Translations under genes and position numbers: made by a program
The notes under the pieces: model-generated
The model's database searches: none
What the model saw: the letters and a program-made list of their open reading frames with translations, nothing else
What the model was told of the DNA's origin: nothing
In this document: piece by piece, positions 1-64,000 of the stretch
Layout: every line of letters starts with the position of its first letter
How positions within the stretch are numbered: the first letter of the stretch is position 1
NCBI GenBank assembly: GCA_000091205.1
Contig: AP006498.2
DNA length: 64,000 nucleotides
DNA from: Cyanidioschyzon merolae
Lineage: Eukaryota
Direction: 5' to 3' (one strand)

Positions 1-547
1 TTCGGACTGAGTATCCTCAGAAGCGAGCGACGCTTCGCTGTGGAGCTGCTCGCACGCCATTCTATGCCATTCGTGACACAGAGCGCCACGCGTACCATCC
101 TGAATGCCCACATGAACTGCAAGGACTTGCCGGACCGTGAAATCCAGTGTAGATAGCGCCGGGCACCAGAAACGTCATATCCATTGCAACTGTCCTATCT
201 GCAAAGTAATCATAATCATGACGTAAAAAGCTGTAGGTGCGGAGCTGCAACCCTAGACGCTGCATGCGCAGGCAGACGAGACAAGTGTCCACGCGGACTC
301 CGACGAAGCTTGCTGCGTCGGGCTCTCGATCCGAGTAAACCGGATACGGCATCGTGTCGGCTCGCTTAAGTTATTTATGATCTTGGGAGCGTCACGGCTG
401 GTCTGACCTCCTACACTGCGAAGTGTGTATAGATTCGCTGTCTGGTGGACCAAGGTTTTCAGGGTTACTGCTCGGGTCGTCTGGTACACGAACGGGCTCG
501 TATCGTGGCCCAGCACTAACTTCAGCGCTGCGCCAGCATCCAGCGAT

Positions 548-2506
548 CTAGAGGACGGCATTATGAGCGCCGTCGTCGCCTACGGGCGACACTCCGCCGC
601 TGACGTTGCCGCTGATGCTCGCTGGTGTACCGGGACGGATTGCGTGATCGCCACAGTCTTCAATGCGGTTCAGGAGATCTTGAATTTCCTGCTCTTCGTA
701 TACGTGAAGACCATGCAGGGCAAGGCGCAAAAAAATCGGCAAATCTGTGCCTTCGAGCGTGCAGTAGTTCAGCAAGGCCTTGCCGCTGACCTGCAGCGCT
801 CGACACAGCCGGACGCTGATGCTACCCAGCAGCTGAGCGGCTGTTTCCGCCTTGATGTCTGCCAGGTTCCGAATGCTTTCTCGCATGTCCGATGGCAGGT
901 AATAAAAGCAAACATTCGTCGCAGGATAAGACCGATCAAGCGGCCAGTGTACCAGGAGGAAGCACGGTCGCTTCGCCATGGCCTCAGCAATAGCGCGTGC
1001 GTTGCGAGCAGCGGCTTCCACGCGGGCCCCGAAACCAGCACTGCCACGCCACATCCACATCAGCCAGAACTTGAGCGCATCAGAGCGGCGGCTACACGTC
1101 AGCGTCATGTCGCCAATATCGTACTGCGCATCGGTATCGAGGTCGTCGTGAAACAGATACGGTGCTCGCGCAGCGTGCGCGGCCTGAAGCAAACCGCGCT
1201 CCCGAACTAACAGAATCGAGCACTGCAGCGGTGCATTGAGTAGCTTATGAGCATTCAGCACAAACGAATTTGCGTATTTTTCAAGCCCAGCCAGCGCCAC
1301 CGGACGAAATCTCTCCGAAAATAAGAAAGAGCCGCCTAAGGCTCCGTCCACGTGCACCCAAAACGTCGGCTGAGGCAAGCGCTCCCGAATCATGGTGTCT
1401 GCCTCAAGGCGCTGTTCCAGCTCTGCTGACGCTGACTCTACGGAATTCAATGGAAATGCCTCTGCCAGAACTGTCCAGATTTCGGGCAGAGGGTCGAACG
1501 CACTCAAAACAGTCGTACCCGCTGTCACGTTCACGAATACGCTGGAAAGCGGCCGGGTGTTGCGAAAGCAGTGAATGAGTCGACGCAACGCCTCCGGGTC
1601 CATGCGGCCTTGCTCGTCACAGGGCACCAGCACGACATCCGAGCAGTCCTCACCGGGTGCATCACAGAACCCGAGCATGGCCGCATTCCGTCGAACGCTG
1701 TAGTGGCCTTGGACCGACGTGAAGATCCCCATTCGCCGCTCGTTGCAGTGATGGCGCTGGGTACGCTTTGTCTGCGGTCGCCTGGCATTCATTTGAAACA
1801 CGTGGCGCGCTGTCGTCAGTGCAATAAGGTTCGCATAGCTGCCGCCAGGACAGAAGATACCATCACCCTGCAGCGGTGTCTTCCAGCCGATGCACGAACT
1901 CAGCGCTTCAATAACCCGTCGTTCGAGAAGCACCAGATACGGCGCAGCGGAAAACGTATCCGCAGAGTTGTTTAACACCGAGCAGATGAGGTCAGCTATT
2001 TGTCCTACTGGATCCGAGCCGCCGTAGAGACGGTGCAAAAAGAAGGCGTGCTTCGTCCGTACCGAATACCGAAGAAGGTCTTCGAGAAACTGTTCCAGCA
2101 AGTCGCGCGAACCTGCACTCTCCCCGCTGATAACACATTGTACATAGTGATCAAGCTGTCGCCAAATAGCACTTGGTGGTACGTACACGAGCGGCAACTG
2201 CGCCTCGGGTGTCCGTTCCACACCATTTTCACTGCCCGCGTCGCTTGACGTGCAGAGTCCCAGTTTTCGCTCGACGATCCCGAGCAGTTCCTGGAGCTCT
2301 CGCGCAAACTCTATCTCACCCCCAAAACCCACTTCTTTTAGTTTGTTGGTCGCACTACCGGGAGCATTCCGGGTTTCCATACGGTGAGCAGCTCCGAGCG
2401 GAGCCTCTGGAGACTCGGCATCCCGACGCGAATGTCCGAAGCGCGCCGCTGCACGCTGGATCCTCTGCCGGCGAGGTTCGAAACATGTGGCCTTTTCGGT
2501 GCTCAT
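548..2506 (-). CDS. Pyridoxal-phosphate-dependent group II decarboxylase (glutamate / cysteine-sulfinate decarboxylase-like), 652 aa
   Basis: Single 652-aa ORF. It carries the PLP-lysine motif 'SFVLNAHKLLNAPLQCS' and the GAD/CSAD-like stretch 'HAFFLHRLYGGSDPVGQIADLICSVLNNSADTFSAAPYLVLLE' (compare HPRFFNQL...NTSxYTYEIAPVF). Length and motif order fit the Pyridoxal_deC family. Confidence 0.85.
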   Translation of the reverse strand: MSTEKATCFEPRRQRIQRAAARFGHSRRDAESPEAPLGAAHRMETRNAPGSATNKLKEVGFGGEIEFARELQELLGIVERKLGLCTSSDAGSENGVERTPEAQLPLVYVPPSAIWRQLDHYVQCVISGESAGSRDLLEQFLEDLLRYSVRTKHAFFLHRLYGGSDPVGQIADLICSVLNNSADTFSAAPYLVLLERRVIEALSSCIGWKTPLQGDGIFCPGGSYANLIALTTARHVFQMNARRPQTKRTQRHHCNERRMGIFTSVQGHYSVRRNAAMLGFCDAPGEDCSDVVLVPCDEQGRMDPEALRRLIHCFRNTRPLSSVFVNVTAGTTVLSAFDPLPEIWTVLAEAFPLNSVESASAELEQRLEADTMIRERLPQPTFWVHVDGALGGSFLFSERFRPVALAGLEKYANSFVLNAHKLLNAPLQCSILLVRERGLLQAAHAARAPYLFHDDLDTDAQYDIGDMTLTCSRRSDALKFWLMWMWRGSAGFGARVEAAARNARAIAEAMAKRPCFLLVHWPLDRSYPATNVCFYYLPSDMRESIRNLADIKAETAAQLLGSISVRLCRALQVSGKALLNYCTLEGTDLPIFLRLALHGLHVYEEQEIQDLLNRIEDCGDHAIRPGTPASISGNVSGGVSPVGDDGAHNAVL

Positions 2507-5261
2507 GTCTATTGTTTAGAGGAGCGCAATTACCCTGCTTGGCAAGTGGGGTACCAGTGCGTCTGTCCAAAAGTTGGACACGTACGCGGTGCTTGCACCG
2601 AAGCGAGAAGCAGCGTGCAGTGCTTCTACGTTGAAACGAAGAAGCGATGCCTGGCCATCGCGCACGCGGAGCGTACCCGGAACGACAGCACTCGTGCCTA
2701 CCAGCTTCCAAGGATGGACGCTGGTAGGCACGCTGCATAAGAGTGCCTTGCGTTTCCGGGGAACGTAGGTCGTTTCAGTGTAGAGGTGCTGTGGATATCG
2801 AGTGCGCTCTGGTATGGTAGAAGCCTGCCGTCTCGGGTCGCGGGAGGATCGACTCACGAGAGGCGTCTCGTTTCCGCTCGGACCAGAACTCTTTATGTAT
2901 AAAGCCTCGAGTTGGGAGAAATGTAAGAATTCCTTCAAGAAAACAGGAATTCTGGATATGCATCCGGTCCACGGGCTGCGTCTTTGATAGATACGTGCTC
3001 GCGTCGAATGCTTCGTGGTGTAGCACCCGTACGAGTCACCACTTGCCACCGGGAAACGCATGTGCTGCGGAGCGCTACAGTGCAGAACACTGGCCAAGCA
3101 CGAGCACCTCGCGAGGTGTCTGGGTCCGCGGTTGGACCGCACCGGAGCATCCTACGGTGCAGAACCTGGTACCAGCTGGTTATGCTTTCTGGAACGCGTA
3201 CTGGCGAGAAACCTTGGTAATACCTCGAATGAAGCGCACCCAGGATAGGACGCATTCGCACTCCTACCGCGTCAAATCCTAGATTGCAGGCACAAGCGAG
3301 CATGAAAACGTTGACAGATGAGGCAAAATCGAAGCAGAATCGACGTAGCCCTGAAACTCCGATTCAAATGCATGATGATGAAGCGAACTACAATGGCCTC
3401 GAGGCAGCATTGACGTCTCCGTAAAACATTTGACAAGGAATCAAGGTAGCTGCCTGGTTCATGACCTGGCGCGAGCAGAGCTCGTGCTCTGGACGCTGGT
3501 GCGTCGGATCCATCAACCGCATCAAGCGAGGCTCTGTTGCAGGAGCAGTTTGCGCGTAACATGCTTCTTGACGCTGAGGAGTCGAAGAATGTAATGGAAT
3601 GCTCCGAAATTATGCACGCGTTACCTGTAATCCGGGAAACGACCCCAGTCCGACGAAAACGCATCCACCTGCCGCTCATCGTAGTGCATGAGGCGTCCAG
3701 GGGATCATTTGGGATGCACTGGTTATACTCAGATTAGCGCATTCCGGAATACCTGTATCAGCATGCCCGCTTCGCTTTCGTATGATGCTCTCGCAGTAGT
3801 ACTCGTAAGACGCACGTTCATCCCAGTCGATTAGACTTCATTCGGCAGTAGTGGAATACATTTTCGGTGGGCAATCAAAAAGGGGCAAACCGCTGTTCGC
3901 AAAGTCGTAACAGTCAAGCATTCCGGGAACATCAACGTTCGCAGCGACGCTACCGTTTGGTCACATACAAATCATGAAACGGACGCGATCGCTCAACACA
4001 TGATCCACAGTTGAAGCACGCTTCTTGGCTTTTTATTCCCACAATCTTCGGTGCTGCTCATGGGGAACGTCGCTTTCGATCACTAAAAAGCGATAAGAGG
4101 ATGATGTGGCTGAAATAGGTACTGAGCTGCGCTGCGTGGCATCCCGTTCTAAGTGCTTCACTCCAGCCGAAGGCGTGTTCTCTATTGTGAAGAGCCACGC
4201 TGGCACTTACCGGTCCATAGATGCGTCGCTCGTTCCTATGACACCAAAGTCTTTCGACAGGCGCTTCTCTAACGTCACCAATCCTAAACCGCTGTATTGC
4301 TTCGCTGCGAATGCGCGGGAGTGAGCGGAAAACGCGCTCCGGTCCGTGGGCATGCTCGCGACCGCGAGGGTGACGAAAAGATACTTGAGGAAACGGAGAT
4401 CCATAGATAGATATGACGAGTCTCAGACCTATAGTCGAATCTGTTCGTCTGAATGCCGAGTAGAAAGCGGGTAAAGCGCAAAGCGATTACGTTCCTATCA
4501 CTCCTTCAAGTCAAGGTGGCAGAGGAGAGGGAGTCGGTCTCTGCTAACGAGCATGCAGCATTCGAACAGCTTCACGAGGACCGTAGGCGGAGCTCTTTCC
4601 AGGTTCCGCTTTAACAAGCAGGAAGTGCAATGAAGTTTCCAGAAACAACGGAGACCAGTAGACTGTCATTATGCACGCACTCTGTGAAACCCAGGCCGGG
4701 TCGAGCAACGAGACTCATGATCAGCCGCTCACGGTATATGAATCCGACGAATATCTAATGGAATGGATCTCGTGTTGGAGAACATCATGCCCGTAGCCGT
4801 ACCTCAAGGACGAGACGCCGGAGCCAGAGACCTGAACGGAGAGCAGATGAAGCTGCTCAAATATCCCAGGGCTCGGGATCGTCAGGAGTTGGACACAATG
4901 AAAAGCCACGAGGCATACCAAAAAGAGGAACAACTAGGTCAAGAGCCTCCCCGACGCTCCGAGCACCATACGGAGCAGATACGGAAGCTAGATACGCTTC
5001 ATTCAGAGCGAGTAAGTGAGCGCCCAAATGGCTCATGCGGACTATCTTTGGCAAGCGTACATGGGATCGCGCTGGGCTCGCCAACGGTTTCGTTTCGAAG
5101 GGGCTGCACGGGGAGCGTATTCACCATTTCTTCGATGAGTTGCGAAAGAATATGACCAACGAGTTGCGTCGTTTGGAGGTAGCCTGCAGCGCTTGACACG
5201 CTGGAGGTTACAAAGCCTGGAATCCTGTGCTCCTTCGACGCGCGCGTGCAACGCGTGCAGG

Positions 5262-5750
5262 AAACGTTTCTGGACGATTTCCATCAATGCATTCAGGAGG
5301 ATAAACGGGCATCACAAACATGGATGCTCGCTGCAAATCGTACAAAAGTAGCGTTTGGTATCCTGTACGATTTCCATCAATGCATTCAGGAGGATAAACG
5401 GGCATCACAAACATGGATGCTCGCTGCAAATCGTACAAAAGTAGCGTTTGGTATTCTGTACGATTTCCATCAATGCATTCAGGAGGATAAACGGGCATCA
5501 CAAACATGGATGCTCGCTGCAAATCGTACAAAAGTAGCGTTTGGTATTCTGTACGATTTCCATCAATGCATTCAGGAGGATAAACGGGCATCACAAACAT
5601 GGATGCTCGCTGCAAATCGTACAAAAGTAGCGTTTGGTATTCTGTACGATTTCCATCAATGCATTCAGGAGGATAAACGGGCATCACAAACATGGATGCT
5701 CGCTGCAAATCGTACAAACCTAGCGTTTGGTATCAAGCTGAATGCACTTT
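5262..5750. repeat. Tandem array of five ~93-bp units, nearly identical (unit starts 5276, 5369, 5462, 5555, 5648)
   Basis: Direct read: 'gatttccatcaatgcattcaggaggataaacgggcatcacaaacatggatgctcgctgcaaatcgtacaaaagtagcgtttggtat(c/t)ctgtac' repeated 5 times with 1-2 substitutions. The last unit degenerates ('aacctagcgtttggtatcaagctg'). The unit is 31 codons, so frames stay open on both strands. Confidence 0.95.
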
Positions 5751-6299
5751 TTAGAGTACCTTGGGCTGGTTGGGTGTCAGATTCCTAAACAGTAGACGAT
5801 GAGACGCGAGCGCAAGCTGCACCAGGATTTCACAGCCTCGATCTACATCCGGAAACGTCTCGTGCTTCCGCAACGTGCATCGACTTTGTGTCCAGCGAAT
5901 ACTTGCGTGCATCCTCTAGGACTCAGTTAAGGTTCTGTGGTGAAACGCTGCACACTTTCCATGAAAAACATCAGTGCACAGAAAAAGGAGCATCGGATTC
6001 GTGCCTGGAACTCTGTCCCGGCCTACGATATGAACAGCCATCACAGCGAAGCTCCAGCACCGTACGTACACACAGGGAACGAATTCACTTGACACTTGGT
6101 GAACGATCATGGTACTCCATCGCTCGATGCGACTGAGCATCGCGAAGATTGATCGTATACCTCCGGAGCAAGTCCGGAGATCGACGACATCGCGACTTGA
6201 CGGCGTCTGGACGCCATCCAGCGCTGAGCACGATCCGCAGGAAGCGATGGCTTCTGAATAAGGCCGCTAGGAACAAGACTCGTTCGCCTCGGTAGCTAG

Positions 6300-6316
6300 G
6301 TGTGTGTGTGTGTGTG
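6300..6316. repeat. (GT)8 microsatellite
   Basis: Direct read: 'gtgtgtgtgtgtgtgtg'. Confidence 0.9.
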
Positions 6317-6434
6317 CGGAGTCGACCTGCACCGCACCGTGTTACTCTGGTTGACACGATAGTGCAGTTCGTACAGTATTCGAAGCGTTTCTTCAGTTCG
6401 AACTTTGTCAGCGCCAAACGATAACGGAAACTGA

Positions 6435-7598
6435 GTGCCGCGAACGCACTGCTGCGCACGAGCGTCACACTCTCCGCTCTCCATGTTTGATGCGTTTGAA
6501 GCCGACGACCTGCAGCAGTGGGGGTATGCGCAAGCTACCCTGAAGCCGCTCGCTTCCCGGTTCGAACATGCCACCAGTCTGCCGGTCGTTGTGGTCACAG
6601 GAACGACCACTGGCATAGGGCTGCACACTGCCGCTATGCTGGCGGCGAGCGGCCTCTTCCGGGTCATCGCGACCATGCGACCGTCAAGTCTACCTACGGG
6701 AGAGCCGCGTCTGCGCGAGCTAGTTCAGCGATACACAGAAAGCGGAAATACCGTGACGACGACGACGACGACGAGGAAAGTAGCCTCAGCAGATGCACTC
6801 CGAGTATGCGCGTTGGACGTCACCTCGGAGGCGTCATGGAAGGCGCTCGCTACCCAGTTACCCGGCCCTGAGCGACGTGTGGATGTTCTGATCAACAATG
6901 CGGGTTACGGTGTGTCGGGATCGACAGAACAGGTTACGGTCGAGCAAGCACAGCAGCTCTTTGACACCAATGTGTTTGGGGTCATGCGGGGCGTCCAGGT
7001 GCTGGCGCCCTACATGCGAGCCCAGTCAAAGAGAAACCAGGCGCAAGGTCTATACACCGTTCTGATTCAGATTAGCAGCTTGGCTGGGCTTCGAGCGGTT
7101 CCATTCAGTGACCTGTATTCGGCGAGCAAGTTCGCTCTCGAGGGTCTTACCGAGGCCATGCGGTACTCGCTGGAACCTTTCGGGATTCGCTGTATCTGTG
7201 TGAATCCGGGACCCGTACGTTCGGCGTTCAGCACTCGGTTTGGTATTGCGTCCCGCGACCGTGGCTGCCGGCAGATCCCCGACGAGGATCCACTCGTGAA
7301 ACACAAGCTAGACACGATGCACGACTTGTTCGTCAGAGACCTGGCGGAGCGGATGGCCAGTGCCGAGGTCGGACAAAGCAGTGCCCAGGTTGCAGTGAGC
7401 ATCGTACAGGCTGTGGTCGACGGCCTCAGTCTCAGTGAAGCGCCTTCGTTGCATTACGGTACCAGTCCAGTTGTTGACGAAACCATCCGTTGCCTGAGAA
7501 CAGACCCCGCAGCGCGCACCTCTGAACCGTATCGGCGATTCTGGGACGCAGTAGCACGAGCGCAAAAACAAGCCACCGATACAGCAGGAATGCCTTGA
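6435..7598 (+). CDS. Short-chain dehydrogenase/reductase (SDR) family oxidoreductase, 387 aa; start may be an internal Met (e.g. MFDAFEADD at ~6484)
   Basis: Rossmann cofactor motif 'VVVVTGTTTGIGLHTA' (TGxxxGIG), 'NNAG' motif ('LINNAGYG'), and catalytic 'YSASKFALEGLTEAMR' (YxxxK). Confidence 0.8.
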   Translation: MPRTHCCARASHSPLSMFDAFEADDLQQWGYAQATLKPLASRFEHATSLPVVVVTGTTTGIGLHTAAMLAASGLFRVIATMRPSSLPTGEPRLRELVQRYTESGNTVTTTTTTRKVASADALRVCALDVTSEASWKALATQLPGPERRVDVLINNAGYGVSGSTEQVTVEQAQQLFDTNVFGVMRGVQVLAPYMRAQSKRNQAQGLYTVLIQISSLAGLRAVPFSDLYSASKFALEGLTEAMRYSLEPFGIRCICVNPGPVRSAFSTRFGIASRDRGCRQIPDEDPLVKHKLDTMHDLFVRDLAERMASAEVGQSSAQVAVSIVQAVVDGLSLSEAPSLHYGTSPVVDETIRCLRTDPAARTSEPYRRFWDAVARAQKQATDTAGMP

Positions 7599-9469
7599 GG
7601 CATGATCTCCTCTAGCCGACAGCGAATAAGCGATTGCATCGATTGCAGGGTGACGTTCCTGGTGCGATACGAGAAAAAGACTTCATGCCTTGTATCCTGA
7701 TGCTGGTGCGGAAGCACGTGTTCCGCATCTCGATTCGTATGGTGCAGGATCGCGGTCCTTGCATCGATCTCTTAAAACACATATGCGTAGCCGGATATCC
7801 TAGCAAGAGAGTCAGGTTCCGCCGGGTTTCTTGCACAGTACCGGAACGCTGCATCGACCTAGATACCCGACATGGCATCCGTACATTCGAGTTACCGGGC
7901 GAGCGTACTTGATCCTTGCGTGGACATTTCCGATTTCCATGAAATCCTTAATGTTTCATAAAAAGCACGTTATCTTGTATTCTCTGTGATTTTGGTGCGC
8001 GTTTTTGCGCAGCTCAGTCGAGATGAGGTGCGCTGTATCGCGCGTACCGCATAGATCCTCATTCCAATCATCGGCATGGTTTTCCGCATCCAAGATATCT
8101 TCGCCATGCACCTAGTCATTCACAATCATTTCATCTGCATTGCAACGCGGTTTCACAAACAAAAACGGCTACGACAGGCATCGACCTTGTGGTGCTTCGG
8201 TACCTGCTTCGTTCAGTTTTGTGTACGCTTGGAGCATCCGCGTGTGTGTGTGTGGGAATCCACGTTTGCGAAAACCACCGCTGCGATGCAACTCGCCGGT
8301 AAATACAACCACGCGATGTGCATTGTACCGCGTTCCCAGCAAGCCTGCACCCCAGCCACTCCATAATTTGCTTCGCATGGCTGAGGAAACGCGGTTCTCG
8401 CGTCCTCGACACGCTCACATGGCGCTGAAGCGAGCAACCACCGATCGTTGCACTGTGCGGTGGATGACGTCTTCCTCTCTTTCCCCGGGAGCAGAGTCTG
8501 CGGCTACTGTTCTGGAAACAAGTCCGTCCATAACAGCAATAGTTGCCATCGGAGCCTCTCATAGCAACAGCTGTTCATGATAGCAAAGACCGGTACGCAG
8601 CCTAGCACAGACGAATCTTCTTCGGCGACTGCGGTGCTGGTCACGGAGAACGATCAACCTCGATCATGACAATCGTTTCCGATTGCATCTTGTCGATTAC
8701 CGAACCTCGTATCGCAAAAACTTCTCGTGAGGAGAATCACAGCTCAGGTCGTGCCGCTGGACACTGTATGATGCTGGGGGTGCTTTATGTTGTCTGGTAT
8801 TGCACTCACTCATCGATACGCACTGCAGGGCATGAACGCATCCACCGAAGGATGCACGATGTTTACGTCACGATTCTACAACGGTGAGTTGTTGCAACGC
8901 CTCGAGGTCTATCACGATAGCCCCGTATTTGGACATGGTCGCTATCACGTGGGCCTCTGCAGATGGTAATGCTCTGTGCTCAAAAAGCGCAACAGAGGCG
9001 TGCCTGCCGATGTCCAGGACTCGCTTCCCGAAGCGCAGCGTCGAGGCATGCAAATATCTCTTCGTCTGTGTACCTTTTTGTTCCCAGTACGGAACAACGT
9101 CATCGTCGCATTGTTCCCCAGCCAGCGGACCAAAGCCTGCTGTACCAGCGAGATTGGCGTCCGCAGGCACCCTATCCACGGATACGAAACGGAAGCGCAG
9201 GCACTCGCAGTTCTATGGTCTCTGGTGTGGAATCCTCACAACGCATGCGCTTCTCGTGGCGAGTGAATTACCGCATCGCAGCAACAGCAGCATCTACCTC
9301 GTTTGCATGTGCACTTTACGAGGAGCGTGGCAGAGGCTACCGTGCGCGTCCCGTGATCATCGCACAGCTCGCTCTCCCGAGTGATACACCCTCAGTCGCC
9401 TCAAGTCAAGCATTCTTGGGTTGTATCGGCGCCTCGACAGCGACAGCGCATATGCACACACGACCGCCA

Positions 9470-10336
9470 TCAGTCAGCGTGCTTCCTACCGGAAAAAGTC
9501 GCACGCTGACGAGCCCGATTTGCGTAGATGTAGTTGGTGAAGGATCCCTCCCAGATTGTCGCGATACGGTACATCGCAAAGAGCAGCAACGTGAGCAACA
9601 GACCCAGGGTACTGCGTTCAAAAAGCGCCTCCGCAAGGAACAGCAACGAACTCCCATCGTACATCGGATGCTCAAAATGACTGAAGGGAAACGCAGAGAC
9701 CTTGGATGGTTTCAAGATTCCGAAGTAGTCCCCTAGATACGTCCCGAAGAGACCCAGCTGAAGAAAGGACGTGGTCACCAGGACAAGCCCAGTGGCAAAC
9801 GCGGCCCAGGCGACCGCGTCTACAGCCGAGGCTATCGTTCGTGGGGTGCAGAAGCGCCACACCACCGCTGGTATAAACGCCTGTGGAAACGGAGGCAAGC
9901 GCACCGCACTGGTCTGCATTGCCTCCAGCACTACCAGATCGCGATACAAGGAAAAGCTGAATACCCAACAGGCCAGCAGCAAGCAGGCGAACCGCCGTCG
10001 ACCACGGCAGAGGCGACTCCACACGCTCGTGTAGTACTCAAGTCGGGCGAGCACGTTCCATAACAGCGGTGCTGCGATGATGTACGTAATCGCTCGGGCA
10101 CTGGCGAGATCTAGGTAAGCGCTTTGTTGAGCCAAGCGCTGGGCAACCACCTCCAGTGGTTTCCGTACGAACACTGTCCAGCGCTCGAACGCCAACGCGT
10201 ACGCTCGCAGTACGATCAGAGCCTCCTTTTCCAACTGCAGAAAGCGAGCTCCTAACGTATCCATACAAAAATCGAGTGAAGCGTTGCTTTGACACAAACT
10301 CTGGAAAATACCTGGACGACTCGCAGTGTCCAGCAA
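9470..10336 (-). CDS. PEMT: Phospholipid N-methyltransferase (PEMT/PLMT-like), multi-pass membrane protein, 288 aa
   Basis: Hydrophobic polytopic ORF. Its C-terminal region 'GTYLGDYFGILKPSKVSAFPFSHFEHPMYDGSSLLFLAEALF' has the xHPxY and SAM-binding arrangement typical of phosphatidylethanolamine N-methyltransferases. Confidence 0.65.
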   Translation of the reverse strand: MLDTASRPGIFQSLCQSNASLDFCMDTLGARFLQLEKEALIVLRAYALAFERWTVFVRKPLEVVAQRLAQQSAYLDLASARAITYIIAAPLLWNVLARLEYYTSVWSRLCRGRRRFACLLLACWVFSFSLYRDLVVLEAMQTSAVRLPPFPQAFIPAVVWRFCTPRTIASAVDAVAWAAFATGLVLVTTSFLQLGLFGTYLGDYFGILKPSKVSAFPFSHFEHPMYDGSSLLFLAEALFERSTLGLLLTLLLFAMYRIATIWEGSFTNYIYANRARQRATFSGRKHAD

Positions 10337-10856
10337 ACAAGTCTAACTGGGTTACAGGGTGTCCCAGTGGCGTCTACTCTGTACAACAGAAGCGCTGGTT
10401 TCGTGTACTCGTCGACGACGCCCCGTGGCGAGCCAAGCGATGCAGAAAATGTGTCGCTTTTCGTACATAACGCAGCTTTCTTGCGTTTTGGCGCTGGTGT
10501 TACGCAGCAGCTTCTGTGTGTGAAGGCACTGAGGTCTCGAGTCGACTAGTCTCTTCAAGCGGGTACTCGTACGTTGAGCTGCGGGTGGAGGCTGGTGTTC
10601 CACAGAGGCGTCTGTGAGGAAAAAACGCGCTTCCCTGGATACCCCGCAACACACGTGGAGCCAAAGCGCTGCGGTTCCTGTCACCCCAGACCCCTACCGT
10701 GAGAAGAGCGAGGCGAAAATTGCTGTCAAAGCTTCTCTCGCTGGGTAAAGCCTCTGACACGAACTGTCGTTCTCGCTGACAGCTTTTGGCGTCCAGTGAG
10801 CGTGCAGGCAGCACGCACGAGACGCTTTCGCAGTGAATCCTCCGCATACTCGTGCG

Positions 10857-10886
10857 GGTGGTGGTGGTGGTGGTGGTGGTGGTGGT
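10857..10886. repeat. (GGT)10 microsatellite in the PEMT / 5-oxoprolinase intergenic region
   Basis: Direct read: 'ggtggtggtggtggtggtggtggtggtggt'. It generates the spurious poly-His/Pro/Trp ORFs in this interval. Confidence 0.95.
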
Positions 10887-10988
10887 CTTCTGGAAGCGCA
10901 CTCCGCCAGCTCGCCACAGTTCTTGGAGCCAAACAAACAACATCGACGGCAATAGCTGGACCCTGGGACGTTTCCTTCACTCGTTTCC

Positions 10989-13900
10989 ATGGTAGTGGCG
11001 AACGGACGCTTTCGCTTCGCCATTGATCGCGGTGGAACGTTCACCGACATCTACGCGGAGCAACCCGACGGCACCGTGCGCTTGTTGAAGCTTCTATCGG
11101 AGGACAAGGAACACTACAGCGATGCGCCACAAGAAGGCATCCGCCGTATCATCGCCGAGTTCTACGGCACAAGGCACCACAGCACCGACACCATTGACCC
11201 ACATGTCATCGAATGGATCCGAATGGGTACCACTGTGGCAACCAACGCGCTCCTCGAACGCAGGGGAGAGCGTTGTATCCTCCTCGTTACAGCGGGTTTA
11301 CGCGACCTCCTCCAGATCGGCTACCAATCACGACCGGATATCTTTGACCTACGTGCTGCGAGACCCGCTGTTTTGTACGAGGATGTTGCAGAAATACCGG
11401 AACGTGTCCGACTGGTATCCGCCGCAGCCTACGAGTCGCTGGAAGCAGTGGAACGCCAGCACCTCATCGCTACCCGAACCGGTCAATGGGTGCAGGTATT
11501 ACGCCCACCAGCCTTGGACGTGGCGGAAAGCGCCCTCAAAGAGGCACTCCAGAAAGGCATCCGCTCGGTGGCGGTTGTCTTCATGCACGCGTACGCATAC
11601 GATACCCATGAGCAACAGGTAGGTCACCTGGCCCTCTCACTCGGTTTCCAACACGTCACGCTGTCGTCTTCGTTGACCAACATGCAGCGGGTTGTACCGC
11701 GCGGACTCACGTGTCTCGTGGACGCCTACCTGACACCATGTCTACGCAAGTACCTGGAATCGTTCCGCGACGGATTCAAAGGCCGTTTGCAAGACACCCT
11801 GGTAGAGTTGATGCAGTCCGATGGCGGCCTCTGTCCACTGGAGTCGTTTACCGGTTACAAGGCGATCCTGAGCGGCCCCGCTGGCGGTGTTGTCGGCTAC
11901 GCGAAAACCATCTATCCGTTGACGGCGCTGTCGAGTCCAGATGGAAAACCTCAACCAGTCATCGGCTTTGATATGGGCGGCACCAGCACCGACGTTTCAC
12001 GCTATGCCGGACAGCTGGAGCACGTTCTCGAGTGCGAAACAGCGGGCGTGATGATCCAGGCACCTCAGCTGGACATCCAGACGGTGGCGGCTGGCGGAGG
12101 TAGTCGCCTCTTCTATCGTTCCGGACTGTTGCAGGTGGGTCCCGAGAGCGCCGCTGCCGATCCCGGCCCCGTGTGTTATCGAAAACCCGGCGGACAACTA
12201 GCTGTTACCGATGCCAACGTGGTGCTGGGGCGTCTACAGCCGCGCTTTTTCCCATCGATCTTCGGGCCTGACCAGAACGAATCCCTCGATGTAGAGGCCG
12301 CCCGCGCAGCTTTTGCCTCCCTTCGAGAACAGCTGACCAGAGACGACCCCGAGCGGAACCTGCTGAGCATTGAAGAGCTAGCCTTGGGCTTTATCCGGGT
12401 CGCGAATGAGGCCATGTGTCGACCCATACGTTCGATGACCGAGTCTCGAGGCTACGATCCCGCCCAGCATGTTCTTGCGTGTTTTGGTGGTGCCGGTGGT
12501 CAGCACGCCTGTGCAATCGCTCGGAACCTCGGAATGTCTACCGTGTACGTGCACCGCTACGCTGGTGTGCTTTCGGCGTATGGTATCGGCTTGAGTGAGT
12601 CCGTGGAGGATCTGCAAGAGCCGTGTGCGCTAGAACTCGCACGTGACCTGGAACGAGCGCAGCAACTGCTCCAGGAGTTGGAGCTACGTTGCCGGAAAGC
12701 GCTTGAAAGACGCGGTATTGCAAGTGATCGTATCCAGTGTGAGCGATTCCTCCATCTCCGGTACCAAGGTACGGATCTGGCGATGTTGATTTCGGAACCG
12801 GGTGCTGCGGCTACCTGCGAGGATTATGCAAGCGCTTTCGAACAGGCCTATGAACGTGAACATGGGTTTTTGCTGCGAGGTCGATCGATTCTTATTGATA
12901 ATGTACGTGTACGCGTAGCTGGACAGTCTACAGTGTCGCCTGTGCAGACGTATTCCACTGATGCGACTGGTGCTGGGCATTCGGATTCGGGCGAGGATGC
13001 CGCGACACGGGCCCCGGGGCCGCAACAGCAGCAGCAACAGCAGCTCGAAACGCTCTCGTCTACTGGTGCGCTATTGTCAGTGCCAGAGCCGCTGGATATG
13101 GTTGCGGTCTACTTTGCCACTGGCTGGCATACCAGGACGCCGGTCTATGCTCTGGAGAAGCTTGCTCCATACCAGACGTTTTCTGGTCCAGCGCTGCTTG
13201 TCGATCCCGCCGGTGGTATTACGATTTTGGTGGAGCCTGCCTGCCAAGCTGCTGTGCTCGCGGATCGGACCATACGGATTGACTTGTCGTCGGTTGCTGG
13301 TGCGGCAACACACTCGAGTAGTAGCAGTAGTAGCACTGATAGTCTTTCTGTTGCTCAAAGCGTCATTCAAGTGCCGGACGCTGTCAAACGATCCATATTT
13401 GCACATCGCTTTATGAGCATTGCAGAGCAAATGGGTCGCACACTGCAACGCACTGCGGTCTCAACGAATATCAAAGAGAGACTCGACTTTAGCTGCGCAC
13501 TCTTCGACGCCAAGGGAGGTCTGGTGGCCAACGCGCCCCATATTCCCGTCCATCTGGGCTCGATGCAAGACGCTGTTCGCCAGCAGGTGACGCTCCTGGG
13601 TGCAGACTGGCTTCCCGGTGAAGTGGTGATGACCAATCATCCAGCAATGGGCGGCACCCATCTGCCGGATATCACGGTTATCACCCCGGTGTTCCACGAC
13701 GGACGACCAGTGTTCTTTGTGGCGAGTCGCGGTCATCACGCAGACGTCGGCGGACTGACCCCAGGCTCAATGCCGCCTTTCTCACGGACGCTTGCTGAAG
13801 AGGGCGCAGCCATCGCCAGTCTCAAACTCGTCCAAGGAGGCGTATTCCAGGAAGGACGTGTTCGAGAGCTTCTCCAGCACGCCGGATGTCGGTGTCTGCA

Positions 13901-15308
13901 CGATGTGCTATCGGATCTGCGAGCCCAGATCGCTGCAAATCAACGGGGTATCCAACTCATGAACCAACTGATCCAGGAACAGGGTCTTGGTGTTGTCGAG
14001 CACTTTATGCATGAGATTCAGCGCACCGCTGCTGGATTCGTACGCGATGTCTTGCGACAAGTGGGGAAGCGCCATGGGAAACGCACCCCAACGGGTCGCT
14101 GGCTGCTCGAGGCTGCCGACGTGATGGATGACGGCTCCCGGATTCAGTTGCGGGTGGAGATTGACGACAACGACAACGACAACGACAACAACAATGACAA
14201 TGACAATAATGTCGACGACGGCTGCAGTGCTGTCTTTGACTTTACAGGAACGGATGCACAGGTGGTTGCCAACTGGAATGCCCCGCCCTCGGTAGCAGCG
14301 TCCGCGATCATTTACTGTCTACGGTGCCTCATTGGACGTGATGTACCACTCAACCAGGGCTTTCTGGATCCGATTACCATTCGAATCCCGGCAGGGTGTC
14401 TGTTGGATCCTCATCCCGAAGCCGCGGTTGTCGGTGGTAACGTCCTCACCTCGCAACGCGTAACCGATGTGGTACTGCGGGCGTTTGGCGCTTGTGCTGC
14501 GAGCCAGGGCTGTATGAACAACCTCACGTTTGGTACAGAGCACTGGAGCTATTACGAAACAATTGGTGGTGGCAGTGGAGCTGGACCCGGTTGGCACGGT
14601 GAGCACGGTATTCAGGTGCATATGACGAACACGCGTATGACGGATCCCGAGCTACTCGAGTGGCGTTATCCCGTTCTTCTGCGGCGGTTTCGTTTGCGAT
14701 CCGGCTCTGGTGGTCGTGGACGTTGGTCCGGTGGCAACGGCATCGAACGAGAGCTCGAGTTTCTCGAGGACGGTATCCAGGTATCGATTCTGTCGGAGCG
14801 ACGCGTGTTTGCTCCGTTTGGTTTAGCTGGTGGTGAAGCTGGCGCCCGCGGACGCAACTGGCTCATTCGCGCACCGGACACCAGCCGTGCTGCGCGAGCA
14901 GAAACGAAGGAAACTGATCCCCAACAGACGCTAGGTGCAAGCGCTCCGAGCAGCAGCAGCAGCAGCAGTAGTAGTAGCAGTAGCGATATTGTCGGTGGTG
15001 CTGCGTTCCACGCAGGCACGGTGCAGGCGGCTGCAGGCGGCCTTGTGGACACTGCTGGGCGCGCTGGACAACCCAAGTCGCACAAAAGCGAGACGCGCTC
15101 ATCAATAGACTCCTGGACCCGTACAGAAGCGCCACTCGAGCGTGCCTGGCTGGATGATCAAGCCGGTGTTGGCTCGCACAGGCACTGGCTGGTGAACCTC
15201 GGTAACAAGCAGTCGATCCGAGTTGTTGCCGGTGATCGGATTCGCATCTGCACGCCTGGGGGTGGTGGTTATGGTACACCTGGCGCTGTTGTTGAGCGAA
15301 ACACTTGA
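10989..15308 (+). CDS. OPLAH: 5-oxoprolinase (ATP-hydrolysing), hydantoinase A + hydantoinase B fusion, 1439 aa
   Basis: The N-terminus '[19 protein letters not shown]' matches the OPLAH start ([18 protein letters not shown]). The protein is long and colinear, with Hydantoinase_A and Hydantoinase_B signatures (e.g. '[16 protein letters not shown]'). It also contains lineage-specific low-complexity inserts (poly-Q, (DN)n, poly-S). Confidence 0.95.
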
Positions 15309-15590
15309 GCATCGTGCGTACAAGCGACTGAACCGAAGCACTCATCTCGGGCAGCACTGGACAAGCGCTTGCGGCTCTGCGATACCCGCTACACCTCTAG
15401 AGGACGTGTGTCTCCCTGGCAATGCCCCCGATCGTCATGCGTTCTCTGCTTCCTTTTCGATTTCAGTACTTTCCAGGATTTTGAACCTGAATAGACATAA
15501 TGTATGCATTGACGCATGCCTATGCACGGTTTTGCATTCATCCGGATACGCAAAACACGCCGAACGAATGCTAATGCTTGTTCCAGCTCT

Positions 15591-18500
15591 TTATCCTAGA
15601 CCACGATATTTTTCCTGTCGGATATAGTCGCGTTCCCATTGATGTAGATAAGGGAGTACGGGTGATGGTGTAAGCGCGTAAACGTGCCAACGTGCTCGTT
15701 CTTCTACCATAGACCACAGCTCGAGTAATATCGCGTGTAGATTCCGTAGAGCAGTATCGATCCAGGGGCGGTGATCGGTAGCCCGCTCCCTGACGCCTAC
15801 TGAAAACCGCGAAGACTGTTGGTGCTGCTGCTGCTGTTGCTGTTGTTGGCGCAAGTTGATCCACGCTCGCACCAGGAGCGGAACCAAAAACGGAGCCACG
15901 CGTCGGACGAGCCGCGGGTGCTGCTGCACCATCGCATACCAAAGCGTCGCAATACTCGCTTCTCCGGGGTACTGCTCGGTGACCCGCAACGCGAGCGCCA
16001 GAACCGGATGAAAAAGAGCTCCCGCTGGATCCGCTGAGCGATCGACCAAAGCGATCAGGAGCCGCACCAGGGTCTCCACAAGCCGGCAACGGCGTTGCGT
16101 TCCGGTCTGCGTCAACGCTCGAGCACTCGCTATCAGTAGCGCTTTCACCACGCGAAGCAATGCCTGGTGTTGACGACGCCAGTGCGTCCCGAGGCCGTGA
16201 AAGCGCGCACCACGAGCAAGGTGCTCAGGCCTGGGACGTGCAGCTGCTGCTGTGACTGCGGTTCCATATCGCTCTGGACGCTGAAGCGGGCGCCATAATC
16301 GCTCCACCAGACGTAACAGGTACCACAAAGCCGGTGTATCGTATTGAATCGATCCGTCTGGTTGGAGTTCCGGAAGCCTGTACTCCAAGAGTCTCTCGAG
16401 GACTGCCTCCAGCGTTGCGGCGTCCATGCTGGTAAGCCAAATACCCAGTCGCATCTCGATATAGCCGGCAGCGGAGCGTTGGGTGCTGCCGGCTGAGGCC
16501 GCACTCGCCTCCCCGGCGACATCTAGCACCGAGGCAGGTATTCCAGGTGCTGACGGTGCCTCGGCGCTCGACGCCAGTACCAACATACTCAGCAGCAGTG
16601 CCGTACGACCGGGTCCCAGGGAACGTTGAGTCGTTGCTGGTTGCGATTCTGGTGCGCTCAACGCCCTCCATGTGTCCTCGAAACAGTCCCAGATGAAGCG
16701 CAACGCGCGTCGGGGTAACCGTCTCGCCAGCTGCTCTAGCCAGTGCTGGATCCACAACAGACCAGCAAAGGGCTGCGAATCCAACCAGACCGGTGAACAT
16801 GTCGCCAACACAGTGACCAGTGCATTCGCCAGCGATTGTGATGGCATTTCAGTGGGTATCTCCCAGCGCTCAGTAAGCAAACGCCGCCACAGCGCCCAGC
16901 AGCGAGGACGCAACGCGCGGGGAATCTCATCCAGAGGCGTCAGTGGCTGCAACGACGACAGCAGCGGCAGCAGCAACTGGTGCTGCTGCTGCTGCTGCTG
17001 CTGCTGAGGCTCCAGCTCGTGGCCAGCTGCAAAGTTCGTCGTATTCAGCAGCGTGTCGCAACAATGCAGGTAAATCAAGCGCCATGCATCTGGTGGATGC
17101 GTCCAGAGACTGCGCAGGAAGGCGCTGCACAGTTCCTGGTAGAGACCCATGTGCTGATGCGTCCAGTACGGTACCTGTGCGTCTTCGCCAGCCAATTGCT
17201 GTTTCCAGAGAGTGCTCAGATGCTCGGCGAGCGCTGCACTACCTGTCCATCGCAAGGCAAAACGCGGACCGTATGCGAGACCCATACGACATAGCGCGAG
17301 CAACAAACGCGGTGTTCGCGTCCAGGTGTCCGGGGTCCAGGCGCAGCGCTCAAGCAATGCCAGTACCCGGGATGCAGGTAGCAGACGCAACAACGTATCT
17401 AGAAAAGGCTCCAGAAGAAACCGTTGCCGTAACCAGAGTGTTTGGGGCGCTGAGCCGTCGGTCTTGCTGGGCGACGCTTCCGCCGGCCAAACGCACTGCA
17501 GGCACTGAAACAGGGCCGCTTCCGCAGCAGTACGAAGCGCTTCCGTAGTCGTCGGCGACGTGGCCGCCGACGGTATCGTCACCGCCACCGTTGAGGCATT
17601 CGCTTCCATCCATAAATCCGATAAATGCACGATACTCCAGGTGGAAAGCGGATGCAGGTCCGCACTGCAGGGCGCCTGCGCGAACGCGCACAACAGGCGG
17701 CAGAGCAGTAGCTCGACCAAAGCGGCTACCTTGGGGGTATCGCGGGGCAACTGCGGTATTGCTGTCACCAGTCGAAGACAAGGAATGGATCGTAGCGTAT
17801 CGGCGTGCTGGCGGGCGAGGAACGCCAATACACAGCCAGCAGTCGTGGTGTAGTCGCTGTCATCATGCCTGATGCGGAGGTGCGGCGTATCGAGCCCGGT
17901 ATCCGGCGTTTCCAGCACCTGTTCCTCGCTTGGACGAATCCGGAGCTCCCAGATATCCACATCTTCACAGATCCATTCGTTGATTCGGGGTTCATCAAGT
18001 GCCATCTCCAGCACTGCATCGAGCAGAGCGCGTTCCTCGCTGATGCGCACCAGCTGGAGTGCAGCGTGTGCCCACAACATGGTGCGCTCCTGTCGTATCG
18101 GCAAGCGACAGTCGCGCTGTGGCAGCCAAAGCGCACCTAATGACGTCTCCCTGTGATGACTCCGCATTGCGGGTATCTGCAGCTGTCGCAGCCACAGCTC
18201 AAGGACGCTCCGTGTGGCGGTATCCGGCTGCCAGCTGCGCAGCTCCGTTAACAGCTGCATCGAGTCAGTGGAGAGCCCAGGCTGCATCGTTTGTTGCAGC
18301 TGCAACAACGCAAGGCTTACCCGCGCAAGCTCCGGCAGCAGTTGCGGAGCGCTTTCGCGACTCCAGCGCCAGCATGCACGGCAGGCATCGGTGATGAGCG
18401 GATCGCGGATGTCGCCAAGTGTGCTTTCGAGCGCTTCAGCTGCGGCACTGAACTGCGACGCGATCGACTCGATGCTTGTCACGAGCAACGGGAGCAGCGA

Positions 18501-20408
18501 CCACTTGGCTAAAGACGCTCGCTCTGTTCGATTTGTATCGCACCCAGCGGCTTCTGGTGACGAGGATGCAGCAGGCGCTCGAACCGATTGCTCAAGCGCG
18601 GGCTGAAGCATCTGCAATAGCTGCATAAACAGGGACCAGCGTTGCGCTACGGACCAATGCTTGGCGAGGTCCTGCTCCATCCGGAGCTGCAAGCGCGGGC
18701 TCCACCGCACTGCTTGACCTGTTTCAATGCAATGTTTGATGAGCAGCTGGAACAGACGACTGCCGTCTCGATGTCCACCGAGGTCTGTCACGAACGCGAC
18801 GCGAAAGGCGTCCACTGCCGGATCCGTTGCCGCCCTGTCAAAGAAGCAAAACGAAACGACCTGCGGATCTAGCAAGGGCTCAGTCGTGAGACGCGTCAGC
18901 AGCCGAGGCAGCAGTCGACGCTGTGCCGCCAACGGCACCATGCTCCGGAGCAGCGACGATACCGACGCATCATCGCTATCCAGTCGAGTGAAGAGGCGGA
19001 ACTGCCACGCGTCTGTGAGCACGCTGCTCCAGAGGCATCGCCATAGTTCATCAGGAAGCGACGGTAACGATGCCAAATGATGTAGGAATGTTGTCAGATA
19101 AGCGACGCCGTTGCGAGGTCGCTGGCTCTCACCAGCAACAGAATCCAGGTTTCGCGGCAGCGTGGACGCTATTCCCTGCGACGCAGCGGCTGCAGCGGAA
19201 CGAGAGCGCTTCCGTGCCGCTCCCGGGACCCGCTCTCGGGTGACCGGAGCGCTGTCGCTGACCTCCGGCGACGACGCCTGACTCAAGCACTCGGCACCCA
19301 GTCGGAAGCACTGAATCAGGCTGGCTACCGACATCAGCGTCTGGGTTGTGGTCGCGACCCGAGACCCTAGTCGCAGTGACTCATTCGCGCTACTGCCCGG
19401 ATCGAGGATAAGCGCCGGATGCTCGCCCAGCTGCTTGAGCGTATCGATTATCCAGGTTGCGTACGCAGCGCCAATGGTAGCATGTTTCCGACCGCCGCTC
19501 GCTTTCGACAGGTCATCGATGCTGCGATGGAGGAGCAATTTCAGGGGCACACCCCAGGCCGCCTCTCGTAACGATATGAGCGAGAGGCACCCCAAAAGAC
19601 CCGGTACGCTTTGGAACAAGGTCTCCAGCTGCTTCAGCGTCGCGTTCCGGAACTCGGCTCGTGCCTGGAGTCTTTCGAGGATCCGTGTGCGCACCTGTAT
19701 GAGCAGTTGGTCGAGTTGGCGGCAGCGCTCGAGCACTGGCTGCTGTTCCGCAAGCATGCAAACGCGGACCACTGCGCCGACCAGTCGTAGCAGGGCCTCG
19801 GTTGCCGGTTGGAACGCAGGTCGCTCCAGCAAAGCAACCAACACAGCGAGAACGCTTCTTAGTAGTGGCATGTGCACGAGTTCTGGGCGTCGCTTGTGCT
19901 CTGGTGCCGGTGGCGCTGATGCCAGCGCTTTCTGCTCTTGTTCAGCAGTCGCGCGGAATGACTGCTCTTCCATAGCCAGTTCATCGTCGAGCGTACGTAA
20001 CCAATACGAGGGATCTGTGCAGACGGCCGCGCTCCAGTCCACTACACAGCGACTGAGGGCAAAGACCACCACATCGACGAGCGCGCTCGAGAGCGGTAGC
20101 GGTTCGGTCGCTGCCAGACGCGTCAGCAACTGTTCAAGTTGCCTGATAAGCGCTTCCAGTTGCCGTGTAAGCTCCGCGTTTGCCGGGTTCTCTGGGTTCT
20201 CGCCAGCCGCCTCTAACTCCTGCACCGTGCCCAGTAACATGTGCGTCGTGATCTGGAGTGCCTCCCGTTCCGCTGCAGGCACAAACCAGGCGATCCCTTG
20301 ATTCGGTGTACGGTCTGCCAGTGCTGCAATGCATGCCAGCCGGTTCTCGAACGGCGTCGACTTTCGACGAGCCAGTGTGTGTACCTGGACAAAACAAGGC
20401 GGTGGCAT
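15591..20408 (-). CDS. Large uncharacterised protein (1605 aa), Leu/Ala-rich and probably alpha-helical repeat architecture, with poly-Q tracts
   Basis: An uninterrupted 4.8-kb ORF in a GC-rich genome is unlikely by chance. It has two poly-Q runs (QQQQQQQHQ) and abundant LxxLL-like helical segments. I recognise no enzymatic motif. Confidence 0.6.
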   Translation of the reverse strand: MPPPCFVQVHTLARRKSTPFENRLACIAALADRTPNQGIAWFVPAAEREALQITTHMLLGTVQELEAAGENPENPANAELTRQLEALIRQLEQLLTRLAATEPLPLSSALVDVVVFALSRCVVDWSAAVCTDPSYWLRTLDDELAMEEQSFRATAEQEQKALASAPPAPEHKRRPELVHMPLLRSVLAVLVALLERPAFQPATEALLRLVGAVVRVCMLAEQQPVLERCRQLDQLLIQVRTRILERLQARAEFRNATLKQLETLFQSVPGLLGCLSLISLREAAWGVPLKLLLHRSIDDLSKASGGRKHATIGAAYATWIIDTLKQLGEHPALILDPGSSANESLRLGSRVATTTQTLMSVASLIQCFRLGAECLSQASSPEVSDSAPVTRERVPGAARKRSRSAAAAASQGIASTLPRNLDSVAGESQRPRNGVAYLTTFLHHLASLPSLPDELWRCLWSSVLTDAWQFRLFTRLDSDDASVSSLLRSMVPLAAQRRLLPRLLTRLTTEPLLDPQVVSFCFFDRAATDPAVDAFRVAFVTDLGGHRDGSRLFQLLIKHCIETGQAVRWSPRLQLRMEQDLAKHWSVAQRWSLFMQLLQMLQPALEQSVRAPAASSSPEAAGCDTNRTERASLAKWSLLPLLVTSIESIASQFSAAAEALESTLGDIRDPLITDACRACWRWSRESAPQLLPELARVSLALLQLQQTMQPGLSTDSMQLLTELRSWQPDTATRSVLELWLRQLQIPAMRSHHRETSLGALWLPQRDCRLPIRQERTMLWAHAALQLVRISEERALLDAVLEMALDEPRINEWICEDVDIWELRIRPSEEQVLETPDTGLDTPHLRIRHDDSDYTTTAGCVLAFLARQHADTLRSIPCLRLVTAIPQLPRDTPKVAALVELLLCRLLCAFAQAPCSADLHPLSTWSIVHLSDLWMEANASTVAVTIPSAATSPTTTEALRTAAEAALFQCLQCVWPAEASPSKTDGSAPQTLWLRQRFLLEPFLDTLLRLLPASRVLALLERCAWTPDTWTRTPRLLLALCRMGLAYGPRFALRWTGSAALAEHLSTLWKQQLAGEDAQVPYWTHQHMGLYQELCSAFLRSLWTHPPDAWRLIYLHCCDTLLNTTNFAAGHELEPQQQQQQQQHQLLLPLLSSLQPLTPLDEIPRALRPRCWALWRRLLTERWEIPTEMPSQSLANALVTVLATCSPVWLDSQPFAGLLWIQHWLEQLARRLPRRALRFIWDCFEDTWRALSAPESQPATTQRSLGPGRTALLLSMLVLASSAEAPSAPGIPASVLDVAGEASAASAGSTQRSAAGYIEMRLGIWLTSMDAATLEAVLERLLEYRLPELQPDGSIQYDTPALWYLLRLVERLWRPLQRPERYGTAVTAAAARPRPEHLARGARFHGLGTHWRRQHQALLRVVKALLIASARALTQTGTQRRCRLVETLVRLLIALVDRSADPAGALFHPVLALALRVTEQYPGEASIATLWYAMVQQHPRLVRRVAPFLVPLLVRAWINLRQQQQQQQQHQQSSRFSVGVRERATDHRPWIDTALRNLHAILLELWSMVEERARWHVYALTPSPVLPYLHQWERDYIRQEKYRGLG

Positions 20409-20649
20409 GGAGGCTGGCTAGCGGCCGCACGCCTTTTCGGCTGCTGCCAGCAAACGAAACGTCTTTGAGGTTGCTGGAGCAGTACGACCAGATACTCGAC
20501 AATACCCGGAAGTACAGATCGGATCGAAATAAGCGTTCTGACAACGAGTGCCAAACGCGTGCTGTATACGATAAGCACAGGCGGCTGTGGCGGCGGCACG
20601 CCTGCCGATCTGGTGGCATTTTCGCAGGCAGGCATTCGCATCTGTCCAC

Positions 20650-21076
20650 TTGGGTGACAGGCGCATGGAAGCCTGCAGTGCTCGTTAGGTTTCTGGATTT
20701 CGATTCTTTCCGAACTTTAGAAATGTACAGTATCAAAAAGCAGGAATGCGAGCTTACGGATCCGCGAGTCATTCAAGAATTTGCGCTCGTCTGCTCCAAG
20801 TGACTCCTGCGACACCCTGCCGCCCGAATGTGTGACGTCACTGGGAATCCAGATGACTCGCGACACCTACCAGCGAGGACTGATTCCTAAAATTAAAGAC
20901 ATGTTGAGCCACGATGGATACGTACGGGTTCCTGCTGCTCGTTCTTACGAAGAAAATGCCAATGGCAAGCGAGCCTCACGCGACAAATCCGTCTGGTGCA
21001 GGCCGTGGGTCAGCGATCGCCGCCAACGTCGGATTCGGGTCTTGAACGCTGCCAGCAACATCCACCAACTGCTGAC
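20650..21076. repeat. Copy 1 of a 427-bp dispersed direct repeat (98.8% identical to copy 2 at 25278..25706)
   Basis: Direct read: 'ttgggtgacaggcgcatggaag...caacatccaccaactgctgaca'. Five mismatches to copy 2 over 427 bp. It lies ~240 bp upstream of the start codon of the 1605-aa minus-strand gene. Confidence 0.95.
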
Positions 21077-22184
21077 AGTAGCGCTTTAGGGGAAAGACAA
21101 CTGGAGCAGGCACACATCAACATCCCGCAAAAACAGGTATTGATGATATTGCAATGCGTCCCGAACGTTTCATGTGTACACCGCCGAGCCAGCAAAAAGC
21201 GTACCTGTTCCATGCCGCGCGGACACGGGCGGAGGAAACGACATCGATCTGGGCAGCGTGCATGCAGGGGGCAACATCAGCGACATTACTATAACTTATG
21301 GGATGTTAAGGACAGCGATACAGCACGCATCATGCACGTTCATCCGTGTCACGCGTGCATCCGCCGCTTCATGTCCATGCATGTCGTTTATCGACATGCG
21401 TCCACACTGGTCTATTCGATTCGGAAAACATTGCTGCAACATATCCGTAAGGGAGAAGAGACAGGCAAGTCGTTTCGTTGACGCCATAATCGCCGCAGTC
21501 TTCGTACGCTCTCGCCTTGTGATTCGTGAGGGCGCCCGGCGACGCACCGGCGGGCGTCATTACGAGTACCAAAGGAAACAGGTCACGACTCGGGCCTCGT
21601 TCGATGACGCGCAATACCCGTCGGTGGAGCGATAAATCTGGAACATACGAGCTGCGTCGTGTGAAAATCGACAACTGGTAATCGTCATTGGTTGCATGGA
21701 GCACTGGAGCGAGCGTCTCCATGGAACCGATCTAACCTCGAGCAGTCGTGTTCTGCGGCTTGCGTACGCAATCGACTGGGCAGTGCGAGCGGCATTAGAA
21801 ACGCGAATCAGCTGGAGCGTAGTCTTGCATGAGCATTCGCTCCGGAGGTGCGCATTCCTGAATCGGAATCGTGGAGCCTGGCGTCGAACACATATGCACC
21901 ATTTGCATGCGTCTTTGACCTTGCGGGAAACAGGTCACCGTACGCTGACAACGCGAAAATATGGTGCTCGTCCTCCAAAAAATTCCCTCGTCTTGGTCGA
22001 GTACCAAAACGCAGTACAGCCTCCTTCCGTCGAGCCCGCTTCCGGGTCAAACTGGTCTGAGCCCATGTATGCGCGGTCGGCGGTGGCGAGTCTCTCGAAC
22101 GGCGCAAGTACGGGTACAGCGCCGGGCGTCGCTGGCTACACAGTGCGCAGCATCTGAGCGTTCATCTCCGATATAACGCCATCA

Positions 22185-25100
22185 TCAAGCGTCAGTGTTC
22201 TCTAGGGCGCTGACTTTGGCACGCGCCATATCGATGACAGGGTGCGGGAATCCAGCCATTTCAGCAATATGGATACCAAAGGATCTTTCGCTCGGTCCCG
22301 GGCGTAGTTCATAGAGAAAGACAAGGCTGGCAGCGGGAGTGCCTCTGCCGCGGTCATTGATTTCGCTGTCGTCGTTGTCGCGATGCACCTGAGCGACGGC
22401 GACATGGGCGTTCAGCATCCGATGGCTCCAGGCTCCTTGGGCAAGCTTGGTAAGCTCATGAAAGTGGGTCGCGAAGAGCGTCCATGAAGCGCGCGACGCC
22501 AGCGCTTCACACAAGGCGGCAGCGAGGCCGAAGCCCTCAGCTGTGCTCGTTCCGCGTCCAAGCTCGTCGACCAGAACCAGACTGGACGATGTGGCGTGCC
22601 GAAGAATGGTCGACATGTCGAGCATCTCGGCCATGAAGGTACTGATGCCGCGGGTTTGCATATCGCCAGCACCGACACGCACCAAGATCCGGTCAACTAC
22701 GGGTAACGAGGCAGCGTCGGCGGCCACGAAACAACCGCAGTGAGCCATGAGCACGGCGAGTCCGACCGAGCGCAGCGTTACCGATTTGCCGCCCATATTG
22801 GGGCCGGTAATCAGGAGCAGACGCCTCGGATGGGTGAGCACCACATCATTGGCGACAAAAGTGTGCTCGCCTTGGAGCGCGAGTTCCACCAGGGGATGGC
22901 GGAGGCCTCGCAAAATGACGCCGCTGCTTTCGTGCGCTTCGAATTCGTCCGATTCAACTAGTCGCGGGCGACAGAACTGACGCTCCGCTGATATCATCGC
23001 AAATGCGACGAGCATGTCCAGAAGCGCAAGGACGTGGCCGAGAACCTCGAGCATGGACGCATATTTGGCAAAGTGTCCAAACACTTGCGCCAATGTGGAG
23101 CGCTGCACCGCCACATAGCGTTGCTCCGCGGCGGTGTACGCGCTACTCCAGCGCCGAAGAGCGCTCGTTGTGAACCGAACACCGTCCTTGCGCGTTTCAA
23201 GGACGGTAATGGATTCTTTGCCGCGAATGCAAACTTCATCCTTGCGCGTCACCCGAAAGCAGAATCCGAGTCCGTCTTTGCGCTCTAGTTTGAGCCAGTC
23301 ACCGCCAGATCCACGCACGCCGTCATCTTGCTGGAGCGCTGCTATCGTCTGCTGATACGTCCGATTCATTTCTTCAAGACAAGTGTCCATTTCCCCACGG
23401 ATCTGGGTCATCTCAGTGCTCATGCTCGGTCGCAGCAAGTACTCGTGGTTTGTAATGCGCTCCAAATCGATGAAACGCTCCACATCTTCGATAAATTCCT
23501 GAGCTGCTGGTGCAACTGCCGCCAATCGATCAGCAATATCGCTCCGAAGCACTTGACAACACCGGGGACGGGTCTCTGTGTGCGCCAGCAACAGATCTTC
23601 CAGTTCCGAGCGCAAGGCCGGCAGTCTCACCAGGCTCTGATAGAGGCGCACCAGTTGTCGCAGCGATGTTTTGTCTCGCGCAAGTCGCCGCGCTATGGTG
23701 ATGAGATCCGCGAATCCTTTCAGATGATAATCAGCGAGTCGCTGTCGCGCGATAACATCATGGACCAGGAGCTCCACCAGATCGAGCCGTCGTTCGATGG
23801 CTTCGCGGTTACCCAGCGGTTCAATCAGGGCAGTTCGCAGCAGTCGCGAGCCCATCGGTGTTCGACACCGGTCAAGCAGGCACCAGAGGGAGCCCGGTGG
23901 AGGACTCGACGGCGATGCCGGACCGGTTTCATCGCCCCAAAGCACATGGAGTGCCTTCAAGGCAGCAGCGTCGAGCTGGAGATTCTGTCTCCAAGCGAGC
24001 TGCTCAATGCGGTAGCGACCCCGTTCACCAACGCGCTGACCCAAATCAAGAAACCTGACGCACATGTGCGCGCAATCTGTTGCTAGTTTCATCGAGAACA
24101 TCTCATCAAGCGTTAGTGCCTCGGGTCGCCAAGCGTCATCGTCACGTTGGCATGAGTCGGGAGTTTCGGATTCAGCAACAAGCCACCGAAGGTCGTGCTC
24201 GGCGCCTAGGCCTCCACGGCGCACTGGGCGGAGCATGGCGCGAGCGATGCCGCCAATCCGTTCGAGGGCAGCGTCCAACTGGTGAAGTTCATATTCGGCA
24301 AGATCGCCGTCTTGGAGGACAAGCTCTCGTGCTCCGCTCCGCACCAGAGCCCGCTCTATCCAGTCAGTTAGCAGAAAGGCTTCACCAGAGGCGTCCTCCT
24401 GGCACTCGATCACCCGAAAAAGCCCCGCATGCGGAATGCAGTGGCAAGCGGCGACCATACGGCAGTGGCGGTGCCCAGTGTTGCTCTGTTCACCTGTGGC
24501 TCTCGTACGTACAGCGAGCACGCCGGCCGTTTCACCAACAAGCGCGATGCCTTCGGCATCTACGACACTGTCGCCATCAGCGAGTCCGGAGCTGTCCTGG
24601 GCTCGCGTGTTTCCCGGTAGATAGCTTGTGAGCGGACCTACTCTAGCCGGACTGCCAGCCGCTGCGAGAAACCACTTATTCGCAATTTGTAGCGGAAATC
24701 CGAAACCGCGTGCTTCACTTGTACTCGCGCTTCCCAACCGGCTCCCTGCGGCGTAAACTGCGACGGCCTTGCCAGCCTCCAGTCCGGCCAGAACCCAGGT
24801 TGCTAGTGTCGCATTCGTGCTAGCTCGCACCCGAGCCAGGTACCATTCCAGCACCCGCTGCTGCGCTTGACACGTCACCGAAACTCGAACGCTCTCAGTT
24901 TGCAGCTGCGTAGAAAGCAGCCCGGCATCGCCGCTCAGCAACCAGAAACCAGCGGATGTCGACGCGAACTGGAGCACAAGCAGCACCGTGGAAGGATCGT
25001 ACGCAACCGCGGCATCCGCCTCCAGTTGTGACTCGAACCACTCTCGTCCAAATTTATCCACCCCAGAAACACCTCCAAAGACCTGAACGAGGGCATCAGA

Positions 25101-25250
25101 GCCGTGCGCTCCCTGTACGTGAACCATCGCTGCTAGAAGCAGGTGCACTTGTGCGAAGCTCGCGGACTCGGTTGGCGCCAAATGAAAATCCTGCGTGCTG
25201 CTGCGCAGCGTCTTAGATATATTGGTACAAACTCGACCACAGCCCCGCAT
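22185..25250 (-). CDS. MSH2: DNA mismatch repair protein MutS homologue, MSH2-type, 1021 aa
   Basis: The ABC ATPase region '[29 protein letters not shown]...[61 protein letters not shown]...[13 protein letters not shown]' is near-colinear with MSH2 ([15 protein letters not shown]...[36 protein letters not shown]...[18 protein letters not shown]...[12 protein letters not shown]). Upstream MutS domains II-IV are also recognisable ('[18 protein letters not shown]', '[12 protein letters not shown]'). Confidence 0.85.
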   Translation of the reverse strand: [1021 protein letters not shown]

Positions 25251-25277
25251 GCGGCAACAGCGCTGCAGCGAATCCCC

Positions 25278-25706
25278 TTTTGGGTGACAGGCGCATGGAA
25301 GACTGCAGTGCTCGTTAGGTTTCTGGATTTCTATTCTTTCCGAACTTTAGAAATGTACAGTATCGAAAAGCAGGAATGCGAGCTTACGGATCCGCGAGTC
25401 ATTCAAGAATTTGCGCTCGTCTGCTCCAAGTGACTCCTGCGACACCCTGCCGCCCGAATGTGTGACGTCACTGGGAATCCAGATGACTCGCGACACCTAC
25501 CAGCGAGGACTGATTCCTAAAATTAAAGACATGTTGAGCCACGATGGATACGTACGGGTTCCTGCTGCTCGTTCTTACGAAGAAAATGCCAATGGCAAGC
25601 GAGCCTCACGCGACAAATCCGTCTGGTGGAGGCCGTGGGTCAGCGATCGCCGCCAACGTCGAATTCGGGTCTTGAACGCTGCCAGCAACATCCACCAACT
25701 GCTGAC
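25278..25706. repeat. Copy 2 of the 427-bp dispersed direct repeat
   Basis: Same sequence as 20650..21076. It begins 28 bp upstream of the MSH2 ATG at 25250 (minus strand). Confidence 0.95.
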
Positions 25707-26407
25707 AACGGAAATGGAAGGACAGTCGAGACCAGCGTATTTAAAGCCAGAGATGGGAGACAGGCTAAGGAAATCGTCGCAGAAAAATTCCACAGTGACA
25801 GGGGCCGTTTACAAAAGGAAGAGTCCCAAAATATACCGCTTGCACCCGATCCAGCGGCTTGACTCCGTTCGGTTGGAAGCTGGCACCGGCGTAAGATCGT
25901 CGGTAACGCGTAGAGTCCCAGACATACGGGTACGACCTACGCAATGGATCCGCGTACGGAACGAACGCTTTCTTAGAGTGCAGAATCCTTGACATCAGGC
26001 TCGGATTTCCGGTCGTGCGCTGGTCTTCCACGTCCGAGGAGGTTTCTATCACGCAGCACCGCACCTGCGAATTCCCGTAGCCACGACCCATTCTTCCGTA
26101 TGGGGATAATGGTTCGTTCATACGATCCGACAGATACCAAGCGTGCATTGTGCATCTTCTGTAACGCCTAAAATGCTGCTGCGTACACTGCACGGAAAAA
26201 GGACGCGTTCGTCACACTCCTGAACGCTCGTCGAGTCGAGACAGCGTTGCTGAGCCCGCACCCGCAGACGCGATCTTGGTGATCTATTGCCATTGGCCCA
26301 CAGTGCTGCATTGGCATTGCGAGAAACGCTGAGAACTACCCCTGCTGGAAGGACGCGCACGTTTCGAGTTAGTATGCCAGATTAGGAGTCCCGGGGGTAG
26401 AGGCTCG

Positions 26408-27469
26408 ATGCAGCTGTGGCTCGCTGACGCTGTCGCTCGCGCAGTCGTGCACGCTCGTGCAAAGGGTGCCATTTTCGGCATTGAAACGACTTCCACTGTA
26501 GTGCTCGATCACGGAATTCCATTTCTTGTGCGCATCGTGTCGAGCTTACGTGACAAACCGGTTAACGAACAAGGAGAAAGCGCTGCTAGTTCTGAAGAAC
26601 CCCCGGGACCTGTAGATGCGGCGGACGGAGCGTTAGGGCTGGCCGAGCGTGCAGCCACTTCGCACGTGGAGCTAGGCGTGTTTCCGGACCCGTTCCTGCC
26701 CTATGAAGAAGACCTGTACGTGGGCGATGTGCCACCTGCGCACGTCTGCCTGTTAAACAAGTTTAACGTTGTAGAAGGGCACCTACTCGTCGTGACCCGT
26801 GCCTTCCGGGAACAAACGCACCTGCTGGACAGCGGTGACTGCACGGCAATCTGGCACTGTCTGCGCCAGTATCCGGGCCTAGGTTTCTACAACTCCGGTA
26901 AAGTGGCCGGCGCTTCTCAGCGTCACAAGCACTTACAGCTCATACCCGTAGCTGGTGTGGAGGCTGTGCCTATTCACGAGAAAGTGGAAGAAGCGGCACG
27001 TTCCCGCGAGGAGCAGACCGGATGTTTTGTGGTACCCGCGCTGCCCTTCAAACATGCGATCATTGGCATGCACGATCTCTACTCAGAGTCTAAATCGGAT
27101 GCGGAAATCGGGGCAGCCATGCATTCCCGTTACATGCAGCTGCTGCACTTCACAATCGAGGAACTCGGTGTACCCGCTTCATCATGGATGGCGTGGGAGG
27201 CTCGGTCGCATCACCCGCCAGCGTCTGCAGTAGGCCATCCGGCAAACGACAGTGAAACGGCGCATCCGTTCCCGTATAACCTTCTCTTGACCAGCAACTG
27301 GATGATGTTGGTGCCTCGACGTCACGAAAAGTTTCTAGGAGATATAAGCGTGAATGCGTTGGGGTTTGCGGGGTTTCTTCTAGCGAAAAATGAGTCACAG
27401 AGGGATCTCATTGTGAAGCACGGCCCCTTGAAGGTCCTGGCGCAAGTGGGGATTCCCTGGAACCACTGA
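26408..27469 (+). CDS. ATP adenylyltransferase / diadenosine tetraphosphate (Ap4A) phosphorylase-like protein, 353 aa
   Basis: 'NKFNVVEGHLLVVTRAFREQTHLLD' followed by 'GASQRHKHLQLIP' (HxHxQ-type nucleotidyl-transfer motif). This resembles the Apa1/Apa2 family, recalled from memory only. Confidence 0.55.
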   Translation: MQLWLADAVARAVVHARAKGAIFGIETTSTVVLDHGIPFLVRIVSSLRDKPVNEQGESAASSEEPPGPVDAADGALGLAERAATSHVELGVFPDPFLPYEEDLYVGDVPPAHVCLLNKFNVVEGHLLVVTRAFREQTHLLDSGDCTAIWHCLRQYPGLGFYNSGKVAGASQRHKHLQLIPVAGVEAVPIHEKVEEAARSREEQTGCFVVPALPFKHAIIGMHDLYSESKSDAEIGAAMHSRYMQLLHFTIEELGVPASSWMAWEARSHHPPASAVGHPANDSETAHPFPYNLLLTSNWMMLVPRRHEKFLGDISVNALGFAGFLLAKNESQRDLIVKHGPLKVLAQVGIPWNH

Positions 27470-29099
27470 GGATCGGACAGGGCCGTCTTCGTGCGAATTG
27501 GATGTTTTTGCATTATGCTATATGGAGCAGTTGTTTCCAGCAGCGGTAGATGGATACTGTCCTTAAGTGAGGACTGTGTGAAGGGTTTTGCACCCATCAT
27601 AGTTTCCTAACGCTAGATGCAGTTGAGCGTAATCGCACGGAAACGGTTGCGAACGCAGCAGAACGAGTCCTATGTAGTTTACAATAAAACGCCTGGGATA
27701 TCGCATCTCGACAACGACGGCAGGTGCGCCATACAACAGACATTGCTCGCTATCGTCATTGGACCTCGATACACGCAGTCATATCGAATAAAAGAACATC
27801 ATTTTTGTTCAGCAAATTCCCAGGAAAATCGTTCTTGGTGGGTAGATACGGTGCGCAGACCTGGCTCGGTTGCTGATCTGCAGCGTACCAGAGCCTTGTG
27901 TCAGGCGAGAATCCGATGCCGTCATTTCTGGCTACCGTTTTTGTCTCATCGCAAGCCGTCAGCGTTTTACTCCAATGGCCACAATGAGTTCTCAGCCATT
28001 CCACTGGTAGTTCGCTCGACACAAAGCCGCTGGATGCTCTGGCAAAGCAATCGATGCTCCCGGATTTTGATCGAGGCTTTCAGGTCTTTGTGCATCAAGT
28101 GTTTTTGCGCATGATTGCTGGTGGAATCGTACCGCGGCAAGCCCTGTATCTGCAAATGCCTCGCTGAGGCATGTTCGGTCAGCTTTGCGCACACTCTCCA
28201 GCGCTTCCGGCTCTATTGCATGCGCTTCTTGTCTGCGCATTTCAGGGTGCAGGCGTGCTCGAGATGTACATATTGTTTTCCAAACGCATCGATGGGCATC
28301 GTCCAAAATCGATGCCAGTACTCGGTTTACGCCGTCGTCGAAGGAGCCGGAGCGAAGCCTATGCGCGCTACAGCATGTCCGGTGCGATACGCGATCACCA
28401 GATAACGCGACTTGTCGACGGTTCCCGTTTCCAGCTCAGAGAACAAGTTGTTGAATGCCCGCTTCTCGTCTTTGACCTATTGAAAGTATTGGCGAAAGCG
28501 GCGCGGCTTCATATATTCCTGCCAAATATCGTCTGCAGGAGCCGTTCGGACCCCGATGCACGCTCTTTATGAAGCGTCCAAATCGTTTCGCCACTCAATA
28601 CGGAGCTCTGAGCGTCGCGATGGCTCCCAACATGGTCATTCCGTGCCATGGTATCGCAGCTGGCGTCCGGCAAGCACGACTCGTGGAAATCACGAGTCGT
28701 TTAGAAGCTGAGCAGCATGATCTGATTTCCGTCTAGGTCTCCAGTGACGTCCTCTTGATGGAGAGGTACGGCAACGGCCGTGATTTCCTTGAACCCCCAG
28801 TCGACGCTCGGTAGAAACGCATTCCCGCCATTTCTATGGAAGGCTTGAAAAAGATTCTCGTTTCTCGACGTACGCCTAGGTTTCATCCTGTGCATGCAGA
28901 TTGACAGACAATCTGTTTCTGTCGTGCCTGCTTACATCTTCCCACTTGCTCCCTGCAAACGTGAAACCTTGAACGAGCTCCGCCAACATTCTTCGTAAAT
29001 TTCACCGAATTTTTCGTTGTTGATCGAAGCGATCAGTTACTTTACCTCCTCGTCTACCTGGCGACGCTGCATGGTTGTGACCTTTGTTGTGTATATCCC

Positions 29100-29990
29100 G
29101 TTTATCTTTTGGATTTAGACACACTTGATCGACGATAACACTGAAACGTGTCACTTCTATCTATGTACACACTAATCCTCTGGTAACATGTCGTCAGCGT
29201 TTCCGTCGCGGGCACGTCAACCGACCGGGGCTCGCCTTTGCAGCCCTCACGAGCAGGGGCACAACAGCGACAGAGCAGTTCGGAATTGCTGAAGTTAAAG
29301 AGCGACTTGTGGAAGAACTGCGGTCTCACGTATGCGAGCGACTCGTCTATTCATCCGTGAGCATGTAAATTGGCTTTTGACTACACACAAGATGCTTTCG
29401 ACTGGATTCAACCTCGGAGAATAGGCTGGCACGAAGAGCAGCTCAACGCCAATCCCAGCAACGTGCTGTTTGACAGATTTTTCGTGAACGAAAGCGAGTT
29501 TATCCAAGACATCGATAGAAGAATGTGAAACGTCGGAGTCAAGAAGAGTCATTGGACACCGGATGCGCTGTTGAACGATCCGGTGTGCTTAGCGATTTGC
29601 AGGCGACCAAAATGCAGCATCGCTGCTTCGACGGACGTTCTCGTCATTTTCGCGTGTCTACGGTTTACGGACAGCGTTTTGTCCGACTTTGAGTACCCAC
29701 ACGCAGACCGACCATTTCCTCCGAATGACTTGTCATTCAGTGAGATTTGCACCAGTTTCTCCTGTAAAAACCTTTCGCGATTCACTGCGGAATCGATACT
29801 TGTATTGTATTCAATCACACATGACAGTCTCCCAGGGAAGCGTACCTGTCTCTTTGTCTATCTGTGCTTCTTCATCATCGCTCATAGCCAAGGTATGGAA
29901 GCTTTTCATTACTTGGCTTCGTTGGTGGAGTTTCTCACCGGACACACGGGGTGGAATGGTCTCACACGGAGGCTGGCACGTAGCTAGCGT
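29100..29990 (-). mobile_element. Degenerate Tc1/mariner-like DDE transposase relic (copy A), frameshifted
   Basis: ORF 29295..29552 (-) has 'GIGVELLFVPAYSPRLNPVE', the hallmark LxxPPYSPDLNPIE catalytic-region motif. The upstream ORF 29549..29818 (-) has an HTH-like 'CGYSKSDK' segment. Stops and frameshifts break the reading frame. Confidence 0.5.
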
Positions 29991-31163
29991 TAGCTCGGCT
30001 CCGTTTTGTGGGCACGAAGTTCAAATTAAGGACGACGAGAAGCCCTGTTCATCCGCCGGCTGTCTTTAGGATGACTGGATTGTATAAGAGACGTCGAGTT
30101 TCCGACGCCAGCGATGGCAGCATAAAAGCTGTCTGAGATCTTTCTTCAGTCCATAAGGTCCAGTTTTTTGTTAAATCATTACGAAAAAACTAGTAGAACA
30201 CAAAGGATGAGCAGATCCAGGCAATCCAGACGTTACTGCCTTCCATGCAGAGATGTTCGAGGCGATACCAGCGCGTTTTTGGCGTGCCCTCCCGTTATAT
30301 CGGAACGCAGAATATCTCGATTTCCATGACTCCGACATAGAGTCCCGAATGTGGCTTCGGCTTGCCACAAAAGAGCCGGGAGCGTTCCTGCATATGCGCC
30401 TATGACTAGCTGACAGGCTCACCGTCACTAGAGCTGAGCAGCTCCGCGTCGCTGCACGCTCCTGCTCACGCTGGGTGCACGAGTCGCCTCCTGGCCCCCA
30501 GCGACTGCAGTACCTGCGAGCGAAGCTTGCAAACGTCTGAAGCGATGTGCAAAGTGCGGCAAACAATCCGCACGCAGCAAGTTGTATGGTCACGTTGTGC
30601 GCTTCACGCACCATGAACGTCCACGAAACTCAAGGGCCGCCTCGCTCTTTCGTGTAGTCCGTGGGACACACCAACTGGCGCAGCGCTTTCACCCCGTCCC
30701 TCTGTCGTGTTCCTAATTCGAACGCGTGCAATCCTTATCAAACCCTCTCTCCAGAGGTGATCTCCGTAGAGAACGATGAGCATGCAACTATGCGTCAGGA
30801 AGAATACCTGCGACAGGTTCCCCACGTTCTTGCGTACGAAACAGATACCCCAGTAACAGGGCAAGGCAGAAGACGTGCCTGAGGGCCAACACTCGCACAG
30901 GCCTCTTCCGCTAGAACATCGAAATTTGGCCGCACTTTTCACACACAGACAACATTCTCGCAATAAAAACTGGTGTTACCGGTCCATTTTCATGCAACGC
31001 GGCCTCGTGTCTGGTTGTGAGCGCACCAGCTTGCCCAGCACCTCAGCGCCTACGCAATGCAGCAGAGGACCACCGCCGCTCCCCGAGAACGGTTGCGCGT
31101 ACCGGCGACGTGCCGCTGCAGTCGCTCAACTCGCGCTGGGAACAGAGCGCTTAAACAACTTGC

Positions 31164-33218
31164 ATGGCGGACTGGATCAGCAGTGGCGAGAGTTCCGAGA
31201 GCGAAGCGGAGATCAACACCATCGGAAACGTTCCTCTTCGCTGGTACGACGGCTACGAGCACATCGGTTATACCCGCGACGGGGAACCGCTCCGACGCCG
31301 TTACCCAGCGAACGCTTTGCAACAGCTTATAGCAGCTGGAGATGATCCCGAAAACTGGCGCAAACTCTATGACGAGAAAAACGATCGGGAGATCGAACTC
31401 ACAGATGAAGATGTCAAGTTGCTCGTACAGTACAAACAGCGCCTGCTATCGTCGCTGAGCGGTGACGAGGAAATCATAGCCTGGGCGCCTCGCCAGGTGC
31501 TTCCTCTGCACCAGTCCGAGGAACCCAAACGCAGATTTCTTCCGTCGAAACATGAAGCTGCACGCATTCGCAAGATCATTCGAGGACTTGAAGAGGGTCG
31601 CATCGTACCTCTCTCGCAGCGGTACCAGCAGCGAGCACAGCAGCATGCACGCTGGCGATATCCCCAGGTGGACGTATGGACCGAGGACGACGATAGCGCA
31701 TCGGATACCCTGGAACGTAAGCAGAGTCGCGCGGCTCGGGCACGTGCTCGCTCCTATGTCGCTGCACCAAAGCTTGCGCCCCCCGGACACATCGAGTCGT
31801 ATAACCCACCGGACGAAGCGTTACCCACACCCGAGGAACGCGACGCCTGGGAACGAGCAGCACCCGAAGATCGGCTGTTGCCGTACCTCCCGCAGCGATT
31901 CTCCTCGCTTCGTGCTGTGCCAGCGTACAAAGCGTATGTTGAAGAGCGCTACAAGCGCTGCTTGGACCTGTATCTCTGCCCGCGAGTCCTGCGACGTCGC
32001 ATGCAGACGCATGACCCAACGTCTTTATTGCCAGAGCTACCAGATCCTTCGGAGCTTGCACCATTCCCTGCACGTCTTTCGATGACATATTCAGATGGGA
32101 GTCAGCAATCTGCCGCTGCCCTTCGGTGTGTAGCCGTGCATCCGCAACTGGGCCACTGGTTAGCAACCGGCTCTGATGATGGCCTGGTTCGAGTTTTCGA
32201 TGTCATTACCGGTGCTTTGGTATGTCGTTTGGACATGTGCGCCAGGCATTCAGGAAGCGCACCAGACCTGGCGAAAACAGCGCGCGACCCCGTGGTATCC
32301 CTGGTTTGGCTGCACGCACTCGAGCCGAGCGTACAGGAGATGCTCCTGCTGGTTGCCGTCGGACGTTGTATCTACATCCTCCGCGTCTATCCGTTGATCA
32401 TGGGACAACGAGCCACAGGTGCGCGCGGAGACGATCCTGTGCAAACGCCGGAGTCGGCGGTGCCGCAGCGGGCGCCATCCACCTTGCCGCTTCCCGCTGA
32501 TGTACAGTGGCGGGAGCTCAACGACGAGGATTGCGGGGCGCTGCCACGTGGCACGCTCCTTATCGAGCACGGCAAGCGAATTCGACACGTAGCAGTACAT
32601 GCACGTTCCGATTATATCGCTGTTGTGGGCAGCGATAGCAACGGCAGCACAGTCTACGTTCATCAGTTGTCGCGACGGCATTCACAGACACCGTTTCGGA
32701 AGCACATTGCGGATGTTCAGTGCACCGCTTTCCATCCGAGTCGACCGTTTTTCTTTGTGGCAACGATGCAGCATATTCGGGTGTACTCGCTGGCAACAAG
32801 AAGCATCGTTCAGAAGCTTACACCTCGTGTTCGGTGGCTCTCAACGTTGGATATTCATCCTGGAGGCGATAACGTGCTCTGCGGGAGCTACGATAAGCGA
32901 CTCTGTTGGTTCGATCTGGATTACGGCGAGAAACCTTATCGCGTTATTCGCAACCATTCCATGGCGGTTCGCAAAGTCTGCTTTCATCCGAGACTGCCGT
33001 TGTTCGCCTCAGCTGGCGACGACGGCACCGTGCACGTCTTTCATGCTACCGTCTACGATGATCTCGGGAAGGACCCGTTGCTGGTTCCGTTGCGGATCCT
33101 GCACGGACACCAGGTCAGCCAACGACTCGGCGTCTTCGATATCGCCTTCCACCCGCGTCTTCCGTGGTTGTTCAGTGTAGGTGCAGACGGAGCATGCCAC
33201 CTCTGGACGGAGGTTTGA
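31164..33218 (+). CDS. BOP1: Ribosome biogenesis protein BOP1/Erb1 (WD40 repeat), 684 aa
   Basis: BOP1 N-terminal domain 'NTIGNVPLRWYDGYEHIGYTRDGEPL' followed by WD repeats ('GSDDGLVRVFD', 'SAGDDGTVHVFHA', 'GADGACHLW'). Confidence 0.9.
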   Translation: MADWISSGESSESEAEINTIGNVPLRWYDGYEHIGYTRDGEPLRRRYPANALQQLIAAGDDPENWRKLYDEKNDREIELTDEDVKLLVQYKQRLLSSLSGDEEIIAWAPRQVLPLHQSEEPKRRFLPSKHEAARIRKIIRGLEEGRIVPLSQRYQQRAQQHARWRYPQVDVWTEDDDSASDTLERKQSRAARARARSYVAAPKLAPPGHIESYNPPDEALPTPEERDAWERAAPEDRLLPYLPQRFSSLRAVPAYKAYVEERYKRCLDLYLCPRVLRRRMQTHDPTSLLPELPDPSELAPFPARLSMTYSDGSQQSAAALRCVAVHPQLGHWLATGSDDGLVRVFDVITGALVCRLDMCARHSGSAPDLAKTARDPVVSLVWLHALEPSVQEMLLLVAVGRCIYILRVYPLIMGQRATGARGDDPVQTPESAVPQRAPSTLPLPADVQWRELNDEDCGALPRGTLLIEHGKRIRHVAVHARSDYIAVVGSDSNGSTVYVHQLSRRHSQTPFRKHIADVQCTAFHPSRPFFFVATMQHIRVYSLATRSIVQKLTPRVRWLSTLDIHPGGDNVLCGSYDKRLCWFDLDYGEKPYRVIRNHSMAVRKVCFHPRLPLFASAGDDGTVHVFHATVYDDLGKDPLLVPLRILHGHQVSQRLGVFDIAFHPRLPWLFSVGADGACHLWTEV

Positions 33219-33719
33219 GCGTCGTGCACATGTGGTTAAACGTTGAGCGGGTCTCGTGTGGCTAGTAGGTGCTGGTGTCCTGCCCATGGAACACGCGCGG
33301 GGACCGGGACACACCAAGAACGATTGCGACCTAATCACCAATTCCTGGACGCAATGGAAACCTGCGAAACGAATACCCGAGAGTCGTGACGACCCTGGTG
33401 TCAGCGTCTACGGTGAAAGCAGCAACCACTCGAAGCGAGCCGAACTTGACTTGGACACAACACCTTGGAGGCGTCGCGTTAACGGGAACGATCGATTTGT
33501 TTCCAAGTGCTTTTGAGCCTTCAGCTCACGTTTGTTTCACCCTTGATGTGGTGTAGAGCGGGTGATCGACGTCACGATGCAATGTGACTTTAACATCGTG
33601 GACGCATGGAGTGTAGGATATATATTCCTTAATGAAGAGGGCACGGGGGACTGCATTCCTCCTTGAGTTCAGTCACACTGGAGTGCTCTGATGGCTGAGG
33701 AACACTGAAAAAACAAGTA

Positions 33720-34425
33720 GATGCGCTCCGCACCATTCAAAGGTGTTCGCAAAATGCCTATGCGGTCAATGGTAGATGACAACCCGTTGATCACCGTACA
33801 GAAAGCAAAAGCGACGATCATAGACGCCACGGGCGTCTCTCTTTCTCAACAGACAATACGTGTGGTCGTGGAAACTTTGGGATACAGCCCCAAAAAACGT
33901 CCTAATTCAGGTACAGCCATCTTTCACCGAAATGGCAACTAAAGCGTGCGTAAAACTCAGAGATCGGTATGGAGCTGAGAGTCATTGGTTTGGTTTTTTT
34001 CCGTCGATACGACTCTCGTCGGATGAAACGGTCGGAGCGCTTATGGGTATACGCGGAGCAGGGAGCCCGTTCCATGTACAATGGAACTCGAAGAGAACGA
34101 CGACCTCATCACCTGTTCTAGCTGCAGTGGATTCATTTGGCAGTCTAGGTTTCGTTCGTCGAGAGGGTTCATACAACAGTACCAACCACACCGCCGAATC
34201 ATTGATGGATTTTCGCTCGACGTCTGACGACGTTCTTCTACTTGACAATGTGGCATTTCACCATTTCCCTTGCGTTCCAGCTTTTGCCGATTCTATCGGA
34301 ATAAAGCTGCTTGTCATTCCTCTGCATACTCCGTGGTTGATGCCCATCGAAGGACTGTTTTCTATCGTGAAACGCAATGATCGCTCCACTGGGCGGATCG
34401 CTGCGTCTTTCTGTACACGGTGACA
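33720..34425 (+). mobile_element. Degenerate Tc1/mariner-like DDE transposase relic (copy B)
   Basis: HTH 'ITVQKAKATIIDATGVSLSQQTIRVVVETLGYSPKKRP' (33721..33942), then 'LLLDNVAFHHF...GIKLLVIPLHTPWLMPIEGLFSIVK' (33860..34423). This is the same DNxxxH / PPYSPDLNPIE-type region as copies A and C, and it is decayed. Confidence 0.5.
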
Positions 34426-35511
34426 CACCGGGGCACATGTCGTCTTTCTTCTGCAAGCTCTCTGCCCTGCGGGAATCTCCTCACCTAAAGGCATAAACAA
34501 GTTCCTTCATTTCAAAAAAATTGGAAAGTGAGCTCGGACGTACATTTCAGAAGGTCGATATCGAGAGCAGCCAGCGGAGCGCATCGGCGATAGAAAAATA
34601 CGGAGAGCTGACCTAGCACCGGATGGAACAGAGAGCGCGCGTTCTAGCAATCCCTGCATTCATGAATTTCATCAGAGTCAACAAACACATGGAGTATGCG
34701 AACTGAGACTCGCACGCCACCATCAATATCAGGCGACGTGTGATGCTGAGGACAAGGCCCGCAGACCTGTCGCGATCCAACGTTATGAGGCAACCCTTTT
34801 ATGCTCGAAAAGTACATGGAGAAGCTGAAGCAGATAACAGTAGGCCGATCAAACAGGCTGGGAAGCGTCTGCGGGTTGGTGTATATCCTTACCATCCATG
34901 GTTATGAGGTGTTTTCCGTTTTTATCGGTATAGCTGTCGTGTCTATATCTTGGGGCGCTCGTGCAGTTCAGGTGCATCTGAAGCACCTGCGGCCAGCCAA
35001 GGCGCTCATGCGACGCTGCCCCGTACTACTACTACGACTACTACAGATCAAATTTCTAGTTTCTGGACACTGGTACTCGACAGGCATTCTCAGAGGATCG
35101 CCACACAAGGCAAGTCGCGTGAGCGATCGTCGCCTACTGCACCCCAAGGCGCGCACTCGGTGAGAGGATGTCGTAAACACGCACGGCCTTGAACCCGCCC
35201 CTGCTGCTGCTACTGCTGCCGAGGATGATGATGTTGGTGGTGGCGGTAGCGGAGGTAGTCGGGGCTCTGATGCTGCTGCTGCTGCTGCTGCTGCTGTTGT
35301 GTCGCAGGAAACGCTCATGTGTTCCATTCTGTCACTCGCGTTGTCTGCGCTGGTGACCTGCAGACGCAGCACCGGAGCCGACACGTCGACGCCTCGGTAC
35401 CACCACGTGACGGACATCAAAGCGCCCGTTCCATATCAATCATGGCAGTCATGGCTGGGGAGTTTGCATCATCGAGGAGCACGCGCGGTGTCTCTGCGCG
35501 TGCTCGGCTCG

Positions 35512-36036
35512 CTAGTGGCTATCGGTTTCGGCCCAGGAGTTCTCGGCCCGCAGCTGAGCCTCTTCTTCGGGCGTAAAATCGTTTTCGATATTGAAGGTCG
35601 CTCGTATTTGCTCAGGGGTCTTGCCTCGTATCATGTCCGCGATGTGTCTACAACACAGATCCAGCAGAGATGGTATATCCAGAAAGTTTGCAGCCAGTGT
35701 TAAAGAGAATAGAAGACTCTGATCAACTCGCAGGAAATCGCGGTCCCAGAGCGTTCGTTCGCCTTTTGGGCGGTTCGGTTGCGCGTGGTATCGACAGTAC
35801 TCAATGACCTTAGCCAGGGTCTTGGCGTCGATGTCTTCCAGAAGTATCCCTGACTCGTCGCTATCGGCAACGTCCTCAAGCAGGTTTCGAATAACGTTGG
35901 AGACTTTCAGGATGGACTCTTCTACGTCAAAAACTTCGCCTTCAGCAGAGCGCAGACGAATAACGCGCCCGCCCCGGTAACCTGGAATGAGTGGTGCCTC
36001 TGAAGCGCCGTCCGCGGTCTCCATCGAACACGCCAC
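35512..36036 (-). CDS. SKP1: SKP1 (SCF ubiquitin-ligase adaptor), 174 aa
   Basis: Full-length match to the Skp1 family: 'IKLRSAEGEVFDVEE...ILKVSNVIRNLLED', 'AKVIEYCRYH', C-terminal 'FNIENDFTPEEEAQLRAENSWAE'. Confidence 0.9.
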   Translation of the reverse strand: MACSMETADGASEAPLIPGYRGGRVIRLRSAEGEVFDVEESILKVSNVIRNLLEDVADSDESGILLEDIDAKTLAKVIEYCRYHAQPNRPKGERTLWDRDFLRVDQSLLFSLTLAANFLDIPSLLDLCCRHIADMIRGKTPEQIRATFNIENDFTPEEEAQLRAENSWAETDSH

Positions 36037-38248
36037 TGTTCGCTCGCAAAAGCCTCCGTCGTTCTACCAGCCGCTCGCGGTGGACAGAGCGTACGTGCTT
36101 GTCTCTGTATCGTTTTAAGACAGGCACCTTTCGTTTTCACAGGGTAGTCTACCCCAGCGGGAACGCTTCCCTCTAAACAGCAGCCAAGTGCCCCCAGGAG
36201 CAGCCGTGTGCAGCGCTCAGCGCTTGCCAGCAACACTGCACTGTGCAGGGCGAGAGTTGGCGCCGCCCAGCGCGCCTGCGCGCGGGACACCACGACGTCC
36301 CCAGTGAAGCGTTCCGCATTCCCCGATAGCTGGCACTGATCGACATCGGACACTGAACTGCTTGCTCTATTCGTGATTGATGAGGTTCTCCTGAACATTG
36401 TTTCTGAATATACAGCTTCGACAATCGAACTGCAACAAGAGCGGCTTATGGATTTGTGCGTAGTCTTAGGACTCTCGGTGGTGTTCGCGGAGAGGCTCCT
36501 TCGAAGCGCTCGCCAGTGAAATTCGTATCGTGACTGTCATCAAGATGACGAGCGATACAATCGACTATAGTCTGTAAAGTATTCAGTTTTGTTATTCAAT
36601 TCATACGTAGAGACCTCTTTTGTCATGCATTCATGACGCGTAGCACAGTGAATGCAGGCATTATTGATGGACAAAAGAACCGGATACGGTTCTTCGGTGA
36701 CTGGATCACAAGCTCCTGCTGATACGATACTGAGCATGTCACGTTCAGTTATCGAAACCATTCGGAACGCAAATCCTCCTGTCTTTGTGGCGATTGAGGA
36801 GACGGGATTCGATACCAGCACGGTACCTGTGACCGCGTACGCTCCCAGAGGCACCCGTACCTTCGATGCTGGGTGCCTGGAGAGGGCGTTGGAGTCGGCA
36901 GCGGATCATCGCAGCGCTCGCTTTCCGTGGAGCATGCGTCACTGTGTTGGATGAAGACGGCGCAGGCAGATTGGTATCTCTCAGCTTGCCGTACAGCCTG
37001 GATGCTTTTTCCGGTACTTGTTTTATCATGAACAACACCGTCGTCCTCAAAGCCTCTATCGAATGGGACCGCGAGCATTTCAGCGTGGAGCGGGTGTCGC
37101 TCAGAACACGCCTGTGATCGTCAGGTACGGCACTGCGAACGGAGGCAGAGGAGCATATCGATGCGATCCTTCTGCACCCGTGAAGAGCGTGTGCCGAGCG
37201 ATACAAGCAAGCGTTCATGTGCCACAGGGCAGCGTTCTGAGCAGGATGAGAAGGCGGAGGTGGTGGCAGAGCAGGAGCATATGCTCTGGTCAAGGGGGCA
37301 CGCCTCAGCACATTCAAGTGACACCGCTGCGATGGGTGCACCCGCACTGGGTACAAAGCTGATGAAAATGACAAGCTATCCGTTGATCGCAACTTTTGCC
37401 TGTGCCTGGAATGCGTCGACAGCGGCCTGCAACGGTGTCACTGGGGCTTTCATCGCGCTGCCAACACGCTTCGACCGCTGACTGCAAAGACAGAAGCAAA
37501 GAAGAGACCGGCGTATTGAAAGCCAGAGATAATTGGAGAGCAAGAGGAAGCAGCGGCAGGCGAAGCCAGCAAAAGCCGATGTTCATGATGGTAAAAAAAG
37601 AGACCCAAACTCCAGCGGGTACGCCCGTCTTCGCCCGATGGACCCGTTCCATTGTAGTCTGACACGGGTGTACGCGACGCTGCCGCATGCGTTCAGGTAT
37701 ACCTCCGAGAGATCCTCGGTATACGCCTGCCCTTACATACGGCAAGTCGATCTCAACGTCAAGTGCCGTAACACGTGCGGCTCCTGCTCCAGACGCCGGC
37801 CGCTTGATCGCAACGCAATCCCGTGTGCTTGACGAGCTTCAATAAAAACGCTTTGGTGCCGACGTTATCGTTGCACACCAGGCGCATGACCCGATGCGAA
37901 AGCTGGGCAAACGTCATCGCTCGGGGCTCGATCCGCAGCGGAACCTCAGCATGCTAACTCGCAGTCAAAATGCAGACCTTGTTTCTGATCGACGATGCCT
38001 GGACCTTTCCGGTGTCCAGATCCAATGCAGCCGTGTCACGTGCGCTCACTCACTCACACACTCTCTCTCTCCCTAGAAAGCACAGATCGTATCTCTAGCC
38101 GCATGCACGTCTTGCGCGGTTCGAACGAGGCCTCTCTACGACAGGTTCATCGTTTGCGCTGTGGGTATGTTTCCGGTGCCAGTGATACCCACCATCCGCG
38201 GAGGCATGCGCTACGACCATCGCGATGGACTTTTGCGGCCTCCGCGGG

Positions 38249-38270
38249 CACACACACACACACACACACA
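38249..38270. repeat. (CA)11 microsatellite
   Basis: Direct read: 'cacacacacacacacacacaca'. Confidence 0.95.
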
Positions 38271-38418
38271 CCGAGTAACGCGGTTTATCGATTGCAGGGC
38301 GAAAGACAACCCGTTGCCAGCATAGGCATGGACAGGAGCATCCACTCGACTCGCTGGCGGCTCATCGAAGGGCCACTGGACCGCGTACGTTTCTTCGCTG
38401 ACTCGTGGTCCGCTGCGT

Positions 38419-40239
38419 TCAATTGAGGTCGCGAATCTCCACTTGCACCTCTTTCTCCCGATCAAACTCATCTTCAATCTCGATCAAATGGCCCAGTTTG
38501 GCCTTTTTCGTGCGCAAGTAGCGGATATTCCACTTGTTTGGCGTAACCTTTACAGGCACGCGCTCCATAATGGATAATCCGTACCCACTGAGACCGGTGT
38601 ACTTGCGAGGATTGTTGGTCATGAGTCGCATTTGCTGCACACCGAGGTCCACGAGAATCTGCGCACCAATGCCATATTCCCGGCTATCGACAGGTAGACC
38701 GAGATCCTCGTTCGCCTCAACGGTATCGCGCCCTGCATCTTGTAAGGTGTACGCACGGATTTTGTGCGAAAGCCCAATCCCTCGACCCTCTTGGCCGCGT
38801 AAATACACCAAGACGCCCTGGTTCTCGGCCGCAATTTTCTCCATCGCAAACTGCAGTTGCAGTCCGCAGTCACAGCGCAGCGAGCCGAAAACATCACCTG
38901 TACAACATTCACTGTGCACACGAACCAGTACGGGACGGTTACTGAATTGCTGCGGGTCCCCGCGGACCAACGCAAGGTGCTCGCAACCATCGAGCTCGCT
39001 AACGTACGCGTAGACCGTGAAATCGCCGTATTTGGTGGGCATTCTTGCACCCTGGGGCTCAATCCGGCGAACGAGCTTCTCCCGACGTCGTCGAAAACAA
39101 ACGAGATCCGCAATACTCGTCAAGACCAGTCCGTGCTGCTTCGAGAACACTTCCAAATCAGGCATACGTGCCATACTCCCGTCGCTGTCGTTGACGATCT
39201 CGCAAAGGACGCCGACCGGTGCCAGCCCTGCAAGCCGGCATAGATCGAGACTCGCCTCTGTGTGACCTGCACGTTTGAGCACACCACCCTTGGCATAGCG
39301 CAGCGGAAAGATATGACCAGGTCGGCGAAAATCATCAGCTGTGGACCTGGGGTTCGCCAGCGCCCGAATCGTCGCACTCCGATCAGCGGCAGAGATGCCG
39401 GTCGTGACGCCGTGCTTTAAATCGACGCTAACCGTGAAAGACGTCCGTTTCGGATCTTCGTTATCGGGCACCATCTGAAAAAGGCGCAATTCGTTCAGAC
39501 GCTCCTCCTCCATGGACACACAGATCACTCCGGATGTGTGGCGAACCATGAACGCGATCGCTTGAGGTGTCGCCTTCTCTGCAGCGAGGATAAGATCACC
39601 TTCGTTCTCCCGATCTTCATCATCAGTAACGACAACGAATTCTCCACGCTGCAGAGCTGCAATTGCATTCAGAACGGACTGCTCACCAAAACACCAGCCG
39701 ACGTCTTTATCAGTGGTCGCAAAGCCCGAGGCGCCTACGCTCCCGTTCTCGGTCTCCATTTCCGCTTCAGGCGCGTCTCTGAGTGAATCTCCTAAGCGCT
39801 CGGCCTCGCAGAACACACCTCTCGCAGCTAGCGACTGTACGTGCGACGAGTTCACTGCAGCGGGCGCTGGTGCAGGCGTCGCTCCCGGTGCTCGCTCTGC
39901 AGCGGTGCCGTCACCAGCGCTCTGAGCCAGTGCACCGCGCATGAGACTTAAGTTCTTCATGGTGCCTATGATTTTAAAATAATTGCGCCTTCCTAGAAAA
40001 TTTGAGGCTAGTTGTCGTCGAGCGTGAACACCAGAGACCGACCACGAGACCCTAGCGGGAACGCACTGAAACATGAGCCGCAGCAACCTGTTTCGTCGCA
40101 CTTGTTGCTTGCCAAGTCGTGAACTTGCTAGTGTGTTCCCAGGTCGCACGAAAGAAAGATCGCAAACTGCGCTTTCTTGTCCAAACGCTCTGGATATTCT
40201 CGGGGGAACACGACTTTTGACGAATGCGTTGTGCTTCAC
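38419..40239 (-). CDS. ribBA: Bifunctional riboflavin biosynthesis protein RibBA (3,4-dihydroxy-2-butanone-4-phosphate synthase + GTP cyclohydrolase II) with ~180-aa N-terminal extension, 606 aa
   Basis: DHBP synthase motifs 'VVVTDDEDRENEGDLILAAE' and 'RPGHIFPL'. GTP cyclohydrolase II zinc-ligand motif 'GSLRCDCGLQL' and 'YLRTKKAKLGHL'. The N-terminal extension is R/S/A-rich. Confidence 0.9.
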   Translation of the reverse strand: MKHNAFVKSRVPPRISRAFGQESAVCDLSFVRPGNTLASSRLGKQQVRRNRLLRLMFQCVPARVSWSVSGVHARRQLASNFLGRRNYFKIIGTMKNLSLMRGALAQSAGDGTAAERAPGATPAPAPAAVNSSHVQSLAARGVFCEAERLGDSLRDAPEAEMETENGSVGASGFATTDKDVGWCFGEQSVLNAIAALQRGEFVVVTDDEDRENEGDLILAAEKATPQAIAFMVRHTSGVICVSMEEERLNELRLFQMVPDNEDPKRTSFTVSVDLKHGVTTGISAADRSATIRALANPRSTADDFRRPGHIFPLRYAKGGVLKRAGHTEASLDLCRLAGLAPVGVLCEIVNDSDGSMARMPDLEVFSKQHGLVLTSIADLVCFRRRREKLVRRIEPQGARMPTKYGDFTVYAYVSELDGCEHLALVRGDPQQFSNRPVLVRVHSECCTGDVFGSLRCDCGLQLQFAMEKIAAENQGVLVYLRGQEGRGIGLSHKIRAYTLQDAGRDTVEANEDLGLPVDSREYGIGAQILVDLGVQQMRLMTNNPRKYTGLSGYGLSIMERVPVKVTPNKWNIRYLRTKKAKLGHLIEIEDEFDREKEVQVEIRDLN

Positions 40240-41199
40240 ACTAGGTCACCTGCGCAATGTCGCACGAACACCGAACTCTTTTCAAAAGAAAAACGCTGTC
40301 GCCAACGGTGTACAGTAATAGCGGTGAACGCGTCCTAGAGAAGACGTCGCTAACTGAGGTGCAGACGCCACCCCGTCTTTCTCGACCGGCCACCCACTAA
40401 TGCTTCCAACGTTTTCTCATATAGTTCACATTTTAGCAATTGTCCAATAAATTTCTTTCTTGTCAGCTCTGGAGGTCTTCTTTCCATCACCGCACATCTC
40501 CTGATATTGATTGCGGCGTGAGTGTCTCGGTTCACAAACTCCATACGTTTCTTGCCATCATTGGTTGTACTTACTAAAGCAAGTAGCCCTCGAACTTATG
40601 CCCTTCTTTCCATTTGCTCCTCCGTCAGCGGTCCGTACTTTGCTACATCCTCACGGCTCCTTTAAAAGCCCCACACACCACGCCCGGATGAGAGGTCTAG
40701 TTTTTCCGGAGGAGCTCTGAAAGTGGGTTAAACCGGGGTGTTCGGGCGACGGGTAAGGAAGCCCACGCCAGGGACCTTGACCGCAACGAACGGGGCGGCG
40801 GAGGCAGCAGCACGAGGAAATATTGACGAGAGTTCTGAGCAGTCATCCGCTGCTCCCGAGCCAACGCTGCGGGTTCCGGCGCAAATCCCGGATCCATCCT
40901 CGAACTCGGGCTACGTTTTACCTCCCACCTTGAGTACCTACCTCAACTTTGGAAACAATGTCGGCGGATACTTTGGAAGACGGCTGTCGATATGCTCGTG
41001 GTCGAAGCTGGAACGAGCGCTTACCCGCCTATATGTTTGGGGAGCGGATACTAAGCCGCTGAAAGGTTGGTTCGTAGACTGTTCCCAATGGTTGCGGGTA
41101 GCTTCACGCGTCCACCAAGGTGACGGTCGCATTTGAATCGACCTTGACTAATGTACTTCTGATTCTACGCTCGCGCTGCGGCAGAAACTCAATGAACAA

Positions 41200-44100
41200 C
41201 TGGAATGCAGGAGGCAATGGTGGCATGTACGTTCACACACCACGTGGGGGTGCGTCTAAATCGACGAAGTATCTCGGGAGCACCGCAGCGTTACTCCTAT
41301 TCCCTCACGCGCTACGACTCGATAGGTTTCGCGTCATGGAATATTTGCGGTGTGGCCTCGATACTAGACGACGAGATATCGAATTACCAGTACAGTAATG
41401 AAGAACTGATACAAGTCGAGAACTCTACAATAGGAAAAGATACCCAACGGGATACGGAGAAGGAGGCACAGGAAACTCATGATCCACGTAGATGCGAAAT
41501 AACCAGAGAAAGCAGCTCAGGAAAGAGCCCGAAGAAGAAGAAGACCAACAAGAAAAGACAGAAGAATAGAGAGAAGAACTCCTGAACGAGCCCATAACCA
41601 CTTATTCCCCGAAAGGGCACCCCAGCAGGAACTCAAGAAAGCTGCCGCCAAGCCAAGTCACCTACTCACAGCGTTGAAGATCCGAAAAGCCATGCATACA
41701 AATCTTTAGACCAATTGGCACGCGAGTATGTAGATGGGAATCAGAAGATTGCCAGAGAGCTGGGACTGCTTGCACCAGAACGCAACAGTTGCAAACCTCA
41801 GTACCTGAAACGACGTACCAATACCCGGATTGATGAATGCCACCGACTCAACAAAATCGTCAACCGCACCGCCATACATGCCAACGCCGGAGACAAGGAA
41901 GCGAAAGCAGCGCTACCGACGCTACAGGCGGAACATGAAGAAGCTATCAAAAGAAAGAAGAAACTCTCCAGAGAAGACAAACGAGAGGATCGAAACCGCA
42001 AAATCACCTCCCTGGCGGAATCTATGCTGGAGAGCACCAACAAAGATGAGACTTGGCGCTACGTCCGATCGAGACTGGACCCGCCAACAGACTGCTTGGG
42101 GCTCACACCAATTGTTTATAAGGAAGCGCTGAGGACGGAGCGTGCCTCAGTGAATGAGGCCTAGACGGACCACGGGACAGAGCTGCATGAAGACGCAACT
42201 GGGCACTGCCAAGACCCAATCTATTGGCACCAACATGCCGCAGAACTACCGCGCCTCGACCCGGTACCAGTATGGAACGACCCAATCTTCTGGCCTGAAT
42301 CTGTTCGGACCCTGCTATGCTCAAGCAACCGCAAAACACCTGGCATCGACGGTATCTCTGCGGAGTGGATGATACTGGTGACCCCAGAAGACGGGACAAC
42401 AGGGACACTATCGATACCAGATGAACTTGACACAAGCTTAGGCAAACGCCTTGTGGAGCTCATCCAACGCATGTTCGAAGAGGCGTACATCCCGGATGTA
42501 TGGAGGACTGCCGAGGTCGTACCGATCCTCAAAAAGGACTCTCACATACACAGACATGAATATCTACCGGCCTATCGGCCTCATCCCGTCAATCATGAAG
42601 CTACTTTGCGCCATTCCCACGAACCGGACTCAGAGGCGCTTCGAGGAACGCAAGTTCTTCGCCCCAGAACAGGCTGGATTCCGGAGCCACGAGGAGTGCA
42701 TGAGCCATGCCCTGACCCTCATTGAAGTGGCGCAGCGTCGCTTCATTAGCGGCCAACAACCAGCTTACGTATGCTTCATCGACTTTCAAAAGGCCTTTGA
42801 CACGGTCCCGCATGAGGCTCCATTTCTGAAGATGGAACGAGTCGAAGTCTCCGGAAAGTGCTTACCGTTCTTCCGTGCGCTCTAGGCAGACTCGTGGATG
42901 TGCACCCGACTGGGCGACTGCTGAAGAACCCCTTCGGTAAGAGTCCGCCGTGGACTGCGATAGGGCGACCCCACATCCCCGCTCCTTTTCAACATCTTCA
43001 TCAACGATCTGCTGAACAACTGCGGACAATACGGACTTGAGGTGCCGTGGATAGACTGGGGAGATGCCCGGTGAGGAGCCCTCACATAGGAACCGCCTCG
43101 CAGGCCTTCTATTCGCGGACGATGTCGTGTTGCTGGCTCCCGCCCCGGAAACGCTTGCGGCTAGCATGGAACAAGTCAGCGCCTGGGTCGATCGCTGGAA
43201 GATGAGCATTGCAGCATCGAAGTGCGGCGTCATGGTCATCCATGGAGACTCGCAGCGCATTCGCAATCGCTCGTGGCGGTTGCAGAATCAGGAAATTCCG
43301 ATCGTGGAAAAATATCGCTACCCGGGGGTCTGTCTAACGCCGACGATCGACGAAGAGGCACACGTCGACGAGATGATCGCCAAGATGCATAGACGTACAG
43401 CGATCGCACGCCCAGTCCTATCCGACCCCTCTATCTGCATAGCAATTCGTACCAGCGCACTTAGGATGTGTATCATCCAGCCTGCGACCTGGGGTGCTGA
43501 ATGGTGCGGCATGAAGCACACAAATGCCTCGCGTCTGCAGACAGCCGCCAACAGGGCAATAAGACTCGTTGTTGTTGGATGCTCAATGCAGAGCAGAGCA
43601 ACCAACCCGCTGGCACTCGGACTTGAACTCCAAATACCCTCAATAGAAGCGATAGCAGCAGGCTTCCGGGCATGTATATGGGCGAAGGGGTCCACCAAGC
43701 GCACCCGGTTCAGTCGGAGTTTCATGCAGATCCCAACGCACTCCAAGAAATCTTGGATGAAATCAACGCAGATTTGGGTGAAGCGCCTTTTAGGAGACAA
43801 CACGCTCCAATCGTTCCCCAGGAATATAGAAGGCTCCCGCCGCCTCTAGCGAACGGTCCAAACAAAAATATGGGAGGGTAGACACGGAACCAGTCGCCAG
43901 TAACGCCGGCTTGACTCTATACTGGAACTACAGCCTAGCCTGTTCATTCAAGTACTGGTAGGAGGTGCTGGAATTCCCGGGACTTGCTCGCGGTAGCCAG
44001 TGGCTCGCGAAAATCCGCGTTGGTGGCTTCTGGCTAGCGCCAGCTCTAAGCCGTATAGGAACACTGGAATCGCACTGTCCCTGCTGTGGAGACGATAACC

Positions 44101-44430
44101 CCGAGACGCTGACATATTTAGGCTTAGAGTGCCCGCGCTGGAAGCAGGAGCGCAGCGTGCTCCTTGAAGGACAGCAGCAGCTGGACATCACCGTGATAGC
44201 AAAAGGCCGGACACTCACTTTGAGTGTAGCACTGGCAACTGATGGTCCGCTAACGGAGCCTCAGCGCTCATTAGTGGCGAACAAACTCACATGCTACGTT
44301 CTGGGCGGAAGGTCCAGCGGATCGGATGCGCACACGGGCTCAGTGCGCTTTCTGCGCCTACCCACTGTGGTGAGCGTCAAGCACAAACCCACATTGCCAA
44401 CCGACAACAACGCATTCCATGCATGATCAC
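41200..44430 (+). mobile_element. Non-LTR (LINE-like) retrotransposon relic carrying APE-endonuclease remnant, reverse transcriptase and C-terminal Cys-rich domain, disrupted by frameshifts
   Basis: Successive + strand ORFs in shifting frames. EN-like 'ASWNICGV' (41205..); RT motifs 'YRPIGLIPSIMKL', 'FIDFQKAFDTVPH' (42451..42885) and 'LLFADDVVLLAPAPE...AWVDRWKMSIAASKCGVMVIHG' (43064..); C-terminal 'CPCCGDDNPETLTYLGLECPRWKQER' (43965..44426). Confidence 0.75.
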
Positions 44431-45015
44431 GAAGGAGAGAGGCAGCTCCCAGGATATATCTGAACAGCCATGTTTCTCCAGCGTGTCGTGCAGCGAATAC
44501 AAGCCTGCATCCGCAGACTGTCCGAGCACAAACTGACGATGAGACCGGATTCTACGTCGGGTGAACCATGCCTCGAGCCGACGCCCTCTGTGGTATGGAA
44601 AAGCAGTTCTAGCTCTATGAACTATCTGCTCCAGCATTTAAGGCGCAAAGGCGGATACGGAACGGCAGGTACGAGGCACACACGATAGGACGTATGAAAC
44701 GACCAGAATATCCGAGAAGAAGTACAGGTAAAGTAACTTGGAAGTAGGGGGTTTCATAAATACTTCACCGCGCACTGGAAAAAAAGTGAGAAAAGAAAAA
44801 GCGCTTGATCGGAGAACGCTGACCCAAGGAAACGTCTTCTCCATAGGAAAAAGAACCTGCACCACACAATGGGCGAGTCGAGCGCGTCCACGGTGCTGCT
44901 CGCCGCCGGAGCGCAAATGCCCCAGAGCGGCGATTCCCAGTTCACGTTCGCACACACTGCACCACACGACGTCGAAGGTGCGTAGCAGAGACTTCGAAAA
45001 GCGGGTTTTCTGCTC

Positions 45016-47460
45016 GTGGTGACTTGTTCCAGGAGCGTTTTGCGTCAACTGGTGCACACCATGACACTCGGGTTCATTGTGCCAGTTCCTAGAACGCAAC
45101 GCTGGGCTGCGCACTCAATCTGGTTGGGAGCGACTGACAGAGTGCCTCATCCACGAAGTGCGGTGGCTGCAGGGAACGCTATCGTGCGGCGTACTCGACT
45201 CGTTGGAGCTGGGGCGCAACCGCAGCGGCTGAAGCGCGGAACGCTGGCTAGTTTGCGCAGTGTACACGGCGGGAGCGGGCACGTATGGGACAATGTGTCG
45301 TGTGCAAACTCTGGCAGCACGGAATCCGGAGACTTGACACGCAACCGTTTTGCCGTTCACAGGAGGCTGGGGTCGTCCGAGTGGCGTCGCACCTGGAGCG
45401 AGCGACTGGCTGGAGCGCGTCGTTTTCTGGTGGAACGTGCTCGGACGACGCTGCGGCGCTCGCCGCAACTCCTTCGCGAGACTCGACAGCAGGTGCAACG
45501 AGGGGCAGTCTGGTGCGAGCAGCGGCTTCGGCTGCTTGCCGCAAACATGCTCAAATATCTCGAGTGGATGTCGAAACTTCGGCAGCGCCGCAGGGCTCGT
45601 TCGCCTTCTGCCGAATGGGGTCTCGTACTGGAGGCAGGCTGGGCGCGCCGCGGTTTCGGCTCTCCAGCGAGTCGGGCAGTGGAAATCTGGTCGTTTGCGC
45701 TTCATCAGGTGTGGATGGAATTGCGTCTGCGTCGAGTTCAGGATTCGAAGCAACGCGCTGCGCTGCGCCGCCGGAACGCCCGCGCGCTCAAGGAGGGCCT
45801 CCTCCGTCTCGGACCGACGTTCATCAAGCTTGGACAACTCGCGAGCACGCGCGTGGACCTCTTCCCCCGTGAGTATATCGAAGAGCTTGTCTCATTGCAG
45901 GATCGCGTTCCACCGTTCAACATTCGCGTTGTGCGCCAGATCATCAGGGAGGACCTCGGTCGCGACATCGAGGAGCTCTTTGATACGTTCGAAGAGGAGC
46001 CCATGGCGGCCGCATCGCTCGGCCAAGTGCACAAAGCGCGCATCAACGGACAAGACGTGGCTGTGAAGGTACAACGCGCCGGACTCCGGGAGCTTTTTGA
46101 TGTGGATCTGAAGAACTTGCGTCTGCTCGCGCAGATGCTAGACTGGCTGGATCCGAAGACAGACGGCGCCTCACGAAACTGGGTGGAAATCTACAATGAG
46201 TCGGCGCGGCTGCTCTACGAGGAGATTGACTACGAAAACGAAGCACAGAATGCGCGAGAGTTTGCAGACAACTTTGAGCGATCCACTCGGGCGTTCGGGG
46301 GCGCAAATGATTGGGTGCGCGTCCCCAGAATTCTCGATGCCTACACGTCCAAGCGAGTGCTGGTCATGGAGTACGTGAAAGGCACCAAAATCAGCGCCGT
46401 GGAGGCGCTCGACGCCCTCGGTCTCGATCGAAAGCTACTTGCAGAGCGACTCGGGCGTTTCTTCCTGGAACAAACGCTGCGGCATGGTTTTATTCACTGT
46501 GATCCGCATCCGGGAAACATCGCAGTAGACGAAGAAGGCAGGTTGCTGGTCTATGATTTCGGCATGTGCCAGCGCCTGACTGCCAAAGTGCGCCGGGCCG
46601 TCGTGAACCTTGTCTTCGCGACCTACGAGAACGATGTTGCAGCCTTTGTGGATGCGCTGGCGGAAATGGGTGTCCTGAAACAAACCGCTGACAGGCTTAC
46701 CGTATACCGCATCGCCCGGTACTTCCTCAAAGCGTTCCGGGAACGCCTCGACGGCACTGCCGTGCAACTGGGCGGCGTCGCGGGTGCAGAGGCCACTGGC
46801 GAACAGCCGCCAGCACCAGAGACGACAACAAATCCGTTACCGAGTCTGCCAGTGGTGGACAGGAAGCTTGCACGCCAAATGACGCTAGAGAAGAGGCTCT
46901 CGGCAATCGGAGAGGAGCTGCTAGCAGTGGCCGACGATCAGCCGTTCCAGTTTCCGGCAGTCTTTACCTTCGTTTTCCGTGCATTGACCTCCATCGACGG
47001 TGCAGCCAAGGCACTGGACCCCGCCTTCGATATCACACGTCTCACCAAGCCGTACCTGCGTGATCTCATCGACCTCCGCGATGGATCCATAGCAAAGACC
47101 GCGTTGAAAACCGCCACCAAAGCGCTGGGTTGGCGCAAAGAGGACCTCGCCAGCGTCGTCACGCAGCCCCGAAAAGTCGCCTATATCGAATCGGTACTGC
47201 GGAAGATAGAGACGGGCGACCTCAAGATTCGCGTGAGAACGCTGGAAATCGAGCGCTCTTTCAAACTGCTCAGCGTCATGGTCGAAATTTTAGGTCACGG
47301 CATGCTCGCAAGCATCTTCATGAACATGGCACTCGCCGGGGTCTTCGCATCTGCCTGTTACCTTGGAGCAGCAGTGTGCGGTGTGCGCGCACTCGTCGGT
47401 TTTCTCAACTTGCGCATCATCCAACAACGACAGGCAAAGTACGCTCGTGGCGGGAATTAA
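45016..47460 (+). CDS. ABC1/ADCK (UbiB-family) atypical protein kinase, 814 aa (true start may be an internal Met)
   Basis: ABC1-domain signature 'FIKLGQLASTRVDLFPREYIEELVSLQDRVPPF', then 'AAASLGQVHKARINGQDVAVKVQRAGL' and 'HGFIHCDPHPGNIAVDEEGRLLVYDFGM'. Confidence 0.85.
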   Translation: MVTCSRSVLRQLVHTMTLGFIVPVPRTQRWAAHSIWLGATDRVPHPRSAVAAGNAIVRRTRLVGAGAQPQRLKRGTLASLRSVHGGSGHVWDNVSCANSGSTESGDLTRNRFAVHRRLGSSEWRRTWSERLAGARRFLVERARTTLRRSPQLLRETRQQVQRGAVWCEQRLRLLAANMLKYLEWMSKLRQRRRARSPSAEWGLVLEAGWARRGFGSPASRAVEIWSFALHQVWMELRLRRVQDSKQRAALRRRNARALKEGLLRLGPTFIKLGQLASTRVDLFPREYIEELVSLQDRVPPFNIRVVRQIIREDLGRDIEELFDTFEEEPMAAASLGQVHKARINGQDVAVKVQRAGLRELFDVDLKNLRLLAQMLDWLDPKTDGASRNWVEIYNESARLLYEEIDYENEAQNAREFADNFERSTRAFGGANDWVRVPRILDAYTSKRVLVMEYVKGTKISAVEALDALGLDRKLLAERLGRFFLEQTLRHGFIHCDPHPGNIAVDEEGRLLVYDFGMCQRLTAKVRRAVVNLVFATYENDVAAFVDALAEMGVLKQTADRLTVYRIARYFLKAFRERLDGTAVQLGGVAGAEATGEQPPAPETTTNPLPSLPVVDRKLARQMTLEKRLSAIGEELLAVADDQPFQFPAVFTFVFRALTSIDGAAKALDPAFDITRLTKPYLRDLIDLRDGSIAKTALKTATKALGWRKEDLASVVTQPRKVAYIESVLRKIETGDLKIRVRTLEIERSFKLLSVMVEILGHGMLASIFMNMALAGVFASACYLGAAVCGVRALVGFLNLRIIQQRQAKYARGGN

Positions 47461-49077
47461 GTATCCCACAGTGGCTGCCAGCAGTCACTGCAACAGTCAT
47501 AGCGCTTGAGAAGCGTTGTCGCATACGCTTGGCGCTTTTTCCAAACCAAAACAGGTTGTTGACGTATACGTACGAATATCGAATACTGGGCTACCATAGC
47601 CGGTCATCGATTGGCCAGGCAAATCGTTCACGGTGTAAATATACGGCGCTCCAGTGTGTGGTGCTGGACCGCTGAACCCTACCATACCAGTACCTGATCC
47701 CAGGCGAGTACGCAGTGCCCTCTCTCCTGGCCAAGGATATTTTGTTTCTCGAGAGCCTGCCCCGTTTCACCACAATGTCCACCATGGATACGAAATCATT
47801 CACTGGAACGTTCGCTCAACAGCAAGGCGATGGATGTTCATCCAGCACGAGACGTTTCCGAATATTGATCGAGGCGGTCGAATATCGATGAAGAGAAAGT
47901 ACTTGCGAACATCGTTGCAGGCGGCATCGTATTCTAGCAAGTCGCTCGTTTTCGTCTGCCCCGCCGAGTAACCTGAAGTCTGCTTCCCGTGCACCATCTG
48001 CTGCATGCGGCACATGTTTCACGGTATGCTGCTGAACCAGGTTCGGCTTGCATCCGTACCCGTGATGCACGTCTGTCGTCCTGAACGTATCGATGGGAAT
48101 CGTCGGGTAACGATTCTCGGACGCTCTGTGAGTGCGCGCTGTCGCTTGTCGGGCGCCATATGCTGCCATCAAAAACCACGCGACTTGCCCGTCGTTTCCT
48201 TTTAGGGTTCGTGGAACAAGTCGGCGGTTGCACGACGATGGCCGTGGTACATCCGAAACCGACGTCCAGCCTGGCGCAGTCGCATGTGTGCTGACCCAGG
48301 ATCTCCTTCTTGATCCACTTGGAAACTCATGGATGCTCTGAATGATGTGTACAAAGCATCGGCCTTGTGCTCGGTACGGTACTGTGGGCTTCGTACGAGG
48401 TATCGACGCCCTCATTGCAGCTGATGGTACGCCTCGGGGCGTCCACGATGCCTGATACCCGATCATGCCGAACCCCGGAGAGAGGTTGAGCGGCCTCACC
48501 TGGTTGCCGTTCAGATCTTGGGTTCCGTCGTTTCTATATATGGGGGTACGGCGACCGCCGTGATGCACACGAAGCCGGGACCCCGCTTACCGTAAACGTA
48601 TACCCTTCATGTACGTTCAGCGGTTGAACGTGAGTCTCGTTGCTCGACTCTGGACCAGGTTTCTAAAAAAATTGCGTGGAAATGGAGATGCCTTGCATCT
48701 GTATCCTCCCTGCAGAAGTCTTTCCATTTTATATTCTCTGTAAACGACAAAGCTTGAACGAGCTCTGCGAACGCTGTCTAAGATGTAGGTCGAATGCTTC
48801 ATAGTTGCTCACAGAGACTGGCTCCTTGTTCGCTTTTTTCTTTATTTTTCTGGTTCACATGGATGTACTGGCTGCATTCGATTTCAGGTTTTGTTCCCGC
48901 GGGACCTGGACGCACGCTGTGAACGGTGGCACTGAAAATCGCCTTTTCTATGGATGCATCTACGGTTCCTCAAGTAATACGTTGTCAGCTTCTCTGCCTC
49001 CAGCATGTCCGCAGACCGAAACGCACAGTTTCATTTCCTCTCATGAACAAACAGATGCGCAACAGCGCGATTCAGTT

Positions 49078-49970
49078 CTAGTGAACGCACTGGAGAACGT
49101 CAAGTCGTAAAACAGTTTTTCGATTAACGGTGTCACGGATGCGACTGACTCGTCTATAAATCACAGAGCGCCAGATGCGGCGTATGGCTACAGAAAAGTC
49201 GCCTTCGACTGGACTGAACCAGCGAGCATAGGCAGGCACAACGCGCAGCTCAACCCCAGGATCAGCAGCATATTCCAGGTCAGGTATTGAATGATGGAAT
49301 TCGGCGCTGTCTATAAGCAAAAACAGAAGCATCTGGAAAGGAGAAGCTACGAATTGTGCATCGACGAAAGATGCGTCGCTGAACAATCCTGCTGATATTG
49401 CGATTTGTGAGCGCCCATATGCATCAATCACAGCGAGAGCTGGTGTTGGCGCTTTGGTCGCTTTCATGCGAAACAAGAGCAGTTTGCCTGCTTTGGGGTA
49501 CCCACATACCAGTATATTGTTTCTTCCGGATACCGTCTCATCGATTGACACGAAGACGTGCATCTCTTGTGACGAACGTTTGCGTTTCAGAACGAAATCC
49601 ATAGCCTTGTCCAGCACGTGACAGTCTACCGCAGACGCACACCGGTCTCTTTGGGTAAGCGTGCCTCTTCATCGCCGTTCGGGGCAGCGGTATGCTAAAA
49701 TCAGATTCTGTGGCTTTTTTGATAGAATTTCTTAGAGAACGTATGGAATCGGATGCATTGACGATGGGAATGGTGAATAAATAGGCTCTCGGAAGTTCTG
49801 TAGATGGGGCATGATCTTCAGGATACGGAGCAAGATAAGCGTCGTTCATGGACATGCGGACTGCAGAACGAATAGCTTGTACAAGTAAGGTAGTTTTTCG
49901 CAAGCGATCATTGCCAGCAGAACTTCTTTCCATGATCTGCTTCGAATCCAGCGAATATATTCCTCTCATA
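49078..49970 (-). mobile_element. Degenerate Tc1/mariner-like DDE transposase relic (copy C)
   Basis: 'IDSAEFHHS...GVELRVVPAYARWFSPVEGDFSVAIRR' (49078..49617, -) aligns with copy A 'ELLFVPAYSPRLNPVE' and copy B 'LDNVAFHHF...LLVIPLHTPWLMPIEGLFSIVK'. The upstream ORF (49538..49969, -) has the HTH-like '...IRSLRNSIKKATESDFS...HAYPKRP', compare copy B 'YSPKKRP'. Confidence 0.45.
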
Positions 49971-51316
49971 ATACAGCTTTTTGAAAAACAAGCAAAACCA
50001 AAAAAGGCAAGCTGATGCAGGTTCTCAAGAATTCACTGCTTGGTGAAGTAACGAGCAATGCATCAACGCTGCCGCTCGCTTGGATTGCGTCCCTGCGCGT
50101 AGACTTGGACCGCACTGTAGGCGAAACAGCTTCCAATGGAAATCCAAAGAGGAGAGAGACTGGCGTACTGACAACCTGCAATAAGAGAGCGGAATACGAA
50201 GCAGTCGCGGGTAGAGCTCGTAAACGCTGGTGTTGATGATAGCTAGAAGAGAACGGAAAACTTCATAATGAACGCCCATGTTCGCGAGGCGGATCCTGTT
50301 CCATTTTATGCTCACCTGCACGTACGCGTGAAAAGTCTCCGATGAAAACGCGTTGCAGCGTAGCGCATCGCCAGACAGCAAAACAGGAGACGCCGTTCAG
50401 CTCAAGTCCTGGCAACGGCAACCGCTGCTGCTTCTCTACTGCATCGCACGCTCGTAGCGGAACCGCGGGTTCGTGGCTACTGCCGCACATCCGCCTCGTG
50501 TATGCCTTGCCTCTGACGGGAGCAGCACTGTTTTGCACATACATCACACCGTGAACGCTTTTGCGACTGCAAGTTGCAGACAAGGGAACACGAACGCACT
50601 GGCGGAGACTGGTGTTGCGCAGGACACGCCCTGCTTGGTGTTCTGGTCGAGAACGCTTCGATGATGAGGCACGTTTAACCGCCGTTCAAGTCGTCGCCAC
50701 TATCCCTGGCGCGAAATCGATCGATGGACACATCCCTCGAGGTGCTGCGAAAAGCGTCGCTTCAACCGGACGCAAAGCGAGACGCGCAAACCGCATCGAG
50801 ATTCCGTACCAGAGAAAGCATCGAAGCAGGAGCGACGAAGGCGATATCGCGGATACCGAAACACGATCACGATCGCTATTGAGGTTCGCAGCCGAAGACT
50901 CTGTATGGAATGTATCGTTGGTTGCGACGCAGTTGCGAGGTGCAATCATCAAGTCCAGCCATGTGGCAGGGCCTTAGCGCAAACGATTCTCTTGGATCCA
51001 GTTCTGGATCGTGCATACGCAAGTGAGGCATCGAGCAACGTCTGATTGTGCAGTTTGTTTTGCGGCGAGCACGGAGCATCTCGTGTGTGCGAGCAAATAC
51101 GAGGTCCGAGTGGCTTCTCTCGGCGGAATACGGAGCTCGTCCTCCAGGCGACGACGCCGAGAAAGACGTTTCACGAACGCATCTCCAGCGAGTCCATGCG
51201 TCTATGCAACGCGCTTTCCCGTGCTCCATATAGAGCTAACGTAATCGTTGCATCCACTGGATAAGAAACCGCTCGCTCAATGCATGTCGGCCTCATCTCG
51301 ATTAGGGGTCTCCATG

Positions 51317-52795
51317 CTAGGGCTTTTTGTTCAGAGGCCCATCCATAACACCTTCCCGATGGTAAAATTCATCGAGAATCTTCTGGGACACACGTTTCAG
51401 AAGGTGCGCGGGGAATGTGCGTAGCAAACTCCAGGCCAGGTCCAGGGATTCGTAAACAGAGCGGTTCTCGTTACGACCTTGATGAATGAACTTGGACTCA
51501 AACTTTGCCAGAAAATCGAGGTGCAGATGATCTTCTGCGGTAAGCGCCTCCTCACCGATGATCGCTTTCATTGCCATCACATCCTTGCCAATCGCGTACG
51601 CAGCATATAACTGGTTGCTCACGTCACTATGGTCTCGTCGAGTCATGCCTTCGCCTATGGCACTCTTCATGAGGCGCGACAACGACGGCAACGGGTTCAC
51701 CGGTGGATAAATCTCACGGCTGTGAAGCGCTGCGTCCAAGAATATTTGGCCCTCGGTGATGTAGCCAGTAAGGTCGGGAATCGGGTGCGTGATATCACCG
51801 TTCGGCATGGTGACAATCGGGATCTGGGTGATCGATCCTTTGCAGCCTTCGACGCGGCCAGCTCTCTCATAGAGTGAGCTCAAATCCGAGTACATGAACG
51901 AAGGGTAGCCGCGGCGCCCTGGTACCTCCTCCCGAGCCGCGCTGACCTCGCGCAATGCGTCACAGTATGAAGCCATATCCGTAAGAATGACCAGCACGTG
52001 CAATCCGCAGTCGTATGCCAGATACTCGGCAGTGGTCAGCGCCAGGCGCGGTGTAATGATGCGTTCAATCGTTGGATCGCTGCTCATGTTCAGGAAGAGC
52101 ACCGTGCGGGTCATGGCTCCGTTTTCTTCAAAATCGCGGCGGAAGAAGCGAGCTGTCTCCTGGGTCGCACCCATTGCTGCGAAAACGATGGCAAACTGAT
52201 CGTCGTTGGCATCATTCTTCTTTGTGCCGGGTGGTCGCACCAGGCACGCTTGGCGACATATTTGTGCGGCGACCACATCACTAGGCAGGCCACTGGACGT
52301 GAAAATGGGAATCTTCTGACCGCGGGCGACGCTCATCATGACATCGATCGTCGAGATGCCGGTCTGGAACATTTCCTGCGGATACATACGTCGCTGCGGA
52401 TTGATCGGCGATCCATTGATATCCGCAAGCTTTTCGGGGAGAAAGGCGGGCCCCCCGTCGATGGGCCTCCCAGAGCCGTCGAAAACGCGCCCCAGCATGT
52501 CCCGCGAGAGTGGCATGCGCAGTACGTCGCCGGTAAACTCGATGACCGTCCCGCCGCTATCGATTCCGTAGGTACCCTCGAAAACCTGAACGACAGCACG
52601 ATCACCGTTTACTTCCAGCACCTGACCGCGTCGCCTGGTTCCATCGGAGAGCGTGATCGTCACGATCTCTGCGTACCGCGGTTGACGCACCCGCTCGAGC
52701 ACGACGAGCGGCCCGTTCACTGCTGCCACAGTGCGGTACGTTAAGCGCGGCTTGACGTCTTCGAACCGATGCGACTCTACTTTTGTACTCTCCAT
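51317..52795 (-). CDS. VMA2: V-type proton ATPase subunit B, 492 aa
   Basis: Colinear with V-ATPase B throughout: '[17 protein letters not shown]', '[15 protein letters not shown]', '[28 protein letters not shown]', C-terminal 'LLRTFP...LDEFYHR'. Confidence 0.95.
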
Positions 52796-53027
52796 CAGTC
52801 ACCGGAAGCTCTCTCGGTCCAGAGCAAGAGAAACGCGATTCGATTCGGGTTGGGTGCAACGATTTGCGCTGTTGCTTGACCTGAGCTCGCCGCTCGGTGC
52901 CGAGAAGCTTACGCCTGGAGCCTGTTGCCGAAGTATGTACGGGTAGCAGTTGCTCAGACCCCGAAACACCGTAAGCGAACCGCGCTTTGTGTCTCCCGGT
53001 GAGTCAGGAATACGCACTAATAAACGA

Positions 53028-53047
53028 ACAAACAAACAAACAAACAA
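53028..53047. repeat. (ACAA)5 microsatellite in the V-ATPase B / GLOD4 divergent intergenic region
   Basis: Direct read: 'acaaacaaacaaacaaacaa'. Confidence 0.9.
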
Positions 53048-53279
53048 AGAGTTTTCTCTGAAGCGCCACAACTGCAATAATGATAACCTGCACCAGGGAT
53101 GCCTGCAGCGACGCACGCTTCAGGCAAAACGTGCCATCGCTGGCGCTCGCTTTAGCCTGCACCGGCATTCCGTACGAGGCTGGAGGTGTACAAGCGACGG
53201 GTCAAACGGCAACGGGTTCGCATCTGAACTAGCCACTTGTGTTACCGGGCAGTTTCTCAGTGACGATTTGCAGTGCTTC

Positions 53280-54458
53280 ATGGCAACCGAGGAAACAACG
53301 CGGCGTTTTCGTGCGTTGCACTGGGTGTTCAAGGATCCCGACCGGCGAAAGACCTATGAATTCTATCGGACAGTGCTGGGGATGAAGGTCCTTCGGCACG
53401 AGGAGTTCGACAGTGAGTGCAAAGCTTCGTGTAACGGACCCTACGACAACCGCTGGTCCAAGACCATGTACGGTTTCGGACCTGAAAGCGAGTATTTTGC
53501 GTGTGAGTTAACCTACAACTACCCTATCAAGAAGTATGCGTTAGGAAACGACCTGCGCTTCGTCGAGCTTGCCTCCACCACCATACAGGAACGCGTTCGG
53601 AACTCAGGTTGGCCTTTCGAAGAGATCCAGACTGGCTCTGTGCTCGAGTTGCGTGCACCCGGTGGTTACGTTTTTCGCTGTTGCGGTGACGATGCGCTCA
53701 CCGAAGCGGGAAAACCACCTAGCAAGCGGCTCCGAACGGATATAAAGCAGGACGGGAAGAGCGTTTCCGCTGCACAAAACGCAGAACAGCGCGTCACGGA
53801 ACCTGATCCCTTTCGGAAGATTTCACTTCACGTGACTGATATTGAGCGATCCATCTCGTTCTACCGGGATGAACTGGGAATGCAGCTCGAGGGCAGGTCC
53901 AGCGACCCGGAGGATTGCGTTCGTTTGCGATACCCGGGCGACGCTTTCGTGGTCGAGCTCGTGGCGCTTCCAGCGGGTACCGCGCTGGACCACGGAGAGG
54001 CATACGGAAGAATCGCATTTTCCATCTCCGGATCGCCTCTGGATATCGAAAAAAAGATCAACGAGAATCCCAAAACGCTCGGTCGCGTACAAACTCCCCT
54101 GGTTGCACTGGACACGCCAGCCAAGGCAACGGTTGAAGTGGTGATCCTTCAGGACCCAGACGGGTACGAGATATGTTTCGTTGGTGAGAGCGCGTTCAAC
54201 GAACTCTGCGTACCAGATCCGGATGCAGAAGCATGCCTCCAGGAAGCGATGGATGCAGACCGTTCTGACGAGGTTCCATTATGGCGAGCGGCGCCAGAAG
54301 CGACCGACAAGGACTCGAAAGCTGCAGAGGAGACGCACGCCGTCGACGCCAACGAGCCTGCTGCAGCAACAGAAGACCGAAAGTCTTCGAAAAAGCACTT
54401 GGAGAACGATACACAGAACGACGCTCCAGGCAGTACCGCTGAGCCATCCGCCACCTAA
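53280..54458 (+). CDS. GLOD4: Glyoxalase domain-containing protein 4-like (VOC superfamily, duplicated glyoxalase folds) with acidic C-terminal tail; start placed at internal Met 53280 (longer ORF opens at 52950)
   Basis: 'RALHWVFKDPDRRKTYEFYRTVLGMKVLRHEEFDSECKASCNGPYDNRWSKTMYGFGPESEYFACELTYNYPIKKY' closely parallels GLOD4 (RALHFVFKV.DR.KT..FYR..LGMKVLRHEEF..GCKA.CNGPYD.KWSKTM.GFGPE...F..ELTYNYG). A second VOC module ('ISLHVTDIERSISFYRDELGM') follows. The 110 codons upstream of 53280 run through the (ACAA)n intergenic microsatellite and are probably not coding. Confidence 0.8.
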   Translation: MATEETTRRFRALHWVFKDPDRRKTYEFYRTVLGMKVLRHEEFDSECKASCNGPYDNRWSKTMYGFGPESEYFACELTYNYPIKKYALGNDLRFVELASTTIQERVRNSGWPFEEIQTGSVLELRAPGGYVFRCCGDDALTEAGKPPSKRLRTDIKQDGKSVSAAQNAEQRVTEPDPFRKISLHVTDIERSISFYRDELGMQLEGRSSDPEDCVRLRYPGDAFVVELVALPAGTALDHGEAYGRIAFSISGSPLDIEKKINENPKTLGRVQTPLVALDTPAKATVEVVILQDPDGYEICFVGESAFNELCVPDPDAEACLQEAMDADRSDEVPLWRAAPEATDKDSKAAEETHAVDANEPAAATEDRKSSKKHLENDTQNDAPGSTAEPSAT

Positions 54459-55053
54459 GCGTGTCTTCGAACAGGGTAGGCGCCGATGGAGGCGGGGCTG
54501 TTTCGGTTGCCGCCCCGTCAACACGTTCTTTCTTTGCATTCATCGTTCTGGCTTGGCAGCGGGACAGTCACAGGGACGGCACTTCTGGACAGCGTCTGGG
54601 AAGCTTGCCAGTTTTCGCATAGATGCTTCAAAGGACGTCTTTGGTGCGCGTATCGACGTGAGGCACTGGAATACAGGGCGCTTTTCAATCGACAAAGGTA
54701 TCGCCCTGGTCCAGCGCGCAAGCCACTCGCTGGTCCGTCGACGCTTATTCGGACACGAGTTCTGCTCAGATGAACACGGAATGCTGGCCTGCTCCTGCTT
54801 ATCGATTTTTTCTGAACTTTTTCTAGATGCACAGGCTCGATAATGAAAGTGCGGTTATAAGGGTTTACGAATTCGAACCAAGTTTTAGGACGGTTTATTG
54901 TGCTTTCGAGGTGACTGCGTTGACGCTCTGCCACCGGAATGCGTTGCGTCAGCGTAATCGAGATGATTCGCGACGCCGACGAACAAGGGTCTCGTTCCAT
55001 ATCCGATTCCATCATCCAGTTCTATCGTATGAGCCTCCACGCTTCTCCTTTTT

Positions 55054-55527
55054 TTACGTGTAGTGTGCTCGAATCACCCATGGTTTAACTTTCCGATCTT
55101 TCTTTTTCAAGGCAACTCGCAGGTACAGGACTTCATGCCGCTGGATTGACGAGGCGAAAAACGCGACCGCAACCTTTGACGGCTTGTCTATAAATTCATG
55201 CCGAAATTTCTCTGAACTTGTCATGTCAAACGGTAGATTCCATTCGAAAGTCGAATCCGCGTCTTGCTGAGGGCATCGAAAAAACCCGTATTCCACAGCA
55301 GCATGATACCTGTCAGAACCTATGCCCCCAGAAGCTAGGCTTTCTTCTTCCATGAAACGACGAGGTCCTGGACTCGGACCTGCGCTCTCGTAGCGATCGC
55401 TTCCGGCGGAAAACGCATCAGTGTTCTGCACAAACGCATTGTCTACGGATCGAGACTGCTCGATCTGTTCTTCAGCATCTATTTTCCTTACGGCACTTGT
55501 TTCAGAATGAAAAACATCCAGTTCCAA
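55054..55527 (-). CDS. Hypothetical protein, 157 aa (no recognisable domain)
   Basis: Isolated ORF in otherwise gene-free spacing. Codon usage is similar to neighbouring genes. I recognise no motif. Confidence 0.25.
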   Translation of the reverse strand: MELDVFHSETSAVRKIDAEEQIEQSRSVDNAFVQNTDAFSAGSDRYESAGPSPGPRRFMEEESLASGGIGSDRYHAAVEYGFFRCPQQDADSTFEWNLPFDMTSSEKFRHEFIDKPSKVAVAFFASSIQRHEVLYLRVALKKKDRKVKPWVIRAHYT

Positions 55528-57127
55528 AAATCCTCTATTTCATGGAACAGCGCGCGTTTACTTGTGCAGTAGACAGAGTCTTCACCCAGTGAGTCGGCCA
55601 GAAAAAGCCCGTAATCGGTAGGTGCGGCAGCGGACGCGGAGACGGAGGAGAGTGTCGAGAAGGGCCCCTCTGTACACGTTGATGGCATTCACCGAGCGAC
55701 GGAGCAAGCCTTCACGCGCCGTGGGTGACGCTTCGAGGACAAGGTCTCCGGCGGACATCCCCGAACAACCAAACGGAGCCAAGTGCCACCGTAGCGACGG
55801 GCGTACCGTGGCTGCATGAATCGACAATGCAAATGGAAGCGAAGCTTCGTTCGCAGTGATACGCATCCGATGCATCGATTGAAGCGGAATCAGCGAATCT
55901 GGACTTGACGCTGCCACCAACATCCTTCGACTTCTAGTAACGGCGCTGGAGTTACAGGAGAGACTCTGGACCATTTAAAGCCGGGGGATGAAGAGAACAA
56001 AAGGAAGCAATCTTCTGGTATTTCACCTCAGTTGTGCTCCATTCCCCGGGTGCGTGTCATCAAATGCTTTCTCGCAGTTGATACAAGGCGCGTGTGAAAA
56101 GCGTCCATTTTCAAAAACAGCTCGAAGGGAAAAGTATGGGCATGGAAGCCGGGCATCCTCGAGGCCCGGTGTCGCAGCCTGCCATGAAAAAAAACGAGAA
56201 AAATCCTCTTCTCGTCGACCTTCGAGCGAAGAAGAAGAAGAGAGTAGTGATCGGCGACAACAGGTGTTTGCCCGACAGGACGACGACGAGACCGTACTGG
56301 CACAGAGGGCAAGCGTTCGAGGACTCCCTGCAATGCTGAGTTCAACCAGCGCCAATGCATGCAAGACGTTCGTGAACCGAGACTTGAACGGCGCCAGCCA
56401 TTTCAGAAGATATGCGGTGCTGAATTCGAGACCTGAAGAGCTGAGGCTATCCAATTTTGTGGGGAAGCCTCTCAGGCTCGAAGCATGCCAGGAGGAACTG
56501 AAACCAATAACAAGCGGCCGATCGAAAAAAAGGCCCCGAGGCGCCATTGACTGTGTATTCGAGTACGCGCTCGAGCCGACGCCCTCACTGGTACCGCGAC
56601 GCCGTTCTGCGGTCGTGCAACGATCGCACCAGTGCTATAGACGCTATTGCGGACGCTCTGGACAGGCATTCGGCGCACGACAGAACCTACGAATCGGAAA
56701 GTATATCCGAGCACAAGTACGGTTCATGAAACTTGGAAGAGCTTCGAAAGAAGGGCGCGCTGATACCAAGCGCCGACTCGCAAAACCCAGACTTCAATGT
56801 CCATGTTTGTCCAGAAAAAAAATCAGCTGGCGGGCCGGCGCGCACGCAGCTGGGCGCGGGACGCAACGGGGCCGCAGGGCGTCACGGCAGCGGGTCATTG
56901 TTTTCGTGCATCGCTTGGTGCAATTGTTGTTGGTGTTGTTGTCCTGTTCGTAAGGAGCGGGTTGCGGCGTTCACGGTGGATAGATTGAGGCCTTTTATAG
57001 TGTTCGATAGTGGGAGCGTCTTTATTTGGGGATTCACGTGCTGCAGACGAGCAACAGCGGTCGGAAAACGGCAGTTGTCTCTGTTGTGCTGCTTACCCGC
57101 TGGTAGAGACCGCGCCGGCCTCGGCAG

Positions 57128-58123
57128 GTGGCGGCGGCGGTGGCGGCGGCGGCGGCGGTTGTGGTGGTAGTGTTTCAACAGCGCCTCGGCACGTCGTCGT
57201 TGGCAACCCAGGAGACTAGGCTCGTACCTGGGCTGTCGAGAAACGCGTCTTTCCCGGCAGCGCGGTCCAGGTCTTTCTCGGCATTGAAGGGCGCGATGGC
57301 GGCCGCGGCGGCACCGGGCTCGACGCCTCCTGGGACGCCCACAGAGTACGACCCCTTCCGCTTTCGTTCCATCGAGCCCGATCTCCGAGTGGCTATGGTT
57401 ACGGGAGCGACCGGTGTGCTCGGGCAGGCGACCGTGCGCGCGTTTCTGGACGAGGGGTTTCGGGTGGTTGTTCACGACAACTCAGTGGAGGACCTGAACG
57501 CACTTGTCGCACAGCTGGGTGCAAGTGCAACAGCCGAGGCGCTCTACCCCATCTGTTTCGATATATCGCGACCCGAAGCAGTTGCTGCGGCCATGCATCG
57601 AATCCAAACTGACTTTGGTCAGGTTTATTTCCTCGTGAATAATAACGCTGTTGTCAGCGCGACGCACGCGCTCGACACCTCGCCAGAGGATTGGCAGTAC
57701 GCCTTTGCACAGAACGTGCATAGCGCTTTCTACATGTCGCGAGAGGTTCTTCCGGCGATGCGCGCGAAGCGCTTCGGGCGTATTATCAACACATGCAGCT
57801 TGGCCGGCAAGACAGGAGGCATTACCACCGGTATTGCCTATTCGACGACCAAGGGTGCGCTCCAGACGCTGACATTCAGTCTCGCACGCGAAACCGCTCG
57901 AGATGGCGTCACTGTGAACGGTATCAGTTACGCGTACGTGCAGACGGCGACTCTGGAACGATTTCCCAAAGAGGTTGTCGATCAGCTGCTTAGCAGCATA
58001 CCCGTTGGTCGATTCATGCGACCAGAAGAATTTGCGTTCGCTGTTATGTTTCTGAGCTCCCCTATGGCTGGGTTTATCACAGGCGAAATTGTAGATTTAA
58101 ATGGCGGTCTGCTCACAGACTAG
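57128..58123 (+). CDS. Short-chain dehydrogenase/reductase, 3-oxoacyl-ACP reductase (FabG)-like, with possible N-terminal organellar presequence; alternative start at Met 57296
   Basis: 'AMVTGATGVLGQATVRAFLDEGFRVVVHDNS' (TGxxxxxG), 'NNAVVS' (NNAG-like), catalytic 'YSTTKGALQTLTFSLARE' (YxxxK). Residues 1-56 ('...RLVPGLSRNASFPAARSRSFSALKG') are R/S/A-rich with almost no acidic residues, like a mitochondrial presequence. The very N-terminal poly-Ala/Val comes from a (GGC)n repeat. Confidence 0.75.
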   Translation: MAAAVAAAAAVVVVVFQQRLGTSSLATQETRLVPGLSRNASFPAARSRSFSALKGAMAAAAAPGSTPPGTPTEYDPFRFRSIEPDLRVAMVTGATGVLGQATVRAFLDEGFRVVVHDNSVEDLNALVAQLGASATAEALYPICFDISRPEAVAAAMHRIQTDFGQVYFLVNNNAVVSATHALDTSPEDWQYAFAQNVHSAFYMSREVLPAMRAKRFGRIINTCSLAGKTGGITTGIAYSTTKGALQTLTFSLARETARDGVTVNGISYAYVQTATLERFPKEVVDQLLSSIPVGRFMRPEEFAFAVMFLSSPMAGFITGEIVDLNGGLLTD

Positions 58124-60501
58124 GTAAAGTATTTTTGCACAAAACGTTCGGCGGAACAGAGCGGCGCCCTACCGCTCTGCGCTTGTGTCAGCGACGCGTT
58201 TCGCTTCTGGCTCCAGATCGTCCGGGTGTCGTGTCCGCGTCGTCTCGACCAAGGTCGCGTGCTGCAGCTCACCCTGGGTCAGTATTTGGGCGTTTCGTTG
58301 GAGAAAACGGTCGAACTTGCGCCTGTTTTCCTTTTGATTGCGGGACAGTCTCCGCTTCGGACGGCTAAAACGAACCCGTCCATCGAGTAGAACCAACGTC
58401 CGCCGCCAGAAGCAACCGTAGTTCATAACACTAAGCCGAAGAGGCCGCTTCTGTAACCGTTCACGTGCACCAACGCGTAGATGGCGAAGAGGAGGCGACT
58501 TCGCCTGCGGATCGGCGGGCGACGGCGCTCCGATTGCAGCGCGTCGGCGGCAGGCACGCGACAGTTCACGACTGGGTGCATGGATCACGGACTCGGGTGG
58601 GATGTTCGTTAGACTCAACACTCCGCTGCCTGGAAAGAAGCACTGGTGGATGCACTGTGAGCTCAACTCGTGGCCAGTCGAGGTCCATGGAACGTTGCTT
58701 TTTTTCTGGGAGTCTTTTCCGCTGGCGAAATGGGTGGTTCCGGCTTTGTCTGTGAAGGGATCAGGTTCAGGAATGGCAATGATCACGTGAGCGCTGCACT
58801 ACGCGGGAACGCGTGCTCTTGAACGAGGAATAGCATCCCAAATATCGATATATTTCGTTTGAATGACTTTGTCACGCTGGAGGAATCACTGGCAGCTGGC
58901 TGGTGCGAAATCCATCACGATTTGCGTGATGCGAGTCCGTTGCTACCGCTCCCGATACATGCGTTGGCAACCTGCTTTCGAATGACACTTGGTGAAGATA
59001 ACGGGTCAAGGGCGGGGCCGCGTCGAGCACTCTCACAGGCCTGAATTCCATCGTCGCCGCCATTTTCTGCAAGCGTCCTTGAAGATCGCGTCTCGATGCG
59101 AACTGCACTTCACACGGCGTATGGCGAGTTGCTTCGCGATCCGCGCCCCAGAGACATCGGGTGGATTTGCGCTCGCTGAACGCTATGTTGGTGGTGTTTC
59201 GCCTCCGGAATACACGACCAAGATCTCGGGCTCGTCGCGGTTTCATGGCTTTCCGTTTGTTCGAGCTCAAGCTGTTACCATGTGAGCAGTGAATCTGGAT
59301 TAACAGGAGAAATGTATCCAGTTCATTGCAAACACGTCGCTGGACGACTTGGTGTTGACTCCGATAGCATAGGAGTACAAAGACCCGTCTCGCCAAAGTA
59401 AGCCGAGCCACGCTCAGCAGGTGGATGACGCACACGTCTCGTCATCCGCATCCAGTGCGCAGTGCATCCGAAACAAATGCCATCAAACTCCATCCGCACA
59501 CCTGTATCGTCGTCAATCCATTCCCCCCATTTTCCCCATTTCCGGAACAGACGACTAGTTCAGAACAGAGCAGACGCCGTGCTCGAATAAGAGCGATCCC
59601 GCCGCCACGAACATGTATTCCATGTGGTCTGCACGTATGGGGTCCGGTCCCATGACATCACTGTAGACACATGTGTATAGCACTATGCTGCGTCCGTCGT
59701 GCGCTACAACTGGCCTCTGCGAGCAGAGACCAGGCATTCGAACATCGTCGCGACGAGCATTTGCGAGGCTCATGCATGGCCTCTCGGCTCAGGGCAGACA
59801 GCGGAGACACGTTTACCGCCATGATGGAGACAGTCAGAATATCTGTGTGCATGCACTTTGTGTAACCGACGCCTGAGTCGAGCAATGAAACTCCTCTCCA
59901 ACCGTTCGAGGTGGATGACGAGCAAGTCTCGGTGGCGGGCGTGAATTCCGGTTTCATTGATATGGGCGCCGTCGCCGAGCTCATGAGGGGGTAGGGGACG
60001 GAGCCAGAGACCTCCAAGGCATGCAGCTGTAGCTGCTCAGTTCTGCCAGCGCACGGCAGTATCGGGAGTCGGGCATGATGGACACGAAGAGACATCCCGG
60101 GAGCTAGAATTCCAGCAAGTCTGGAGCGCGGACAATCCACCTCGGACACCGATCTTCTCGGCCGTTTGCGAACGGTAATCGTGTTCTATTGCTCGAGATT
60201 CCCGACTGTACCACATCCGGTATCCGCTGCATGCATGCGTTGCGCGACCAGGCCGCCACCATCTAAAATCCTCCATGGTGGTAGCACGAGCGTCTGCAAC
60301 GCCCATCGACATGATGCACTGCTCGGAGACGCTTGCCAGGGTGGTGCAGTTGCTGCACCGGGACGCCGCTGCGTCGTTCGACCCGCGCGCCATCCTTCAT
60401 CAACGTGATCCGGCTCTGTCGATGAAACTCGTTCAGCAATCAAGTCATCGAGCAAGCGCGGAGAATGCATCACAGTGGCGATTTCCTACGCAAGTAAATT
60501 C

Positions 60502-61167
60502 TCATACAAAAGCAGTTTCGCTTTTGGAACCGTCTTCATTGGGTCGCCCTTCCGGGCTTGCGCACTCGTCAGGGCCGTCGAGGTAACGCTTCACAAGCTG
60601 GAGCGCTTCCTCCAGTTTGATGACAACGCCCTCGACGTTGCGTGCTTGCGCATCGGAAACTTCTCTGGACTCGGAATCCTTCAAGCTTGCAATTGCTGCT
60701 TCAATGTGCTTCCCGGCATCTTGGACTCGCGCCCGCCACTCAAGCCGCTCCTTCATGCGTCTGCGCAAACGATCGAGCTGCTCCTCCGTGAAAACCTGCC
60801 TCGACTGCCAAACATCCATCAGCTTCTCAAAGCGCTCATCACCAAACAATACATCCAAGTGATTTTCCAATCCCGCAAAGAAGAGACTCGCAAGTTGCTC
60901 CAGTGTCGATACAGGGAGGCGGTGGCGCGCGTGCTGCAGCACCTCATTCGCGACATACAAAAGGTGTAAACGTCGCTCGCGATCGCTTTCGGTAAACACT
61001 TGCACCCATTCTTGAACGAGTGAGGATGCGAACGTTGGCGCCATGAATAGGATGAACTGCGCGAGGGACTGGATGGACTCCAGGTTCGGCTGGATCGTTG
61101 AGAGACGCCGTTGGAAGTTCGCGCGCGAATATCGGAGTCTTGCGCGGTGCTCACCTGATTCTGCCAT
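60502..61167 (-). CDS. CID-domain protein (RPRD1 / Rtt103-like regulator of RNA polymerase II CTD) with C-terminal coiled coil, 221 aa
   Basis: 'IQSLAQFILFMAPTFASSLVQEWVQVFTESDRERRLHLLYVANEVLQHARHR' resembles the CID core (…LYLANDVIQNSKRK…). A helical/coiled region follows ('LDRLRRRMKERLEWRARVQDAGKHIEAAIASLK'). Confidence 0.5.
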   Translation of the reverse strand: MAESGEHRARLRYSRANFQRRLSTIQPNLESIQSLAQFILFMAPTFASSLVQEWVQVFTESDRERRLHLLYVANEVLQHARHRLPVSTLEQLASLFFAGLENHLDVLFGDERFEKLMDVWQSRQVFTEEQLDRLRRRMKERLEWRARVQDAGKHIEAAIASLKDSESREVSDAQARNVEGVVIKLEEALQLVKRYLDGPDECASPEGRPNEDGSKSETAFV

Positions 61168-62005
61168 TGCATCAACCTATGCCCGTTATCGGGTTTCACT
61201 TGTCTGTAGGAAGCGTTCACTCGGCGTTCTCGAAGGACACCAAGGCTCCGAAAAGGGTCGCACACAGCGGGTACGTTCCGAGGAGCACACGATCCAGGAC
61301 TAGGTTCCTCGACTTTTCGTTCCGCAGGTGTCCGAAAGAAGCCGCGCACACACTTTCGTACAGTACAGCGTCCACGTTTGGTCGAGTCTCTAAAGCGACG
61401 CGCCAGAGACCGCTGAAACTCCTGCGGCGGTGTGCTTCGCGCTCGGATACCTCACCGTCTTGCCCCTAGGTCGCGTTGCAGCAGCGACTTGGAAGAATAC
61501 CCGCAGCTTGGCGTTGAATGCAAGCGCTGGTCACAATCACTAGTTTAAGCCAAAAACACGAATAAAGGTATGGCACGACAGCACTACCAAGTACGAACTA
61601 TCCAATTTCCGTACGGCTCCAGGATCAACGCACTTGCGTACAGCGCACGTCGACTGCGCGGACGCTCTTAGCATCGCGAATCCATACAAAGCGCGAGGTC
61701 TCTCGTCTGTCTCCGATACCGGATTCCTGAGCCGAACAGGGTTTTCTTTCGATCCGCATATGCTATCATAGACCAAAGAGAAAATTATCGTTCCTCTACA
61801 AGGTCGGCACTGTTCTCGAATAGCTGTAGGCGGGTGTCTCCGTATGAAAACGGGTTCGAGCAATCTGGCGATACGCTGGAGGCATCGCAGACGAGGCACT
61901 TGTCCGAGTGAGGCGCATTCGTTTCGAGGCGGCCTTGCGAGCAGCAACTCGAAGCGCGCACGACGCGACAAGCGCAGTCGTCCGCGTACCCTATTTTCCC
62001 TGATG

Positions 62006-62039
62006 CATCATCATCATTATTATTATTATTATCATCATT
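62006..62039. repeat. (ATC/ATT)n compound trinucleotide microsatellite
   Basis: Direct read: 'atcatcatcattattattattattatcatcatt'. Confidence 0.9.
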
Positions 62040-62867
62040 GCGCTGATGTGAATCCCCACCATATCCATTAGCTATGCGTTCGCATTGGACAGGAGCTTCG
62101 CGAAAGCGGCCGCAAAGGCATCTGAAACCCATCCTGTACGCCTCCGGTGACTGCAAAGGCGCATTCGAGCGCCACAGCCAGCGCCCGCCGATGACGCTTC
62201 GCGCATCTACTCACCGGATCGATGATACCGTTCTTCCATGGGATACGCTGGACTGATACCGGGGTACGTGGAACTCGTCCGCATAGAAGCAGAAGCGCCG
62301 TCCCAGATTATCAAAAGCAAATATGTTTCCAGAAAGTCTGTGTGGCATCATCGACCCTGCACGAAAGCAAACAGGCAGCTCAACTGACAGCGCTGGCAGG
62401 CTGGAGCGTTTCCATGATCACGCGCCTGCGTCCAGCATCCAGGGTTCAGCGGCGGGCGCGGTCGCGTCGCCGCGGTGGCGGAAAGCCGCGCCTCGCACGC
62501 AGGCGCTGTCCATCGCGAGGAGCGACAACGCTACCGTCTATCAACGGAAACTACTGTGCTGCTGTCGAAAGACTGGGCATAGTGACTGGTAGAGGACGCG
62601 TTGACCTAACGAGTGCCTTGTGCACTGAAGACAGTGTAAGGTGTCCGCTTGGAGGAGCCGGCTACTCCGGGTTCTTCGGTACAACTGCAACTTGGCTTGG
62701 TGTTCGTTGCCTCGGCGGGCGACGCCTCGGTGTGCGTTTGCGGTTGTGTTTCGGGCGGTATCTGGCGCCATACCTGAACCTTGTAACCTAAGCTATCTGA
62801 TTCGCCGCGAGGTAACGTCGCAGAGCTGTGCAGTACCGCTGAGCGGGCCGTTGTCCGAGTGCATCGA

Positions 62868-64000
62868 ATGGGCACAGTGCGTCGCAAGCCGCCGTGCTCT
62901 GTTGCCCGCGTCTACGCGCACGTGAACGAGAACCGCCCCCGCGAATACTGGGACTATGAGAACCTCGTGGTCAACTGGGGTAATCAGGATAACTATGAAG
63001 TGGTTCGAAAAGTAGGTCGGGGGAAGTACTCCGACGTGTTTGAGGGTATCAACGTCGTGAACGGCGATCGGGTCGTAATCAAAATACTCAAGCCGGTGAA
63101 AAAGAAGAAAATTAAGCGAGAAATCAAGATCTTGGAGAATCTCTGGGGCGGTCCGAACATCGTGAAACTGCTGGATCTCTGTCGCGACCCCGTTTCGAAG
63201 ACACCGTCTTTGATCTTCGAGTATATTCAGAACACTGATTTCAAACAGCTGTATCCGGCGCTAACGCTGAACGACATCCGCTACTATGTCTATGAAGTAT
63301 TGAAGGCGCTCGATTACGCGCATAGTATGGGCATTATGCATCGTGATGTCAAGCCGCACAATGTCATGATCGACCATGAACGACGCGAACTCCGACTGAT
63401 CGACTGGGGTCTAGCCGAGTTCTACCATCCCGGACGACTGTACAACGTACGCGTTGCCTCCCGGTATTTCAAAGGACCTGAGTTACTCGTCGATCTTCAA
63501 GATTATGATTATTCCTTGGACATTTGGTCGCTTGGGTGCATGCTTGCCGGCATGATCTTCCGAAAGGAGCCGTTCTTTCATGGCCATGATAACCAGGACC
63601 AGTTGGTGAAGATCGCTCGCGTGCTCGGTACCGATGACCTTTATGCCTATTTAGCAAAATACGGCATTGAACTGCGCGCTTCCTTCGCGACGTTGATTGG
63701 GCGACACAGCAGAAAACCGTGGGATCAATTTGTGGTGCCCGAAAACGCACATCTCGTCACACCAGATGGCATCGATCTGCTGGAGCACATGTTACGATAC
63801 GATCACCAAGAGCGCTTTACTGCACAGGAATGCATGGCGCATCCATTCTTTGATGCAGTGCGGCCACCGGCACTCGTCGAGACGCTGCCGACAACCGCGG
63901 AACCGAGTGACGCTGAGAAAAACGCTCACGTATCGGAATATGCGGTGCCTGAGAATGGAGCTATTTCCCCGCGATCCCTTGCAGTAGACGGACCGCAGGG
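62868..64000 (+). CDS. CSNK2A: Casein kinase II catalytic subunit alpha (partial; runs off 3' end of window)
   Basis: Begins '[60 protein letters not shown]'. Continues with '[22 protein letters not shown]', '[23 protein letters not shown]', '[29 protein letters not shown]' and '[23 protein letters not shown]', all hallmark CK2-alpha motifs. No stop codon appears before position 64000. Confidence 0.95.

Follow-up and report, generated by a model that had tools for sequence, protein, structure and literature searches.

Low-copy repeats, or small segmental duplications, that undergo gene conversion and non-allelic homologous recombination are the nearest described counterparts of a repeat pair that brackets the mismatch-repair gene MSH2 in the red alga Cyanidioschyzon merolae. 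Both show two co-oriented, near-identical copies a few kb apart with sharp boundaries, specificity to one lineage, concerted evolution, and a bracketed unique segment that recombination could delete. In contrast to typical low-copy repeats, the C. merolae unit is very short (428 bp) and has its origin in part of a decayed dispersed repeat, not in genic DNA, and deletion of its bracketed segment is putative, suggested by two ambiguous contigs. A second parallel exists in the same organism, in which direct repeats recombine out; this is the basis of URA marker recycling (Takemura et al. 2018/2019, summarised in PMC8504449), where a gene between direct non-coding repeats is lost by homologous recombination. 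The URA system is engineered and uses 5-FOA to select for loss, whereas the MSH2 repeats are natural and any loss of the gene between them, or selection for it, would be putative.

Mobile elements provide further comparisons. Solo LTRs and the ends of LTR retrotransposons resemble the unit in their direct orientation, their length of a few hundred bp and their TG...CA-like outline, but the unit lacks their target-site duplications and internal retroviral genes, and its interior is a syntenic host gene. 5'-truncated non-LTR or processed retrocopies have one family-shared end and one truncated end, as does copy 1 of the pair, although copy 1 has no poly(A) tail or target-site duplication and lies 4.6 kb from its source. 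The 253-copy interspersed element of C. merolae (Nozaki et al. 2007, PMC1955436) is, like the family M to which we assign the unit below, diverged, dispersed, C. merolae-specific and intergenic; compared by description, its mean length is 3.2 kb and it contains a truncated WSV486-like ORF, whereas M members span 1.2–1.5 kb and have no conserved ORF. C. merolae has been reported to contain 26 non-LTR retrotransposons and no LTR retrotransposons, and a published de novo search of its genome detected no repeats with precise boundaries.

Here, we analysed a window of 64 kb (the whole stretch of DNA under study, from chromosome 16 of C. merolae 10D; positions are counted from its first nucleotide). 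A sequence-only reading of this DNA had proposed that two nearly identical direct repeats bracket MSH2 and are either a duplicated promoter or 5'-UTR module, the LTR-like ends of an element that holds a captured gene, or a dispersed repeat that landed twice.

Results

A pair of 428-bp direct repeats brackets MSH2

Repeat finding, direct comparison and blastn agreed on a single direct-repeat pair (Table 1). The copies, spaced 4630 bp apart, aligned over 428 bp with 0 indels and 5 mismatches (98.83% identity) at unit positions 23, 53, 86, 350 and 383, leaving the central 263 bp without a difference; judged on length and identity, such a match cannot be due to chance. Both copies start with TTGGGTGACAGG and end with CTGCTGACA, and the flanks of copy 1 were unrelated to those of copy 2 (Smith-Waterman z ~0 against shuffles). 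The pair claimed by the sequence-only reading was therefore real in its five differences, sharp ends and diverging flanks, except that the unit measures 428 rather than 427 bp and copy 2 begins at 25280 rather than 25278. Inspection of the flanks of each copy and of the pair revealed no target-site duplication (copy 1, ...GTCCAC / GTAGCG...; copy 2, ...CCCCTT / ACGGAA...; outer pair, GTCCAC versus ACGGAA).

Table 1. Positions in the window of the repeat copies, neighbouring genes and members of family M.
Feature	Position	Strand	Basis or remark
CMP113C, 1605-aa hypothetical protein	15591..20408	-	Conserved in cyanidiophytes
Copy 1, probably derived and truncated	20650..21077		Repeat finding, direct comparison, blastn; right flank without family similarity
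Interior between copies, 4202 bp	21078..25279		MSH2 and 1.1 kb of 3' intergenic DNA
MSH2, BAM81757.1, 980 aa	22185..25127	-	Pfam MutS_III/IV/V, exact cluster look-up, N-terminal alignment
Copy 2, probable parent; left and central part of M3	25280..25707		Repeat finding, blastn, nhmmer, alignments
Family-M continuation past right end of unit	25708..25896		Adjoins copy 2 only; ~190 bp
TATA-like octamer TATTTAAA within conserved block GGCGTATTTAAAGCCAGAGAT	25738..25745		Alignment, three-way alignment
Ap4A phosphorylase II-like gene, BAM81758.1	26408..27469	+	Pfam, cluster look-up; divergent from MSH2
M1, full-length diverged member, same orientation	36334..37831		nhmmer, profile matches
M4, partial, right part only	50104..50475		nhmmer, profile; abuts A-family element
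M2, full-length diverged member	54765..56009		blastn, nhmmer, profile matches

The distance from the MSH2 stop downstream to copy 1 is 1107 bp, and copy 1 precedes the CMP113C ATG by 241 bp, in agreement with the earlier estimate of ~240 bp. Copy 2 is 700 bp upstream of the Ap4A phosphorylase ATG and 152 bp upstream of the conserved MSH2 ATG. The distance of 28 bp previously given for the latter had been counted from a mis-called start, as the MSH2 ORF extends to an unconserved upstream ATG at 25250 (the first ATG, giving a 1021-aa ORF), while the 980-aa annotation and an alignment with two orthologues place the start at 25127. CMP113C had no relative in Pfam or PDB, and the literature gave no match for the locus tags.

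We rejected an RNA gene because Rfam returned nothing over the window at gathering thresholds (around copy 1, chance-level matches only), no tRNAs were found, and the folding energy of the unit was unremarkable on both strands (z -1.5 and +1.5). A coding unit was also rejected: the ORFs starting at ATG 20853 and ATG 25483 are of unequal length in the two copies and have no conserved counterpart in M1 or M2.

Membership of the unit in a dispersed repeat family

As judged from nhmmer and profile matches, the unit is a member of an older, dispersed intergenic family, M (roughly 60–70%-diverged), with other members at 36.3, 54.8 and 50.1 kb of the window and a full length of ~1.2–1.5 kb. The left ~220 bp and the right ~130 bp of the unit matched M1 and M2 (E 4e-12 to 5e-14). 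Continuous similarity joined M1 and M2 over 1.2 kb (nhmmer, 36334-37552 versus 54765-56009, E 4e-59), and M1 matched M4 (nhmmer, 37447-37831 versus 50104-50475). An 80-nt core in M2 (54906-54988) was 71–74% identical to the unit, scoring 47 against 21.8 ± 1.7 for shuffles; M2 sits downstream, not upstream, of a gene. The member that contains copy 2, designated M3, has an internal deletion of ~725 bp that is private to it among the family members and that is found in copy 1 too.

Family similarity ran past the right end of copy 2 (nhmmer, 25575-25896 versus 37351-37675, E 7e-13 to 5e-14; Smith-Waterman z = 15.6 for the right flank against shuffles), and the right flank of copy 1 showed no similarity to the copy 2 flank, M1, M2 or M4 (Smith-Waterman z <= 1.5). 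A TATA-like octamer in this continuation was present in M1, M2 and M3, degenerate in M4, and missing from the flank of copy 1. At its left boundary, the unit coincides within ~5 bp with the left terminus of the family as defined by M1, M2 and M3; M4 is without that terminus. No conserved reading frame was found in M1 and M2 (35–39% amino acid identity by tblastx versus ~62–65% DNA identity, with similarly weak matches on both strands and in several frames), and the ends of the unit and of M1, M2 and M3 showed no terminal inverted repeats.

The window is rich in diverged dispersed intergenic repeats, which were grouped as families A, M and C. Family A (2.5 kb, with DDE_3 transposase remnants) is a better candidate than M for a known transposon class. 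A reverse transcriptase (RT) fragment occurs at 43064-43849, and no similarity was found between M and this RT-bearing element.

Comparison among strains and with other cyanidiophytes

Contigs from four other samples (L008/L023, L010/L015, L011/L014 and L024) spanned both copies at the same spacing, so the pair cannot be put down to a faulty assembly of the window. A further contig (L012) carried copy 1. These independent metagenome assemblies come from ~99.3%-identical strains. A metagenome scan queried with the leftmost 35 nt of the unit recovered only the two known contexts, and the count of two near-identical copies covers the 64-kb window, two metagenome samples and the literature. A contig whose odd left end was considered as a possible sign of a third recent copy (L032) was chimeric and uninformative; its left end is the 3' end of a green-algal-type thioredoxin gene (84–88% to Mesotaenium and Closterium).

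Within genomes, the two copies differed at 5, 7 and 5 of 428 positions (10D, L023 and L024, from which the conversion signal mainly comes, as the identical copies of L014/L015 may be a collapsed graph edge and most strain sequences are metagenome consensus contigs that can mix the two copies). Between strains, orthologous copies differed at 6, 8 and 8 positions (copy 1) and at 6, 10 and 10 positions (copy 2), and at least six sites (columns 100, 137, 147, 161, 279 and 310) carried a strain-specific base common to both copies. As paralogues are closer to each other than orthologues are between strains, these alignments support an exchange of sequence between the copies by gene conversion (concerted evolution), which the sequence-only reading had raised as ongoing.

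Mean pairwise diversity was 1.64% and 2.10% in the two copies, 0.66–1.97% in other intergenic segments, among which only the 152-bp spacer (25128-25279) came near the unit, and 0.17–0.52% in coding sequence. Since both copies vary between strains more than most neighbouring non-coding DNA, the sequences give no sign of regulatory constraint on the unit, which is compatible with a short functional motif inside it, such as the TGACGTCA palindrome at 20833-20840.

The gene order Ap4A-phosphorylase / MSH2 / CMP113C-orthologue / oxoprolinase was common to two other cyanidiophyte lineages (L005, L006 and L007). Neither blastn nor a search with the family profile matched the unit there, although at ~60% protein identity the non-coding DNA of these contigs is probably past alignability and the missing match is not clean evidence of an empty site. 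The MSH2-to-CMP113C spacer was 1776 bp in the window versus ~910 bp in both outgroups, and the Ap4A-MSH2 spacer was inside the outgroup range. With two co-oriented copies at sites fixed in strains of the lineage and no match in L005–L007, the pair has the form of a low-copy duplication.

Contigs that lack MSH2

Two of the six metagenome contigs spanning the locus were without MSH2 (L009/L013, JGI 3300005573; L019, JGI 3300050379). In each, a single complete repeat unit connects the CMP113C flank with the Ap4A flank and the 4202-bp interior is missing, which reflects either a real deletion or a mis-assembly. They have different haplotype backgrounds and are not sister haplotypes, which fits recurrent events; a long branch, as a mutator signature, was sought in both and not found. 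That the repeats act as a natural recombination cassette, in which recombination recurrently excises the 4.6-kb MSH2 segment and so creates MSH2-null (mutator) cells or lineages in hot-spring C. merolae, seems to us a long shot.

Discussion

The pair probably represents a local duplication of low copy number, confined to the C. merolae lineage, and neither a mobile element carrying MSH2 nor a demonstrated regulatory module. Copy 2 would belong to M3, a member of the old and decayed dispersed family M that has lost an internal stretch. The left 428 bp of M3 would have been copied into the adjacent intergenic region, 4.6 kb away, after the Cyanidiococcus split but earlier than the divergence of the sampled C. 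merolae strains. The copied segment would reach from the left terminus of the family to an internal point ~30 bp short of the TATA-like motif. Copying most likely took place at the DNA level, through recombination-type repair with nearby sequence as the template. Gene conversion since then, as the strain comparison supports, has kept the copies ~1.2% apart; the position upstream of two gene starts would follow from the compactness of the genome; and occasional loss of the MSH2 segment through recombination between the repeats may be a side effect in this recombination-proficient alga.

The direction of copying is suggested by family homology that continues ~190 bp past the right end of copy 2 and not past copy 1, by the presence of the M3 deletion in copy 1, and by the enlarged MSH2-CMP113C spacer, all of which point to copy 2 as the parent and to copy 1 as its truncated local copy rather than to the two landings proposed earlier. 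Against repair copying, the near-coincidence of the left boundary with the family terminus would be fortuitous if copying were random, and this match hints at an element-specific mechanism. We rejected one further route and found a second less parsimonious. Old paralogues joined by a conversion tract do not fit the absence of signal in the right flank of copy 1 or its possession of the private deletion of M3; this applies to conversion as the origin only, conversion after duplication being supported. The second, in which the whole 4.6-kb segment was first duplicated in tandem and then partly deleted, needs two events, and no MSH2 remnants were seen beside copy 1.

Mobility of M itself, now or once, could have produced copy 1, for example if the non-LTR reverse transcriptases of the genome had turned a minus-strand M3 transcript into a 5'-truncated retrocopy. 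A unit with one end at the terminus of M1, M2 and M3 and the other truncated is what 5'-truncated retroposition gives when read on the minus strand, and the reported non-LTR retrotransposons and the RT fragment of the window speak for it as well. We nevertheless think such an element-driven copy quite unlikely: neither copy has a target-site duplication, a poly(A) or a simple-repeat tail (the minus-strand end of the unit, ...CCTGTCACCCAA, passes directly into unrelated flank), M is dissimilar to the RT-bearing element, M4 is without the supposed common end, and the sole near-identical copy is located 4.6 kb away from its source, a distance that speaks for a local event at the DNA level. It is very improbable that a generic high-copy MITE or SINE inserted twice independently. 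Diverged relatives of the unit do occur at three other sites in the window, and in this respect the earlier suggestion of a dispersed repeat was right as to family membership, though not as to a MITE or solo LTR; however, terminal inverted repeats and target-site duplications are missing, other members have neither the internal deletion nor the arbitrary, internal right boundary that are common to both copies, the metagenome scan recovered no additional context, and a published search detected no MITEs in this genome. The proposal that the copies are LTR-like ends of a non-autonomous element that captured MSH2 is barely credible, and we regard it as refuted. It drew on a TG near the start and a CA at the end of the unit and on direct orientation at a distance of ~4.6 kb. 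The unit starts TTGGG and ends GACA, and TG falls at positions 2-3 provided that its first shared T is assigned to the flank. Against this proposal, no target-site duplication is present at either copy or around the pair, the interior holds only MSH2 and non-coding DNA, the neighbours of MSH2 are conserved in two other cyanidiophytes without the repeats, the complete genome has been reported to be free of LTR retrotransposons, and the relatives M1 and M2 are single, not paired.

A local duplication might also have had regulatory consequences. If the unit were a shared promoter or 5'-leader (upstream regulatory sequence or the first 428 nt of the transcript), duplication would have put CMP113C under the control of MSH2, a reading we consider unlikely. 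Both copies have the same orientation upstream of minus-strand ATGs, and the 80-nt core, the best-conserved part of the unit across the family, includes both the perfect palindrome and TCGCGA. At its right end, the unit is 31–38 bp from the TATA-like octamer (minus strand, TTTAAATA), so that a minus-strand transcript from this putative motif would begin almost exactly at the unit boundary, and a heterologous TATA-containing core promoter has been shown to be functional in this species. However, the motif falls outside the duplicated part and is missing at copy 1, M2 is downstream of its neighbouring gene, both copies are among the most variable non-coding stretches, CMP113C has no known function that ties it to mismatch repair, and the literature describes the endogenous promoters of C. 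merolae as lacking TSS and TATA data. With spacers of ~1–1.8 kb, nearness to an ATG is expected by chance. The coupling to two gene 5' ends on which the sequence-only reading had relied is thus a weak argument: the MSH2 start was mis-called, a compact genome puts any insertion near a gene start, and both the position of the TATA-like motif and the variability of the unit weaken it further.

Overall, the MSH2 repeat pair is best read as an ordinary feature of routine genome history. For work on this locus, the first-ATG start of MSH2 is wrong, short-read assemblies break or are mis-joined here (at least 10 recovered contigs end inside the unit), and the unit should be kept out of the homology arms when MSH2 or CMP113C is targeted by homologous recombination. 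The highly streamlined genome of C. merolae still has recent local duplications derived from decayed dispersed repeats, and the efficient homologous recombination of this organism homogenises them. The pair would gain in importance should the deletion-type contigs prove real, as this haploid extremophile would then have, in a mismatch-repair gene enclosed by recombinogenic repeats, an inherent origin of mutator variants.

The repeat pair and the genes that it adjoins

Repeat search, base-by-base comparison and blastn agreed on two copies of a 428-bp unit in direct orientation, so the pair of near-identical direct repeats claimed in the sequence-only reading is real and required only small coordinate corrections (see table). 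The copies aligned over 428 bp with 5 substitutions and 0 indels (98.83% identity), and their middle 263 bp did not differ at all. Comparison of both flanks revealed no relationship on either side, and no further close copies were found by blastn in the 64-kb window.

Exact look-ups identified the window proteins as those of C. merolae 10D chromosome 16. Alignment with two orthologues showed that MSH2 is conserved from the annotated Met 25127 onward and not from the ORF's first ATG (25250); the 41 codons at 25127-25250 on the minus strand form an N-terminal extension that is not conserved. Copy 2 accordingly stops 152 bp upstream of the MSH2 start, and not 28 bp upstream as had been claimed from ATG 25250; the distance of copy 1 from the CMP113C start, claimed as ~240 bp, was measured as 241 bp. 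The MSH2 protein gave Pfam matches to MutS_III, IV and V and none to MutS_I or II.

Positions of the unit copies, related repeats, genes and other features in the window
Feature	Position	Strand	Description
Copy 1	20650-21077		428-bp unit
Copy 2	25280-25707		428-bp unit
TGACGTCA palindrome	20833-20840; 25463-25470		CRE / bZIP-type site
M1	36334-37831		continuous 1.2-kb alignment to M2, nhmmer E 4e-59
M2	54765-56009		continuous 1.2-kb alignment to M1, nhmmer E 4e-59
M3			internally deleted M member, contains copy 2
M4	50104-50475		partial M member
M homology rightward of copy 2	25708-25896		includes block GGCGTATTTAAAGCCAGAGAT
TATA-like octamer	25738-25745		inside block GGCGTATTTAAAGCCAGAGAT
CMP113C		minus	1605-aa ORF, hypothetical (exact look-up)
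MSH2	annotated start 25127	minus	MutS-family ORF, BAM81757.1, 980 aa (exact look-up)
Ap4A phosphorylase II-like		plus	gene next to MSH2 (exact look-up)
Family A	3817-6135 (reverse), 27770-30309, 47565-50114, 59708-60110; also 33997-34446		second diverged dispersed family
Tandem array	5268-5734		about five 93-bp units, 97-99% identical
Family C	34585-34934, 40304-40651 (reverse), 56292-56624; 44572-44943 and 56570-56903		third repeat family
ORF with RVT_1 match	43064-43849		weak reverse-transcriptase match, E 8e-6
CCATTCCCCCCATT match	59518-59531	plus	exact match

Family M and the direction of copying

Sensitive self-comparison of the window showed that the unit is part of an older, diverged family of dispersed intergenic repeats (family M). 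Over its left ~220 bp the unit, which starts within about 5 bp of the point where M1-M2 homology begins, aligned with the left ends of members M1 and M2, and over its right ~130 bp it aligned ~790 bp further along both; this places copy 2 within an internally deleted member, M3. Homology to the family extended ~190 bp rightward of copy 2 (Smith-Waterman z = 15.6 vs shuffles), through a conserved block common to M1, M2 and M3, whereas none was found rightward of copy 1 (z ≤ 1.5). These alignments indicate that copy 2 lies in its native family M context and that copy 1 is a secondary copy, having inherited the private internal deletion of M3 and ending at an internal point; copying thus ran from copy 2 to copy 1. 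The best-conserved 80-nt core of the family contains the perfect palindrome, followed by a conserved AGATGAYTCGCGAC block.

Other repeats in the window

Members of family A are about 2.5 kb long with 57–60% identity; they probably represent decayed copies of a class II element, since matching ORFs of metagenome contigs have precomputed Pfam DDE_3 transposase hits. One A-family element has the 93-bp tandem array at one of its ends. Compared with the outgroup spacer that separates the Ap4A phosphorylase gene from BOP1, element A2 is an insertion; one contig (L027 2191-3067, JGI 3300050389) matched the window to 27748, just short of the left edge of A2, and continued into sequence absent from the window, which may reflect presence/absence or replacement polymorphism of A2. 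Family C flanks a 4.8-kb gene-free stretch in which the RVT_1 match probably marks one of the reported non-LTR retrotransposons. The CCATTCCCCCCATT match, for which the chance expectation is none, corresponds to the template motif of telomerase RNA that Nozaki 2007 (PMC1955436) reported for CMP131T, a candidate transcript from chromosome 16.

Distribution and concerted evolution of the pair

The repeat structure was also present in metagenome contigs of strains ~99.3% identical to 10D. Both copies were spanned, with identical spacing, in four contigs from different samples (L008/L023, L010/L015, L011/L014 and L024) and L012 spanned copy 1, while numerous contigs ended inside the unit (L001–L004, L016, L017, L020, L026, L033 and L034), an expected effect of a two-copy repeat on short-read assembly. 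Another contig, L032 (Logan SRR29605740), is almost certainly chimeric, as its positions 1-386 are occupied by a thioredoxin gene 3' end, with green algae as the nearest relatives (84–88% identity), fused to C. merolae sequence at window position 25754.

Two remoter cyanidiophytes, one Cyanidiococcus yangmingshanensis-like (L005) and one of a third lineage (L006 and L007), encode MSH2 with ~60% protein identity to that of C. merolae and share its gene order (Ap4A phosphorylase, MSH2, CMP113C orthologue, oxoprolinase). Repeat, blastn and profile searches of these three contigs found MSH2 unflanked by direct repeats and nothing that matched the unit. C. merolae has an MSH2-CMP113C spacer of 1776 bp vs ~910 bp in both outgroups, and the Ap4A-MSH2 spacer, at 1280 bp, is inside the outgroup range of ~1.2–1.6 kb. 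Judged from the contigs compared, the pair appears confined to the C. merolae lineage. In L006 (19085-19319) and L007 (16214-16651), a 47-bp tandem array of 4 to at least 7 copies, unequal in number between the two contigs, lies in the interval from the CMP113C orthologue to oxoprolinase.

Gene conversion, suggested in the sequence-only reading, was borne out in three genomes with distinguishable copies (10D, finished and clonal, L023 and L024), with the caveat that the strain sequences are mostly metagenome consensus contigs. Copies within a genome differed at 5, 7 and 5 sites (10D, L023 and L024, respectively), compared to 6, 8 and 8 sites for copy 1 and 6, 10 and 10 sites for copy 2 between genomes, and at least 6 columns had a strain-specific base common to both copies. 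Paralogues closer than orthologues, together with shared strain-specific bases, are the signature of gene conversion, and the copies evolve in concert. Copies were identical in L014 and L015, which may represent a collapsed assembly edge.

Origin of the pair

Overall, the pair is an ordinary case of low-copy duplication, specific to this lineage, in which part of a decayed dispersed repeat was copied; gene conversion maintains the similarity of the two copies. Copy 1 would have arisen through DNA-level copying, with recombination-type repair taking the neighbouring sequence 4.6 kb away as template. Truncated retroposition, an element-driven route to copy 1, is kept as an alternative because the left boundary of the unit matches a family M terminus, but the copy has no tail and no target-site duplication and is very local. 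The proposal that the pair forms the ends of an LTR-like element with a captured gene is refuted by the lack of target-site duplication, by MSH2 being syntenic without repeats in the outgroups, and by the reported absence of LTR retrotransposons from the complete C. merolae genome. The suggestion of a dispersed repeat is correct in that the unit belongs to family M, but its MITE form is not supported: neither terminal inverted repeats nor target-site duplications were found, a metagenome scan with the 35-nt left end returned the two known contexts and no third, and de novo searches of the genome reported neither MITEs nor multi-copy repeats with precise boundaries. Searches of the unit for a known RNA family, tRNA, unusual folding or a conserved reading frame were also negative.

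A putative promoter or leader module serving both genes is not favoured. The copies are co-oriented upstream of two minus-strand genes, the palindrome lies in the best-conserved core, and the TATA-like motif is 31–38 bp from the right boundary of the unit, such that a minus-strand transcript from it would start at that boundary. However, copy 1 lacks this motif, M2 lies downstream of a gene, and closeness to a start codon is expected where spacers are 1–1.8 kb. The unit is also unconstrained between strains: mean pairwise differences were 1.64% and 2.10% for its copies, compared to 0.66–1.97% for the remaining intergenic segments (only the 152-bp spacer adjoining copy 2 came close) and 0.17–0.52% for coding sequence, giving no sign of purifying selection. 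According to a 2025 paper, TSS or TATA information exists for none of the endogenous C. merolae promoters.

Contigs without MSH2

In two spanning contigs of different haplotypes, L009/L013 (JGI 3300005573, Ga0078972_1004368) and L019 (JGI 3300050379, Ga0506617_00082), the CMP113C flank was joined to the Ap4A flank through one unit, with no MSH2. Recombination between the copies would yield exactly this product, as a pop-out deletion or a circle, but an assembler leaving the repeat by the wrong exit would yield an identical one. Sample 3300005573 also contained a separate 4.7-kb contig of the interior (L002) with MSH2 and repeat sequence at both ends, and no surplus private mutations were found in L009/L013 or L019. 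We consider genuine deletion of MSH2 in these contigs improbable. Markers set between direct repeats are known to be lost in C. merolae (PMC8504449), and the interest of the repeat pair lies mainly in the possible recombinational loss of MSH2.
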